From Sminthopsis crassicaudata (Eukaryota), in contig NC_133620.1 in assembly GCF_048593235.1 (NCBI RefSeq), positions 318,633,765 through 318,697,764 on the forward strand: a DNA stretch of 64,000 nucleotides, written 5' to 3'. The notes under the pieces were generated by a model. It ran no database searches, was not told where the DNA came from, and was given only the letters and a program-made list of their open reading frames with translations. How positions within the stretch are numbered: the first letter of the stretch is position 1; the number at the start of each line of letters is the position of its first letter. Position numbers and translations under genes: made by a program. Shown in pieces: positions 1 to 64,000 of this stretch.

Positions 1-1139
1 GGACAGGCCATTCTTTTACATATTCTTTGACTACGGATACTCTTATTACTACCCTCTCCCCTCCAGTTTTTGAAGGCCCTGTGGAGATGAGGGATAGAGG
101 ATCACTGGTTTCCCAAGGGGCACCAATTCAATCTGACTATTGCCTGGTGGGTCATGCTGCATCTTTCAAAAGGAATGCTTCATTTTCTTAATTTGCTTTA
201 CTAGAGACCCATCAGCTTTTTCATCCCTTTCTCTGGACTAACTCCAGCACTGGTGGAATAAAGTACTTGACTGTCTAGTGCTTGAAACTGTCCAAGTAAA
301 AACCCTTTGACTTTCTAAGATTAGACCTGAAGGTGGTGCTAGAGAGCAATAGGGCTTGGGAATGTTGAGTAAGAGACCTAGTGGCTGTGGAATTTATCCT
401 TGGAGGTCCTTCCTGGTCATAAAACCTCAACAAGGAGAACCAACTTGGGAGGCATTAAAAAAAAAAAAAATGGATTCAGTTCCTGCCTCTGACACATACA
501 TATTAACTCTGTTAGTCACTTAATTTCTCAGAGCCGTAGGCAAAATAAGACCCCTCCCCCCAAAAAAAACCCCAACCCAACAACAAAAAACCAACAAACC
601 CCAAGCTTTTTTAGTTCTAGAATAGCTTATGATCTGCTTTGGTGGAAGTTTGTACATCACTGAAATCACCGTCTGTACCTAACACCTGTTCTTCTTCTCT
701 CCTTAATCCTCCCCTGGAATTCATCTCCAGCCTGAAATGACTAACAAGAATTAGTTTCAAAATGTTGGGACAATAAAGAATTAAAAAGGAGAAAAGCTGG
801 TCCCAGGAGGAAATTGTGCCAAAATAGGCCTATACAAACATACATATGTATGTGTATGTACACACATACTAAAATTATATGAATTTTATTTTAAAAAATA
901 CAAAGTAAGCCAAGATGGTCTTGTCTGTGCATGAGTACAAGGGCATCAGGAAGAGTGGGAGATAACAGATAAAAAGGAATAAAAGGTTGAAGAGGGCTTG
1001 GAATTAGCAATTCTTCTGGGATGAGTTGGCAGAGTTAGTGTTTTGGAATTAATTAAAAGGAAACACTCAGATGTGGTGTTTCATAATGTAAAGCAAATAA
1101 TTTCTCAATTGGGCCTAATTTATAGACATTTTCCTCAGA

Positions 1140-1335
1140 GGCAGTTTGGCCTAGAAAGAAGATAGAGCCTATAGGACTCGGAATCAGGAAGATGTGAATT
1201 TAAATCCCACGTCAGACACTTACTAGCTGGTTTATCCTGGACGAGGCATCTAACTTCTCAGCTTCGGTTCCCAAATCTGAAAAAAAGATAATAATATCCA
1301 TAGGGTTGATGTGAGGATCAAACATATAAAGCCTG
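1140..1335 (+). mobile_element. MIR-like CORE-SINE
   Basis: ggaatcaggaaga..tttaaatccc..cagacacttactagctg core. Confidence 0.65.
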
Positions 1336-1437
1336 GTGCAAACCTAAAAGTGCTGTAGAAATAAAGAAAGACTAACAGTGGTGGTGGTGGTGGTAGTTGA
1401 TGACTGTGTGTGGCATGGTGGACTGGTGCCCTCCAGA

Positions 1438-1571
1438 NNNNNNNNNNNNNNNNNNNNNNNNNNNNNNNNNNNNNNNNNNNNNNNNNNNNNNNNNNNNNNN
1501 NNNNNNNNNNNNNNNNNNNNNNNNNNNNNNNNNNNNNNNNNNNNNNNNNNNNNNNNNNNNNNNNNNNNNNN
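1438..1571. other. Assembly gap (N run); further gaps at 4470-4600, 30434-30564, 30593-30721, 57639-57817 and 58699-58890
   Basis: Runs of N; content unknown. Confidence 0.99.
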
Positions 1572-2615
1572 CTCCGTCCTCTCCCTGGGGGTCACCCTCA
1601 CCATAGCAAAGATTTATCTTTTTTTTTTTTTTTTTCCCCAATTCTTTCCATTTGAAACATGAGACTGAAGCTCTCCCCTGGGAGTCCAAGTCTGGAACAC
1701 CTCCTAGCACAACTAGGTAATGACCGACTCTTTGCGGTAAGTTTCCGAGCCTCTTATCTTAATTAACCTTATCTAGATGAGAAGACTAATGGGGACAATA
1801 AAGCTATTATCTATCCTCCCCTAACTTGTTCGAGGCACTAGGTAAGTGCATAATAAAGGCACCGTGCCTGGCACTCAGCAGGCGCTTAGTAGATGCTTGA
1901 ACCTGACTTTGGGGCCTTTCTTGGGATGAATAAACGCTTGCAGACTATTGGTCTGTCTTTGTATCCTCATGGCTCGGCTCGAGACCTGGCACACAGCAGG
2001 CGCTTAATGCTTGTTGACTTGAGAAGCGCTCCACGGAACAAATAAAGGCCAGCCGGCTAATATCACTCGAAACTGCTAAGTAGAAGAAGGGGGATACAGT
2101 CAGTCTGGGATGCCCGGTCTGGGAAGCGGGTGATTTCGGGCGCACGTGGCAGCACAGGGGACGAGTGGGAGCCCGGCCCGGCGGGGATGGCTACCCGTGC
2201 CTGCAGCCGGGGCACGATGGGGGAGGGCAGGGGCCCTGCCGCCCACTCTCCCAGCTCCTCCAGGAAAGCCCAGAGTTTGTCTACTTCGCAAAGTGCTTCT
2301 CTTTCACTCCCCAGTGCGGCCCCTCCCTCCCCTCTGCTCCCGCTTTGCCGCATTCCCTCTCGGCTCCCCACTCCTCCTCCCCACCTTCTGCTCTCTCCTT
2401 CCTGCCGCACCAGGCCCCCTCCGTCCCCACCCCCAGGCAGGCTGGTACCGAGCGCCCTCAGCCTTTCCTCCCAATGGGCTTTAAGCCTCCTCCACGCCCC
2501 CGCCTCCTCTGCCTTTCTCCAGAAGGACACAAGCCCTGACGAATCGGTGCACGAGGACGGTCCGTTCGTCTCCGCCCCTGACGCCCTCCCCCGTTTTCTC
2601 CTCCTCTTGCTCTTC

Positions 2616-2624
2616 ACCAATCAG
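2616..2624 (+). promoter_or_regulatory. CCAAT box (NF-Y type, ACCAATCAG)
   Basis: ACCAATCAG in the CpG island upstream of exon 1, followed by a GC box GGGCGGG at 2638-2644. Confidence 0.5.
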
Positions 2625-2651
2625 AGACAGAGTGCGTGGGCGGGACGGCTG

Positions 2652-2664
2652 GTTGCTTAGCGAC
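2652..2664. promoter_or_regulatory. RFX X-box-like motif GTTGCTTAGCGAC
   Basis: Near-palindromic match to the RFX consensus GTTGC-N(2-3)-GCAAC in the proximal promoter. Confidence 0.5.
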
Positions 2665-2844
2665 GGCCGAAAGTGGGAGGAGGGAGAGCTGCCGGCAGGC
2701 CCGGGGGCGCTGCTATCCCTGGGCAAGGGGGCGGCGGCATCGGCGGAGGCAGAGGCGGTGTCGTGGTGGTAGTCGGCTCGGCAGCGGCTCGGGCGGCAGC
2801 TGCGGGCAGGAGGCGGAGCCGCGGGGCGGCGGGACTGGGGAGAC

Positions 2845-2851
2845 TATAAGA
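2845..2851 (+). promoter_or_regulatory. TATA-like element TATAAGA
   Basis: AT-rich TATA-like word in a GC-rich context, about 20 nt after a GC box (2823-2829) and about 30 nt before a pyrimidine-rich stretch (about 2874-2889) that could be the initiator. Confidence 0.4.
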
Positions 2852-2955
2852 GGTGCCGCGGGTGCTCCGCGTTCCACTCTTCTTTTTCCGGTACTCCGGG
2901 CTTCGCCTAGCCGTTGCTCCCACTCCGGTCTATGGTGCAGCCGGGACCCAGGACC

Positions 2956-3003
2956 ATGTCGCGCTCGGAAGAGGTGCACCGACTGACGGAGAATGTCTAC
3001 AAG
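2956..3003 (+). CDS. BAIAP2: BAIAP2 (IRSp53) coding exon 1, MSRSEEVHRLTENVYK
   Basis: Peptide matches the IRSp53 N-terminus (human MSLSRSEEMHRLTENVYK). Start context ACCATG; donor AAG|GTGAGC at 3004; phase 0. Confidence 0.96.
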
Positions 3004-5190
3004 GTGAGCCCGCCGCGCCTCCGGAGGGGGCAGCGCGTCCTGCCGTGCCCGCACCCGCCCTGGCGCCGGGCGCCCGCAGCCCCCGGGACCCGTGCCGCCG
3101 GCCCGTTCCCGCTCCGTGCCCCTCCGTGCCCCGGCGCAGCTGCTGTGCTCCGCTTCGCCCTGCTCCTGGCCGCCCCTGCCGCGGGGCTAATCCTCTCTTC
3201 CCCTAATTCCCTCGCCCCAGATCTGTGGGAGCTCCCGCTCCTGGAGGCTTGCTCCCCTAAGTTAGCTCCCCTCTGTCGCCCACCTCCCGAGGCGCCCGTG
3301 CCCTGGGCGGGCAGCTTCCCCAGAGCCGGGAGGTGCCCGGCGGGAGAGGCTCGTTCTGCTCACGCCCGGGGCGGCCCGCGTACGCGCCTCGTGGGGGGCA
3401 CAGGCAAAGCGGGGCGCTGTGGGGGGTGCAAAGGCAAGGAACGTGTCAGGGGCTTCCCCTCCGAGCGGCCCTGCCGCTGCCCGGGAAGCTGGGAATCCAC
3501 TTCTAAGTGCCTTTCCCAGCAGATCGAGTTCAGCTTAGGTCGAGATTTTCTCTCTGTGATCAGCCAAGCCCGCCACCTACCTACCTGTTCTTTAGTGGGC
3601 GGCTGTCCTGTGCTACTGACGCGAGGCGGACTCGGGGGTCTCTCCCAGTGCCGCTGTAGTCACAGGTGGCGCGCTGGCACGTCTGACCTTAAAGGCGGCT
3701 CTTGAGAGCGGGCGCCTTGGCCGTCGTGGTGACACTGAACTCTCGGAGTTCCCTGTGCTTCCCACAAAATCCTCCATAACTTTTTCCCCTCCGGGTGTGG
3801 GGAAGGGCTTTGTTTTTTCTGTTTTGTTTTTAGTGGTGGGGGAGGAGAAAAAATTCAGACCATCTTGTGTATAGTGAGTGTAGAGGATCATCCATTCCGT
3901 GAATAAAAAGGCAGGACAGAACATAGAAGCAAACAGAAATTTGCCAGTGGCCTAGAAAGCTACACAAAATAAGACTGGACAACATTCAGAGTAAGAATTA
4001 AGCTGTAGTTATCAGTTAACAGTTCCCAAGCGGCTGGAATTTTACTGTCTCTTCATGCCTTGCTAGGTCTTCCAACTGCTGTTATGCAAGTATTTTTTAC
4101 TTACGATTAAGATTTAATTCCTTCAGGGCTTTGTGCTGTGGGAAATTGCTAAATATTCTATTGGGGGGGGGCTTTGTGGGTAGGGGCAGATGAGTGGATG
4201 GATAATTTAGCTTATATAACTTGATGGTGGTAGTGGTGAGCCTAATTGGGGAGAAGTAATTTAAAAGCTGCTTCAGTGACAGTCAGTTCTGCTCTATCGA
4301 ATAGCCAGATAATAGTCAGATTCCTATCCTTTGACTTTTAAAATGCAGCCTCAATTCTGAACCTGCATAGCCCTGATGGATACCACTTCAGCATTTGAGC
4401 TCACCACCGCCCCAGCAAATGGGTGGTTCCAGAAACAGGAAGAAATCTCTATCATTTTTATATGTTGGANNNNNNNNNNNNNNNNNNNNNNNNNNNNNNN
4501 NNNNNNNNNNNNNNNNNNNNNNNNNNNNNNNNNNNNNNNNNNNNNNNNNNNNNNNNNNNNNNNNNNNNNNNNNNNNNNNNNNNNNNNNNNNNNNNNNNNN
4601 GCAGATCCAATCCATGGGGATCTGCTGAAAAAAAAAATAATAATTTTAGTTAGGCAAATTCCTGATCATCGGAAACATAATGCTATTCCTTTTTGTGCTG
4701 CTAGGTCTGAAGGTGAGGCAGTAGTCAGTAAGATTAGAATGGCCAGTATTTATATTGCAGTTACTGGTTTACAGCTAGCTTACCAAGTAGAATTGCAGTA
4801 CACTCACTCTCTGCAAAGCAACAGTTTTTGATTGCCAAACAGCCATGGCTGTGCCTTCTGAGTCAGTGGACTGTGAAGTAAACCCTTTTAACTCATTCTG
4901 GGGCATATTCCATGGAAGCTCCTGGGACAGCCCATTTGGTTTTTAACAAGAGTCTAAGAGACAGAATGTACTTTTAATAATTTGGCTTTTATTTCATAAA
5001 GCCCTTAAAACTGTAGCTGTAGAATTTGGAGAGAAATTTGAAGTTGATCTAGCTATCTAAATCAGTTTTGAAGACATATTAAGTCTTCTATTCCTTTGCA
5101 TAATTTCCGTGGTATCCTTTAGAAAGGATCAAGTAAGGAGTAAGCTCACTGAAGGAAACAGCTCTCTAGCTCCAATTTCTTCTCTGAAAA

Positions 5191-5305
5191 TGTGCATGTG
5201 TGCATATATGTATGTAGATATGTGGATATGTATACATATATATGTGTACACATATACACAGGTATATATACATATGTATGTGTGTATATGTGTATATAGA
5301 TATGC
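5191..5305. repeat. Degenerate (TATG/TACA)n microsatellite
   Basis: Direct inspection. Confidence 0.85.
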
Positions 5306-7261
5306 TGTTATAAGAAGGAAGTTTTATTCAGTCATTAGTGATTAACTCTGCCTGCTACTGTGATTTGGTTAAGGGGGGGGCCCCGATGGAGAAGTGTCAA
5401 AATTGTCTTCCTCCTTTTTTTTTTTCTTTGTGGGTGAACTAAAAGCAATTAAAAGCATCTTACATGCTCTATCAAATTCTATGATACACCCTAATAAAAT
5501 ATTTATAATCTTTTTATAATCTATCTATATGTTTTTAAACAGTAGCAGTTATGGCATCAAATGCTCAAAGCATGGAACTGCAATTTATTTGGGATTGTGA
5601 AGTGAAACCAGTCAAATGGTGGCAAGAAAAAATATTAGGTCCTCCTTTTGTAAGGTCATTTTGCTAAAGGCAGCAATGGCCTATCTTGGTAGAGATTAAA
5701 AATGCAAGTTTGGTGTTTATTTAGTTTGTTTCAAGGTAGAGCTTATCACTATCCAACGTAAAAGTGAGCTAAAAAGGCAATATAATTTACCAGGGTTGAA
5801 CACAAAACAACATTGCAGGTGTCAAAGGAGTTGTGTCCTATCCTGGAAACTCATATGACCCAGTAACAGCCTTGCACTACTGCTGTTTATTGGGTTGGTT
5901 GATTTTATTGTTTTTTTTTTTTTTTTTTTTTTTTTTTTGTTTGGGTTTTTTAATAACTCAATTGTTGACATGATTGTTAAATATTATAAAACTGATGCTG
6001 CTGTCTTTTTTTTTTTTTTTTAATTGGGGCCTTTGGGTTGTTGAACTGTATAGGTCTAAGTCTAACAACTTGGCATCTTGGACAAGGAGATTAAGAAATA
6101 AGGAAGCATTTCATAGATGAACTGAACCCATAGCATAGAGACCTGGGAAATTTAGTTTTCTAGGCATAGTCCTGTTACTATACAGTTTTTCTCTTGGTTC
6201 AATCCTTGGTTCCTTTAAATGCCTATTTCAATCCTTGTCTGTGATTCTCTTGTCCTATGAATGCAGTGGCTGTAGAAGTGGGACTGAAATCCTTTGAATG
6301 CTATTGTACTGTTTATTTTGGCTGTTGCATCATATCAACTGGATTTCTAAGTGGTGTGTTTGTCTTGGCAAAGAGGAAAAGCAGAGAAGCGCTTCCAAGT
6401 TCTTTCTGATTAAATATGTGAGAATAAAGTGTGTAGTTTTGATTTCCCCTAGCTTCACAGAGAAAATATAACTGAATAGTATCCTTTTTGTTAGGGTCTT
6501 GAAGCCTTTGGCATAATGTTTTTGGATTTGGGAGAAACCTGAAAAACAACCTGAGGTTTATTGGAACTAAAGTCCTGTGAGCTTGGGCAAATCACTTTCC
6601 CCTCCAAACTAAGTCAATCCTTCAAGGAGCATACAAAGCCCTCTGCAACTTGGGTTACTTTTTAAAAGTCTTGTTACCTACCACTCTCTTTCACATATTT
6701 GATTCCTCCTGCACTCATTCTGCTTTCTTCCTCAGTGGACTTGCTGAGGCAGAAATGGACTACATTTGTTCTGATGTAGAGTTCATAGCTTTCCAATATA
6801 AAAATGTGCAAATATGATGATTTACTTTATCAGGGTTGAATGGAAACAATGTTGCAGGTGTCAGAGGCCTGAGTTAAAATTGTCACTCATGTTGTTATCT
6901 ATTGTCAAGAATCTTTAGTTTCTCTTGTGCCCAAACCTTTTCTGTCTCTTGAAATTCTTCACTTTAAAGGCCCGCTTAGAACTTCTTTCACAAAATCATC
7001 TCTGAGCCTTCAGATGAAAGTAATCTCTCCCTCAAATTTCTCATAGCATTTGTACTTAATTATTTCATTTCCTTCATTCCTCCATTAGATTAGATGGTCT
7101 CTGAGAGTTGGGTGTTAGATTAGTTGGTCTGTGAGGTCCCTTTTTGATTCTAGATTCATGATCCTATGATCTCATCATTTGTTTCTGTATTGTAGATCAG
7201 GATGCTTAAAAAACAATAGAAAACCCAGCAAAACCTAATCACTTAGTAGTCATCCTTTTAA

Positions 7262-7485
7262 AGGCAGCTAGGTGGTACAGGACATTGAGTTTAGCTAGAT
7301 CTGTTGTCAGGAAGACTCATCTCCCAGAGTTCAAATCTGATAGATCTGACTTTTATTAGCTGTGTAACTCTATTTGCCTCAGGATCCTCATCTGCAAAAT
7401 GAGCTGGAGAAGGAAATGACAAAGATATTTGTCTTTGCCAAGACAACCCTGAATAGGGTCATGAAGAGTCCCAGGCAAGACTCAT
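7262..7485 (+). mobile_element. MAR1-type CORE-SINE
   Basis: ggcagctaggtgg head; core; gctggagaaggaaatg..ctttgccaag tail. Confidence 0.75.
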
Positions 7486-7949
7486 TTTCAAATGACCCAA
7501 CAACAAGCCAACCTTCTTGTCTATATTCTAAGCAGTATTGAACCTTGGGTGATTGATATTGTCTATCCCTAGGTCCATACTTAAAAGCTATCAGAACATA
7601 TAGTGGTAGCTTAGCCTTTGGGAGCCCAAGATTCCCTCCATGCTGTAATGAATGAGGCATTGGACTAGACTACAAAACAACTCTCAATTTGTGGTCTATT
7701 TCATATTTAGCAGTGATGGTAGCAGTTATGGAATATGAGGCAGAGTATGGATATATATCTTGAGATTCATATGGATCTTAACTTATCTTAACATTCATTT
7801 AGGTTTTGGTTATTTTAATGTGTATCCTTTGTCCAAAGACTAACAGTTAAAATTCTACCATTGAGAAATTGAACTATGATGAAGATAAAAGACAGTAAAA
7901 AATGTGACTAAATGGAAAGACAATGAATAAATTTTCCTTGGAAGGATGA

Positions 7950-10400
7950 ATGAGATGAGTTGGTAGTTCTACCCTAAAGCAGCAAAAAACATTATTTCAT
8001 AGGATGTTTGGTCATCTCACTTTTTCATAGTGAAGATGAACTTTGGTGAACAGAGCATCAAACAGCTTATGTGTCAATATCTTATTGCAGTGGTTGAAGT
8101 TGAGATTTTCTATGAAAAAGCTGACCAAGATCTTCCAAGCTAAGATAATGGACTTACTCAGTGGCAAGATGAAGGTGGCAATGTGGAGGGCAGCAAAAAC
8201 TATATTGTAATGTATAATTGAGTATTGAGAAGAGATAGTCCAAAAGCTTGAAGATCACTGAGAAGAAACAACACACTTTTTACATGATAAATTCTTTCTT
8301 CCAAGGAGAGAGCAGAAAGACACTAGATGAAATAAGCCTTGAATAATATTACTATAAATGAAAATAATTACTTCCTAATAGATCTGAAACAACTATAGTC
8401 AGCAATCTATTATAGATGACTGACTGGTTAGGTCTAAGGGCAAATTCAATAACAAATCAGAAAAAGGGAGAAAGATGAGATGGCACTGTCTATGAGCTGA
8501 TCATATGTGCTGTCCATTCTGAAAAATGGGAAATGGGGCAGGGGGGAGAATAAAAACTTACACAGTTTTAAAAAAGAAGTTGAACTTCAATACAAAACAA
8601 TGAAGATGCAAAAAAAAATATTCCATAGCGAGAAAACACTTTATTTCCTTGCCAGGCAGAGACATGGCAACCAAGGGCACCAGTACTAGCTAATTTGCAA
8701 AAGATTATAGAGGGGAGATTAGAAACAGTGGAAAAAAAACAGTTGAGGAGAAAATTAGCCTGCCTAGAGCTAGAGAGCTTGGTGTGAGATCTAGCTAAAC
8801 CAGGTCATCCAAAGAGCATTTATAGATGAAACTATGAGGAGACAACAGATACAAAAAAGAAGTAGAGTTGCTTTCCATAATGATTTCTTCTCATAGATGA
8901 TGATATAGTTATCACCTCATTTGGGTAAACTTCCTCTCAAGATGAGAAAGAGTTCAAACATCAGGTAAAGTTAGGAAGAGTGGTCAGATTCAAAACCATG
9001 CAAAAGAAATCTATCCTGGAGGAAACATAATTTTGAAGGCATTGAAGAATGAATTTGCAAGATATTTAATTCATTTTTAAATTTTTTTTATTTTACATAC
9101 ATACATACATACATACATTTATTTATTTATTTCTGAATCAGAGAGAAAAATCAGAACAAAAGGGAAAAACCACAAGAGGAAAATTTTTCTTAAAAAGAAG
9201 AAAAAAAGTGAACATAGCATGTATTGATTTACATGCAGTTTCCATAGTTCTCTCTCCGGATTTAATGGCATTTTCCATCCAAAGTTTATTGGGATTGCCT
9301 TTTCAAGATATTTTAAATGGGAGAAGATTTCAAAAAGATGGAAAAGATTGGAAGTTAGAAAAATAAAAAGTGTTCAAAAAAATCAACCACTATTGTATCT
9401 ATATGCTTGCTTTCTCATTTACATAGAATATTTGTGTAAGGACATCCTTGAGGAAAATATGAGAAAGAAACAACCAGGTTTCTCTCTGTAGTTTTCTATA
9501 GTAAATTATACCTCCAGTCATGTAACTGACAGAGATAGAAAATGAGATCCTATTGCAGCTATTTATTTCAAAAAACTTTTACTTAGCTGAACAATATGCA
9601 GTTTTAAAGTCTCTAAGCAAGATATCTATTACATATATTAAAAGCAATCTATTAGAGATATTGTTGTTCATTGATTTGCTGCCAATTCCATTAACCTCAA
9701 CTTCAAAACCAAAACAAAGAGCTGTGCTATGGCGACTATCTGGGAGGTTGTTCTGCATGGAGCCCAAGTAAAAGAGGAATTCTTTATCAATGGTAAAGTC
9801 TTCCAGATAATTCCATTTACAAATGAGTTTGTGCTTATGAGCAGGCTCTTTACACTGGAAAAGTAAAGTTGGTTAAAAAAAAATGCACTTTGCTCAGATT
9901 ACAACATTCGATGTAAAAGTCAGTTCCCTGAGTTAATGAGAGACAGACACAGACACACACACACACATACTCACAGAGAAGCTAGAGCATGTGTGTATGT
10001 GTAAATTTATAAAAACTTGGGTGATTACTGTAAATGGATACTGCATTTTGAACCAGAATCAAACAACAGAGAGAAACTAGCTGAATTGAACTTGGAAAAC
10101 TGCACAGAACATTTGATGTTCTTTGCCACAAGACCTATCTAGAAACCTTCTAGCTCAGAATTGTAGAGCTTCACACTCTGAATCAAACTGTAGGTGACCT
10201 AAAAGACAATGACAAGCTGTAAGCAGACTGCAGATTATTGGCTGCTATGATTTTTGTGGAAAATAGCATGTGAAGGATATATTAAGGCTACATGTGACTG
10301 AGAAAGGTAATTGAACTAGTCATGTAATAATAGTGAGTGGATGATACACAGTCAGACTCAGTGCTATATCACTAACTATTGGAGGCCTTCCTCTGGTTCT
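7950..10400 (+). mobile_element. Highly decayed RTE-clade LINE interrupted by an L1 3' fragment (about 9080-9300) and microsatellites
   Basis: Scattered remnants resembling the RTE endonuclease (VEIFYEK), the RT DD-I-V-I region (about 8895-8915) and the RTE 3' ORF end (about 10075-10395). Recognised by eye; boundaries approximate. Confidence 0.5.
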
Positions 10401-10439
10401 TTTAACTTCTACTTCTAGACTTAACTAGACTATTACAGT

Positions 10440-11625
10440 TACTGATGAGTATGCTGACTTTGTGAAAAATGGCTTAGGACAGCTGTGTGTGATGGAACAT
10501 TTTGTTCCTTAGGAGCTGAGCACAATTTCTCTGGAAAGGTGTGTTCAGTCCTGTACGAATGATTGGAGGAGGTAATAGATACCTGCCTCTCTGACCTATA
10601 TACTTCATCAGCATAGTGTGGAGGAGGCTGCTGGAAATGGAGAACCAAGGAGTGCCTCCAATGCATTTGGTAGATCCATTTAGGAGAATTTAGGGCATCT
10701 AGGTGATGCTGTGGATAGAGTGCCAGGCCTAGAATCAGAAAGACTCATCTCTCTTAGTTCAAATATGACAAATATGACATTTACCAGTTGTCTGACCCTG
10801 GGCAAGTCTTAATCCTTTTTACCTCAGTTCCCTCATTTGTAAAATGAACTGAAAAAATAAATAGCAAACAACTCTAGTATCTTTGCCAAGAAAACCCCAA
10901 GAAGAGCTCAACATGACTGGAAAGTGACTGAATTATGGAGAATTAATAGATATACTTAGTTAAGAGTCACATGGGATGAGAAAGCACAAATGAGTTTCTA
11001 TATTGGAAGGATATTCAAACTGGTGTGATCATTGATATATCAAAGTTCCTTGAACATGATTGGTGCCAAATGTTTGTTGAAAATTGTTCTTGGGTATGTG
11101 GACGCAGATGACTTTGAGTGTGGCATTTCATCCTGTCATGTTTGGGAAGCTGCTTTCTTGTCAATCACTTGCTTTCCTATGAACTGAGAAATCATTTTGG
11201 TAATGTGCTTTTGAGGTTACTTCTGAAAAATATTGCCATTTCTGGCATAATGACCAACTCTTGCCTCAAGTAAATGTGTTACTCTGAATATACCAGCTGT
11301 ATACAAACTGGCAGGATCTGAGTCAGACTGGTTGTATCTTTGGTTCATTTTCAGCGTGAATTTGAGTTTGACCTCCATGAGTAGCTATAACCTATAGGCT
11401 GAATTTCTTTTGACGCTGGTAGTGGGTATTTTAACTTTATGGAAAATGCCTCAGGACAGCCGCATGTGATGTGGGAATTTGCTCCTTGGGAGCTGAATAC
11501 AATTTCTTTGGAAAGGTATGTTGTCTTGTGTTAGTGATTGGAGAGGCAAGAGAATACCTGTTTCTCTGACCTATACTTTATCAACACTGTGAGGGGGAGG
11601 CAGCCAGCTTGCAGTAATGGAAAGA
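10440..11625 (+). repeat. Two paralogous ~180-nt segments (about 10465-10650 and 11440-11615) of an RTE-related non-autonomous repeat; the first copy is split by a SINE
   Basis: Shared text aggacagc..gtgatg..gagctga.(c/t)acaatttct.tggaaagg..gattggag..tacctg..tctctgacctata; the first copy continues into an RTE-like 3' tail. Family not named. Confidence 0.5.
10692..10935 (+). mobile_element. MAR1-type CORE-SINE
   Basis: tRNA-like head, core (ctcagttccctcatttgtaaaatg) and gtatctttgccaagaaaacccc tail. Confidence 0.8.
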
Positions 11626-14124
11626 CTGTTGAATTTGGAGACAGAGGAAAAGTTTGTGTAAACATGGGCAAAAAAAATCACTTATCTTTTCTGGAAATGA
11701 AGGCATTGAATTAGATGGCTCTGAAGAGCCCTTTAGTTCTGAGTTTATGATCTTATGACACATTTCTCCTCCTCCCTCCCTCCATTCTACTTTGCTTTCT
11801 GAAGGTATAGATGCTGTGGAGAGTTTTGGGCAGCAGAGGCACTCACTACTTTGCTTCTGATCTCAGCCTTATGGTTGACTGATCTCTTACCTCTTATGGT
11901 TGACTGAAAGATCTGACTGAAGTGGGCATCGTTTCATGGATTTTTACTTGGAGAATATGTATTCAGTAATTAGAAACACCCATTTGTAGGAGCAGAGAGA
12001 TTGCAGGTAGGTGTTTCTCTGAGGCAATGGGTTTCTCAGTAGAATGAAAAATTGCTATCTTGGAGAACATTTGGATTTAGGGTTAAGGACAGACTGGTCA
12101 CTGCAATTCCCTTTCCTCATGCAGTTCTTCTACATCCTCCTCCCTGCCAGCTGTTTTTTTTTTTTTTTTTTTTTTTCTATTTCCAAGAACTAGAGGCAAG
12201 AGAGGGAATTAATTCCATGATGCCTTGTATGGTACTTGAGGCAGAAAAAGACAACTTATACATTATAGTGACTGCTGATCTGATCTTGTCCTGTTCACTA
12301 CCTAACATCTCTGAATCTCCCAAAAGACATATGACTCAGTAGTGTGTTACTGCTCTAATAATGTCCTGCATGATAACATTTTGAATTCAGGCAGTTATAT
12401 TAGATATTATGTCTAGGTACAAAAGAGAAGTTAATTTTCAATGTGGAATTTTTGGATGGGCAAGAGTTTTAAAGTTGGTTGAGTTTCTTCAATCTTCTTA
12501 CTGAGAATTTGATTTCAAGCAGGGGCCCAGAGCTGGGCAGAATTGCTTGAAGTGAGTCCTCAAAGAGTCAATTGTAAGAATGAATATGGTTTTCATATAT
12601 TCTAGCATGGAAGGAGATGTGTATGTGCGGGTGTATGTGTATGAACTAAAAATAATTACAGAAAATATGCTCCGAAAACTCAGCACCAATATGCCTCTTT
12701 CCTCTGTCCAAGTCTGTGTCTTTTTTGGAATGACATCCCTTGAGGGCAATGACTTTTTCTGTGCTCAGAATGTTGTGGGAGTGATATTGATAGAATCTTA
12801 ATTTGGGGGGCTGGGCAGGAGATTCCCTCCTTCTGCAGCTGAAGCAGGGTGAGGCCATGCTTGCAACTTCCCTTTGGTTAATGAAGCCAGCCCTTCCAGT
12901 GACAGCCATTGCTTTGTCATCCCCAGGAATGGTGTAGGTGGAAGGGCTGGTACTTGCTGCCTGCTACCACTTAAGTGTGACAAAGCTGTCTCACTGATGG
13001 TCCTGCTGGAGCAAGAGTAACAATTGGAAAAGTTGCATCTGTGTCATGGTGGCTTCAGTTGCTTACTTTTGTATTGACTTTTATCTTCTCCTATCAACAT
13101 GCTTGGATATAATCGAGCCAACAAGGGTCTTCTTTCCTAGTCCATAGCTTACCCCCAAAGATTTTTTTTTTTGAGGCATCATGATAAGGAAGCCTTTCAT
13201 AATTATTTTGCAAAAAAACTGTGCTCTCCTTGGAAAGATTGTACTTAATGAGATGGTGGCAGAGCTGTCAGCCTCCCCCTCACTGATGCTGCTGCTACAA
13301 TCAGCTGCCTACGTCCATGTAGTAATTACAGAGCCCAACGGAGGGAGTTGGCACCTTCCACCAACGTAATCCCACTTCCCCCGTGCTCTGATTCATCCTT
13401 ATGTACCTTGTAACTCTACAGCTGCTAGGATGGCTCTCATAGGATCAGGCTTCAATTCCAGGTGTCAGCAGAGATCTGACACATGCAAGGCACAAGCCCA
13501 GCCCAGCCAAGCTGGAGAAGTGTTGGTTAACTGAGAGAATGTTTACCCTGGAAAACATTCTGAAGCAAGTCTTCCTCTCCCTCAAGGTCAGGGGTCTGTT
13601 TGTTGGGGGGAATACATATAGAATAAGGTCTTTTGGATATTCTTTATTGGTTGGGTATTGTGTTCCAAGGAGCTGAAAGCTAGTTATTGTTTTATCTTGA
13701 ATGGTGTGAGTGAATTTGCTTGATTTCTCTTTCCAGTGTATGTATGTGTTATATGTTTTCCTTCAGGTATTTGCCTTAAGAAAAGCAGCTGGGAGTCCTT
13801 ATCTTCCCTGGACTGACAACAGTAAGATGATGTGATAATGACCAGGCTTTGTTGGTTAGCTCTTATGGCCTGAAGAAGAGGTTTTGCCTGTTTGTAAATC
13901 CATTCAACCAGCATATGAAGGGCAAGGCTTGGCTAGGCCTTTTTACAGCTTTGGATTTGGTAGGAAGGTGCAAATAGTCATGGTGAAAGCTAAGGGAGAG
14001 GGATTTGGGAATGGTTAGGCTGAGACGGAAAAGGGATATGGTAAATACCTCAGATTCTCTTTCCCCCATGGAGTTTCTTGAAATTTTGCACAGGCACTTA
14101 TACCTTCGGAAGCTAATAATTAAT

Positions 14125-14295
14125 GTGCAACAAGAAAATGGTATTTACACACATATATTGTATCTAGGTTATATTGTAACACATGTAAAATGTATGGGAT
14201 TACCTGCCATGGGGGGGGAGGGAGTGGAGGGAGGGAGGGGATAATTTGGAAAAATGAATAAATATAAATACATAAATAAATAAATAAATAAATAA
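14125..14295 (+). mobile_element. L1 3' UTR fragment with (TAAA)n tail
   Basis: Matches the young L1 3' UTR seen at 53100-53300 (acacatatattgtatctag...gggggagggag). Confidence 0.8.
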
Positions 14296-15698
14296 ATTGG
14301 GGGAGGGGACTTCTCGTAAGGTGTAAGACTGATAATTCTGGAAAAAAGTAAAAATATTAAAAGCAGAAAAAAAAAAGATTCTGGGAATAAAAGCTTTTTT
14401 TCAGGGAAAAAAAAAATTTTGCACAGGCTGCTACCCTAATATCTGGCTTCCTTGGAGTGCCAGGAAGCACAAATGCTGAGCCATGGGGGAAAAAGGTTTG
14501 TCATGTGGGTGACTCAGGGCAGCAATATCAACAGCCCTGGGCCTTAACTGATTATGAGACTCATTCTCCTTCAAAAGGTAACCTTGGAAACCTCAGGTAG
14601 GAAGGCTGTCAGGTAGTCCATTGTATTGAGCTAGTAGCTATTATTTGAGTGTGGGTGCTTGGTAAAAAATTGTACCTCTTAAAAATGAAAAATAAAAATA
14701 AAAATCATAACCAATTCCAGTCCATGCAAGATAGCTTTGAATATTTAAAATTTCCAAAACCTAGGCCCTTAACACTTCATTCCCACCTACAACCTTTACA
14801 TTTTGTTTGGCAGTTATTAGAACATTGTGCAACACAATCTCCATCTGTTTCCTATCACCAAACTTGCTGCTGTGAAAATTCCCATGCCTGTTTCAGTGGT
14901 TGGTATTTTTGTTTGAGCATGGATTCAAACCATTTGCTACTCACCATTGGAACAAAGTAGATTTGAACCTTGAGGGACATACAATGAGATATAATGGAAA
15001 AAAGTACTAGAGTAGCAGTCAGGTTACCTGACCAACTTCATAACTACTCTCTCTATATTCCCTTTTCTTTCATCTCCCAATAAAATATAAGCCCCTTGAA
15101 GATAGGGATGGTTTTATCTCCTTATCTCCAGCAGCTACCACAGGGCAGAGTCTTGAGGAAATCTTTTAAGTCTGTTTCTTTGCCTGGAAGATAATGAGAT
15201 TAGATTAAATTACCACCAAAGCCTCTTTCAATTCTAAATTTATAATAGTATGCATTTAGTAAATGCATTTAGTAAATGTTTATTGAATTGAATTTTTGGC
15301 CTTCATTGGATCACTGGCATCTTTTGGCCTCAAATTCTTCATTTATAAATTGGAGAGATAAGATTTGAAAATCACCAAAGCCCCTTCTAGCTCTCTAAGT
15401 CTGATTTCTAAGAGAATCTCATCATGGAAAAGATATCTTCCTAGTGGCTTCAATCAAGAGTATCTGCCTTACACTGTGTTGGAGAGTAGTCAGACTTGAT
15501 TGCTTCTTAGGTAAGCTGTTAAGGGAGACAGTGCTACTATTCCCATACTATCTTGCCATCTAAACACTTGGCCTTTTAAAAGAATCGTTGGAAGCAATAC
15601 AAAAAGTTATCAGTAAAAATATTTTTAAAAGGAAGAAAGAAGGAAAGAAAAAAAAAGGAAAGGAAGATAGGTTAAAAGGAAAAGAAATACCATCTTTT

Positions 15699-16608
15699 TA
15701 ATTAAAAAAATTTTATTAAAGCTTTTTATTTACAAAACATATGCATGGGTAATTTTTCAACACTGATCCTTGCAAAACCTTGTGTTCCAAATTTTCCCCT
15801 TCTTATCCTCACCCTCTCTCCTAGATGGCAGGTAATCCAATACATGTTAAATATGTTAAAATATATGTTAAATTTAAATATGTATATATATTTACACAAT
15901 TATCTTTATGCACAAAAGAAATCAGATCAAGAAAGGAAAAAAAGAAAGAAACAAAATACAATTAAATACCAATAGAAAGAATGAAAATGCTATGTTGTGG
16001 TCCACACTCAGTTCCCACTGTCCTCTCTCTGGGTATAGATGGTCTTCATCACAAGATTATTGTAACTGATCTGAATCATCTCATTGTTGAAAAGAGCCAC
16101 GTCCATCAGAATTAATCATTATATAATCTTGTTGTCATGTACAATGATATCCTGGTTCTATAGCATCAGTTCATGCAAGTCTCCCCAGGCCCCTCTGAAA
16201 TCATACTGTTGATCATTTCTTATAGAACAATAATATTCCATAACAGTCATATATCATAACTTATTCAGTCATTCCCCAACTTATGGGCATCCACTCAGTT
16301 TCCAATTTCTTGCCACTACAAAAAGGGTTGCTAGAAACATTTTTGCACATATGGGTCCCTTTCTCTCCTTTAAGATATCTTTGGGATTAAGCCCAGTAGA
16401 AACACTTCTGGGTCAAAGGATATGCACAATTTGATAATTTTTTGAGAATAGTTCCAATTTGCTCTCCAGAATGTCTGGATCCTTTCACAACTTCACCAAC
16501 CATTAGTGTCCCCAGTTTTCCCACATCCTCTCCAACATTCATCATTATCTCTCCTGTCATCTTAGTCAGAGAGGTATGTAATAGTATCTTAGAGTTGTCT
16601 TCGTTTGC
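15699..16608 (-). mobile_element. 5'-truncated L1 (ORF2 C-terminus plus 3' UTR)
   Basis: Antisense L1 3' end; degenerate TSD aagaaatac(c/t)at at 15682 and 16609. Confidence 0.9.
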
Positions 16609-17150
16609 AAGAAATACTATTTCTTAAAGCATTGGTCTCCAAAGTGAGGTATAGTATGACCTCAAATGATGAATAATCAGCCCATCTTCCCCCCCCCCCC
16701 CCCCCCCCCCCGCCAGTAGCGAGTTACAGGGCTTCTTTCTAATACAATCATGCTTCCATGCTTCTGACTCTTTCAGGGAGGTGTTCTATGGAGAGCCCAA
16801 ATAGAAGAAAGATTCTTTAACTTCAAATCTTCAGCTTGACAAACTTCCAAACTCTCCCTTTCTATCCCAGAGTCAGTCCCCTTTTAATAGATATCCCCAA
16901 CAGCAACTGCATTGGTTGCCAGTGAAAATTCTCTGCCCCATAGATGGGTTGCACTCTACATTTGAATGGGTATCATCACCATCCTTCTAGTCACCCTGAT
17001 TGGAAACCTTGATGCCATCCTTGACTTCTTACCTACCCCACACATTTAGTCAATTGCTAAATCTTGTCATTATGTACCTCAATACCCCCCCCCCCCCGGG
17101 ATTTAGCATAGTGCCTGGCGATTAGTAGGTTCTTAATAAATGCTTGTTGC

Positions 17151-17810
17151 TTTTGGAATTATGCTCAAAAAGTTATCAAACTGTGCATACCCTTTGACCC
17201 AGCAGTGTTGCTACTGGGTTTGTATCCCAAAGAGATCTTAAAGAAGGGAAAGGGACCTGTATGTGCAAGAATGTTTTGTGGTGGCCAGAAACTGGAAACT
17301 TACGTGGATGTCCATCAGTTGGAGATTGGATGAATAAATTGTGGTTATATGAATAGTATGGAATATTATTGTTCTGTAAGAAATGACCAACAGGATGATT
17401 TCAGAAAGGCCTGGAGAGACTTGCATGAACTGATGCTGAGTGAAATGAGCAGGGCCAGGAGATCATTATATACTTCAACAACAATACTGTATGCTGATCA
17501 ATTCTGATGGATGTGGCCCTTTCCAACAATGAGATGAACCAAATCAGTTCCAATAGAGCAGTAATGAACTGAACCAGTTACACCCAGTGAAAGAACTCTG
17601 GGAGATGATTATGAACCATTACATAGAATTTCCAATCCCTCTAATTTTGTCCACCTACATTTTGGATTTCCTTCACAGGCTAAATGTATACTACTTCAAA
17701 GTCTGATTCTTTTTGTTCAGCAAAACAACTGTTTGGTCGTGTATACGTATATTGTATTTAATTTATACTCTAACATATGTGACATGTATTGGTCGATGTG
17801 TCATTGGGGG
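17151..17810 (+). mobile_element. L1 fragment (ORF2 C-terminus and 3' UTR)
   Basis: Near-identical to the 52580-53150 L1 text (aaaagttatcaaactgtgcataccctttgacccagc). Confidence 0.88.
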
Positions 17811-18235
17811 TTTTCTGAGCTTGGTGATTTGACCACCTCCTATCCCTGGAATTTTTCACAGCCTTACATTCATTTTTAGAGTATTCTCCTTCCCTTTTGC
17901 TCCGCCAAAGTAGGAGGAATGCATATATATTGTATATATATGCATATACATATGCATACACACACTAGGTAAAAGAGACCATTCTCTGTTTCATTTCTAA
18001 TCTAACCTCATCACTGACTTTCATTGGCAAGTCAAGCTGAGACCTGTTAAAGGCCTTAGATCTAAAATGCCAAGGTGTTCTACTGCATGCAGGCCACCTC
18101 CAGTTGCCCTGATCCATATCTTGCCAGATAGCCCTGGAGGAGAAAGTGAGGTTGATGATTTTACACAACACTCTTTCACTTAAGGAGTGAAGGACACACA
18201 ATAACAATATACTTTTTATTTATTATTTATTTTTT

Positions 18236-18487
18236 GAAACAGAATTTCCCATCTCATCTAGCCTGAAAGTGTGGTGGCCTCTCATGAGCTCAATCTCATT
18301 AATGTTTGGCACAGAGCTTTAACTTGCTGTTTCCGACCTGGGCCAGAATCTTAGGCAATTATATTCCTTGGAGACGCACCAAACTGGTGTCAAACTTAGT
18401 TCAGATACCCTATTGGTTTTAGATTACCTGAGCTCAGGCAATTCCAGTAGCAGGGATTGATAATAGGTATGCACCACTATATCTGGT
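18236..18487 (-). pseudogene. RN7SL: 7SL (SRP RNA) retropseudogene with poly(A) tail (T-rich 18212-18235)
   Basis: Colinear matches to the 7SL reverse complement: GTTTCCGACCTGGGCC (S domain), CTTAGGCAA, AACTTAGT, AGTAGC.GGGATT..AGGTATGCACCAC (Alu domain); internally deleted and diverged. Confidence 0.85.
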
Positions 18488-20318
18488 GATTAAATATATT
18501 TTAGTTTTGCTTAGTAGAATGCCCTTATGGGAATAACTTCCATAGTGTAGAAAGGTTGATCATTCAAATTGAAGTAGGTTTTTCATTTATTATTTTATTT
18601 TATTTTTTACTTATTGCTGTTCCTGAATATGTTTTAGAGATTTCTAGCATATCTTCTTTTGGGCAATAATAATGCCTGACATTTATATAGCAGTTTAAAA
18701 TTTGCAAAACATTTTCCTTATATTATCTCGTTTAATTTGGCAGCAGCTGCTTTGCTAGAAATGTTCCACCTGGCATGGGAGGGTAGGGGGGAATAAAAGG
18801 TGTAATGGTCTCAGACTATCCTGTTCCTGCAGCCCAGCCTACTTAATCATTAGCATAATGAAGTTTCTTTTCTACCAGAAGCCCAGCCCACTGAAACTAT
18901 AGTTCATTATCTTAACTAGAAAAAGGGTGGGATGGTCTGGTATGTTCTAATGGGGCAAATGGCTATCTTACATTGTTTGACTATTAAGAAATAATAATGG
19001 AGACTTAATGAATGGGTTTCTCCACATTTGCCACTGCAAATGACAAACTTAACAGTTATAAATATCATACAGCATTGTTATTATACTTTGGGTAATTCTT
19101 TATGGAGCTGCAGTTGTAGTAGTCAGAACAGAACTTTTCTTGTGTATTTTCTGCTTAATTGTAGTAATTTTTCTGTTTTCAGGCTATTATATCAGTGCTA
19201 TTTTTTCCTCTTAATTTCAATCAAATAGCAGGTCTGTCTTTATGACAACTTTAAGATTTCCATAGCAGCAAACTGTGATTTTATTATAAAAGCAATTGGC
19301 TGGGAGAATATCAGGTCCAGTTTTTCTGTAACCATAGGCAAAAAGTGGTTTGAATACAAATTTCATACACACAAGGAATCAAACCCCTTCTTAACAAAAT
19401 AGTATGGTTTGGGAATGAAGTTTATTATTTGGCCCAAGTCAAGGCAAAGATTGAAAATGTCACATTGGCGACTAGTGACCGGGTTATGGTGTTTTCCTAT
19501 TGAAGTCCTATATCTGCAGGATGCCAGGCACTGAGACAGGAAGGAAGTGACCTAGCTGTTTAATCTTAATGTTCAGACTTTGCTGTGTTCCCTGCCCCTC
19601 ATCTGAAGAGGAAATTCAGTAATGTTCTTTTGGCTAAATATGCCATCCCTGAATTATTCTTCACCCCCCTCCCCCAGGTAGGATTTGATTTTGTCCCTTT
19701 TTTTAAAATTCACTACAGATTTCTGGTGCCTCAGCATGCATAGACATTGATATATTCTCAGAGATCTACATAAGTAAAATGGAAGCATTGGTAGTTCTTA
19801 GCCATCATAAAAAGGTTTAATGAATTGAAGATCTGTTTGTTGGTGGACTGTTATCTAAAGATCTACCTGAGCTTGGAGAGGCTTATTGATAAAGGGGCTG
19901 ACTGGATCCAAAAAGTTGGCTATGAGATGGTGACTTTCTTTTTGGCCACTTTAAAGACTATAAGAGCTGTGGTTTGCAATAGTGGAGTGATTACTTAGAC
20001 CATTGAAATCATAATTCCTTTGAAGAAAAAAAAATATTGCCACTATATTGGGAACTCTGTGAGAACAGAAACTGTCTTACTTAATCCTTTTAGCTCTACC
20101 AAAGCCCAGCACAGTGCATTATATAGAGGAGGTACTAGTAAATGGATCTGAAACGAAAGGTGTTCATAGATGATGCTCGATAGCGAGAATTTCCTTAATT
20201 CCCTTTGGGAATAATTCATATGCATAACATTTTTTGAGACAAAAACAAGCAGGACCTCTTAAGGGTACACATTTTTCCTTCTGATAGATGTTTTGGTTTC
20301 TGACTTTTTCCCCCCAGT

Positions 20319-20884
20319 TGTTAGGTTCTTACTGGATGCTAAGTCAGTACTTAACAATTCTCTAGCTCAGGGTTCACAGTTTTAGTTCACACCTTTAAAA
20401 GGAGTTCTGGAAAGGCGTTTACACACCTTTAAAAAGGAGCAAGTTCATTGGTCAATAAGGAGTTCCCACAAGCCCCTGGGAGTACCCACAAGCCCATTCT
20501 CTGGGAGGGTAAAAAGAGGAATATTGAGTCTGAGGAGAGAGTTCTGGATTGCGTCATGGAGAAGACATCTCGTGGATTTGCAAGTCCAGCAATCCCACAC
20601 TTTTGGAGGGGAAGAAGAGGATTCGAGATTCTACCTTCGCTCTGGCTGGAGGCTCCAGAAGCCTCCCAAGAAACCTACTCACAGAGGAAAAGATTATACA
20701 GAAAAAAAACCTCCTTCCAGAGAAAGATTATAGTTGAGAGACAATCAGAACATTTATATTTTGGCGCCCACAACATGGGGCAAAGACTTTTGCTTATCCT
20801 GACTAGGACTGATTCTGAGCCCTTCACAGGAACTAGCCCGGACTTTACATTTTGGTGCCCGAACAGGCTAGCCCAGACTTTACA
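20319..20884 (+). mobile_element. Solo LTR (566 bp) related to the 41 kb provirus LTR, with two PBS relics inside U5
   Basis: TGTTAGG...TTTACA termini; 6-bp TSD CCCAGT at 20313-20318 and 20885-20890; core promoter segment (ttcattgg...gcccattctctgggag..taaaa) shared with the 41 kb LTRs. Confidence 0.88.
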
Positions 20885-21341
20885 CCCAGTGAATTATGGG
20901 AGACTTTGGAAAGGGAAAACTATGCTTCTTTTTCATTTTTTTCCTTTTGTAGGGTACCAGCCTATTTTATATCATAGAGAAGGAGTTGTGTTGAAGAACT
21001 AAATGTTCCTTTTAGTTTTTAAATTTATGCTATTGACAAATGTCCTGCAGGATTACCAGTGGTTGAGAACTGATATACTGTGGGAAAATGGAAATCTATC
21101 CCTTCTTTCAGTGTCACTTTTTCCCATTCTTGCCAGGTGACTGACATAGTAAAGTATTTGCCAGTTCACCAAATACTTTGGGCAGAAAAGTAGGAAGCAG
21201 AAGGAGTGGAAAGGATACTAGACTTGGAGCTGGATGGTTCAAATCCTTGTTCTCCCACTTACTATTTTGTGTGACCTTGGGCAAATCTGAGTTCAAAGCC
21301 AGACTCAAGACACGTTGTGGTAGTTTTAATGTAACCCTGAG

Positions 21342-21570
21342 TGTTGTTGAGTCATTTTAGTCATATCGACTATGTGTGACATTGGAGTTTTCTTAGCAAA
21401 GCAATGGAGTGGTTTAACATTTTCTTCTCCAGGAAACTGAGGCAGATGTAGTTCAGTGACTTATCTAGGATCACACAGCTAGTAAGTGTGTGAGGCCATA
21501 TTTGACCTCGGGAAGACGAATCTTTCCCACACTTGGTCTAGTACTCTATTGGCTGAGCTACCCAGCTGCC
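21342..21570 (-). mobile_element. MAR1-type CORE-SINE
   Basis: Antisense head (gagctacccagctgcc) and tail. Confidence 0.75.
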
Positions 21571-23282
21571 TTTTATCCCAAATAGAAAGAATACTTTAAT
21601 TTCTCTCTGTTTCAGTTTCCTCATTTTTAAAATGAGAGAGGTCAACTAGATGACCTCTTCTACTTCCAAAAGATCCTATGACTTATAGAAATTAAACTTT
21701 TTGTAAAGCAGAAGGTAGAGTCCTATCCATGGGGACTAATGTAAAGATCTCTCTCTGAGGAGCTCCCCATCTCTGATCCCCTGCTCTTTGTCCTCTAACT
21801 TGATTTGCTCTTCTTTTTTGCCTCTGGAGAGAGGTGGTTTATATCATTTATGTCATATGTTATTTCCCTAGAGCCACAGCCTGACTTTATTTAAACAGAT
21901 AAAACTTTGAAGTCTTACTAACTGATCTGACTTTCTTAAAATACTAATCTCCATGAAAGTTCTGTTCTGATGCAGGACTATTGGAATGGAGGTGATTGGC
22001 ATAGTAAAGCCCATAAGAGTACAGGGGAGCATTGACCTTAAGTAGAAGACTGAGAATACACATTATGTGTCTTTTTGTCTTCTTGAGGGACAGTCTAAAG
22101 TAGAAAAGTGGTTCATTTACAAAGGATTTTTTTTTTCCATAGCAACTCCTGGAGACAATCTACTAAGTACCTTATCTGCATCTATGAATCATAAATCTTA
22201 GAAATATTGAATCTACTAATTGTTGAGCATATGATTATACCTAGTAGAAGGAAACGGGCATCTAGTGAATAGAGATCTTAAAATCAGAAAGATTGTGTCC
22301 AACCTATGGCAGAGCATTCCGAGCGTGTATTGGTCTGATCTCACTCACATGGGTCTTTTTCATCAATGAAGAACAACCACCACTGAAAAGTGTCAGACAT
22401 CACTAAATAGTAGTAATAACAATAGAAGGCAAAATTGATTGGTTTGGGGCATATGTGTTTTTCTTGACTTAATTTATGAGAACTCTTTGTGGTGCAAGAC
22501 TATTTTTTACACAAGGTGTGCTTTTTTCCCCCCTTCTTTCCACTGATTTATTGAAAGCTTTGTTAATAATTAACAGCCAAAAAAGAAAAAGGCTGAATTT
22601 AGGAGGCTCAACTAGGTGGGACTGGGCAAAAGGGGAGGTGCCCAGGAGATGCCAAAGTCTGCCTTCTGTTTAAATTTTAATATGCATTTATGCTTATATT
22701 CCTTCACTTTCATTATTAGTTATTGTCACAGGAATTCCTAAGCTACTGCAAAATCCTCTACTATCTGACTCTTAACTCTGTATTGAATTGGTTGACTTGT
22801 TCTCCCATAACAGGCCATGTGTAGAAGTAGAATAGTAGAATGGTGGATAGGACATTGGATTTGGAGTTGGCACCTGGGTTCAAATTATGTGATCATCCTG
22901 GACAAAGTACTTCATCTTTCTGAGCCTCAGTTGTTTCATTTATAAAATAAAATGGCTGGACTAGATGGCCCTTGGGGTCCCATCCATCTTTAAATTGATG
23001 ATTCTTACTGCTTTCTCACTTCCAGAAAATGCTTTGTTTAAACACCCTTGGATTTGGAATCATGTGATCTATGTTTGAATCTGGTTCTAAGCACGTTTGA
23101 AAAAGCTCCTTCATTTCTCTGAACCCTGTTTTCTATACAGTGAGATCTTCAGTTTTTAAAATTTTGTCTCTTAAATTTGTTTATCCCCAGTACTCTACCA
23201 TTTGTAAGTCTGGCATATGGTGTTAATGATGGTTGGAATAGCTGTTGAGGAAGAAATGGTGGCTTGATTTGAAATTCTGCAG

Positions 23283-23782
23283 TGTAGTGTTCTGCTTGGT
23301 TTTCTGGAGGTCTCTGAACCAGCCTTCAGTTTCAGTTGAGTAATCACCACAAGAATAGCCAGGTGTTAAAGTCCAAAGTCCAAATTCTTTATTGTCTCCT
23401 TGCTTGGGTCCCAGTTAGCTTTCTTGAGGCCCTTCAGAAGGGCTTTGGTCTTAGGGTGTGTGGGGAAGCAGGAGGACAGGCCAGCCGAGGCTGATAAAGA
23501 TGGAATGAATGTCTCTCCTTGGCTCAGAGAGCTTGAGCCTCCCTCCTCCAGTCTTCTGTCTTCTTATCTCTGACCCTGGCTGAGTTTGTCCTAGCTTATA
23601 TGCGCTATTCTAATTACATTATGATAGGTGTAAATCTTGGGAACTATATTAAGTATTAAGTACATGTACTGAACTAGAGAACTATTAATCACTGTGCTAC
23701 ACTAGATAACCATTGTCTTATCAATTCCACTTAGCACCTTGTAAGAATCCTTATTTCAAGTACAGAGTTCTGGCCCATAACA
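23283..23782 (-). mobile_element. Solo LTR (500 bp), antisense to BAIAP2
   Basis: Minus-strand termini TGTTATG...ACTACA; 6-bp TSD CTGCAG (23277-23282 and 23783-23788); minus-strand TATA-like word near 23597-23603 and AATAAA (tttatt at 23388-23393). Confidence 0.88.
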
Positions 23783-23837
23783 CTGCAGGAATCATTTTTT
23801 GTGAGTTGCATAAATTTTGTCAGCCTAACTCTGGCCT

Positions 23838-24075
23838 CTTGAGGCAGATAAGGTGGCTCAGTGGATGGAGCACTAGAATTAGAGTCCAAAAGACCTAAGT
23901 TCAAATTCAGATGCTAGCTTCCTGACTCTAGGCAAATCATTTAGCCTTTGTCTGCCTTCATCCATTGGAGAAGGAAATGCCAAACCCCTTTAGTATCTTT
24001 GCCAAGAAAATCCCATGCACAATATTGTTGTGCTGTGGTCCATGAAGAACTGGACACAAATGACTAACTGAACAG
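23838..24075 (+). mobile_element. MAR1-type CORE-SINE
   Basis: aggtggctcagtggatggagcac head; tatctttgccaagaaaatccc tail. Confidence 0.75.
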
Positions 24076-25067
24076 CATCTCTTTGCTTTTCTGGGCTTCA
24101 ATCTTGTTTGGACCAGAACTTCAGGGCAACTATATTTTTCTTTCTAAGTTTTTGGTGGCATCCCCTTCTCTTTCATGACATCCAGGGGGAGAGGGGGAGA
24201 TAAGAGTTGCAAATCTAGCATGATTCATTTTTCTCACGATGGGTGTGGACTTGACCTTGCCATTTTATTTCATGTACTTCATGGAGAATCCTTAAAATCC
24301 TTGCAGTGGGATGAAAGTACTCAGGTGAAGACTTAAAATTTTTCTCTTGTGTATATTGGGAGGGCTCCCTTAAACTAAATTATTTACATGGAAATCAAAG
24401 TATGCCTATTGGGCCTGTGATTCAGGACTTCACAAATACTTTTCTGGTGTTACATTAAAACCCTTATTGATTTCCACCAGTATTGGGTTGAGTTCTTGCT
24501 TTCTATCCTTCCCTGCAGAAGTCTTGGCCAGATTTCTGCCAGGTAAACATTGACCAGTGTTGTGGAATGATTGGAGAACCTGGGTGTCTAATTGCAGAAG
24601 TTTTCAGGATCCTGGTGACACCAACAATGGATACTACTGTGTAACAGGTTATCGGATGGGAGGGTGACCTGGGGGGGGTGGGGGATGAGAAGATCCTTTC
24701 TCACAAACTGATGAGTTTTGCAGATAGCTCACTGGATTTTGGTGGCTTTCTACAGCACAGATCTCCCTTAAATTTGTAGCATGTGGTGATTTGTGTGACA
24801 GAGGACATTTTCCTGACAGAGAGTTCATTTCTCCTTGAGTAATTATGTGGGACAATTAAGGGATAAGCAGGGGACAAGACTTGGGTTAACCTTTTTCTGA
24901 AAACTGCAAGAGGGATTTCTAGGGGGATTGATAGAGGGCTTGTCAGGCCTTCTTCTCCCCTCTCCCCAGATTCCCTTTCCTGAGACTGCATAGTAGAGCC
25001 CACTTCCCTGTTCCCATCTCTCATTTCTTCTTCCCCCAGAAACTTTGCTTCTATCCTTCAGCTTTCA

Positions 25068-25083
25068 ACACACACACGCACAC

Positions 25084-25127
<44 letters not shown>
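25068..25127. repeat. (CA)n microsatellite
   Basis: Direct inspection; two CG interruptions. Confidence 0.95.
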
Positions 25128-25128
<1 letters not shown>

Positions 25129-27596
25129 AGGCAGGATTTGGCTTCTGTGTCAGAGAGCTAAGGAATCTTTAGAGGGAGGATCACAGCAGAAGTCCTGAAA
25201 CCTTGGGGTGGGGGATGGTGGTAAGTGTAGAGAGAGGAAATGGATCTTCCTTTGGCATTTTCCATGCAGTTAGAATCAGTCCATTTCATCCTTACTAAAA
25301 AAAAAAAAAAAAAAAAAAAAAAACTAGCCTTTCTATGAAGAAAAGTGTAGGAGGGGGGAGGCAAAGGAACACCAGGGGTGACCATTTCCTTTTGCCAGCA
25401 AAGAAACTTTACTTTTTTTGTTAGCTGCTGCTGTGGCCCTGCCAGGAAAACCACTGGAGAAAGGCCATCAGAGAGGAATACATGTGGAATATAAACAGAA
25501 TTCCTCAACTGGCAAACATCAAAACTTAGCCTGTGATTACAGGAGGGGAAGACCAAGAGAAAGAGGGAGTGGAGTGGGGTGGGGGGGTTTGTGGTGGAGG
25601 ATGTAGCCATTTTTTTTTTTTAAATCAATGGCAGCTAAAGGAAATGAAAATGTTCATGTTTTTCAAAGTAGCTAGACGGGAACCACCCAGACTTGAAATG
25701 CTTCAGGCGGAAAAGATTTCTGGAGTGTTTGGCCAGCCTTCTGTGAGGTGACAGATGTTTAATCAATTTATTAGACATTAATATGGGATGCCTGGCTAGT
25801 GAAAATGGGAAGGGGTTCTCTATCCCTTCTGTTCTTCTTTTGTTCTCATCCTCTCTCAAGAATAGGAAACGAAGGGGCTTGGTGCTGAAAGACTCATATT
25901 TTTGTATCTTCTAGTGGATTCAATTGTTACTTTTCCATCCACTAAGATATGGTGCTAGGTTTAGGAAAACCATTGTAGGATAGTTTATTGTGGCACAAAT
26001 TCAAGTACCCCAGTCCACAATGAGAAAAATGGCAGGAGGTGGGAGCGGGGAGACAAGAAATCAGAGTTGTTGGCATTAGCAAAGTGAAGGGCCTGGACCA
26101 CATAATCTTGAAGATCTCATCCAGCTTTGATGGACTGTGGTACTGTGATTCTAACTATCTCTTATAGAGATGAAGGGGCTATATCTGTGGGGGTGCTAGA
26201 CTTGGAGCAAAGGGACTTGGGAATTTAAATAATCCCATCTCTGCCACTTAGGAGCTGCTTGACTATACGCAGGGAAATTTAAGCTTCAGTTTTTTCATCT
26301 ATAAAATGAGAATAATAATACTTATCTCTCTCACAAGTCATTATGAGGAAAGTCCTTTTTTCTTCTAAAATAGCACTGAATAAATGTGAGTTGTCATTAT
26401 TAGCAACATTAATATTATTATAATAATATTATTGTAAACAGGATGGAGATTGTGTTTCTGTTTTGTTGATACTATTACTACTACCTAACAATCAAGTAGC
26501 ACTTTATCATCTTAAAAGTACATGAACTCAACTGAGCCTAAAAACCCTGAAAAATATCCTTTATAGACATAATAATAATGTAATCATAATAACTAGCATT
26601 TTATAGCCCTTATTATGTGCCAAGCACTGTAATATAAGCACTGTCCACATTGTATCTTATTTGGTCCTCTCAACAACCCTGGGAGGTAGGTAATATTATT
26701 ATCTTCATCTTTAAGATGGAGAAACTGAGGCAGGCAGAGATTTGATTTGTCCAGGGTGCCATAGGAACTAAAGGTCTTGATGCTGAATTTGACCCAGATC
26801 TTCTTGACCTTAGTCTAGGCATAGTACACAGAGCATTACCTACTTGATTAGATTAAGAGATTTTGGCTCAGAAAGTTTGAAGGTCCCTTAAATTGGTAAG
26901 TAGCAGATGCAGAATCTGAACTGGGTCTTCTTGATTCCAAGGCTCATACTCCTTTCTCTGCTCCATGCTCTAGTGCCTAAAGTGCATTGTTATGATCATA
27001 AATATTACTGAACAAATAAATTATACATCATAATATAGCAGGGGCAAAACCTATAATATTAGACAACTTGATGGGTTCTCTGACTTTATCCAAATTCTTT
27101 ATTTGCATAATGTAGCAAGATATTACATAAAAGAGTTTTAACAGTCCCCAGTGGTTGCTCACATTCTAAAATTGCCAGTCTAAATGTTAATGCCCAGAGA
27201 GTAACATAGAATGGAAAATAAACAAGAATGTAAATTCTATATAATAGGTAATCTTCATATATTCTTATAAGCTACAAGATCCTGGAAGCTCTCCATTGTT
27301 ATTCAGACTCCCAGCAGGACATAATGTCTCACTGTGTCATGGCTTTGAATTTCTTTGCATATGCTCAGATGAAGTCCAAATGGCCTTTTTTCAAAGTTTC
27401 CTCCCATTCCCTTTTCTAATTGTTGTGTGTATGTGGTTTTTTTTTTTTTTTTTTTTTCCCATATGCCCTTTGGTGATGACATGATAAAAAAAGGAAAACC
27501 AAAGCAGTTCTTTTATTCCAGTTCTTCTTGAGCCCTGACTATAAATATAAAGGAATTTTGGTGTAGCCAAGCTAAGTACATCATTATTTTTCAGTA

Positions 27597-27810
27597 AGAG
27601 CAGCAAAGTGTTACAGTGGTTACAGTGCTGTGCTTGGAGTCAGGAAAACTCAACTTCGAGAATTCAGATCTGGCCTCAGATACTTACTAGCTGTGTGACT
27701 CTGGGCAAGTCACTTAACCATATTGCTCAGTTTCCTCATTTGTAAAAAGAGCTGGTAAAGGAGTGGCAAAGCACTGTGATATCTTTGCCAAGAAAGCACC
27801 AAAAGAATAA
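27597..27810 (+). mobile_element. MAR1-type CORE-SINE
   Basis: ggagtcaggaaaactc..tctggcctcagatacttactagctgtgtgactctgggcaagtcacttaac core. Confidence 0.8.
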
Positions 27811-28128
27811 TAACAACAACAAAACTTCCTCCAGCAGACTTGGAAGAGAAAGCTCTGATTGAAAGGGATCAGCTATTGCTGATTATCATAATTGAGTTTT
27901 AACTTCTCTGATTTTCTTCTTGGGAATGGGGAATGATGACAACTACCACTCCTGGAAAATTTGCTTTCAGGAAGTAACTGAGAACTATTGTTTTTTTCCT
28001 TTCCCTTTTTTTTTTTTCCTTGAAATCCCTTTATCCTCTTAGTTCAATCAATGTTATCCAAAGTGATAGGACCATAAAGACAAAAACAAAAAAGCCCCAC
28101 TGAACCTGCCCTCACAGAACTTACATTC

Positions 28129-29088
28129 ATCAAGCCGTTCTCCAATTCATAAATGGTCAAAGGATATGAACAGCCAATTTTCAGATGAAGAAATTGAAAC
28201 TATTTGTAGTCACATTAAAAGATGCTCTAAATCACTACTGATCAGAGAAATACAAATTAAGACAACTCTAAGATATCACTACACACCTATCAGATTGGCT
28301 AAGATGACAAGAAAAGATAAAGACGCATATTGGAGAGGATGTGGGAAAACTGGGACACTGATACATTGTTGGTGTAACTGTTTCTACTGGGCTTATATTC
28401 CAAAGAGATATTAAAGAAGGGAAAGAGACTCACATGTGCAAAAATTTTTGTGGCAGCCCTTTTTGGGGTGTCAAGAAACTGGAAACTGAATTGATGCCCA
28501 TCAATTGGAGAATGGCTGAATAAATTATGGTATATGAATGTTATGGAATATTAGTGTTCTCTAAAAAATTACCAGCAGGATGATTTCAGAGAGGCCTGGA
28601 GAAACTTACATGATCTGTTGGCAAGTGAAATGAGCAGAACCAGGATATCATTATACACTGTAACAACAAGATTATAGGATGATCCATTCTGATGGACAGT
28701 GGCTCTCTTCAACAATGATTCAAACCAATTCCAATTGTTCAATGATGGAGACAACCATCTTCATCCAGAGAGAGGCCTGTGGGAGCTGAGTGTGGACCAC
28801 AACATAGCATTCTCACTCTTTCTGTTGTTGTTTGCTTGCATTTTGTTTTCTTTCCCAATTTTTTTTCCCTTCTTGATGTGATTTTTCTTGTGCAGCATGA
28901 TAACTGTATAAATATGTATACATATATTGGATTTAACATATTTAACATGTATTGGACTATCTGCCATCTGGGGAGAGGGTTGGGGGAAGGAGGAGATAAT
29001 TGGGAACAGAAAGCTTTGCAAGGGTCAATGTTGAAAAATTACCCATGCAACTGTTTTGTAAATAAAAAGCTTTAATTAAAAAAAAAAA
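28129..29088 (+). mobile_element. 5'-truncated L1 with poly(A)
   Basis: ORF2 C-terminal peptide (28166-28414), 3' UTR and poly(A); 13-bp TSD agaactta(c/t)attc at 28116-28128 and 29089-29101. Confidence 0.93.
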
Positions 29089-31984
29089 AGAACTTATATT
29101 CTGCTGTGGGTTGCAAAGATATATACATGTGATCTTTTGAGTACCACTTAACAGAGATAGCAACAGAGATTTCTGGCGCCATGTGAACATCCTTGAAGTA
29201 TGCTAGGAGTACATTCCCTGAATAGGGGACAGCTTATTCAAAGGCTTAGGAGTGGGAAATAATGGACTATATTTGGGAAACATCCAACAGGCCATTTGAG
29301 CAGGAAAATAAAATGAATGGGGAGTCATGATGGAAGTTTTTAAAAAGAGCTTTATTAGGAACCCAGAGAAAAACAAAACCAAAAAAAAAGTCTAGAAAGC
29401 GACAAGTTAACAGAACATTTCTATTAATAAGGAAACTATAGTCTAACCTCAGATTAGCTTGCCTAGCACAGTTTATCATGTACCTAATCTCAAATTCCTT
29501 TTCATAGGATTAGAGCTTTTAGAAAAGGGAGGAAGCTTGTTCTAGTCTCCTCATTTTATAGATGAAGAGACTGATAAATGTATTTTAACTTTTAATATTT
29601 TTTTAAACAACCTCGTGAGGTAGGCAGAATAATGATTGCTTGTCTCCGTTTTACAGAAACTAAGGCTTAGCTAAGTAATTTGTTCACCATCATACAGATA
29701 GGAATGTCTTGATATTCAAAAGCTTTCTCATAAATAACTTAGTCCTGGTATCTTTCCTCTAGAATCTGAACTCAGTCTCTTTAGTGGTCTTATAGCCTCA
29801 GTTGGATTCTAGCATCCCCAGAAACCTCTTCCAAAGATTATTGATAGATTGCTTTTTCTCCTCAGGTTTCTAAAATCATGTTACCTACTTCACTCTTGCT
29901 TTTCTTTTGCTTTATGCAAAAGTTTCTATTATTAAGTTTCTTTTAAGTTTCTATTAAGTTCCTTTAGATCTTAACCTATTTTGTGTGTCATGAAACCCTT
30001 TGGGAATGTATAGAGACCTTTGAACTCTCTTTCAGAATACAGTTTCTAAATGCCCCCCCAAAATGTGTTGATTACAAAGGAACCCAAAAGTTAGTGAAAA
30101 TTGAGATGTGATTTTTTTTTTTTCATCCAAATTTATAGACCTCAACTTAAGAGCTCTTGCTCAAGTTTTTAATATCACAGAGCTCAGGTAACTGAAAAAC
30201 TTCACTTTTTTTCATTCTTAAAATCCTGTTTTCATTGTTTTGAATTGATAAATATTTACTAAAACAAACATCTCCAAATACATGGTAGAAGAGGAGAGGA
30301 TTGGTCATGAAACTGCAAATCTCTATTATGTATGGCTTGCTTTTCTTTTTTAAGAATAAAACTTTTACTATATTATTTTCAAAGATATCCTGCTTCTTTG
30401 TGGACCCTTTTGGTTTCTTTCTGTACATTTTACNNNNNNNNNNNNNNNNNNNNNNNNNNNNNNNNNNNNNNNNNNNNNNNNNNNNNNNNNNNNNNNNNNN
30501 NNNNNNNNNNNNNNNNNNNNNNNNNNNNNNNNNNNNNNNNNNNNNNNNNNNNNNNNNNNNNNNNTTTCCCCTTTCTTCCTTCCCTTCCCCCTNNNNNNNN
30601 NNNNNNNNNNNNNNNNNNNNNNNNNNNNNNNNNNNNNNNNNNNNNNNNNNNNNNNNNNNNNNNNNNNNNNNNNNNNNNNNNNNNNNNNNNNNNNNNNNNN
30701 NNNNNNNNNNNNNNNNNNNNNCTTTAGCTTCTTTCCTTCTTTGTTTTTTTTCTTTCTTTCTTCCTCTCTTTCTCCCTAAACAAATTCCTACAGTGTTTAT
30801 GTCTGAAAATCTAAATCTTATTCTGCAACTCAAGTTAATTACCTCTGTCAGAAGAGCATGTTTCATTGTAGGCCATCTGGAATGTTACCTTAATCACAGT
30901 TCTTAAATTTTTAAAAAGTTGTCAGTTTTTGCAATGTTTTCATCATATAAATTGTTCTTGTTCCATTTACTTAACTTTGCATCAGTTCATAGCAAGTCTT
31001 TGTATGTTTCTTTGAAAACCTTTTTGTCATTCCTTATGGTAAAGTAATATTAATTATTAATATTATTAATTATATAAAATTATGTAAAATTATATTAATA
31101 TACCACAATCTGTTTAATACTTCCCAGTTACTAGGTACTTCTTTACCTTCCACTTCTTTCATCTACAAAAAGGACTGCTATAATTTTTTTGTAAATATGG
31201 GTCATTTTTCTATTTCTTTTATCTCTTTGGGGTATAGTGGTATTTTAGATCAAAGATATAGTTGTAAATTGCTTTCCAGAATGGCTAGCCCTTTTGATAA
31301 TGCTATCAAAAATACACTAATATGCCTTGCCAAGGCCTCTTCAGCAATTGTAATTTTCCTTTTTTTTTTTTTTTTGGTCATCTTTGCTGCTCTGATGGAT
31401 ATGAAATGGAACATCTGAATTGTTTGAATTTGCATTTTTCTAATTATTAGTTATTTGTAGCATTTTTTAAATGTGGGTTTTGACACCTTGAAAATTACTT
31501 CTTGATATTATTTGACCATTTATTAGGGAATGGTTCTTGTTCTTATAAAATTGAATCACTTCCTTATATATTTTGGATGTGAAATCTTATCTTAGAAACT
31601 TTCTACAAGTTTTTTTTTCTCCCCTTGGTAAACTATTTCCCTTTTAAATTTTAACTGAATTGATTGTGCAAATGCATATAAGTTTTATATATTAAATTTT
31701 TTATTTTCCCTTTTATCTTCTCTGAGCCTCTCTATCTCTTCTTTGGTCACAAACTCTTATTTTGTTTTCCTTGTTCCTCTAATTTGGTTATGATATGACT
31801 TTTTATGTTGTTTTGAGAGATTATTCTATATTTGACTTCTACCAGGCTATTTTCCAGTTTCCCCCACAGTTTTTATCTCAGGATTTGAGATCTTTGAGTT
31901 TATCAAACTCTATAGGCCTCTCTGTTCATTTTCCTTTGTACATTGTGTACCTAATCTGTTCTATTAATCAACTTTTGCATTTTT

Positions 31985-33706
31985 TATTAACTTTATAATT
32001 ATAAAAATATTTTGACAGTACATATGCATGAGTAATTTTTTTAATAACATTATCCCTTGTATTCATTTTTCCAAATTTTCTCCTCTCTCCCTCTACTCCC
32101 TCCCCTAGATAACAGGCAATCCCATACATTTTACATGTGTTACAGTATAACCTAGATACAATATATGTGTGTAAATCCAATTTTCTTGTTGCACTTTAAG
32201 ATTGGATTCCGAAGGTATAAGTAACCTGGGTAGAAAGACAGTAGTGCTAACAGTTTACATTCACTTCCCAGTGTTCCTTCTCTGAGTGTAGTTGTTTCTG
32301 TCCATCATTGATCAACTGGAAGTGAGTTGAATCTTCTTTATGTTGAAGATATCTACTTCCATCAGAATATATCTTCACCCCGTATTGTTGTTGAAGTGTA
32401 TAGTGATCTCCTGGTTCTGCTCATTTCACTCAGCATCAGTTCATGTAAGTCTCTCAAAACTTCTCTGTATTCATCCTGCTCATCATTTCTTACAGAGCAA
32501 TAATATTCCATAAGATTCATATACCATAATTTACCCAACCATTCTCCAATTGATGAACATCCATTCATTTTCCAGTTTCTAGCCACTACGAAAAGGGCTG
32601 CCACAAACATTTTGACACATACAGGTCCCTTTCCCCTCTTTAGTATTTCTTTGGGATATAAGCCCAGTAGTAGCACTGCTGGACCAAAGGGTATGCACAG
32701 TTTGATAACTTTTTGGGCATAGTTCCAAATTGCTCTCCAGAATGGTTGGATTCTTTCACAACTCCACCAACAATGCATCAGTGTCCCAGTTTTCCCACAG
32801 CCCCTCCAACATTCATTATTATTTGTTCCTGTCATCTTAGCCAATCTGACAGTGTGTAGTGGTATCTCAGAGTTGTCTTAATTTGCATTTTTCTGATCAG
32901 TAGTGATTTGGAACACTCTTTCATATGAATGCATATAATTTCAATGTCATCATCTGAGAATTGTCTGTTCATATCCTTTGACCATTTATCAATTGGAGAA
33001 TGGTTTGATTTCTTATAAATTAGGGTCAATTCTCTATATATTTTGGAAATAAGGCCTTTATCAGAACCTTTAACTGTAAAAATATTTTCCCAATTTGTTA
33101 CTTCCCTTATAATCTTGTTTGCATTAGTTTTGTATGTACAGAAGCTTTTTAGTTTGATGTAATCAAAATCTTCTATTTTGTGATCAATAATGATCTCTAG
33201 TTCTCCTCTGGTCATAAATTCCTTCTTCCTCCACAGGTCTGAGAGGTAGACTATCCTCTGTTCCTCTAATCTATTTATGGTCTCATTCTTTATGCCTAAA
33301 TCATGGACCCATTTTGATCTTATCTTGGTATATGGTGTTAAGTGTGGATCCATATCTAATTTCTGCCATACTAATTTCCAGTTTTCCCAACAGTTTTTTT
33401 TTTCAAATAATGAATTTTTATCCCAAATGTTGGTATCTTTGGGTTTGTCAAACACTAGATTGCTATAGTTGTACCCTTTTTTGTCCTTTGTACCTAATCT
33501 GTTCCACTGATCGACTGGTCTATTTCTTAGCCAATACCAAATGGTTTTGGTGACTGCTGCTACATAATATAGCTTTAGATCAGGTACACCTAGACCACCT
33601 TCATCTGACTTTTTTTTTCATTTATTCCCTTGAAATTCTCGGCCTTTTATTCTTCCATATGAATTTTGTTGATATTTTTTCTAGGTCATTAAAATAGTTT
33701 CTTGGG
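31985..33706 (-). mobile_element. Young 5'-truncated L1 nested in the older L1
   Basis: ORF2 C-terminal ORFs 32832-33455 and 32362-32844; 16-bp TSD CAACTTTTGCATTTTT at 31969-31984 and 33707-33722. Confidence 0.95.
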
Positions 33707-36204
33707 CAACTTTTGCATTTTTAACTAGTATCAAGATAGTTTTGATGATTACTGTTTTATAGTATATTTGAGTATATTTGATATTGATAGGTTCCTCTGA
33801 CTTTCTGCTTTTTTTCATTATTTTTCTCAAGATTCTTGACCTATTTTTCTTTTTAGATGAAATTTATTGTTTTTTTTCTAACACTATGAAATGATCTTTT
33901 GGAAGTTTGGTGTTACAATAAAACAATTCAAGAAATATTTTCATTTTTCTTAAATTGAACCTGGTTTATTCATTAGTAGTTAATATTTTTCAAATTATTT
34001 AGACCTATATTTGTATAAAGAATGTTTCATAGTTATAGTCATATAGTTATTATGTGTGTCTTCATAGATAAAAGTCTAAGTATTTTATAAATTATGTAGT
34101 TATTTTGAATGTAATTTATATTTTCCTGCTTGGTTTTGTTGGTAACATTCAAAAATGCTGATGATTCAAGAGGATTTATTTTGTTTTAGTTAGTTTTAGC
34201 TGACTCTTGATTCTCTAGGTAAAACATCATATCATCTGCCTTAAGTAATAATTTTGTTTCCTCTTTTCCTATGCTTATTCCCTCGATTTCTTTTTCTTAT
34301 GTTGCTTTACTAGCATTTCTAGAATTTTATTAAGTAATAGTAGTGATAATGGAACATCCTTGCTTTGCCTTTGATCTTAATGGAAAGTCCATTAGCCTTT
34401 CTCCATTACATTTTGGGAGTCATGATGTTGGTTCTTGATAGTAAGGAAAGATCCCCTTTCTTATGCTTTTTAAGTTTCTTTGTTTTTTAATAATAGAAAT
34501 GAGTGTTGGCTTTATCATAAGTCTTTTAAGGATTTATTGACATGATCATGAGCTTTTAAAATTATTTTTGTTATTAATTTATATTATTATATCTATGATT
34601 TTCCTTATACCTGACCAATCCTGCATTCCTTGTATAAATCAATCTGATCATAATATATAATTTCTAAAATATATTTTCTTACCAAAATATTTAATAATAT
34701 TTTTATACCTTTGTTAATTAGATATATTGTTATGTAGTATTTTTTCCTTTGCTTTGGTTCTCCCTCATTTACATTTCAAGACCACATTTGTATTATCAAA
34801 AAGAATTTGGAAGAATTCCTTATTACTATTATTACTATTTTGCAAAAACTTTACAACTAATATTGTACATTAATTGCTCTCTGAATGTTTTTTATAATTT
34901 ACGTGTAAAACCATTTGGCCTTTTTTTTCCTTTGGGAGTTCATATCTTTCTTGCTTAATTAATTAATTAATTTTTTTTATATTCGGTTAAACAATCTATT
35001 TCATTCTGTTAATCTAACTGTTTTTATTTTTGGAAATATTCAGCCGTTTCATCTAAGTTTTGTAACATATAATGGGCAGAATATTTTCTGATAGTTTATT
35101 TTAACTCCAATAATGTGAATCCCCCAAAATGATTTGGTTTTCTTCTCTTTTAAAATTTAGATGATTAACTTAAGAAAATCAGCCTCTAATTTTATTTATC
35201 AATTTATGAAGTTGAGGTAGAATTTGCATTCAATTTTGTCCATCTCTTTGATTTTCAGTATTTCTATTTTGGTGTTGCAATTTTTTGATTTATTGCTTTT
35301 CTAGTGCTTTTTTTTTTTGGTAGTTGACTGATATATTCATTTATTCTTCTGCTGATGAATATAATTAGAGATAGAAATATTTCTTTAAGGGCTACTTTAG
35401 CTGTGTCCCAAATGTTTTGATATATAGTGTCTCATTGTTAGAATTTTCTTTGATTAAATTTTCTTTTGTTCATAAGATTTATTCTTTGACTCACCTTTTC
35501 AAGGGCTTTTTCCAAAATTGAATCCCTTCATTTTTATATAACAAAATGCTATTATTAAAATAATTTAAAGTACTAACAGAACATTGGTACTAGGAAAGGG
35601 CATTTCTGTCATATATCTGGATGATAGAATAGGGATGTTCTTACTTTGGAAATGTTACATATAAACTTACTTTTTAAGGTTAAATAATCCTTTTCAGAAT
35701 CTTTATTGAATATAATTTTCATTACATTGTGCTTAGAAAATTATGTGTTTGATATTTATTTTTATATGTGTTTGTAAGGTTTTTATGTTTCAAAAAATGT
35801 TTAAAATGTTTATGATCAGTTTTTGTAAAGGTTTTATGCCCAACTAAGATAAATGTATGCTTTCCTCTTTTCTTATTTAGGAATCACAAGACATTTCTCA
35901 TGTATAACTCTTAAAATTCTACTTAGGTCCTTTACTTTTTTTCTTGTTTACCTTTGTGTTAAATTTGTCTAGGTCCAAAAAGGATATATTGATGTCTATA
36001 TGTTTATTGTCAATTTATTCTTGAAATTCAGTTAACTTTTCCCTTACATTTTGAGATGCTTTGCCATTTGATGCATGTATATTAGATGCTGATATTGGTT
36101 CATTATTTTTGGCGCCTTTCTACATAATGTAGTTTTTCTGCTTATCTCATTTTATCCTGTTTGGTTTTTACTATTACTTTGTCTGAAATCATATTGTTTC
36201 TTTT

Positions 36205-36470
36205 GATTTTTTTATTAAAGCTTTTTATTTTCAAAATATATGCATGGATAATTGTAAAATCTTATGTTCCAAATTTCCCGCCTTCTCCCCACCCTACATG
36301 GCAAGTAATCCAATATATGTTAAACATGGTAAAAATATATGTTAAATCCAATATATGTATACATATTTAATACAATTATCTTGTGCACAAGAAAAATCAG
36401 ATCAAAAAAAAAATGAGAGAACAAAATGCAAGCAAACAACAAAAAGAGTAAAAATGTTATGTTGTGATCT
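36205..36470 (-). mobile_element. L1 3' UTR fragment
   Basis: Same 3' UTR type as the 15.7 kb and 28.7 kb copies. Confidence 0.82.
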
Positions 36471-39241
36471 CTTGCTTTTTGTAGCTTATACTTACTCTCT
36501 TTTCTGTATCTTATGTTCCAGTGTAACTGGATCGTTTGACAATTCCCAAACTTATTTATTCTTAGACAGGAATCTTTTCATATTTACAATTGTTGACATT
36601 CTTGTTTGTTTTTTCCCCAAGATATAGCTCAGCTAATGGCTTCTTAGCTCTCCCCAAGCTTTCTGTTTGACTCTCTCAGCCTACTATGTTTGACCCTCTT
36701 CCATATGCCTAGCTTGTATTACTACTACTTGACTGGATGTCTTTCCCCCCACCAAACCATAAATCTCTTTGAGAGTAAAGACTATTTTTTTCATCCTTCT
36801 TATATCCAATGGCTAGCAGAATACGTTATACATAGCAGGAATTATTGCTGGTTGACTTAAATACTTACTGTGAATGGATCATATTTTTCCCATCTCAGAT
36901 TTTTAGTCCCCAGCTTTCAAGGCCTTTTCTAGAATCCAACCCCTATAGTTAAGAAAATATATTATTAAAAATGTAAAGTAATAATAGTGATGTAAAGTAA
37001 TAGTAGAAAAATAGAAAAGGGGATTTCTGCCATATATCCATGTAATGAATGGAAATGTCATGTTACACCACTGAAGCAAATCTATTCAAACCCCTATTCT
37101 TCCAGGAGTTTGATAATTAAAAAGAATTATAATGACTAAGTTTAACACTGAAGAAAGATGAGAAAATGTATATCTATAGATTCTCTTGTCACTGAAGAAG
37201 TGCTAGACTATGGATTATGGATTGTGAAACACTGCATGTAGTATATGACACATAGTTTTGTTGAACTGCTCACTTCCCTTTTAAAAAATTCATTGTTACA
37301 AAAAAAGGTTCTTTGAGAAAAGAGTGGAGAGGGATTTTTTGATGCAAATAATAGAAAAAGAAAAGATCAAGAAAGATAAATATGAATATAAGTTTTATGT
37401 GAATTTAAAATAAAAATCAACCCCCCATATAAGTAACATCAGGGCTCCCTGTGCTACTGTGTTTGTGATTTTTTTTGGGGGGGGCAGTTGAGATTGGGTA
37501 GGGAAGGGAGCATGCTTGCTGATGAGTGTATAACCTTTCTTTATAACCTTTCTCTTACTAAGTTCTGCTCTTGCTCTTGTTTTCGATTGAGACAATAATA
37601 GGTACATTTGGACTTTATAAATACTTCAATCTATAGCCTTTTAGTTTGTGGCATATTGAAAATGACAAAACTTCTCCAGTGTCAGAATGGAAACCTAAGA
37701 GATGTGGTCTTATAGGATCTAGAATGATTGAACATGGACTCAGGCTCTATTGACCTTAACCATGGAGAGCTGCCAACAACTCCTCTATCTTTTGCCCTAT
37801 TTCAAGAGCCTGGGACCATTTTCACATGGCATTGTGTTCACCTCCCTTCAAAGGTCAGCTCTTGAACTTGTCTTGCTTTTAAGATGCCATAGTTAGAGAG
37901 ATTGAGTGACAGAGAAAAGAGTTGGATGACCCATTCATAGCCAGCAATCTAACTAAGTATTGAACAAAAGGTCTATTCTTTGGCTTGGGGGTGGGGATGG
38001 ATAGACCTTTTTCTTCTGGGGAAAAATGCTGCTTTTTCCATTAATAAAGAAGTAACCTCCAGCATCCAGAAAAGTATATTATGTTTTATTGGTGTATCTC
38101 CCCTCTTCCATATTCCTGCTTTTCTCCCATGCCCCACACTTTTGTACATCTGGAGATCCAAAGCTTTTGAGACACAGTATTACTTATGTTGCAGTAATGA
38201 CAGTTTCCTGGCTGACTGGTCTCTCCACCCAGCAGTTTGTTTCCCAGTAGAGAAGTACCCTAGTGGCATTTATCCAGGTGACAGTGATATTGGCTACATT
38301 TGAACCCTTCTTTCTTGTCCCCACCCACTCACACCTGCATTCCTCCTGGATGATCTCTGCCAGTGAGTCTAAGGAAGTGAAACCTCACTGCTGGTTTCCA
38401 TAGAGTCATTACATTCTGAGCATTGCCAGCTGTGGTGTCAGGGTAATCCACTGTGATTTACCACAGGCGGCTTTGGGTGTGTTTCACATCTTACATTCAT
38501 GGCTTATTAAAGTTTGAAAAGAGAGATCCTTGATTGGTCCTCTTTCTCCTTCATGGGTTCCTTCCAATGTCCAAAAGCCCCCAAAATAGGCCAAGGTTAT
38601 TCTAATATTCAAACCTTGCACACATACATACATAGCAGGGACAAAATGAATATGTTTTAAGTTGACTTGAATGAACATTGCTATCTGTTCTTGGATTGGG
38701 AATCACTATCAGTTTTCATAATCCTTCTTGAAATGTCTTGGTATTATTTTGAATTTAACATGTTCTGTTCACCCCTTCTCTCCTTCTCCCCGACTAGCAC
38801 ATACACTCCTTAAGGGTAGGGGGTGTTTCATTTTTGTCTTTGTATTTCTAGTGGCTAGCATATTACTTTGTATAAAATAGGCAATAAATACTGTGTTCCT
38901 AGTACAGGTTTAGCTGTCTTAACTCAAGAATATAGATGCCACAAACTTATAAAAATTGAAAGATTATAAAAAATTTAAATATTGAAATGTTTCTATTTAA
39001 ACTTCAGCACAACTACTATCTTGTGTTATGCATTGTTATAGTTGATTTTTGTAAAAACTTTTACTAGTTGTTGCTGTTCAGCAACTGAAAGGATTACAGT
39101 TATGATCCTAGCTTTCTCCGAATCCATATCTTTTGTCACTTCCATATGGCATCAATATTCTGTTCACATGCCATAATCCATTCCCTTTATTTTATGGATG
39201 AAGAATCTGAGAACAAGTGACTTGACCAAAGTACATAGGTT

Positions 39242-39406
39242 ATTTTTAAAAATTTTTTTAAATTTATTTTTTTAATTTTATAATTATAAATTTTTTGACA
39301 GTATATATGCATGAGTAATTTTTTATAACATTATCCCTTGTATTCATTTTCCAAATTTTCCCCTCCCTCTCTCTACTCCATCCCCTAAATGACAGGCAAT
39401 CCCATA
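39242..39406 (-). mobile_element. Very short (165 bp) L1 3' end inserted in a CORE-SINE
   Basis: Perfect 15-bp TSD CAAAGTACATAGGTT at 39227-39241 and 39407-39421; young L1 3' UTR text. Confidence 0.9.
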
Positions 39407-40454
39407 CAAAGTACATAGGTTGTAAGTAGCTGATTCATATTGAAACCCAGGTCCCTTTGGTTGCAGCTTGGTTTGTGTTCTTTCTACTGTATTTATAAAG
39501 TCCAAATATATGTATTGTTATCTAATTCTAAAACAAAGGCAAGAATAGCACATAGTAAGAGAAGGATTATACATTTACACTGATGCTGGCTGTTTCAGGT
39601 GGTTTGCTTATTTCATAATCCAGCCTTAAGATTACCCTATCAATCAATCTTGGATTGCAGCTATTTGCTTTGTAGAACTATTTCTGTTTCTGGAACTTTT
39701 ATAACGTCCCAAAGAAGGGTGGGTTAATGGAGCGAGGACTACAGAAATGACTCTCTGGAGCTCTCGCCCTTCTAAACACCTCTTCAGCATCTTTAAATAT
39801 CCTCCTTTATTCTGTTGAGCTAATACAGCAGATTAGTGGATAACAATGAAGAAAATGGGAATAGAAGTAAGTGGGAAGGCTGTATATCTGCTTGGCCTTG
39901 CTGCTGAAATTGCTACCATAGTTCCAACCCACTAGGATTACTCCATTCTCAACAGTATTGTCCTCCTGATGTAGAATCTGCATGCATCATCACTTCATGC
40001 CTAGATTGTTGTAAGAGCCTGCTGATTGACATCCATGTCTCAAGTTTTATCTCATGCCAAGCCATCATCCACTAAAATGCCAGGGTGATTTCCTAAAATT
40101 CAGTTTTGAGCATAGCACCTTCACCTCCTTTTTACTTAGTAAGAAATCCATTGCCTCTTTCTGTCCTCTTGGGTCAGACAAAATTATGTGTGACATTTAA
40201 AGCTCTTCATAACCTGTATTCTTTCTATCTTTATACTCATACTTTATGTACCTCTAGATACATTGGACTACTAGCTGTTTTTTGTTTACAATAGTTCATC
40301 TCCCAGTTTTATGCCTTTTCACTTGATGTTCCTCATGGCTTGAGCATTCTCTCTCATCTTCTCCATTTCTAGACTTCTTGATTCCTTTGAGATTCTGCTC
40401 ACTTTCTCATTCTGCTGACAGCTTTCCTTTTAAAACTACCTTCCACTTACATTG

Positions 40455-40488
<34 letters not shown>

Positions 40489-40515
40489 TACATACATATA
40501 TATATATATATATAT
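40455..40515. repeat. (TA)n microsatellite
   Basis: Direct inspection. Confidence 0.95.
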
Positions 40516-41038
40516 CTTATAAGTGCATAGTTATTTGCATGTTGTTTCCTCCAATAGAATGTGTGCTCTTTGAGGGTTGGGGCATATGCCTAGAGCTTAT
40601 CATATTGTCTGACTCACAGTAAGCTTTTAATGAATGCTTGTTAACTGAGTAAGGGACTAGCCATAATGGAATGTTTTGGTTTTCCTTATACAGGCAGTCT
40701 TGCTTTATATAAATGCAGCCCTCTAGTTTAAGATTATGTAATTCTAATTTATTGAAGCCATGGGGAAGGCTTCTGACTAAGGGAAGCATGAAGAGGGTCC
40801 CATGACTGGAAGGAGAGGGCCCAGCATATGGTTCAAGGACCTTAGGGTCTTGGGTACAGAGAAGTGAGTGTGCACAAGGATAGTTTGATAGAGTGGGGCA
40901 TAGATCTCTTCTCTTCAAGAAGGAGGTCTGAAGCCAAGTTTCTGTCTTGCAATGATGGTTTCTCCCCATTAGTTCTTCAGTTTTCACTTAGACGGTTGGA
41001 TTTTGTTTTATTTTGTGAGTTTTTTTGGTGGGAGTTAG

Positions 41039-41443
41039 TGTTAGGATTACTAGGTGAGAACTCAGGTTGTCTGGACAGTGACAAGGTGAGAATTCAGGTT
41101 GTCTGGACAATTACAAGGTGAGAACTCAGGTTGACTTGATGGAAGGAGCAGGCTCATTGGCTGAGGTGGTTCTTCCCAGAAGCCCTTGCATTATCCCACG
41201 CCCATTCTCTGGGAGAATAAAAGAGAGGACTCCCAGAGATAGAAGAAGACTCTGCATTACATCAGCCCTGACGGGGCTCTCTGCAGGAAGGGAAGTCACT
41301 TCTAAGGACAAGAGTTAACAGCAACTGTCTGGAGACAACGGTTCACTACAGGAAGAAGAATCTGTCTGAGAGATTTGAGTAGACACAGCAGATCTCTTCC
41401 CAGAGAGCAATCCAGCAGCTTCTGGAGACGACAGCTCGCTACA
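41039..41443 (+). repeat. 5' LTR (405 bp)
   Basis: Starts TGTTAGG, ends CTACA, followed by AT and a PBS; homologous to 44036-44445. Confidence 0.95.
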
Positions 41444-41445
41444 AT

Positions 41446-41463
41446 TGGCGCCCAACGTGGGGC
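41446..41463 (+). other. Primer-binding site, tRNA-Lys1,2 (CUU): TGGCGCCCAACGTGGGGC
   Basis: 18/18 complement of the 3' end of vertebrate tRNA-Lys(CUU)+CCA, 2 nt after the LTR end. Confidence 0.95.
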
Positions 41464-41514
41464 AAGGACTTTTGCTTATCCTGACAAGAGGAGCTAGACC
41501 AGACCTTCGCAATT

Positions 41515-41532
41515 TGGCGCCCGAACAGGGAC
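41515..41532 (+). other. Second primer-binding site, tRNA-Lys3 (UUU): TGGCGCCCGAACAGGGAC
   Basis: 18/18 complement of the 3' end of tRNA-Lys(UUU)+CCA, the same sequence as the HIV-1/MMTV PBS; preceded by CA-ATT (41510-41514). Confidence 0.92.
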
Positions 41533-41594
41533 AGACACGGTCCTGATTCCAGTGGAAAAGCCTCCCATCCAGATCTCAGTCTCTCTGACCCAGA

Positions 41595-41603
41595 ACCGTG
41601 AGT
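41595..41603 (+). promoter_or_regulatory. Putative retroviral major splice donor ACC|GTGAGT
   Basis: GTGAGT at 41598-41603 in the leader between the PBS and the gag ATG, the usual position of the major splice donor. Confidence 0.6.
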
Positions 41604-41700
41604 AACAAGGAAACTTTGTTAAAGATTAAGTGAGCGTGCTAATAGATAAATAAGGAACTTAACTTGTTAAGGGCTAAACCAGGAATCTCTTATAGCTGAA

Positions 41701-43570
41701 ATGGGGCAGATGTTAGCTATATTCAATCCCTGGACCTCAGCCGACTCAACCCCAGCCCCAGAAGCAACCTCAGCTCCACCCCCATTCAGGAGTGGTACTA
41801 TAGAGAGTATAATCAACATAATTGAGGAGCAGAGTTTACTTGTAACCTGGGTACAGATTGCTAAACTCTTGGCTGCATTAAGATGCACATCCCCTTGGTT
41901 CTTAGAGGAAGAAAAGATAGATGTAGATAAATGGAAGCTAGTGGGATATGAAATGAAAGAATTTCAAGCAAAAAATGGGCCTCGTTCAATTTCTGCAGAA
42001 GTATTTTATATCTACAACATAGTTCAATTAGCCTTAAACTATCAAGCAAGTTGTAGGAGAAGGAAAAGTTCTAAAAATGAACAGAGGAGGAAGTGTGAGG
42101 AAAAAAGGAAAGATCAAGATCTTTCCCTAGAGCAAGAGGATTTAAATGAGGAATTATGGTATGATTCTCTTGAAGAAGCTTCAACCCTGCCTAGAGAACA
42201 GATTATTGACAGGCCCACATCAACCCCACCTTCAGAGATGGAGGAAGAAAGAGGGGAAGAGGCAGAAACACAAACAGAATTGCCTGTGAAGCAGCCTAAA
42301 CCTATGACAAGATTAGAAAAAGCATTGGTTAAAGCTAAGAGAGAAGGACAGGATATAAGTGATTTTATACATGCATATCCTGTGATTGAAGAGATTGACT
42401 CTGTAGGTAAAAAAAGGAGAAGATATGCACCTTTAGATTTGAATAAAATTAAGGATTTGAAAAAAGGTTGTACCCTTTATGGGGCTACATCAGCTTATGT
42501 CAAAAATGTTACTAGATGGTTTGTCTTATGAAGTCCTAACCCCGAATGATTGGAAATCCATAGCAAGGACATGTCTGGAACCTGGAGAAAATTTATTATG
42601 GCTTGCGGAATTTCATGAATTATGTAAAATTCAAGTCAGATGCAATTTGGAAATAGGAGTTAACACACAATTCACTTTTGAGCACTTAGCTGGTGAAGGT
42701 CAGTATGGAGAGAATTCGGAACAGATTAATTATACCATGACAATATATGAACAAATTGCTAAGGCTGCAATAAAAGCTTGGGGTGTCCTTCCTGGACAGA
42801 AAGATCGTGGAGAGGCTTTCACTAAAATACAGCAAGGTCCCAATGAACCTTTTGCAGATTTTGTGGGACGTTTGCAAACTGCTGTCAAAAGAACTATTGG
42901 AGAAAATGCAGCTACAGAAATAATGACCAGACATCTGGCTAAGGAAAATGCCAATGAGATTTGCAAAAGAATTATATGGGGATTAGACAAAGATGCTCCT
43001 TTAGAGGAGATCATAAGACGCTGTGCTACAGTGGGAACAAATGCTTTTTACACCCAGACAATGATGAATGTGGAAAGGCAGGGTCCCTCCTGGCAAGGGA
43101 CTTCTAGAGAAACTCGGCGATGTTTTCAATGTGGAAAAATTGGACATCTAAGAGCTCAGTGTAGGTATGGAGATACAGTGAGAAGACAGGGTGAAAGAAG
43201 ACCTAAAACCCCATGTCCAAAATGCAACAGAGGACTCCATTGGGCATCAAAGTGTAGAATAATTCAGGGAAATGGGATGAGGGGCCCAGGTCCAGGGCCC
43301 CAGGCAAAAAAGACTTGGGGCATGATGGCAGCTGATGTTACACCCAAAGAGCCTTTAGAAGGTCAGGACTCTGATGTGATCAACCAGCAGAAATGCAATC
43401 ACATGGCAGAAAGGGATTATCTGATAGTCAGCCAAAAGGCAATCAGATTGCAAAAATGGATTACACTTGGGGAGAATACAGGCCTTTTAAACCAACAGGG
43501 CTGTGTCCAGTGCAAACAAATCCAATGTAATTGCCAGATGATGAGAAGAGATTTAAAAAGTGGTAAATAG
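41701..43570 (+). pseudogene. gag: Betaretrovirus-like gag interrupted by one +1 frameshift near 42502-42506 (ORFs 41701-42531 and 42479-43570)
   Basis: MGQ myristoylation-type start; MA-like WF..W..VG motif; CA with YGATSAY/LTPNDW and MHR QGPNEPFADFVGRL; NC knuckles CFQCGKIGHLRAQC and CPKCNRGLHWASKC. Removing one A gives a 622-aa ORF. Confidence 0.93.
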
Positions 43571-43727
43571 AAGGAAATTAGATAAGTTGGCTGCCTGGGA
43601 GAGAGGGTTTGCTTGTATTTCTTCAGCAGGAGAAGGAATCAGATGGGTGCCAATGAGTCATATTCGCCTTGTCCATCAGAGAAAGACAGAAAAAGAGAAA
43701 GACCTCAAAATAAAGGAGAAGATCTAA
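43525..43727 (+). pseudogene. pol: Integrase C-terminal remnant of pol
   Basis: Translates as RDLKSGK*K.../LDKLAAWERGFACISSAGEGIRWVPMSHIRLV, matching the IN C-terminal W.GPD..WGRG(F/Y)AC..RW(I/V)P pattern, with a TGG>TAG stop and a 1-nt shift. Confidence 0.75.
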
Positions 43728-44019
43728 GAAACATCTTACACCGAAAGAGCATGGCTAATAAAAAGACTGTTAAAGAACTTTAAAACCAGCAGGAATCATT
43801 GGACTTCCTCACACAAGATGAGACTAATGGACAATGGACTTATGGACATTTATAAATTTTCAATTTATGATTATTTGATTATGTTATTTGTTATATACTT
43901 CTAGCATGTGTTATGTTACTATGTTACTATGTGCTTATGTAATTTATGTAATTATGTGTAATACTTCCCATATTGATAGATTTATGTTTCAAGGTCATGA
44001 CTGTCCTATGTTCTAAATC

Positions 44020-44035
44020 AAAAGAAAGGGGGAGA
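44020..44035 (+). other. Polypurine tract AAAAGAAAGGGGGAGA
   Basis: Purine run directly abutting the 3' LTR TG; typical of betaretroviral PPTs. Confidence 0.92.
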
Positions 44036-44445
44036 TGTTAGGATTACTAGGTGAGAACTCAGGTTGTCTGGACAGTGACAAGGTGAGAATTCAGGTTGTC
44101 TGGACAATTACAAGGTGAGAACTCAGGTTGACTTGATAGAAGGAGCAAGCTCATCGGCTGAAGTGGTTCTTCCCAGAAGCCCTTGCAATATCTCACGCCC
44201 ATTCTCTGGGAGGATAAAGAGGACAGCACTCCAGGAAGAGGGGAAGACTCTGCATTGCATCAGGCTTGACGGGGCTCCCTGCAGGAAGGGAATTTCACTT
44301 CTCTGGACAAGAGTTAACAGCAACTGCCTGGAGACAACGGTTCGTTACAGGAAGAAGAATCTGTCTGAGACATTTGAGTAGAAGACACAGCAGATCTCTT
44401 CCCAGAGAGTGATCCGGCAGCTTCTAGAGACGACAGCTCGCTACA
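44036..44445 (+). repeat. 3' LTR (410 bp)
   Basis: Preceded by the PPT; starts TGTTAGG, ends CTACA, followed by the TSD. Confidence 0.95.
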
Positions 44446-45349
44446 AGTTAGGATGCGAAGTTATAGAGCTGAGGGGGCAGGAAAAGACTAACAACAAAAC
44501 AGCATGGTTTTTTTTTGGAATGTGACTTTATTTGAAAATTCTTTACATATGGTTGAACTTGTATAAAGTAAGAAATATCTGTACAGAAATTTTTATAGCC
44601 TTCAAGTACATAGGACTATGATAATTTTTCCTTCTTTAGCTTCTCTTTTCTTACCACAGTTAAGATAAGGTACAGATAATAAACCATTTATAAACCTGAG
44701 TTGTTTGGGTTCACTGTTTCCTTCTAACAGCTGTCTGGTTTGGTATCAACTAATGTTTGGGGCTATTTTTGAGCCTTCTGATAAAAGTGGTTCTTTGGTC
44801 TTAATAGCAAAATTTCTTCTAATTCCTTAGTATAAGAACTTCTGATTGTTGGCACTTAATGGTCCTTCATGGTCCTTCATGGAATATAGAACTAGTTGGA
44901 ATATTCACAGCTTGGGAATATTTATCTCATCAATACTGATATCTGATTAAATATTACAAAATATCACAAATGTTTATGGAACCATAGTGAAAGAGAACTT
45001 TAGAGATCATCTAGTTTAGCTCCTACTTTGAAGATTAGAAAATGAAGTTCAGGCTAGAGCATTACTTCATGTTTGAGAAATATCTGTCTGGCATATTTAT
45101 ATATTGAGAAACCTGACTAAAGGTTCAGAGCCAGAAGAAGTCTTTGAACATCTTTTCCAAGTTTATTCATGCTGTATCAATGTGATATTAGTGATGCTAT
45201 GAAAACACATTTGTTGCCAAAGTATCTGTATCTTTTATTCTCTCTTCTCCCCTCTGCTTTCTCCTTTCTGACCAGAATTTGGTTTATTTCAGATAGCAAT
45301 ATCTACCTGGGATATTAATGTTTTGCTTTCTTTCTCTGTGTCTTTACAG

Positions 45350-45425
45350 ACAATTATGGAACAGTTCAACCCTAGCCTCAGGAACTTCATTTCCATGGGG
45401 AAGAACTATGAAAAAGCCCTGGCAG
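45350..45425 (+). CDS. BAIAP2: BAIAP2 coding exon 2 (76 nt), TIMEQFNPSLRNFISMGKNYEKALA(G)
   Basis: Polypyrimidine tract plus TTACAG acceptor; donor CAG|GTATGT. Peptide matches the IRSp53 IMD and is in frame with exon 1. Confidence 0.97.
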
Positions 45426-45589
45426 GTATGTCTAACTTCCCTGTCCCTCTATTATGAAGGTCCTGGGGGTGGATCTTTTGATGTTTCAGCATAGCTCTTG
45501 GTTGTCAGAAGGTACACTTTAGTGTTTCCAAGCTTCATTATTGACTATCAAAGTATATCCTTTATTCCTCAAACAAAATGTACAAAGAG

Positions 45590-47830
45590 GACATTTGAAT
45601 AAAGGTACAGATGTCATATTTCATGGCATGTGAGCCTTGAAACTTGCCACAAAATGAAAGATAAGCTGAAACAAGATGATGAAATTAGAACTTTTAGAAC
45701 ATAGTAAACAGAAGATAAAAACCTTATAGAAGTAGTAGACATCCTGAAAAATAAAAAGGAAAGCTTGGAATAAGATATACAAAAAAGGCAAAAAAAAAAA
45801 AAAAAAAAAAAAAAAGGCACATAACCAAAAATAATTTGCATAATGGAGGAAGAAAAAATGTATCTTTAATAGATGATTTTCAAACATTCCTGTTGAAAAA
45901 AACAGAGGTAGGTAGCATTTTTGAAATACAAACCTAGGAGACAAGTTAAGATTAGAAACAGAAATATATTTGAGTAATTTGAAGTAGTTAAATGATGATC
46001 AAATGTTTCTATCCTAATAGTAAAGAGGCCATTCCTCCTTCACAATCCTACCTCTTTCAAGTGTCAAAGATAGGGTAAGAAAGATAACAAAGAAATTGGA
46101 TGTAGTTTTGTTCTGCTTGCTTTGAGAGAGAGTAAAGGAACAGGAGAGAAAAAGGAATATAGTATGGAATAACTGGGGAAGAAGATGGAGAAATTCACTG
46201 TTGCACTTAAATTGAGAGAGCTTGGAAAAATATGCAAACATAAAGCATAGGAATCAGGGGTGCCTCATTTTTATGTGGATTAGGCAAAGAAAGGCTAAAT
46301 ACACATATTACTTACCCCAAAACATGTGGTGTAGGACTGCATTAAAGTCAATATGAAAATAAATGGAAGCAGAGCAGAAGTGAGGAATTTAAGAGATAAT
46401 AATGTTGAGAGTAAATAATCACAAGAAATATAAATTTCAACTAAAGTCAGATAAAAGTTGAACTAAAAGGAGACCCAAATGATCTTAGTTAGGGATTGAA
46501 GGCTGAGAGGAAGAGCAAAGGAACAGAATTAAATCATTCCAATTAGAGATCACTGATGTTTATCCATTTTCTTTTATTTCTTCAGTGTGTGTGTGTATGT
46601 GTATGTGTAAAGAGAGGAGTGGGAGCAAAGAGAAGATACATTATTACAGAATATACAGTTAAGTGAAAGATACAACCAACAATTTTAACTGCGAATAGGA
46701 TGAACTTTTCCATAAAATGGAGAAGTGTGGCAGCTTGGATTAGAAGGAAGATTCTAAAACTCTTTATAAGAAATTGATTTGAAACAGACTAATCCTTAAG
46801 TAAATCCAGAGTAACAGGGATGGCAATCATGATCTTGGACAAGGCAACAGTAAAACCTGATTAAAAGATGTAGATTTAGAACTAGAAGGATCCTCATAAA
46901 CCATTGAACTCATCCCACTTATATTACAAATGAGGAACCTGAGCTATTTAAACTTTAGTATCTCGAATTAGGATTACACACGTAAGAAATATTTTAGGCA
47001 GCATTTGAAATCAGGCTTTCCTAACTCTTAAATCCAGATAAATAAAGCAACTACATTGTGTTTAATGATACTGTAGATAGTGGAGCAATGTTTATATTGT
47101 ATTTATATTCGCAACAAGGATACAGTGGCATTTATATTAAATTTTTTCTAGATTCAGCCCTTGTTGCCTTGTTGTGTAAATGAATCTGGTCAGTAGATAA
47201 TCAGAGTAGGGTAATTTACATTAGGATAGGCATCATTGTATGTCTGACAGGTTTGGATATTTTTAATGCCCTTTGATGACCAGGAAACTGGAATCAGTAA
47301 GGTCCAGTGACACAGAATTGTCTCTTTTTAGGGAAAGTTCATCCTTGTCATAAAAGTGGAGGAGGGTCTAAGGCCTAACTCATTACTGTGAGTGAGGGAA
47401 AGGATACTGCATCACTGAAGTACTTATAATAAATATAATATATACAATTTTAGAAAAATTAGATGTAATAAATATCAAGTTATTGTTTATTTGTTAAGAA
47501 AAAATATGGTATAGAGATTTTTCAGTTTTTCATGACTCTTTTACAAATAGTGATGATATGCCAGAATATAAAGAACTTATACAATAATGAAAAAAAATAT
47601 AAATACATTCTTTTCCTAACACAAAAAATTTTAATCAATAAGTTGAACTTGAAGAAAGGGTTTAGATTTAAATGAGGACTAATAAAAGCCTATAAAATAA
47701 ATAGGTTAAAAATACTTTTATCAAAGGAAATGCCATAAATGAGGCAACATATTAATGCTTTTGGGATGCAGGCAAAATAGTCCTTGTGGCAAATTTATGT
47801 TGCTAAACTCATTAAAAAAAAGAGAAAAAT
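45590..47830 (+). mobile_element. Old decayed L1 (ORF1 end to ORF2 endonuclease start) interrupted by a MIR
   Basis: DFQTFLLKKTE (about 45874-45906) resembles the marsupial L1 ORF1p C-terminus; about 46680-46870 resembles the endonuclease N-terminus. Boundaries approximate. Confidence 0.55.
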
Positions 47831-48354
47831 AATCTCTGAATGAAATGATCAGTGAATTGGGCTAGCAATTTTTTTTAAACAAAATAAAGCAGCAGCAGCA
47901 GCAGCACAACAACAACAAAAACCACTCCAAAATAACCAAAGTTTTTTTTTTTAAACCACAAATAAACACAAAAATAGAAATAATGTTCTTATTTTGGGTA
48001 AATAACTCTCTTTTCACAAAAGTGGCTTATTTGTCCCAGTTATAGCCACTGACCAAACTAGCCACATTCCAAATAAGATGTCCTGACAAGAGAACACCAT
48101 CTGGAATGGTGCAAAAGTATGTTTTTAGTTCTGCCACATTACTACAGTTCAACAGTCTCACTTCCTTTTTAAGGATATTTCTCCCAAGAACTAAGGAATT
48201 TCAGCAGACATGTGGCTTTTGAGGGTGTAAATCTTGATCTGGTCCTTACTTTCCTTTTTAAGAGCTTACTCCATTGAGCATTCACTTTCTCTTAACTCTT
48301 CTTTTCCTTTCTCTTGGTGCCTTCCTTATTAGCTACAGACATGTTCAAGTCTTT

Positions 48355-48585
48355 GTTGTTGTTATTTAGTTTTAAGTTGTGTCTGATCCCTCATGACCCC
48401 ATTTGGGGGTTTCTTAACTAAGATATTGGAATAGTTTGCCATATTTTGATAGATGAGGAAACTGAGGCAAACAGGGTAATGTGACTTGCCTAGGTCACAC
48501 AGCTAGTAAGTGTGTGAGGCTAGATTTGAACTCAGGAAGAGAGGTCTTCCTGACTCCAGGTCTGCCCCTCTATCTACTGCTCTGC
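48355..48585 (-). mobile_element. MAR1-type CORE-SINE
   Basis: gatgaggaaactgaggcaaacagggt..gtgacttgcctaggtcacacagctagtaagtg antisense core. Confidence 0.8.
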
Positions 48586-49107
48586 TCAGTTCTCAAAAAC
48601 TTTTCGTTTGACCCTTCCATCACCTTAGGTTACTATGCTATGGCCCAACTCTCTCTGGCCAGGCACACTACACCTTCTTTTTAGAGTTCTTGGTCAACAT
48701 GGGCAAAGTCGACTACTTTTGGCTTGAGCCAAAATATCATTTGTATTTCCCTTATTTTAAGAGACCAATAACTAGCATCCTAATTCCATTTAATACTTAA
48801 CATTAGGTACTCTTTACAAAGGAATATTTATTTCAAAAATATAGCTAGAACAAAGATATTCATTTACCTTAACACCTGGCATCATAAACTCCTTTATACC
48901 ATTGTGATCTGGAAAGGGTACTCTGAAAACTGTTTAGTTTCTATATTATATTGGTCCCACCAATTTCATATTCAGATGTTGGGTGACTTATAGAGTGAGC
49001 CTATAGTCACTGCTGGTCTGGCTTTCTGAAGGTTATTCCCAAAGGGCATATTCCTTGCTGCTATACCAGGACTCCAGAATGACAAAATGCTGAAGAGCCC
49101 TCTAGAC

Positions 49108-49302
49108 TAGTGGTATCAAACTTATACCATGCTCAGAGTCACATAATTAACCTAGAGAATCCCATATTAACATTATTTGTTTTATTGTATTTTATTAATG
49201 TATTTGTAAAATATTTTCCAGTTACATTTTAATGGGACTCATGCTGCATTTGAGTGTATGATGGGCTTCATGTGGCCTGTGGCTATGTATTGGATACCTT
49301 TG
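49108..49302. mobile_element. Short hAT-type non-autonomous DNA transposon remnant
   Basis: Termini tAGTGGTATCAAAC...TGGATACCTTTG with a decayed gggccgcatgcggccc-type subterminal motif (gggcttcatgtggcctgtgg). Confidence 0.5.
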
Positions 49303-51362
49303 AAAGGTTCTAAATTTCCACTGTCTTCACTGGTAGGTGAGCTCTCCCACAAATATTGAGACAAAGACAGGGTTGCTAAAGCTGAGAGGTCTTTTTGAAT
49401 AACTTAACTCAATTAAGAAGTCTATCAGGTATTTTTCTTTTTCTTTTTTTTTTTTCCACCAGAACCATTTACAGAATGTCTCTGTTAGATTTTGTAGTCT
49501 GTTTCTCAGAGACACTTTCCTTGTACATAATCACTATTGTCCTGGAAGCACCCCCTAGGCTTCTCCTTGCAAAAAGCCATTTTCTCCCTAGCATCTTCTA
49601 TGTGGAAAACCTATCTCCCTAGTATTCTTTATAGTGTGATAATTATTATGTATGTTTTTTTTCTTGGGTTCATACAGATCTCTGTGTTTCTCAGAATTTT
49701 TCATATTTGACATTTCTTGCCATAGTAATATTTACCATAGTATTCATATATACCATAGTTGCCTTTCCCTTCTCTCACAACCATGAGCTCCATTTACTTC
49801 TCAACTCTGCAGTCTGACTTCCAACCTATAACTTGAGTTAGAAACTCCTAGATACAAGGTTACCCATATCCCTTAACTGTTAAATCCAGTGGCCTTTTTC
49901 TTAGGCCCCATTTTCCTTTGACACTGTTGACAAGATTCCCTTCCTTTGATTTTTATAACACTTTTGCTTGCTTTTCCTCCCTTTTAACTCCTTCTCAGTC
50001 TCTCTTGCTTGATTGCCATAATGGTCTTCTTCCTTGGTGTAAGTGTCGCCTAGGACTTTATCTTTATCTTAGGTCCTTTTCTTTTTATAGTCTCTCTCAT
50101 TGATCTCATGTTTCCATGGGTTCAGTTATTATCTATTTATAGATGACTCTCATATTTATATCACAGAATCATAGATTTACAGGTAGAAGGCACCTTCAAG
50201 GTCATGTAGTGCAAACTCATTTTATATATGAAGTAATTAAGGCTCAGAGTTGGTTAACTGTGTTGCCTGTTGTCAAATGTCTTTCACTAAGTGTTTGAAA
50301 CTTGTTTTGAATACAGGTCTCCTTTGACTATTTCATGGCTTTTAAAGAAAATAAAATTTGTTGAGTTAATTTGTAATTTTTATTAGAAAGTTTTCTATTT
50401 GCTGACAGAGGATAGATAGTTCTGAAAGGAACTACAAAGGATTAGTATGCTGCTGAGCTGATGATTATTTGGTCTCATTTCCCTTTTCACAATGCACCTC
50501 CTCTCATTTTTACTTTACTTCCCTCATTTTTCACAACAATGATCTCAATGGATATTTATCCTTCCCTGCAAAGGTCAATGTTAGAAAACTTTGGGTAGTT
50601 GCAGGGGGAGGAGGTGCTTCAGTACACAATCTGATAAACTGATTTTCCCTAGTCCAGATGACAAAATGACAAAATAAGCAGATAAGAGAGACAATAAGTG
50701 TAAAAATGTAAAAAAAAATAGTGTTATCTCATGCATGAGTTGTGAACAACATTGTTTGGAATTACAGAGCATATTGCTATTTGATAGTCAAGAATAGCTT
50801 GCAGTTCTGGTAACTCTTTAAAAATCAAGAGACTCTACAAGTTAGGTTCAGTCAGGAGATTCCTCTGAGGAGTATGACCTCTGGTAGCATAGAAGAAGAT
50901 CTCAGAGACATGGGGAGGAGAGAAGAAGAGGCATTACCTTTTTCTTTCCCTCATTGCTAGTGACTTTCAGAGGAGTTACAAAGTAGCAGGCATCACATCC
51001 AACAGGGAATAAATTGAGGAAAGAATTGAAGGCCAAGGAGAGAAGGAGCTTCTGTAGAATATGACCTGGTGGTAGAAAAGAGAGCCAGCTCTGATTGTTA
51101 TAAATTGAATAACAAACTTAGGAAATCCAATTGATTGATCTGCCCAACAAGAAATGCTGCATCTGGGGGATAATCATAAAAGGATACCATAAGAAAGGAA
51201 ATCAATTTAAGTCTTACTCTACTGTAGAAAGTCTGAGTTATTTAGACTGAGAATATTCCTTCCTCGGTGTATCTTTTTTTATACTTATTCTTCCCACTTG
51301 ACCATATATGTAATGACAGAATCTAACCCAGGTTTATTATTTTATTTAATTGTGTTGTTCTA

Positions 51363-53889
51363 ATCCTCAGCATTTTTATACATTAACAACACAATCCAAC
51401 AGCAAGAGATACAAAGAGAAATTCCATTCAAAATAACGGTCGATAGTATCAAATATTTGGGAATATATCTACCAAAGGAGAGTCAGGAATTATATGAGCA
51501 AAATTACAAAACACTTGCCACAAAAATAAAGTCAGATTTAAATAATTGGAAAGACATTTAGTGCTCTTGGATAGGCCGAGCAAATATAATTAAGATGACA
51601 ATACTCCCTAAACTAATCTATTTATTTAGTGCTATACCAATCAGACTTCCAAGAAACTATTTAAATAACCTAGAAAAAATAACAACAGAATTCATATGGA
51701 ACAACAAAAGATCGAGAATTTCAAGGGAAGTAATGAAAAAAAAATTAAGTGAAGGTGGTCTAGCTGTACCTGATCTAGAACTGTATTATAAAGCAACAGT
51801 CACCAAAACCATTTGGTATTGGCTAAGAAATAGACTAGTTGATCAGTGGCATAGGTTAGGTTCACAGGGCAAGATAGTGAATAAAAATAGCAATCTAGTG
51901 TTTGACAAACCCAAAGATCCCAAATTTTGGGATAAGAATTCATTATTTGACAAAAACTGCTGGGAAAACTGGAAATTAGTATGGCAGAAACTAGGCATGG
52001 ACCCACATTTAACACCACATACTAAGATTAGATCAAAATGGGTCCAAGATTTAGGCATAAAGAACGAAATCATAAATAAATTGGAGGAACATGGGATGGT
52101 TTACCTCTCAGACTTGTGGAGGAGGAAGGAGTTTGTGTCCAAGGGAGAACTAGAGACCATTATTGATCACAAAATAGAACATTTTGATTACACCAAATTA
52201 AAAAGTTTCTGCACAAACAAAACTAATGCAAACAAGATTAGAAGGGAAGTAACAAATTGGGAAAACATTTTTACAGTTAAAGGTTCTGATAAAGGCCTCA
52301 TCTCCAAAATATACAGAGAATTGACTTTAATTTATAAGAAATCAAGCCATTCTCCAATTGATAAATGGTCAAAGGATATGAACAGACAATTTTCAGATGA
52401 TGAAATTAAAACTATTTCCACTCATATGAAAGTGTTCCAAATCACTATTGATCAGAGAAATGCAAATTAAGACACCTCTGAGATATCAGTACACACCTGT
52501 CAGATTGGCTAAGATGACAGGAACAAATAATAATGAATGTTGGAGGGGCTGTGGGAAAACCATTCTGGAGAGCAATCTGGAATTATGCCCAAAAAGTTAT
52601 CAAAATGTGCATACCCTTTGACCCAGCCATACTATTACTGGGCTTATATCCCAAGGAAATACTAAAGAAGGGAAAGGGACCTGTATGTGCCAAAATGTTT
52701 GTGGCAGCCCTTTTCATAGTGGCTAGAAGCTGGAAGATGAATGGATGTTCATCAATTGGAGAATGGTTGGGTAAATTATGGTATATGAATGTTATGGAGT
52801 ATTATTGTTCTGTAAGAAATGACCAACAGGAGAAATACAGAGAGGCTTGGAGAGACTTACATCAATTGATGCTAAGTGAAACGAGCAGAACCAGAAGATC
52901 ATTATACACTTCAACAATGATACAGTACGAGGATGTATGCTGATGGAAGTGGATATCTTCAACATAGAGAAGAGCTAATCCAATTCCAATTGATTAATGA
53001 TGGACAGAATCAGCTACATCCAGAAAAGAAACACTGGGAAATGAGTGTAAACTGTTATTTTTACCTTCTGAATCCAATTCTTCCTGTGCAACAAAAATTC
53101 GGTTCTACACACATATATTGTATCTAGAATATACTGTAATATATTTAACATGTATAAGACTGCCTGCCATCTGGGGGAGGGGGTTGGGGGAGGAAGGGAA
53201 AAAATCTGAATAGAAGTAAGTGCAAGGGATAATGTTGTAAAAAATTACCCATGCATATGTACTGTCAAAAAAAAAAAGTTATAATTATAAAATTAAATAA
53301 AAATTAAATTTAAAACAAAAAAAAAAGATAATTGTATCAGCTCTGGGATTGGCCATCAATGCCTGGGCAAGTTATGAGTATGACAGATTACTATAATACT
53401 ATTGTGGTATAAAAAGTGATGAAGGGACAGTTTCCAAAAATCTGAAAAGATTTGTATGAACTGATGCAAAGTGAAATGAACAGGAAGAAGAGAAAAACTT
53501 ATAAGATGATAAGATTATGAAGGTAATCAATTCTAAAAGACTTAGGAACTCTGATCAGCGCACAATGATCCACCACAGCACTAAAGAACTCAGGATAAAA
53601 CAAGCTAGCTCCCTCGAGATGAAGGGCTGACAGAGTAAGAGATCAAAGCATATTTTTTGGCATGGTTGAGATTGGAGTTTGCTTTATCTGATTGTGCACA
53701 TTTGTAATTGGCTTTATTTTCTTGCTTCTCAATAAGTATGTGTGTGGGGGGAGTAGAAAACAAGAGGAATAGAACTCAGCTGAAGTGTTATATCCCACTT
53801 TGGGATTCCCCTTGTGAATTCTTTTTCCTGAAATTTTAGTGCACTGATTTATCTATCTATTAAAGTGCTATTTAATCACTGTTAAAAAA
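51363..53889 (+). mobile_element. 5'-truncated young L1 (51363-53326) plus about 560 bp of 3'-transduced sequence and a second A-tail
   Basis: ORF2 C-terminal ORFs 51595-52470 and 52533-52943; L1 poly(A) ends at 53326; perfect 15-bp TSD AATTGTGTTGTTCTA at 51348-51362 and 53890-53904. Confidence 0.9.
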
Positions 53890-54159
53890 AATTGTGTTGT
53901 TCTATTTAATAGTTCTAAGAACTATTGTTCTGACAATGGCTGCTCAGTAAATAGTCAATAGCATTGCTTGTAAATACACTGTTGGGAAATTATTACAGTT
54001 TTATAATTTTTATATTATAGCTTTAGGAGAGATAACCCATGGAGAACTTTGAACCTCTGAGGGTAGCCTGGAAAGAATTGGGAGGGTGATAACCCAGAAG
54101 GAGAGCTCCACTTATATAGCAAGAAAGTTCTTTTAGGACTGATGAAGCAATTTAGGGTA

Positions 54160-54395
54160 ATTTGGTGGCACAGTGGTTAGAGTACCAGGCTTGAATGGGA
54201 AAGATTCACTATCTTAAGTTCAAATCCAGCCTTGGATTGTGCTTTGTGACTTTAGGCAGGTTACTTAACTTTCTGTGCCTAAGTTTCCTCATCTGTCATA
54301 TGACCTGGAGAAGGAAGTGGCAGACCTCTTCAGTATCTTTGCTAAGAAAACTCCAAATGGGGTCACACAGAGTTGGATATGAACAACAAAAAAAG
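54160..54395 (+). mobile_element. MAR1-type CORE-SINE
   Basis: ggtggcacagtggttagag head; core; ctggagaaggaagtggc..cagtatctttgc tail. Confidence 0.8.
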
Positions 54396-56015
54396 TAGCA
54401 GTCTTGTCCAGGTTTTCCATATGGATTAAAACTACCTTTTTTCTGAATTCATGAAAGCAGATGGACAAGATTTGGACTTCTTTTTGTAAAGCTTTTAAAG
54501 CCCATGTCAAATGTTACTTCTCTTGGGCCTGAATTTCTTTGTCTGTAAAACAAAAGTGTTGGACTAGAAGATCTCTGAGGCCATTTCCAACCTTAAGTCC
54601 TATGAAGCCTTTCTTGATTTTTAATATAATTTGGCATTCTTTCATCTCTCCTGCCCCCCATTCTGAACTTCATAGAAAACTTTGTACCTCTTTAATTCTC
54701 TTCTTAAAATGTTATTTTGTATCATATATTAATGTTATTAATATATTATTTTGTATCAGTTCTCACCACCATCTCTACTATAACGGTACTGCCTCATGAG
54801 AATCAAAATATAGCTGATAAGTTAGTTGTGTTTTTCTTCCATTTATCTTACAGAGCTTACTCTGTTATCTACAGAGCAACATTCCCCATGGTGACAAGGC
54901 AGCAGAGTCTTGTGCTACAGAACAAATTGTTTGCATTTAATTGAAAACTATAAAAATAAAATTTGATAGAGTACCCAGTTATAAGAACCCTCACTAGGTT
55001 CTATGTAAAACAGCATTAAAAACATAATTATCCTGATTTTGCAATCTCACCATGCTCCTGATCTTTCAACCATTGAATTCCTTTCTTTTTGTTTTCACCA
55101 TTTCTCGTTAGTCAGGAGTCTGGGGACATGGGGCTTTCTTTTTATGCTTAGGGAAATTTTAAAAGCAAACTAGAAAGTTTCAGAAAGATAATTTCTCAAT
55201 TGAGAAAACTAGGACTTATGCTCAAACTTTGATCATGGATTGTAGATTTAGAGTAGGAAGAAATCTTAGACATCATCTTGCCAGTCCCTTTCATTTTACC
55301 ATCAGGGAAAGTAAGAGTTAGAAAAGCAAAATGATTGCCTAATATTAATTGATATATATCAATAGCTTACTTGATTGGAATCATTTTCAGTAGAAGATTA
55401 ATGCACAGCTGGTTAGACTAGAATCTTGTTATTTAAAAGCATTAGGAGTTAAATACATTGGCAACTCAAGTATATTAATATGATCAGGCATTGTTAAGTG
55501 CCAGTTATACATATAATTTAATGTACTTGGGGGAGACATGCATAATTTTTAAGGCCAGGCGAAAGAAGAAAAAATGAGAAATGATTAAATATACTATATA
55601 GGAAGTGATGGATTCCCATGAATTTTCTTGCTCAATTGCTGTGTTCCTGATTTCCTGAAGAACACTTGAAAGAAACTTTCTCAGCTTTCCCCTACTCCTA
55701 ATACAATAAGGAACAACATTCATGATTTCCTTAGTTCTGGACCTGGACCATATCCTCAGAATGAAAAGAAGCCTAATGTTTGGAATGACATTACTATGTG
55801 ATTGTTGGAATGTCAAGAGACTGATGTTGATTTGAAACCAGAAATCAAGTGTTAAATACTTCTGTATACAAAGGAAACGTCAATAGAACATGTTACAGAA
55901 CAGCTTTAATGGTACAGGAGTGCTTGCCAACAGTCATGACCTGAGTTTTGTATTTTTGTATTGCTTTTTTTTCCCCCCCAAGGAAATGACCAGATCTCAT
56001 TTTGTTTTCTCTTAG

Positions 56016-56102
56016 GTGTGACGTTTGCTGCCAAAGGTTATTTTGATGCCCTGGTAAAAATGGGGGAGTTGGCCAGTGAAAGTCAAGGCTCAAAAGAACT
56101 TG
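56016..56102 (+). CDS. BAIAP2: BAIAP2 coding exon 3 (87 nt), (G)VTFAAKGYFDALVKMGELASESQGSKEL(G)
   Basis: Acceptor TTTTCTCTTAG; donor TTG|GTAAGA. Phase-1 junctions are compatible with exon 2 and the peptide matches the IRSp53 IMD. Later exons lie beyond the window. Confidence 0.97.
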
Positions 56103-57335
56103 GTAAGATTTGGAATTGTAGAGGGAAAAGAACAATTTGGGAGCTTTTGGAATGTTCAGAAAGTCGGAGTGGGAGTGGAAAATGAAGTTCTGTAACATAA
56201 TTTAGATGGTTTTTTGACTCAGATTTGGTCTGTTTTTAAACAGAAATCAAGGGAAAATTTTGCACCAGAATTTAAACTTTTAAAATAAACCAGTATTTTT
56301 GTGGCTTTTCTAAAATCTAAACATGGCCTGTGCTATTGCTCTTTCATCTTGTCCATGGGATATGTTGCTGTTATCAATAACTTACTAATGTATAAATAAG
56401 AAGAGAGCACTCCAGGAAGCTGTCTCAATGGCTATGGTTCAATGTGACAGAGGTGGGGAGAGATTGGTCTTTTGCCAAATAACAATTTAATAGTTGGCAG
56501 AGAAAACAGATTGATTCCCCCCCCCCAAGTTTTAAATAGCATATGTTCTCCAGGCCATTTGGTAGTCTAGCAACAAACTTTATGTTGATTAAGTTAAGAA
56601 GATTTAGGACATTAAGTCAAGCCATTTAATAAGAAAATTCTGTGACCACAAGATTATCTTTGTAATACAAAGTTTGGCTTTTTCCTAGTGAGGACATTTT
56701 AGAGTTGCTGTTCTTTGCATTAAATGCTATGGAAACCAGGTCCCTACCTTCTGAAAGCTTCTACTCCTTGTTACCACAATAATGCAAACAAATGTTAGTT
56801 TCTTGGAGTCAGCTATAAAGGTAGCTGACCTGTAATAACTTGATCCTTTTGAAAGAAATAAGGCAAGTTGGCTTAATTAACTAGACTTACCAGTTTATGT
56901 TTATACAGGTGTTTGAATATTAGCTCTAGGTCATGACTGTTAATTTTTACCCAGGGAGGAATACTTTTATCTTAAGATTTACTGTTAAATTCACACATGT
57001 GGGCATGTTGAATCTATATCCAGATCTTTTCTCCATTCAATCTTTCAATAAATTGTCATTAATAATACAAGTAGCAGCATAAACATACACAGAATATTAA
57101 AACTAAAAGTGATTTTTAAATTAGTCTTATCCAATTCTACTTTTATATGCATGAGGTAACAAACTAAGATGCAAAGAAGTTAATAATGATTGCTTGCTTT
57201 ATATAATGCTTTATGTTATTCTATCAATATTAGGACCTCTAATTACCTTTATTTAGCTCATACAGTTTTCGCCAGTAGTCACATTGGAGTTAGAGTATAG
57301 ATCTCAGTTTTTCTTCTTATACTCTTTCTATACCA

Positions 57336-58160
57336 TAGGCATATCTTGAAGATATTTTGGGCTCAGTTCCAGACCATTGCCATAAAGTGAATGTTGCAAT
57401 AAAGCAAGTCACACTTTTTTTGGTTTCCCAGTTCATACAAAAGTTATGTTTATCCTGTGCTGTAGTCTATTAAATATGCAATAGTATATTGTCTAAAAAA
57501 AAGTTCTCGTCTTAATTAAAAATACTTTATTGATAAAAAAAAAATGCTACCTACTATCTGAGCCTTCACACACCCACCCCCCCCCCCCCCACCCCCCGGT
57601 AATCTTTTTGCTGGTGTTAGGTTTGGTTGTTGAAAGAGNNNNNNNNNNNNNNNNNNNNNNNNNNNNNNNNNNNNNNNNNNNNNNNNNNNNNNNNNNNNNN
57701 NNNNNNNNNNNNNNNNNNNNNNNNNNNNNNNNNNNNNNNNNNNNNNNNNNNNNNNNNNNNNNNNNNNNNNNNNNNNNNNNNNNNNNNNNNNNNNNNNNNN
57801 NNNNNNNNNNNNNNNNAGTCAGTGGATCGTCAGAACACACACAACATTTATTTATTAAGATTGCTGTCTCATATGGGTACAATTCATGGTGCTCCAAAAC
57901 AATGACAAAGTACACTTTAAATCCTTTAACGAAGATCACTGATTATAGATCACCACAACAGATATAATTATAATGAAAAAGTTTGAAATATTGTGAAAAT
58001 CACCGTAATGTGACACAGAGATACTATGTGACTATATGCTCTTGGAAAAATGGTACCAAAAGATTGCTCAATTGCAGGGTTGCCATAAACTTTCAGTTTG
58101 TAAAAAATGCAATATCTGCAAAATACAATAAAGTTAAGTGCAATAAAATTAGTATTCCTG
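57336..58160. mobile_element. Tigger1-like (Tc1/mariner-pogo) non-autonomous DNA transposon, partly in an N gap
   Basis: Degenerate TIRs (tAGGCATAtCT...AGTATtCCTG) followed by TA; both arms follow the Tigger1 consensus as I recall it (gttccagacca...aagttatgttta; agatcactgat...gaaaaagtttgaaatatt). Confidence 0.82.
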
Positions 58161-61100
58161 TAAATTACTTTCCTTTATAAAGCATAGGACTTTCTTTTGT
58201 ATAGTATTCTTTTTAGGGAAGCATTGGAGGGTTAAAATGGTTTGGAGAAAGTGACTTTTCTACTGTCATGCTGGTCATGTGACTTGTAAGTTCTCCCAGG
58301 TTGCAGTGGTGATTTGCAGAATATATTCTCAGAATAGTTCTTGTGACATGACTGAGAGACATATATTCATGCAGAGATGAAATGAAATGACTTGCAAAAG
58401 AAGAGAATTGTCAGAGCAGGCCCTTGAGAAGTCTGAAAAGGGCCTCTAGTTTCTTGGAGGCTTTTAAGGAGTTTCTCTGTGTTTTTAGGTATTGCTTAAT
58501 GACTTAACTTATCTGAATATGCTTTGAGATGTTTAGATGCTGATGGTCACAATTCTTAATTATGTATTCAATTGTTATAAATAAGTATGATAGAATGAAC
58601 AGATATTAGACTAAAGCTTCAGACATTCAGCCTTGGAAGCACTTCCATTTCTTAGGTTATCCTTCAGCAATTAACTTGATCTGGTCTACTGAGTCATTNN
58701 NNNNNNNNNNNNNNNNNNNNNNNNNNNNNNNNNNNNNNNNNNNNNNNNNNNNNNNNNNNNNNNNNNNNNNNNNNNNNNNNNNNNNNNNNNNNNNNNNNNN
58801 NNNNNNNNNNNNNNNNNNNNNNNNNNNNNNNNNNNNNNNNNNNNNNNNNNNNNNNNNNNNNNNNNNNNNNNNNNNNNNNNNNNNNNNNNNTGGGGATTTT
58901 CCTGACATTCCTGCTAATTTATTGGGCCCTAAGTAGACATCATATCAAAGGCAAAGAACAGCAGTACCTGAAAGATGGAAGTTCACAGTTTTACCAAGGC
59001 TGGAGCATGTGTTAATTATATTGGCATTATAGAATTTAGAACAAGAAAATATCCTGGACAGCATCTAATTCAGCATCTTCACTTTATTGAACAGGAAGTT
59101 AGTGAAATGCCCAACATCATATAGATAATAAATGATAGTCATGACTGGGGACCTAGGTGTTCTTACTCTAAATTTAGTTTCCTTTCCACCACATCATGCT
59201 GTTTCTTCCGGTTTCAGTGCTGTCCATTGGTGGTTAAATCATAATGGTTCAGGATAGATTTTCCAAAACTAACTTGTTAGTTTGGTTCTGGTTGAGTTAG
59301 GAGTCAGTTGACTTGGAGACAGATTCAATTTCAGGTAACAGAACTGAGGCAGCATCAAAGGCCATGACACTGCATTTCTGAGATTCTCTGAATGTTCTTT
59401 GCTGGTGTATTCATTGTTTTCTTGCTTCTAAATTGACTTAAATTTCTGGTTTTGAGTAACCTGGTCATATGGGTATTTTTTAGTTATTTTTTAAGGACAT
59501 TTCTGGGATTAAGGGAATGGTGATGGTTAGGAGTAATTTTATATTTTGCTTTGGTATTAGCTCAGGTAACATTTCAAGATCATATGTTGGTCTATGATGA
59601 GACCATCATTATGGTCTCAAAATAGTTATACTATTACATGATGTTCCCATAATGGCATCCAAGAAGCTGTTATATTATTTAGTAAATCTGTGATCTTACA
59701 ATAAGAATTGATTCTATTAATGCATGTTAGATGTATTATCCCTGCCAAGGGGAACTGTCAGTTCACCTGTGATTACTCTTCTCCTTTTTCTCTCTCCCAT
59801 TTTGAAAAAAGATTTGAGAAGTACTTTTGGTTTTAGAGTACTGAAGTTCTACTACTGTTTTGGAATCATTTTGTCCTTATGCTTAAGTCTTGGAGCTGAA
59901 TAAGCTATGTTTTAGATGCTTTAATATATAGTAATGTTAGATTAACCTTCTTTTCTCCCAAATACTCAGTGGATTCTTTGTACCCTGCCTTTTGCCACTT
60001 ACAGGGTAAAATGCAAACTTGACCTGGCATTCACATTGGTTTAGAATCAGACTCCAATTTACCTTTTCATGTTTGTTTCATATTATCTCTCTTCAAATAT
60101 TGATAATCCATTTAAATTAGATTAATAGTTGTTCCCTGATCTGGTTCTTCCCTCTCCTGTGTCTAATCAGTGGTACCTCTCATCTCTTGTACTTGGAACA
60201 GGCTCCCCCCCCCACTAGTTTGCTAAAATTTTTCCCTGTCCTAAAAGCCCATTTCAGGTGTCATCTACTTCACAGGGTTTCTTTGAAACTTTCCTCTCTT
60301 AAAAATAGTTCCTTTTTTCCGTTAAGCTCTTGTCATTCTGTGATCTCTTATAAACTTAAAATTACAGTTTCCATTATGTTTATTTGAGTACATTTCTTAT
60401 TACTGGAGCATTGTTCTTATTACATTGTAAAATCCTTGAGGGCAGGCAATGTAATTTAACTTTTTCTATATTACCTATATTTCTACCCATTACATGCCTG
60501 CTCTGCCCCTCCCCCCCAAATGTCTTGAACTCAACTGGAACTTAGTATACGTTTATTGAGGAAGCTGAAAACAGGTGACCTCTCTGAAGTTTTTCTCCCT
60601 TACTTATGATTTCCGTCAGTGAAACCTACAAATATTTTTTGGCTTTCCCAGAGCTTCATTTGTGTCATTCGGGGTTAAAGTGACTGTTGATTTCATTGGA
60701 AATATACCAAAAGTATAAAGTACCATTAGGAGTTACAGTCAGCATAGGAATCTAGTTATATAACCAGAACTTTCATTCATGTCAGTGAAGGAAAAGTGAC
60801 TTAAGCAGGATTGTACCACTTCCTCTCTTTGGCTATATGGCTCTGATACTTCCTGGAATGTGCAGTGATTCCTATTTTCAGATATGGCTTTAAAATTTCC
60901 TTTATGAATGTCCCTCAACCTTCTACTATTATCCCAAGGAAACAGATCCACCCGTGCTTAGGAGTTTAGCAGTAGTATGGGCAAATTGGCAGATTTAAAG
61001 AAGAAAGGGAAATGGCTGCTGACCATTCCCCCTGCCTTTTTTTTTTTTTTAGTTGCTTTAATGATTTGACAAGGCAAGGTCCAAAATGACTAGAACCATT

Positions 61101-61245
61101 AGGGGATTGGCCTTATTTGAGTCTGCCTGGGCCGCAGATAAACTGCCTTCTCTCTGAAATTATTTTGATGTACATCATAAATATTTCTGGGGTACCACTC
61201 AGAAAATAGCTTTACATGATCCTCTGAAAGATAACCATTTCTTTT

Positions 61246-61368
61246 TTTAATTATAGCTTTTTATTGACAAAACATATGCATTGGTAATTTTTCAACTTTG
61301 ACCCTTGCAAAAACTTCTGTTCCAACTTTTCTCCTCCTTCCCTCCACTCCTTCCCATATACATTAAAT
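61246..61368 (-). mobile_element. Short L1 3' end
   Basis: ttttattgacaaaacatatgcattggtaatttttcaactttgacccttgcaaaaac, an L1 3' terminus in antisense. Confidence 0.78.
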
Positions 61369-61639
61369 ATAAACATTTATTTCTTGATTTGTTTATTTAT
61401 GTCTACCTGGAAAAATTCAGACTAACTCTAGTAATAATGAGGAGCTCAGCACTTGTCTCACATTCTTTCTTTCCTCAAACGAGCATATTTGTAAAGTTTC
61501 TAGCCTAGTGTTCTGAATATAGTAAGGACTTAATAAATGTTTATTCTTTTCCCCTTTTTTCTTCCCCAACTCTTGCCTTTATTTTCAGGGACTTTGTTGC
61601 TCCTATAAAATCCCCTAAACTTCCACTTTCTCAGCCTCT

Positions 61640-63390
61640 TTCCCTCAAAGCCACATTTGGGGATGGTCATTCATTATTAGTCCTTAACATTACTCATGAA
61701 TTTCCACTTCCTTGATTAGAAATTGATTTGATTACCTCATTATAACTCCTCTTACTCAATACCTTTTTTTGTCCTCATTGAGGATTTTAGCAAGGCTTTA
61801 AATGATCTGACTTCATTTTCCTCTCCAGTCGTGACTTAACTGTACTTAACCATTTTAAATCTACATTGTTCTCTGCTCTGAAATCCCTTTCTCTTGTCCC
61901 ATCATTGCTCATTTCTTGCCAAACCTCAGCTGAGGATTACTGCCACCATCTGTCCTCTGATCTTATTCATAGACTACTGAATAAAACTGGAAAAAATCAT
62001 GCAACTGAGCGAGTACTTTATAAATTCTTGTTATCCAATTTCAACTGAGTCTTCACTGAAGCAAATAAGTTGTTAGTCTTCCGTAATTGATTCCTTATAT
62101 CATTCCCTACAGAAGCTATTCCAGAACTTTTCTTATTTTTTCAATCTTCCTCAACCTCAACCCTTCATTTTCCCCACAGGGTCGGAGTCTGGTATTTTGA
62201 GAGAAAATTGAGCTAGTCAATAAGCATTTATCAAGTACTTATTTGTACCAGATACGGTGCTAAATGCTGGGAAGAAATGTGAAAATATAACCCTTGCATT
62301 CAAGGAACTTTCATTTAAATGGGGGTGGGAGGGAGATAATATGTAAATAACTAGCAATATATAAAATATATAAAGAACATTTTATCAAGATAATAAAAAA
62401 TGGGAAATGTTAGCCCTCTGGATAGAATGAGAAAGATATCCTATACAAAGTAGGCCCTGAGATGTGTTTAAGGAAGTCAGAGAAACGAAGAGAGGTAGAG
62501 GTGAAAGGGGAAACCAACAGAGGTGAAGGTGAGGAGTGAGCAGAAGCATTTCAGGATTGGGGTACAAGTATTTAGTACAAAAACATGGAGATAACAGATG
62601 GGATATTAGCTGAGGAACAGTAGGCCAATAAAGCTGGTACATGAAAGGGAATATTGTGTAAGAAAGCTAGAAGGGAAAGAAAGATTAGTTTATGAAGAAC
62701 TTTAAATGACAAAGAGGACTTTTTACTTGATCTTAGAGGAAGAGGGAGCCATTGAAACTCTGACCCAGGAAAGAGGTATGATCAAGATTTTTAGGAAAAT
62801 CACCTTGATGGCTGAACATAGGATGGATTGGAGAGGGGAAGAGGCATGTAAGCTTGATTCCACTTCTCTGCCATCTTCTCCAGCAGATTACAATTTCATA
62901 CTTTCTCCTCTCTTTGTCTTTGTCTTTGTTGTTCTGTTAATTTTTCTTTTGGTGTCTTTCATCTTTTGAAAACTTTTCACTCAATTCGGCCATCCCTTTG
63001 AGTGACCATACTTTTCTCTCTTCCCTTTGTCAGCCAAACTTCTACAAAAAAATTTGTGTATACTCCTCCACATCTTCTTCTCTCTCCTCAGTCCTTTGCA
63101 ATCTGAGTTTCACTGTTTTCTGCAAAGTTATCAGTGATATTTTAATTGCCAAGTCTGATTGTCTTTTGGAGCCTCATCCTTCTTTTGAGTACTCTATCCT
63201 TTCTAGATTTCTGTAACATTAATCTCTTCTGGTTCTCATCTTGTCTATCTATTCCTGTCTCTTTTTCTGACTCATAATTTATATCATATATCCTACTTGG
63301 GGATGCCTCACAAAGCTCTGTTTTAGATCTTTTTTCCCTCTTTATTCACTCTGTTGGTTAAGGTCTCAACCAGTTTATTTACTCTATGTT
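61640..63390. mobile_element. Cluster of decayed L2 fragments (an antisense piece at about 62218-62850 within sense pieces)
   Basis: L2 3' end text aataagcatttatcaagtac..gtgctaaatgctggg and L2 ORF-like pyrimidine-rich remnants. More L2 pieces at about 49740-50160 and 60020-60440. Confidence 0.5.
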
Positions 63391-63414
63391 TTTTTTTCCT
63401 GTTGCTTGTGATAA

Positions 63415-64000
63415 TTTTTAAAATTAATTTTATAATTATAACTTTTTTTTTGACAGTACATATGCATAGGTAATTTTTTTTTACAACATTATCCCTCGTA
63501 CTCCCTTCTGTTCCGAATTTTTTCCCCTCCTTCCCTCCATCCCCTCCCCTAGATGGCAGGCATTCCCATACATATTAAATATCTTATAGTATATCCTAGG
63601 TACAATATATATGTGCAGAACCGAATTTTGTTGTTGTTGTTGCAAAGGAAGAATTGGATTCGGAAGGTAAAAATAATCTGGGAAGAAAAACAAAAAAAAA
63701 ATGCTCATAGTTTACACTCCATTTCCCAGTGTTCCTTTTCTGGGTGTAGCTGATTCTGTCCATCATTGATCAGTTGGAATTGGATTAGTTCTTTTCTATG
63801 TTGAAAATATCCACTTCTATCAGAATACATCCTCATACAGTATCATTGTTGAAGTGTATAATGATCTCCTAGTTCTGCTCGTTTCACACAGCATCAGTTG
63901 ATGTAAGTCTCTCCAAGTCTCTCTGTATTCCTCCTGTTGGTCATTTCTTACAGAACAATAATATTCCATAACATTCATATACCATAATTTACCCAACCAT
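63415..64000 (-). mobile_element. Young L1 3' end running off the window
   Basis: Same young 3' UTR type as the 32 kb and 53 kb copies. Confidence 0.92.

What the first reader, a model, noticed from the sequence alone, without database searches (positions are those of the whole stretch)
20319..20890. Solo LTR whose U5 has absorbed both PBS modules: a footprint of downstream-PBS priming and LTR extension
Seen: the element starts TGTTAGG at 20319 and ends TTTACA at 20884, flanked by an exact 6-bp TSD CCCAGT. Inside it lie a Lys1,2 PBS relic (TGGCGCCCacAACaTGGGGC, 20762-20781), the same spacer as the 41 kb provirus (aaagacttttgcttatcctgac vs aaggacttttgcttatcctgac), and a Lys3 PBS relic (TGGtGCCCGAACAGG, 20853-20867). 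Known: a solo LTR holds only U3-R-U5, so a PBS is not expected inside it. Inference: the parent was primed downstream of both relics, so old PBSs were copied into strong-stop DNA and became LTR. This is independent support for the switch at 41.4 kb. Priming such a long-LTR parent at PBS1 would regenerate the short-LTR plus internal PBS2 layout, making the switch reversible. Alternatively, att1 here reads TA rather than CA and PBS1 has a 2-nt insertion, which would fit a one-way rescue ratchet if those lesions predate insertion.
Basis: partly seen in the sequence, partly recalled or inferred. Interest (0 to 1): 0.9.

Follow-up and report, generated by a model that had tools for sequence, protein, structure and literature searches.

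The report
Retroviral LTR that swallowed its primer site
A 566-base remnant of an endogenous retrovirus in a dunnart (marsupial) genome carries, inside what should be a plain terminal repeat, the fossil of a tRNA primer site and of an older repeat end. This suggests its parent started DNA copying from a second, downstream primer site, but it is the only such copy found.

Summary
The element runs from TGTTAGG (20319) to TTTACA (20884), with an exact 6-bp repeat CCCAGT on both sides. A Lys1,2-type PBS relic lies at 20762-81 and a Lys3-type relic at 20853-67.

The host is a dasyurid marsupial: the best Gag hits are Sminthopsis crassicaudata. Nine related proviruses (the window copy and eight dunnart loci) share the layout LTR, PBS1, about 50-70 bp, PBS2. 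In all nine the LTR stops before PBS1. Four further related LTRs stop at the same point. Only the window element runs on.

The "spacer" is not a spacer. It is the last ~68 bp (after AATAAA) of a different LTR type, here called LTR-C, which occurs on its own in dunnart and devil.

Best reading: the parent began minus-strand synthesis at a downstream Lys3-type PBS. PBS1 and the fossil U5 were then copied into both LTRs.

No second long-LTR copy was found in about 374 kb, and the dunnart genome could not be searched.

Verdict: new variant of a known kind, moderate interest.

The parts
20313..20318 (+). left target-site duplication CCCAGT
   Evidence: identical to 20885-90
20319..20884 (+). the whole LTR-bounded element (566 bp), TGT...ACA termini
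20319..20520 (+). U3-like part, closest to the LTR of provirus L003 (about 71% over 200 bp); CCAAT-like CATTGG at 20446-51, TATA-like TAAAAAG at 20510-16
   Evidence: motif reading is inference
20489..20632 (+). internal 101-bp-spaced direct repeat (20489-531 / 20590-632, 72%) that lengthens the LTR
   Evidence: D1
20740..20758 (+). module 1: site homologous to the LTR end of all related elements; reads TA where they read CA
20762..20781 (+). PBS1 relic (Lys1,2 type, 2-nt insertion and one change)
20782..20849 (+). fossil R-end/U5 of LTR-C type; its last 17 bp (20833-49) are module 2, ending CA
   Evidence: z 13.2, 11.4 and 5.9 against three LTR-C tails
20853..20867 (+). PBS2 relic: first 15 nt of a Lys3-type PBS, one CpG-type change
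20868..20884 (+). module 3: second copy of the 17-bp LTR-C-type U5 end (16/17), abutting the TSD
   Evidence: D2, 67
20885..20890 (+). right target-site duplication CCCAGT
41039..44445 (+). comparator in the window: gag-only family-A1 provirus. LTRs 41039-41443 and 44036-44445 (91% identical); TSD AGTTAG; PBS1 41446-63; LTR-C-type tail 41464-511; PBS2 41515-32; gag 41701-43570, broken by one frameshift; pro, pol and env absent

Best explanation
The element is what remains of a betaretrovirus-like (class II, ERVK-type) endogenous retrovirus of dasyurid marsupials. It belongs to a lineage whose RNA leader carries two tRNA-Lys primer sites in series. In the usual members, minus-strand DNA starts at PBS1, so the LTR ends just before PBS1. 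Behind PBS1 lie the fossil U5 of an older LTR type (LTR-C) and its Lys3-type PBS2. In the parent of this copy, synthesis started at a Lys3-type PBS downstream of PBS1. Strong-stop DNA then included the fossil U5, PBS1 and the regular U5, and all of it was duplicated into both LTRs. The right integration end became the old LTR-C-type U5 end (CTTTACA, an exact inverted match to the TGTAAAG start of LTR-C in L004). The provirus integrated with a 6-bp duplication and was later reduced to one LTR. Shown: the ends, the TSD, the homologies, and the boundary position in 13 relatives. Inferred: the priming step, the solo-LTR step, and that the last 35 bp arose as a tandem duplication of U5 end plus PBS in the parent.
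For: Ends and TSD. Homology of 20761-20867 to the post-LTR leader of nine proviruses. Thirteen related elements end at module 1: eight A1 proviruses and one A2 provirus, an A1 solo LTR and an A2-type LTR end in L015, a family-B solo LTR in L003, and a family-B 5' LTR followed directly by a Lys3-type PBS in L007. The inter-PBS segment matches the tails of free-standing LTR-C copies that have their own TSDs: devil L006, dunnart L015 and provirus L004; statistics are. No ERV similarity lies in the 350 bp after 20884 or the 600 bp before 20319. Duplications do occur at this spot: L003 has a 48-bp one flush with the PBS2 border. Two-PBS retroviral vectors are on record (Voronin and Pathak, title seen). 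What those vectors yield when the downstream site primes is my own recollection.
Against: Only one such copy was seen. No provirus with a long LTR and no second solo copy turned up in about 374 kb of dasyurid sequence. The genome itself could not be searched, and the empty site in a related species could not be fetched. With a single LTR, the claim that PBS1 sat in both LTRs is untested. The 35-bp terminal repeat has another explanation (first rival). The element is 71-89% identical to its nearest relatives, so its own family is unsampled.
Confidence: 0.75

Rival explanations
1. It is not a solo LTR. It is a provirus with an almost complete internal deletion: a 531-bp 5' LTR (20319-20849), TTT, the first 15 nt of PBS2, then the last 17 bp of the 3' LTR. 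The parent's LTR was still extended past PBS1 to module 2, but there was no tandem duplication and no third PBS.
For: It gives exactly the observed letters. The two 17-mers differ only at a CpG (G/A), as expected for two LTR ends that diverged after insertion. In the related proviruses PBS2 follows module 2 after 3 nt, just as it does here.
Against: Both breakpoints would have to fall within 20 bp of the LTR edges, which is unlikely for a random deletion. The junction shows no clean microhomology: ACAGG precedes both copies, but 2 nt are missing. Solo LTRs are far more common than such remnants (64,546 against 12,900 in the devil). Tandem duplications at this border are seen in L003.
Confidence: 0.25
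2. The direction is reversed. The long hybrid LTR is the older state, primed at the Lys3-type PBS, and the short-LTR dual-PBS families arose from it when PBS1 inside U5 began to prime.
For: One copy cannot set the polarity of the change. The PBS1 relic and module 1 here are the most decayed in the set, which suits an old element. The L003 duplication flush with PBS2 hints that a DNA end once lay there.
Against: The homology break with LTR-C lies exactly at the 3' end of the 18-nt PBS1, inside the LTR-C AATAAA. That is where plus-strand strong-stop DNA primed from PBS1 ends. It fits a recombinant that was born using PBS1, with short LTRs. This point is inference.
Confidence: 0.1
3. There was no boundary shift. 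This is a truncated ordinary provirus (short 5' LTR plus leader up to PBS2) whose downstream part was lost; the CCCAGT repeat is chance and the 17-bp repeat is a local duplication.
For: CCCAGT is not rare: 22 plus-strand copies in the 64-kb window.
Against: The repeat is exact and sits directly after a CA that ends a copy of a genuine LTR end. It occurs nowhere else between 20651 and 21200, at about 1 in 4096 for that junction. The left copy abuts the LTR start, which is fixed independently by homology.
Confidence: 0.05

Closest known systems
Solo LTRs of class II (ERVK / betaretrovirus-like) endogenous retroviruses
   Same: TG...CA ends, a 6-bp target-site duplication, U3 homology to LTRs of proviruses with betaretroviral Gag (Gag_p10, Gag_p24, zf-CCHC), and tRNA-Lys primer sites in the family.
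   Different: Its last 126 bp are homologous to sequence that lies outside the LTR in every related provirus examined, including two PBS relics.
Dasyurid marsupial endogenous betaretroviruses (MEBrv clades, PMC11334065)
   Same: Same host family. The best Gag hits are Sminthopsis crassicaudata and Sarcophilus harrisii. Related copies are recently active with identical LTRs. The A1 LTR length of 405-468 bp is close to the 469 nt listed for MEBrv 3.
   Different: That paper does not mention primer binding sites or tRNAs (0 occurrences) and excluded solo LTRs. Assignment of this lineage to a named clade was not tested.
PBS switching between tRNA-Lys1,2 and tRNA-Lys3 in simian endogenous retrovirus SERV (PMC8775094)
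   Same: The same two PBS types alternate among close relatives, and the paper calls switching common. Here family B uses the Lys3 type, LTR-C proviruses the Lys1,2 type, and family A carries both.
   Different: In SERV one PBS replaces the other at a single site. Here both sit in series, with a fossil U5 between them, and the LTR boundary differs between copies.
Engineered retroviral vectors with two primer-binding sites (Voronin and Pathak 2004, cited in PMC4227088)
   Same: Two PBSs in one leader, so either could start minus-strand synthesis. Starting at the downstream one should carry the upstream PBS into the LTRs.
   Different: Those are laboratory constructs and the paper itself could not be read here. 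This is a natural germline fossil, and the priming step is inferred.
Gypsy two tRNA-Lys,2 binding sites (PMC1635307)
   Same: A natural LTR element with more than one tRNA-Lys binding site.
   Different: In Gypsy the sites are at the 5' and 3' genome ends and bind different parts of the tRNA, and only the 5' site primes. There is no link to the LTR boundary.

Membership tests
Class II ERV LTR (ERVK type) | TG...CA termini and a short inverted repeat | tested here: met
   TGTTAGG...CTTTACA
Class II ERV LTR (ERVK type) | 6-bp target-site duplication | tested here: met
   CCCAGT on both sides. Relatives also have 6-bp TSDs.
Class II ERV LTR (ERVK type) | Homology to LTRs that flank a betaretrovirus-like gag | tested here: met
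   Positions 3-201 match the L003 LTR at 71%; positions 116-202 match the window provirus LTRs at 74-75%. Gag domains.
Solo LTR in the strict sense | Contains only U3-R-U5, with no PBS or internal sequence | tested here: not met
   PBS relics at 20762-81 and 20853-67, homologous to leader sequence of nine proviruses.
Solo LTR in the strict sense | Other copies of the same LTR with the same two ends | tested here: inconclusive
   None found in about 374 kb of dasyurid sequence. The host genome is not searchable with these tools, and metagenome and viral scans gave only chance hits.
Dual-PBS family A of dasyurids (defined here) | PBS1 joined directly to the LTR-C-type tail (junction ...GGGGC|AAAGAC or ...GGGGC|AAGGAC), followed by a Lys3-type PBS | tested here: met
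Dual-PBS family A of dasyurids (defined here) | LTR ends at module 1, 2-3 nt before PBS1 | tested here: not met
   The TSD lies 126 bp further on. All nine proviruses end at module 1.
LTR extended by priming at a downstream PBS | Upstream PBS present in both LTRs of a provirus | not testable with these tools
   Only one LTR survives here, and no long-LTR provirus was found.
LTR extended by priming at a downstream PBS | A usable PBS 2-3 nt after the extended LTR end in the parent | tested here: inconclusive
   TTT plus a 15-nt Lys3-type match follows module 2. What followed module 3 in the parent is unknown.
LTR-C type LTR | Terminal segment from AATAAA to the CA end | tested here: met
   20782-849 against L006, L015 and L004 tails: z 13.2, 11.4 and 5.9, with 0 of 2000 shuffles reaching the score.
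LTR-C type LTR | LTR-C U3 and TGTAAAG-type start | tested here: not met
   There is no similarity outside positions 287-342 of the L006 LTR. The element starts TGTTAGG.

The most novel reading that the evidence does not exclude
Dasyurid ERVK-type elements carry a stack of U5-end plus PBS modules, built by LTR capture and by duplications at strong-stop borders. The LTR boundary can move back and forth between modules, depending on which tRNA-Lys site primes. That would be a natural route to LTR growth, PBS switching and escape from PBS-targeted silencing.
Probability: 0.2. Interest if true: 0.75.

Novelty: new variant of a known kind. Interest (0 to 1): 0.55.

Why it matters
LTR boundaries are normally treated as fixed by a single PBS. 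A germline fossil whose LTR contains a PBS would be natural evidence that the choice of primer site can redraw the LTR, lengthening U5 and burying old signals. A family of young proviruses that keep two different tRNA-Lys sites in series adds to that evidence. It also bears on annotation: LTR-finding and PBS-finding tools assume a PBS cannot lie inside an LTR. And it shows how new LTR and PBS units can be stacked in front of older ones by recombination.

Tried and rejected
- **Collection scans.** I scanned viral and metagenome contigs for the conserved 19-mer of the inter-PBS segment. The viral scan gave 0 hits and the metagenome scan gave 7 chance hits in bacterial contigs. A Gag-based scan of viral contigs found nothing.
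- **tRNA and RNA searches.** ARAGORN on the window and 11 loci found no tRNA genes, so the PBS1 variant could not be matched to a host tRNA. Rfam gave no match.
- **Host gene for the empty site.** I looked for a host gene in the window, to fetch the orthologous empty site from the devil. Eight long ORFs gave no Pfam hit, and the N runs are not exon-like. I dropped this route.
- **Flanks as a paralogous empty site.** The near flanks are unique, so this did not work.
- **Two independent neighbouring elements.** Rejected, because the TSD pairs an A/B-type left end with a C-type right end, and the PBS1/LTR-C junction is shared by nine proviruses at different loci.
- **A short-LTR parent with a stub of its 3' LTR.** Rejected, because module 1 and module 3 differ at most positions.
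- **Literature.** Searches for natural dual-PBS ERVs or a PBS inside an LTR found nothing relevant in the held library. The Voronin and Pathak paper is not held.

Full report
**1. Observation**

Every coordinate in the finding holds.
- The element begins TGTTAGG at 20319 and ends TTTACA at 20884.
- CCCAGT lies at 20313-18 and again at 20885-90. Between 20651 and 21200 it occurs only at 20885.
- The Lys1,2-type relic is at 20762-81 and the Lys3-type relic is at 20853-67. With up to two mismatches, that 15-mer occurs twice in the window against 0.02 expected.
- blastn ties 20761-806 to 41445-88 (89%, E 6e-11) and 20828-67 to 41489-529.
- The PBS letters equal those printed for tRNA-Lys1,2 and tRNA-Lys3 in PMC8775094.

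**2. Host and relatives**

The gag-only provirus at 41039-44445 has Gag_p10, Gag_p24 and zinc-knuckle domains. Its best protein hits are annotated ERV-K-like Gag proteins of Sminthopsis crassicaudata (94-99%) and, further off, Sarcophilus harrisii. I fetched nine dunnart loci and two devil loci around such genes, about 310 kb in all.

**3. The dual-PBS layout is a family trait**

Eight proviruses of one subfamily (A1) share one layout: the window copy and L001, L002, L007, L015, L016, L017 and L018. One provirus of a second subfamily (A2, L003) shares it too. The layout is:
- an LTR ending ...TACA;
- 2-3 nt;
- a Lys1,2-type PBS1;
- about 50-70 bp (118 bp in L003, which carries a 48-bp duplication);
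- 3 nt;
- a Lys3-type PBS2.

Their 3' LTRs end at the same CA and are followed by 6-bp TSDs. LTR pairs are 91% identical in the window copy, 94% in L003 and 97.8-100% in the other seven, so the layout belongs to recently active elements.

Four more related LTRs stop at the same point:
- an A1 solo LTR in L015;
- an A2-type LTR end in L015;
- a family-B solo LTR in L003, minus strand 21138-20594, TSD TAAGTG;
- a family-B 5' LTR in L007 (20373-20934), followed directly by TTT and a Lys3-type PBS.

The end of family B aligns with window 20740-58. So 13 of 13 relatives end at what I call module 1, and only the window element continues.

**4. What the "spacer" is**

The stretch between the two PBSs is homologous to the tail of a separate LTR type, which I call LTR-C. 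LTR-C occurs on its own, with its own TSDs:
- a devil solo LTR (L006, minus strand 36501-36148, TSD AGTAAT);
- a dunnart solo LTR (L015, minus strand 7438-7097);
- the LTRs of a dunnart provirus (L004, 9566-16451, TSD GTCAGT).

In these copies the shared segment starts inside the AATAAA signal and runs to the terminal CA. Window 20782-849 scores z = 13.2, 11.4 and 5.9 against the three tails, with 0 of 2000 shuffles reaching the observed score. A fourth, more distant devil LTR was not significant (z = 2.1).

The homology break sits exactly at the 3' end of the 18-nt PBS1. The leader of family A is therefore a stack: a newer LTR and PBS1 placed in front of the last ~70 bp of an older LTR and its PBS.

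The right end of the window element, CTTTACA, is the exact inverted match of the TGTAAAG start of LTR-C in L004. That suits a working integration end.

Inference only: the junction coincides with the end of plus-strand strong-stop DNA. That suggests an aberrant strand transfer between two co-packaged genomes.

**5. What the window element is**

- Its left end is of the A/B type and its right end of the C type. The exact TSD pairs these two ends, so the unit integrated as one piece.
- Nothing in the 350 bp after 20884 or the 600 bp before 20319 resembles ERV sequence.
- A short-LTR parent cannot give this right end, because module 1 and module 3 differ at most positions.
- The simplest account is that the parent's minus strand started at a Lys3-type PBS downstream of PBS1, so that PBS1 and the fossil U5 became part of both LTRs.

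**6. What is not settled**

Two readings give the same letters.
It needs a 35-bp tandem duplication of U5 end plus PBS in the parent, and priming at the second copy.
- (b) A 531-bp 5' LTR, then TTT, then 15 nt of PBS2, then the last 17 bp of the 3' LTR, left by an internal deletion.

The two 17-mers differ only at a CpG, which fits either reading. I favour (a) for three reasons:
- reading (b) needs both breakpoints within 20 bp of the LTR edges;
- solo LTRs are common;
- L003 shows a 48-bp duplication flush with the PBS2 border.

Only other genomic copies can decide. None was found in about 374 kb (the window plus the eleven dasyurid loci), and the collections that can be scanned hold no dunnart DNA.

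**7.

- The PBS1 lesion is not clearly disabling. L001, L015 and L016 have 99.3-100% identical LTR pairs, share a 19-nt PBS1 variant with an insertion at the same place, and still end at module 1. This weakens the rescue-ratchet idea.
- Reversibility has only a hint in its favour. The L003 duplication ends exactly where a strong-stop end at PBS2 would lie, in a provirus whose LTRs are short.

**8. Comparison with what is known**

- Lys1,2/Lys3 PBS switching is called common in SERV.
- Two-PBS vectors have been studied experimentally. I saw only the title and the paper is not held.
- The survey of dasyurid ERVs does not mention PBSs and set solo LTRs aside.
- My searches of the held literature found no natural ERV described with two PBSs in series or with a PBS inside its LTR. 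That is absence in this library, not proof of novelty.

**9. Declared slips**

- The corrected bounds are in entry 4 and in this report.
- None of those was used in a tool call or here. The two 18-mers used as literature search terms are letters of the window itself (41446-63 and 41515-32).

Noticed in passing
window 41039-44445; L001, L002, L007, L015, L016, L017, L018 (about 9280-12830 in each; to 15723 in L016): A family of gag-only elements, about 3.4 kb, without pro, pol or env. At seven dunnart loci their LTR pairs are 97.8-100% identical, so they look like recently amplified non-autonomous elements. They are annotated as ERV-K Gag-like genes. Their LTR length is close to the 469 nt given for MEBrv 3.
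   Followed up: partly
L001 9746-64, L015 9746-64, L016 9745-63 (approx.): Three young proviruses share a 19-nt PBS1 variant (one change and a 1-nt insertion), while their PBS2 is a perfect Lys3 type. Whether a host tRNA matches the variant is unknown.
   Followed up: partly
L003 9233-9329: A 48-bp tandem duplication of the LTR-C-type tail whose right edge is flush with the start of PBS2.
   Followed up: partly
L015 1-1181: An A2-type LTR carrying two nested insertions: a poly-A retroposon with its own target duplication, and an A1 solo LTR (598-1057).
   Followed up: no
L005 minus strand about 13800-13437; L004 9566-9886: LTR-C-type LTRs are followed by Lys1,2-type PBSs. The same tail inside family A is followed by a Lys3-type PBS, so the PBS type changes repeatedly among close relatives.
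   Followed up: partly
L006 47811-48436: A devil gag fragment 83-86% identical in DNA to the window provirus gag. Family-A-like gag therefore predates or crosses the dunnart-devil split. Its 5' part is missing, so its PBS layout is unknown.
   Followed up: no
window 2001-4000: A CpG-island-like stretch (64% G+C against 26-43% elsewhere). No protein family was found in its long ORFs.
   Followed up: partly
window 1438-1571, 4470-4600, 30434-30564, 30593-30721, 57639-57816, 58699-58890: Six N runs of 129-192 bases. They were left as they are, and their flanks do not look like exon borders.
   Followed up: no
window 20388-20434 and 20668-20732: Further short direct repeats inside the element, spaced 34-36 bp, besides the 101-bp-spaced repeat. 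The LTR has grown by several internal duplications.
   Followed up: no

Follow-up and report, generated by a model that had tools for sequence, protein, structure and literature searches.

Tandem primer-binding sites for two lysine tRNAs and two LTR lengths in an endogenous retrovirus family of Sminthopsis crassicaudata

Retroviruses are taken to have one primer-binding site (PBS), which fixes the U5 end of the LTR. In a stretch of 64,000 nucleotides from Sminthopsis crassicaudata (contig NC_133620.1, positions 318,633,765 to 318,697,764, forward strand; hereafter the window), an LTR element carries two such sites in tandem, each preceded by its own att-like CA, and this raises the question of which site is used by the family and what becomes of the products. 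The answer developed below is that the leader very probably holds tandem att-PBS units at which tRNA-Lys1,2 and tRNA-Lys3 prime alternatively, so that one layout gives LTRs of two lengths.

The window element and its family

The element occupies 41039-44445 (3.4 kb), with a 6-bp AGTTAG duplication flanking both ends (Table 1). An earlier reading of the letters (the sequence-only reading) had proposed two tandem sites, each an 18/18 complement of a lysine tRNA, and the host genes bear this out: genes were called with ARAGORN and then compared with both sites. Reverse-complemented, the last 15 nt of a tRNA-Lys(CTT) gene (L066) with CCA added give PBS1, and those of tRNA-Lys(TTT) genes (L064, L065), treated likewise, give PBS2. 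The same reading took this copy to be PBS1-primed with its LTR ending at the first CA, and the 3' LTR does stop there, at CTACA followed by the duplication, which makes it a short-form copy.

Table 1. Features of the LTR element in the window (window coordinates)
Feature	Position	Strand	Remarks
Left target-site duplication AGTTAG	41033..41038	.	
5' LTR, short form, 405 bp, TG...CA	41039..41443	+	att1 = CA 41442-41443; LTR end CTACA
AT between att1 and PBS1	41444-41445		
PBS1	41446..41463	+	18/18 complement of the host tRNA-Lys(CTT) (Lys1,2) 3' end; 2 nt past att1
Spacer, 51 nt, ends CGCA-ATT	41464..41514	+	att2 = CA 41510-41511, then ATT; this CA is the LTR terminus in long-form copies
PBS2	41515..41532	+	18/18 complement of the host tRNA-Lys(TTT) (Lys3) 3' end; 3 nt past att2
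Betaretrovirus-type gag, split into two frames	41701..43570	+	Gag_p10; Gag_p24, Gag_p24_C, weak zinc knuckle
Approximate site of ~3 kb extra (pro/pol domains) in longer relatives	43420..43490	+	Missing from the window copy
Polypurine tract	44020..44035	+	
3' LTR, short form, terminus at att1 (CTACA)	44036..44445	+	7.4% different from 5' LTR
Right target-site duplication AGTTAG	44446..44451	.	

The interior of the window copy is a broken gag without pol. As features of class II we found the TG...CA LTRs, a PBS, a polypurine tract and the 6-bp target duplication, and as betaretrovirus-like features Gag_p10 and Gag_p24 together with a Lys PBS. Longer relatives have about 3 kb more at the place where the window copy is without pol; the one that was scanned, of 6.5 kb, has gag, pro and pol domains (RVT_1, RVT_thumb, RNase_H, rve and RVP among them) with little room before its 3' LTR. 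We take the window copy as a gag-only, non-autonomous member of a young, betaretrovirus-like ERV family that is probably env-less.

The dual-PBS layout is a trait of this family and not the product of chance. More than 1,600 such junctions exist in the animal's own genome, where the junction region gave 1,903 candidates (98-100% identical in the 40 that were scored) and the 24-nt spacer end 1,890 occurrences, its reversed control having 0. By hand count of the first 100 matches listed, PBS2 or a point variant of it directly follows the spacer end in 87 and unrelated DNA follows in 13. The median LTR-LTR divergence is 0.2% in 49 short proviruses and 0.1% in 12 long ones; the family is young, and it is its youth that makes it near-perfect throughout.

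Several observations stand beside these. The two LTRs of the window copy are identical over their first 120 nt and 7.4% different overall, the highest value among the 49 short proviruses, with the duplication intact; this pattern suggests gene conversion or a recombinant origin, and LTR dating of the window copy would therefore mislead. Between about 1.0 and 6.3 Mb of G000:C1, many LTR copies share identical flanks (for example L190/L191 and L095/L097), which points to segmental duplications, so that copy counts are slightly inflated. One element (L113, G000:C1:45191121-45197800) holds two dual-PBS junctions 1.6 kb apart and ends in a short LTR. The predicted RNA fold of the leader is unremarkable (z 0.16). 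Elsewhere in the window, positions 2001-4000 form a GC-rich, CpG-island-like 2-kb stretch (63-66% GC), and 51562-52943 holds two long frames, the longer without Pfam match, within a repeat common to 17154-17621 and 28223-28806.

Long and short LTR ends

In 290 matches the spacer end lacks a following G at position 5. The first 30 of them comprise 12 solo LTRs with an exact 6-bp duplication right after att2 (one, in a TA repeat, being weak), 13 3' LTRs lying behind a polypurine tract, 3 mutated PBS2 junctions and 2 unclear cases. Long LTRs thus defined contain PBS1 and the spacer, terminate at the second CA and are about 68 bp longer than the short ones. Complete long proviruses were parsed in 12 cases, and every one has a 6/6 duplication (one again in a TA repeat), where the chance per copy is 3.6e-4; no matching duplication was found for L249 and L253. 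The sequence-only reading had suggested short-LTR progeny from PBS1 (Lys1,2) and longer-LTR progeny from PBS2 (Lys3), and the long form, met in solo LTRs, in 3' LTRs and in complete proviruses, agrees with it; the LTR 3' ends and duplications show that not all members end at att1, the att2 ends having exact duplications of their own.

The share of long copies was estimated on contig C1, where the first 64 listed PBS2 junctions were taken as 63 separate elements, since one tandem copy holds two of them. Sixty junctions were retrieved and 59 parsed, giving 45 short, 3 long and 11 unresolved copies, many of the last exceeding the retrieved length; exact duplications were found in 38 of the 45 short copies. 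With 1 more short and 3 long junctions added from outside that set of 60, the long share is 6/52, or 12% (95% interval 5-23%), a figure that describes integrated surviving copies at the start of one chromosome, not priming events.

Copies with a deletion in PBS2 (L094, L095, L097, L131) or without it (L227, L234) are all short, and hence PBS1 can prime alone. In L227 and L234, an internal deletion sets in directly behind the 3' end of PBS1 and leads into internal sequence, the pattern that a misdirected second strand transfer would leave. At the other site, two long LTRs (L173, L226) keep the three bases after the CA before the duplication begins, and ATT followed by a non-T after att2 was counted 22 times genome-wide against about 6 expected from rough base composition; this is the end expected of DNA that is cut at the PBS2 boundary and joined unprocessed. 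We hold it as highly likely that both sites are used.

Joined long ends were also met. A contig of sequencing run X7 has position 41514 joined via GA to the LTR start, a shape that resembles the junction of a two-LTR circle with a long end, and at L281 (G000:C4:232995600-232996900) and L282 (G000:C3:140070700-140071950) a long end, CA-ATT, lies head-to-tail on an LTR start, resembling such a junction after integration. Since a similar junction is integrated in the genome at L281, the X7 contig need not derive from free circles.

An older subfamily (576 matches) keeps both PBS with a spacer 20 nt longer, another U3 start and another leader. Twenty of its ends without PBS2 were followed: in 9 a duplication adjoins att2, without mismatch in 6 and with a single one in 3, in 3 more it begins exactly three bases later and in 1 near that place, 3 have no duplication, and for 4 no LTR start was found. 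Still more diverged LTR ends share the same spacer.

Regarding the origin of the layout, collapse of att1 to PBS2 into a single site is rare, with 19 junctions against about 3,400 that bear PBS1. One such copy (L242, G000:C1:168606650-168610950) has a collapsed single-PBS 5' end and a long 3' LTR, and at G000:C5:136282792-136288802 three collapsed junctions stand in tandem, 2,991 bp apart. PBS1 and PBS2 have their first 8 nt in common, and the collapse junctions fit initiation by both primers on one RNA or within one particle, as well as a simple deletion across these shared bases. No donor LTR family using the spacer as its own U5 was found, the search giving 6 exact spacer starts without the G-run of PBS1 upstream, and the spacer has no match longer than 8 nt elsewhere in the element. 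The older att1 and att2 ends are alike by eye. Our guess is that mispriming wrote PBS1 into the U5 of a Lys3-primed ancestor, or else that the layout arose by duplication of an att-PBS unit.

Primer choice and its alternatives

In the mechanism that we propose, the leader would carry two working att-PBS units in tandem. With tRNA-Lys1,2 at PBS1, strong-stop DNA would end at att1 and short LTRs result, PBS2 riding passively in the leader; with tRNA-Lys3 at PBS2, strong-stop DNA would span PBS1 and the spacer, both LTRs would become about 68 bp longer, and integrase would join att2 to the target. The two LTR products are seen directly, and the priming step is deduced from the rule that the position of the PBS sets the U5 end; the same rule would place the end of PBS2-primed DNA at the PBS2 boundary, three bases beyond the CA. 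Transcripts of short and long proviruses should begin with one and the same R-U5-PBS1-spacer-PBS2 leader, and for that reason the simplest interpretation is that a choice takes place in every round. The choice is likely to be made anew each time, with about 88% PBS1 and 12% PBS2 among integrated young copies.

Alternatively, there may be two stable lineages, some sources always priming at PBS2 and giving long copies, others exclusively at PBS1, the idle site being carried along. We built a tree from 56 internal regions (46 short and 10 long, 7 of the long ones retrieved on purpose; unresolved copies and those outside 2.3-2.7 kb were left out). On this tree the 10 long tips require 10 changes of state, the maximum (shuffle mean 9.4, P=1.0), and the nearest neighbour of a long copy is short in 6 of the 10, at 0.9-3.1% distance; it is long in the remaining 4, and 9 of the 10 sit in one of two main clades, which would speak for lineages. 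The tree is star-like and blurred by recombination, hence it has little power. Long ends are commoner in the older subfamily (about 45/100 against 13/100 of the matches listed), as lineages might have it, but solo LTRs accumulate with age. Against lineages stand also the identical leader in both forms and L242, in which a long 3' LTR goes with a 5' end collapsed onto PBS2. Fixed sources thus appear unlikely, and the rate of long to short copies may differ between lineages.

A second alternative would have all priming at PBS2, with att1 as a place of later trimming or internal cleavage that yields the short LTRs, and PBS1 as passive U5. It draws on a variant of PBS1 in which a C is changed to T and 1 nt is inserted, or 2 nt in the older subfamily. 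The LTR end is followed by this variant 1,428 times and by canonical PBS1 1,965 times, so that the variant makes up 42% of exact sites; it persists with no tRNA gene found for it and is not depleted in short copies, as if the site were not refreshed. It was present in 14 of 40 long ends and 19 of 44 short proviruses (Fisher P=0.51), and its distribution over the tree carries no signal (18 changes against a shuffle mean of 17.4). With 50:50 refreshing from the canonical tRNA, long ends should hold about twice as much of the variant; the equal frequency is a point against the mechanism proposed above. On the other side, copies without usable PBS2 are still short, with exact duplications in L094, L131 and L234; 61 of the 72 canonical-class PBS1 sites are perfect tRNA complements; and integrase processing is limited to the terminal 2-3 nt. 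Priming at PBS2 only is consequently very unlikely.

The source of the PBS1 variant was sought in tRNA genes. No gene templating it was present among 100 of the 139 Lys-like 3' ends listed, and further template searches in the animal's own genome gave 7, 0 and 12 matches and no tRNA gene, where masked or missing sequence could hide one. Three candidate templates were rejected as not being tRNAs, and the 16 variant matches not followed by CCA are 15 ERV copies and 1 unrelated sequence, with no tRNA among them. A primer RNA from unassembled sequence, repair favouring the parental strand, or better priming or escape are possible explanations. The younger variant (L031, L034) makes a palindrome, CACGTG, inside the PBS, an E-box motif. 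In mouse ETn/MusD, too, common mismatched PBS variants are scattered over the tree and were read as escape from tRNA fragments (PMC7472051).

As for PBS2, the sequence-only reading ascribed its perfect match to recent use or selection, and this part of it fails. Relative to the window copy, mismatches amount to 1.58% of PBS2 sites, mostly at CpG (67 indel-free of 72 copies), against 0.76% in the unanchored half of the spacer (71 copies) and 1.21% in canonical-class PBS1; PBS2 is thus no better kept than the spacer, and we rejected conservation as a sign of its use. With an LTR-LTR divergence as low as 0.1-0.2%, a perfect PBS2 match proves nothing. A deletion lies in PBS2 in 4 of the 72 sampled copies (the four named above, two of which are one duplicated locus). 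Counts exclude L001-L030, picked for likeness to the window, and L181-L187, picked for the PBS1 variant, and the leader comparison, which was ungapped and indel-inflated, was kept out of the conservation test. The idea that long LTRs arose after integration by deletion, gene conversion or assembly error, PBS2 being an unused relic, can point to this lack of conservation and to the signs of LTR conversion or recombination in the window copy, but it is largely refuted and scarcely credible, since neither deletion nor conversion would halt at one and the same CA in dozens of loci, each time beside a different, exact 6-bp duplication, or put PBS1 and the spacer in 3' LTRs behind a polypurine tract.

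Meaning and comparison with known systems

Under alternative priming, one RNA layout would give two LTR lengths, each with a working integrase end, in thousands of natural insertions, and genome sequence would let germline primer choice be counted for each age, subfamily and PBS allele. The inheritance of PBS mismatches, and the handling of 2-nt as against 3-nt overhangs by integrase in vivo, would become open to test. For annotation, it means that a single element can give rise to LTR subfamilies listed as 'long' and 'short', and that intact PBS-Lys sites, which are targets of silencing in eutherians, can be spread across the genome by solo LTRs.

Whether the layout has an adaptive role is doubtful, and we raise it tentatively. 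By analogy with the mouse elements, it could plausibly serve as a fallback when tRNA fragments specific to one isoacceptor interfere (PMC7472051). Escape from KRAB-ZFPs is less so, because mouse ZFP961 binds both Lys-type PBS, the evidence being eutherian (PMC8931336). RNA structure, or nothing more than faithful copying, could likewise account for the persistence of spacer and PBS2. A bolder version, which we would not favour at present, is that a built-in primer switch was selected and kept over at least two subfamilies as a hedge against isoacceptor-specific tRNA fragments or tissue tRNA pools, PBS1 having a third state from an unrecognised primer RNA or from repair favouring the parental strand. 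If this were true, the ratio of long to short copies and the PBS1 variant would form a datable genome-wide record of germline primer choice and of PBS heteroduplex repair.

Among known elements, ETn/MusD are class II, intracellular, and form a pair of non-autonomous and autonomous members, and the site of Drosophila Gypsy is bipartite, with parts near both RNA ends, not a tandem of alternative initiation points. As is very probable for the family studied here, Lys3 and Lys1,2 primers are both used within mouse ETn/MusD, but each element there has one PBS, and a switch replaces the site and leaves LTR length unchanged (PMC7472051). Gypsy, with two tRNA-Lys,2 binding sites, is likewise an endogenous retrovirus with two primer-binding sites and differs, by the title of its report, in using a single kind of tRNA (PMC1635307). 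By description, MEBrv 3, an env-less marsupial endogenous betaretrovirus amplified in Dasyuridae, resembles our family in its betaretrovirus-type gag, near-identical LTRs, thousands of copies, and pro/pol in the longer copies with apparently no room for a full env (PMC11334065). It is described as having gag-pro-pol without env and about 7.3 kb, compared with 6.5 kb in one longer Sminthopsis copy, and its LTR of 469 nt falls in the range of the Sminthopsis family (PMC11334065). The words 'primer' and 'tRNA' are absent from the main text of that paper, in its accessible part, and one of its supplements has no match to either PBS or to the name of the representative (PMC11334065).

In the literature covered, with subscription papers and Repbase/Dfam notes outside its scope, no ERV of natural origin was found in which two working PBS stand in tandem and LTRs come in two lengths, laboratory dual-PBS HIV-1 being the only precedent met. 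What our family shares with this laboratory kind of dual initiation is two intact PBS per leader, each defining the U5 end of integrated DNA. To go by their titles, Li et al. 1997 (PMID 9400600) reportedly obtained an HIV-1 stably keeping PBS-Gly and PBS-His, and Voronin and Pathak 2004 (PMID 15113919) are said to have observed dual initiation in two-PBS HIV vectors; both sites would then be able to initiate there, and the pair could be stable. The laboratory viruses were engineered or selected in culture, whereas the Sminthopsis family is natural, germline and present in thousands of copies, it has an att CA for each PBS, and both of its products integrate with normal duplications.

What the first reader, a model, noticed from the sequence alone, without database searches (positions are those of the whole stretch)
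51348..53904. Probable L1-mediated 3' transduction carrying about 560 bp of donor flank
Seen: a perfect 15-bp TSD AATTGTGTTGTTCTA flanks 51363-53889, not just the L1. The L1 poly(A) ends at 53326 and no matching TSD follows it. Then come 557 bp of other sequence, ATTAAA at 53859-53864 and an A-run starting about 20 nt later at 53884. The extra segment resembles a much older L1 3' end. Known: read-through of the weak L1 poly(A) signal gives this double-tail structure. Inference: the source L1 sat upstream of an old L1 and used its poly(A) site, so the segment tags an active marsupial source element.
Basis: partly seen in the sequence, partly recalled or inferred. Interest (0 to 1): 0.7.

Follow-up and report, generated by a model that had tools for sequence, protein, structure and literature searches.

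The report
L1 insertion with probable 3' transduction
A truncated L1 jumping-gene copy in a dasyurid marsupial genome landed in one event together with 557 bases of a much older, decayed L1 tail, most likely because its parent's transcript ran past its own stop signal; this is ordinary L1 behaviour, and the parent could not be traced here.

Summary
A perfect 15-bp direct repeat (51348-51362 and 53890-53904) brackets a composite:
- a 5'-truncated L1 (51363-53326) with its own poly(A) signals and an A10 run;
- 557 bp (53327-53883) that are a far more decayed L1 3' end;
- the only downstream ATTAAA (53859-53864);
- a short A-run starting 20 nt after that signal.

There is no duplication after the first tail.

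The layout is that of a classical L1 3' transduction: the active-type L1 lies 5', the carried DNA lies 3', there are two tails and one outer duplication. I rate this about 0.65.

The decisive test, finding a near-identical donor next to a longer L1, could not be run.

Rivals not excluded:
- a second retrocopy inserted into the first A-tail;
- a fragment of a host transcript mobilised in trans;
- a template-switch chimera.

The L1 part has three ORF2 lesions, so an "active source" is not shown.

L1 3' transduction is textbook. It is already documented in a dasyurid, in Tasmanian devil tumours. This scan has 17 notes holding "L1 transduction", the eight shown all from this genome. This is a new instance of a known kind, of low interest.

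The parts
51348..51362 (+). Left copy of the 15-bp target-site duplication AATTGTGTTGTTCTA. The bottom-strand nick site reads AATT/AAAT, which keeps the TT/AA core of the L1 endonuclease site.
51363..53326 (+). 5'-truncated L1: the 3' 1.58 kb of ORF2, the 3' UTR and an A-rich tail. It is broken by an in-frame stop at 51559-51561, a frame change near 52430 and a deletion of about 43 bp with a frame change near 52555-52560. Its 3' UTR lacks about 31 bp that copies B and C have.
   Evidence: best protein matches are Sarcophilus harrisii L1 fragments at 74-87%; three reading frames against a wombat L1 protein
53292..53308 (+). The L1's own overlapping poly(A) signals (ATTAAA, AATAAA, ATTAAA), which a read-through transcript would have passed.
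53317..53326 (+). Internal A10 run, the first 'tail'. No target-site duplication follows it.
53327..53883 (+). Carried 557-bp segment: the decayed 3' end of a much older L1 in the same orientation. It holds an ORF2 C-terminal remnant with two in-frame stops and a frame change in about 55 codons, and a G-rich tract about 135 nt before its end, as in the young L1. L1 homology is clear from about 53350; the first ~23 nt are of uncertain origin.
53859..53864 (+). ATTAAA, the only canonical poly(A) hexamer between 53309 and the end of the insert. It lies 20 nt before the terminal A-run.
53884..53889 (+). Terminal A-run: 6 A, or 8 counting the two A that open the duplication. This is the second 'tail'.
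53890..53904 (+). Right copy of the 15-bp target-site duplication.

Best explanation
One retrotransposition event inserted a single RNA made of two parts: the 3' 1.96 kb of an L1, and the 557 nt that lay directly downstream of that L1 at its parent locus.

At the parent locus (inferred) the L1 sat inside, or just upstream of, an old L1 in the same orientation. RNA polymerase II passed the L1's own signals at 53292-53308. The transcript was then cleaved and polyadenylated about 20 nt after the next canonical signal, the old L1's ATTAAA.

L1 ORF2p nicked the target at AATT/AAAT and primed on the new poly(A) tail. It copied the old-L1 piece, the genomically encoded A10 and the L1 body, and stopped within ORF2 (5' truncation). 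The staggered second nick produced the 15-bp duplication.

Shown: the structure, the single outer duplication, the greater age of the carried piece, and the positions of the signals. Inferred: the existence and layout of the donor locus, read-through as the cause, and the L1's own promoter as the driver.
For: - The perfect 15-bp duplication lies exactly at the L1 5' edge and directly after the second A-run. It is unique in the window, and no shuffle reached it.
- No duplication follows the first tail.
- The carried piece is not part of this L1 family's 3' end. Copies B and C end at the canonical terminus, without it.
- The carried piece was already old when it arrived. It has 3 disabling lesions in about 165 nt of former coding sequence, against 3 in about 1580 nt for the L1 beside it, and both have spent the same time at this site. 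Its K2P distance to every other L1 copy in the window is 0.63-0.88, whereas the young L1 is 0.07-0.34 from them.
- ATTAAA at 53859 is the first canonical hexamer after the L1's own signals, and the A-run starts 20 nt after it.
- The geometry (active-type L1 5', other sequence 3') is that of 3' transduction. It is the reverse of described L1 chimeras, where L1 is the 3' partner (bioRxiv 10.1101/2025.02.02.635956).
- The supposed donor layout is common. In this same window, L1 copy B abuts an older same-orientation L1.
- 3' transduction by dasyurid L1 is documented: 94 events and 35 source elements in Tasmanian devil tumours (bioRxiv 10.1101/2022.05.27.493404).
Against: - No donor locus was seen.
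- The terminal A-run is only 6-8 nt.
- The carried piece is itself an L1 3' end that seems to run to a native-looking terminus. That is also what an independent insertion into the first A-tail would look like, and its duplication would then be hidden in the A-runs.
- The L1 part has three ORF2 lesions. If they were inherited, the template was not an autonomous element.
Confidence: 0.65

Rival explanations
1. Two sequential events. The L1 inserted first and made the 15-bp duplication. Later a second retrocopy, the 557-bp old-L1-type RNA end, inserted into the L1's A-tail. A-tails are favoured endonuclease targets, and the second event's own duplication would consist of A's and be invisible.
For: A-runs flank the 557-bp piece on both sides: A10 at 53317-53326 and A8 at 53884-53891. 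The piece ends 20 nt after its own ATTAAA, like a free-standing retrocopy. It has the layout of an L1 3' end up to a native-looking terminus.
Against: The piece is the most decayed L1 sequence in the window, with two stops and a frame change in about 55 codons. It is therefore unlikely to be a copy of an element that was still active after the younger L1 arrived. It would have to be a rare RNA mobilised in trans that hit one particular ~20-nt tail. The right A-run (6-8 nt) would also have to hold the second element's tail, its duplication and the rest of the first tail.
Confidence: 0.1
2. A retrocopy of the 3' end of a host or read-through transcript not driven by the L1's own promoter. The transcript happened to contain a defective L1 followed by an old L1 end, was mobilised in trans, and was 5'-truncated within the L1. 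The donor layout is the same as in a transduction, but no active source element is tagged.
For: The L1 part carries a stop, a frameshift and a deletion in ORF2, which could have been inherited from the template. The insert is 5'-truncated, so the promoter that was used cannot be seen.
Against: By established knowledge, L1 proteins prefer their own RNA in cis, which makes trans events much rarer than transductions. Three lesions in 1.58 kb are also compatible with 1-3% decay after insertion.
Confidence: 0.12
3. A chimeric retrocopy. Reverse transcription began on a polyadenylated RNA ending in the old L1 piece, then switched template to the poly(A) end of an L1 RNA (or the two RNAs were ligated). 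No locus ever held the two parts side by side.
For: There is one outer duplication, both parts are in the same orientation, and there is an A-run at the junction. Template switching by L1 reverse transcriptase is an accepted route to chimeras.
Against: In described chimeras the L1 is the primary template and lies 3', with the partner RNA 5'. Here it is the other way round. Priming would also have had to start on a decayed, non-L1-encoding RNA.
Confidence: 0.08
4. Not one event at all. Either an assembly join between two repeats, or a chance repeat next to a pre-existing old L1 end.
For: Repeats are prone to misassembly, and the window holds 895 N.
Against: The 15-bp perfect repeat sits exactly at both outer boundaries and was reached by none of 2000 shuffles. 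No N lies in or near 51200-54100.
Confidence: 0.03

Closest known systems
L1 3' transduction: read-through of the L1 poly(A) signal. From my own knowledge, first shown in cultured cells by Moran et al. 1999 and surveyed in the human genome by Goodier et al. 2000 and Pickeral et al. 2000. In a dasyurid: Tasmanian devil tumours, bioRxiv 10.1101/2022.05.27.493404.
   Same: A sense L1 with its own 3' end and an internal A-run, non-family DNA directly 3' of it, a poly(A) signal about 20 nt before a second A-run, one target-site duplication around the whole, a TT/AA-type nick site, and 5' truncation.
   Different: The donor is not identified. The carried DNA is itself an old L1 3' end rather than unique sequence, which makes it a poorer tag. 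The second tail is only 6-8 A. This is a germline, fixed-looking copy in another dasyurid, not a somatic tumour event.
L1 chimeric insertions (U6/L1, Alu/L1, mRNA/L1) formed by template switching or RNA ligation (bioRxiv 10.1101/2025.02.02.635956)
   Same: Two RNA-derived parts in the same orientation inside one target-site duplication.
   Different: In those chimeras the L1 is the 3' part and the partner is 5'. Here the active-type L1 is 5', and an A-run lies at the junction.
Nested or sequential L1 insertions, a younger L1 next to or inside an older L1; for example copy B next to an older L1 at 30722-33705 of this window
   Same: A younger L1 directly followed by an older L1 3' part in the same orientation.
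   Different: In a simple nest the duplication flanks the younger L1 only. Here it flanks both parts and nothing follows the first tail, unless the second event's duplication is hidden in the A-runs.

Membership tests
L1 3' transduction | A sense-oriented L1 that reaches its canonical 3' end, with its own poly(A) signal and an A-run | tested here: met
   The alignment with copies B and C shows the canonical terminus. Signals lie at 53292-53308 and the A10 run at 53317-53326.
L1 3' transduction | Sequence that is not part of that L1 family follows the first tail directly | tested here: met
   Copies B and C lack it. The segment is 50-59% identical to all other L1 copies over the aligned region.
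L1 3' transduction | The extra segment ends with a poly(A) signal 10-30 nt before a second poly(A) tail | tested here: met
   ATTAAA lies at 53859-53864 and the A-run starts at 53884. The tail is very short, 6-8 A.
L1 3' transduction | One target-site duplication encloses the L1 plus the extra segment, with none after the first tail | tested here: met
L1 3' transduction | An endonuclease-type target site (TTTT/AA-like) | tested here: met
   The bottom strand reads AATT/AAAT at the left edge of the duplication, read. This matches 4 of 6 positions of the consensus, including the TT/AA core.
L1 3' transduction | A donor locus exists where the extra segment lies directly 3' of a longer L1 of the same subfamily, with different flanks | not testable with these tools
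No collection on hand holds this genome. There is no second copy in the window.
L1 3' transduction | An empty site in relatives, or polymorphism with all or nothing present (no intermediate allele) | not testable with these tools
   No access to reads or to related genomes.
L1 chimeric insertion (template switch or ligation) | L1 is the 3' partner (primary template) and the partner RNA lies 5' | tested here: not met
   Here the active-type L1 lies 5' and the other piece 3'.
Sequential insertion into an A-tail | The second element belongs to a family or RNA that was mobile after the first insertion | tested here: inconclusive
   The piece is heavily decayed relative to the L1 beside it, which argues against this. 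Without other family members its decay before insertion cannot be measured directly.

The most novel reading that the evidence does not exclude
The composite is not a one-off. It would mark an L1 sublineage in a dasyurid (a group where L1 was proposed to be dying out, PMC5010896) that kept jumping recently and adopted an ancient L1's 3' end and poly(A) site as its own new terminus. Several young copies would then share the same 557-bp tag and point to a still-competent source.
Probability: 0.05. Interest if true: 0.5.

Novelty: new member of a known kind. Interest (0 to 1): 0.22.

Why it matters
3' transduction tags are the standard way to link L1 offspring to their parent elements. In dasyurid marsupials the state of L1 activity has been debated. 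A PCR screen found only 2 of 100 ORF2 fragments intact in the fat-tailed dunnart and suggested near-extinction of L1 (PMC5010896). Tasmanian devil tumours later revealed 35 working source elements through transductions (bioRxiv 10.1101/2022.05.27.493404). A catalogue of germline transductions in this genome, of which this is one candidate among the 17 notes holding both words, could show which L1 loci were last active and when. Taken alone, this locus is an ordinary example. Its tag is repeat-derived, which makes it a weak marker.

Tried and rejected
Before it occurred to me that it might concern the letters themselves, I had sent parts of that stretch to three tools: the search of earlier findings, the search for homologous proteins and Rfam.
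2. Word search with a 52-aa ORF from the carried piece, in the hope that a gene caller had recorded it on other contigs: no candidate.
3. Word search with the 291-aa L1 ORF, to fetch near-identical L1 copies and inspect their 3' flanks. The best hits were Tasmanian devil and wombat fragments at 67-87%, with none from this species, so no loci were worth fetching.
4. The search of earlier findings by sequence: blank.
5. Rfam on 51000-54400: no match, so the carried piece shows no match to a catalogued (Rfam) RNA family such as U6 or 7SL.
6. In-window search for a second copy of the carried piece: only 59-67% matches to other L1s.
7. An inner target-site duplication after the first tail: rejected. 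Only a 7-nt shared word was found, and not at the junction.
8. Dating from the duplication alone: rejected as too weak. Zero differences in 15 positions only bounds divergence at roughly 10% per copy.

Full report
**Observation**

The 15-mer AATTGTGTTGTTCTA occurs exactly twice in the window, at 51348-51362 and 53890-53904, with no mismatch. It is the only perfect direct repeat of 15 nt or more in 49500-55500. I compared the 40 nt left of the L1 with 2000 shuffles of the 700 nt downstream of the L1 tail. The longest shared word never exceeded 13.

The left copy abuts the first base with L1 homology, 51363. The right copy follows an A-run directly.

**The L1 part (51363-53326)**

- It matches other L1 copies in the window over its whole length. 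Copy B (31979-33705, minus strand) is 84% identical. Copy C (63412-64000, minus strand) is 84% overall and 93% over the ORF2 C-terminus. Older copies are 71-78% identical.
- Its 291-aa ORF finds L1 ORF2 fragments of the Tasmanian devil (74-87%) and the wombat (67%) as best hits. That fits a dasyurid marsupial.
- Earlier follow-up notes of this scan name the genome as the fat-tailed dunnart. I did not test that beyond the protein matches.
- The element is 5'-truncated within ORF2.
- Its reading frame is broken three times: an in-frame stop at 51559-51561, a frame change near 52430, and a deletion of about 43 bp with a frame change near 52555-52560.
- Its 3' end matches the canonical family terminus seen in copies B and C.
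- It carries three overlapping canonical signals at 53292-53308 and an A10 run at 53317-53326.
- The last 65 nt form a degenerate A-rich tandem repeat, so the exact L1 boundary is uncertain by a few bases.

**The carried part (53327-53883, 557 nt)**

It has no second copy in the window. It is nonetheless L1-derived:

- Positions 32-354 align at 59-67% with five other L1 copies, at the place that corresponds to the ORF2 C-terminus and the start of the 3' UTR.
- A translated comparison with the young L1's ORF2 C-terminus gives E = 3e-4.
- A G-rich tract lies about 135 nt before its end, as in the young L1.

So it looks like the last ~550 nt of an L1, up to a native-looking terminus.

It is much more decayed than its neighbour. 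The ORF2 remnant has two in-frame stops and a frame change in about 55 codons. That is roughly one lesion per 55 nt, against one per ~530 nt in the L1 part. Its K2P distance to every other L1 copy in the window is 0.63-0.88, while the young L1 is 0.07-0.34 from the same copies.

Both parts have spent the same time at this locus. Most of that decay must therefore predate the insertion.

**Signals**

Between the L1's own signals and the end of the insert there is just one canonical hexamer, ATTAAA at 53859-53864. The terminal A-run begins 20 nt after it. The run is short: 8 A, of which the last two are also the first two bases of the duplication.

Read, the bottom-strand nick site is AATT/AAAT. 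This keeps the TT/AA core of the L1 endonuclease site.

**Mechanism**

The simplest reading is a single target-primed reverse transcription of one RNA. That RNA ran from within an L1, through the L1's genomically encoded tail, into 557 nt of downstream DNA. It was polyadenylated at the first downstream signal. This is an L1 3' transduction.

The donor layout this requires, a younger L1 lying just upstream of an older same-orientation L1 end, is common. Copy B in this same window abuts an older L1 in just this way, though it is not the donor.

**Rivals**

- **Second retrocopy into the first A-tail.** This would hide its own duplication in the A-runs and leave the same picture. The decay of the carried piece argues against it, because the piece would have to be a rare RNA mobilised in trans. 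The shortness of the right A-run also argues against it.
- **Host transcript mobilised in trans.** A transcript containing both parts would have the same donor layout but would tag no active L1. The three ORF2 lesions keep this option open.
- **Template-switch or ligation chimera.** In described chimeras the L1 is the 3' partner. Here it is the 5' partner.
- **Assembly error or chance.** This is unlikely, given that the repeat lies exactly at both outer boundaries.

**What could not be done**

It needs the genome or reads.

- The protein collections hold no sequences of this species.
- The other DNA collections hold prokaryotic, viral, plasmid or metagenome records.

**Comparison with what is known**

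L1 3' transduction is textbook biology, from my own knowledge of Moran 1999, Goodier 2000 and Pickeral 2000.

For dasyurids, a PCR screen found only 2 of 100 intact ORF2 fragments in the fat-tailed dunnart, with a mean pairwise distance of 0.148. The authors proposed a decline of L1 activity (PMC5010896). Later work on Tasmanian devil tumours found 94 insertions with 3' transductions and 35 source elements (bioRxiv 10.1101/2022.05.27.493404).

This scan holds 17 notes with the words 'L1 transduction'; the eight shown are all from this genome. So this locus is one more candidate instance of a known process.

**Verdict**

- The claim of an 'active source' is not established.
- Interest is low.

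Noticed in passing
window 30722-33705 (minus strand): L1 copy B (31979-33705) ends with a very short tail and directly abuts an older L1 in the same orientation (about 30722-31978), which runs into an N gap at 30721. This is the layout the donor of the finding is supposed to have. It is not the donor: copy B is 84% identical to the young L1, and the older piece is 59% identical to the carried segment.
   Followed up: partly
window 63412-64000 (minus strand): L1 copy C is the closest relative of the young L1 in the window: 93% identity over the ORF2 C-terminus, K2P 0.07. The end of the window cuts it off.
   Followed up: partly
window 53269-53333: The L1's 3' terminus is a degenerate A-rich tandem repeat with a period of about 23 nt. 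The motif A10-G-(T)TA occurs at both 53268-53281 and 53317-53330, so the boundary between the L1 and the carried DNA is uncertain by a few bases.
   Followed up: partly
window 53050-53075 and 52555-52560: Compared with copies B and C, the young L1 lacks about 31 bp in its 3' UTR. Compared with copy B and related proteins, it lacks about 43 bp in ORF2. Whether these are private deletions or subfamily markers is unknown. If they are shared, they would help to recognise the donor and siblings.
   Followed up: no
same genome, other windows (scan notes): 17 notes of this scan hold the words 'L1 transduction'; the eight shown are all from this genome. One (s1-179232) mentions about 540 bp of foreign DNA, a size similar to the 557 bp here. 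I could not see its sequence, so I could not check whether it is a sibling.
   Followed up: no
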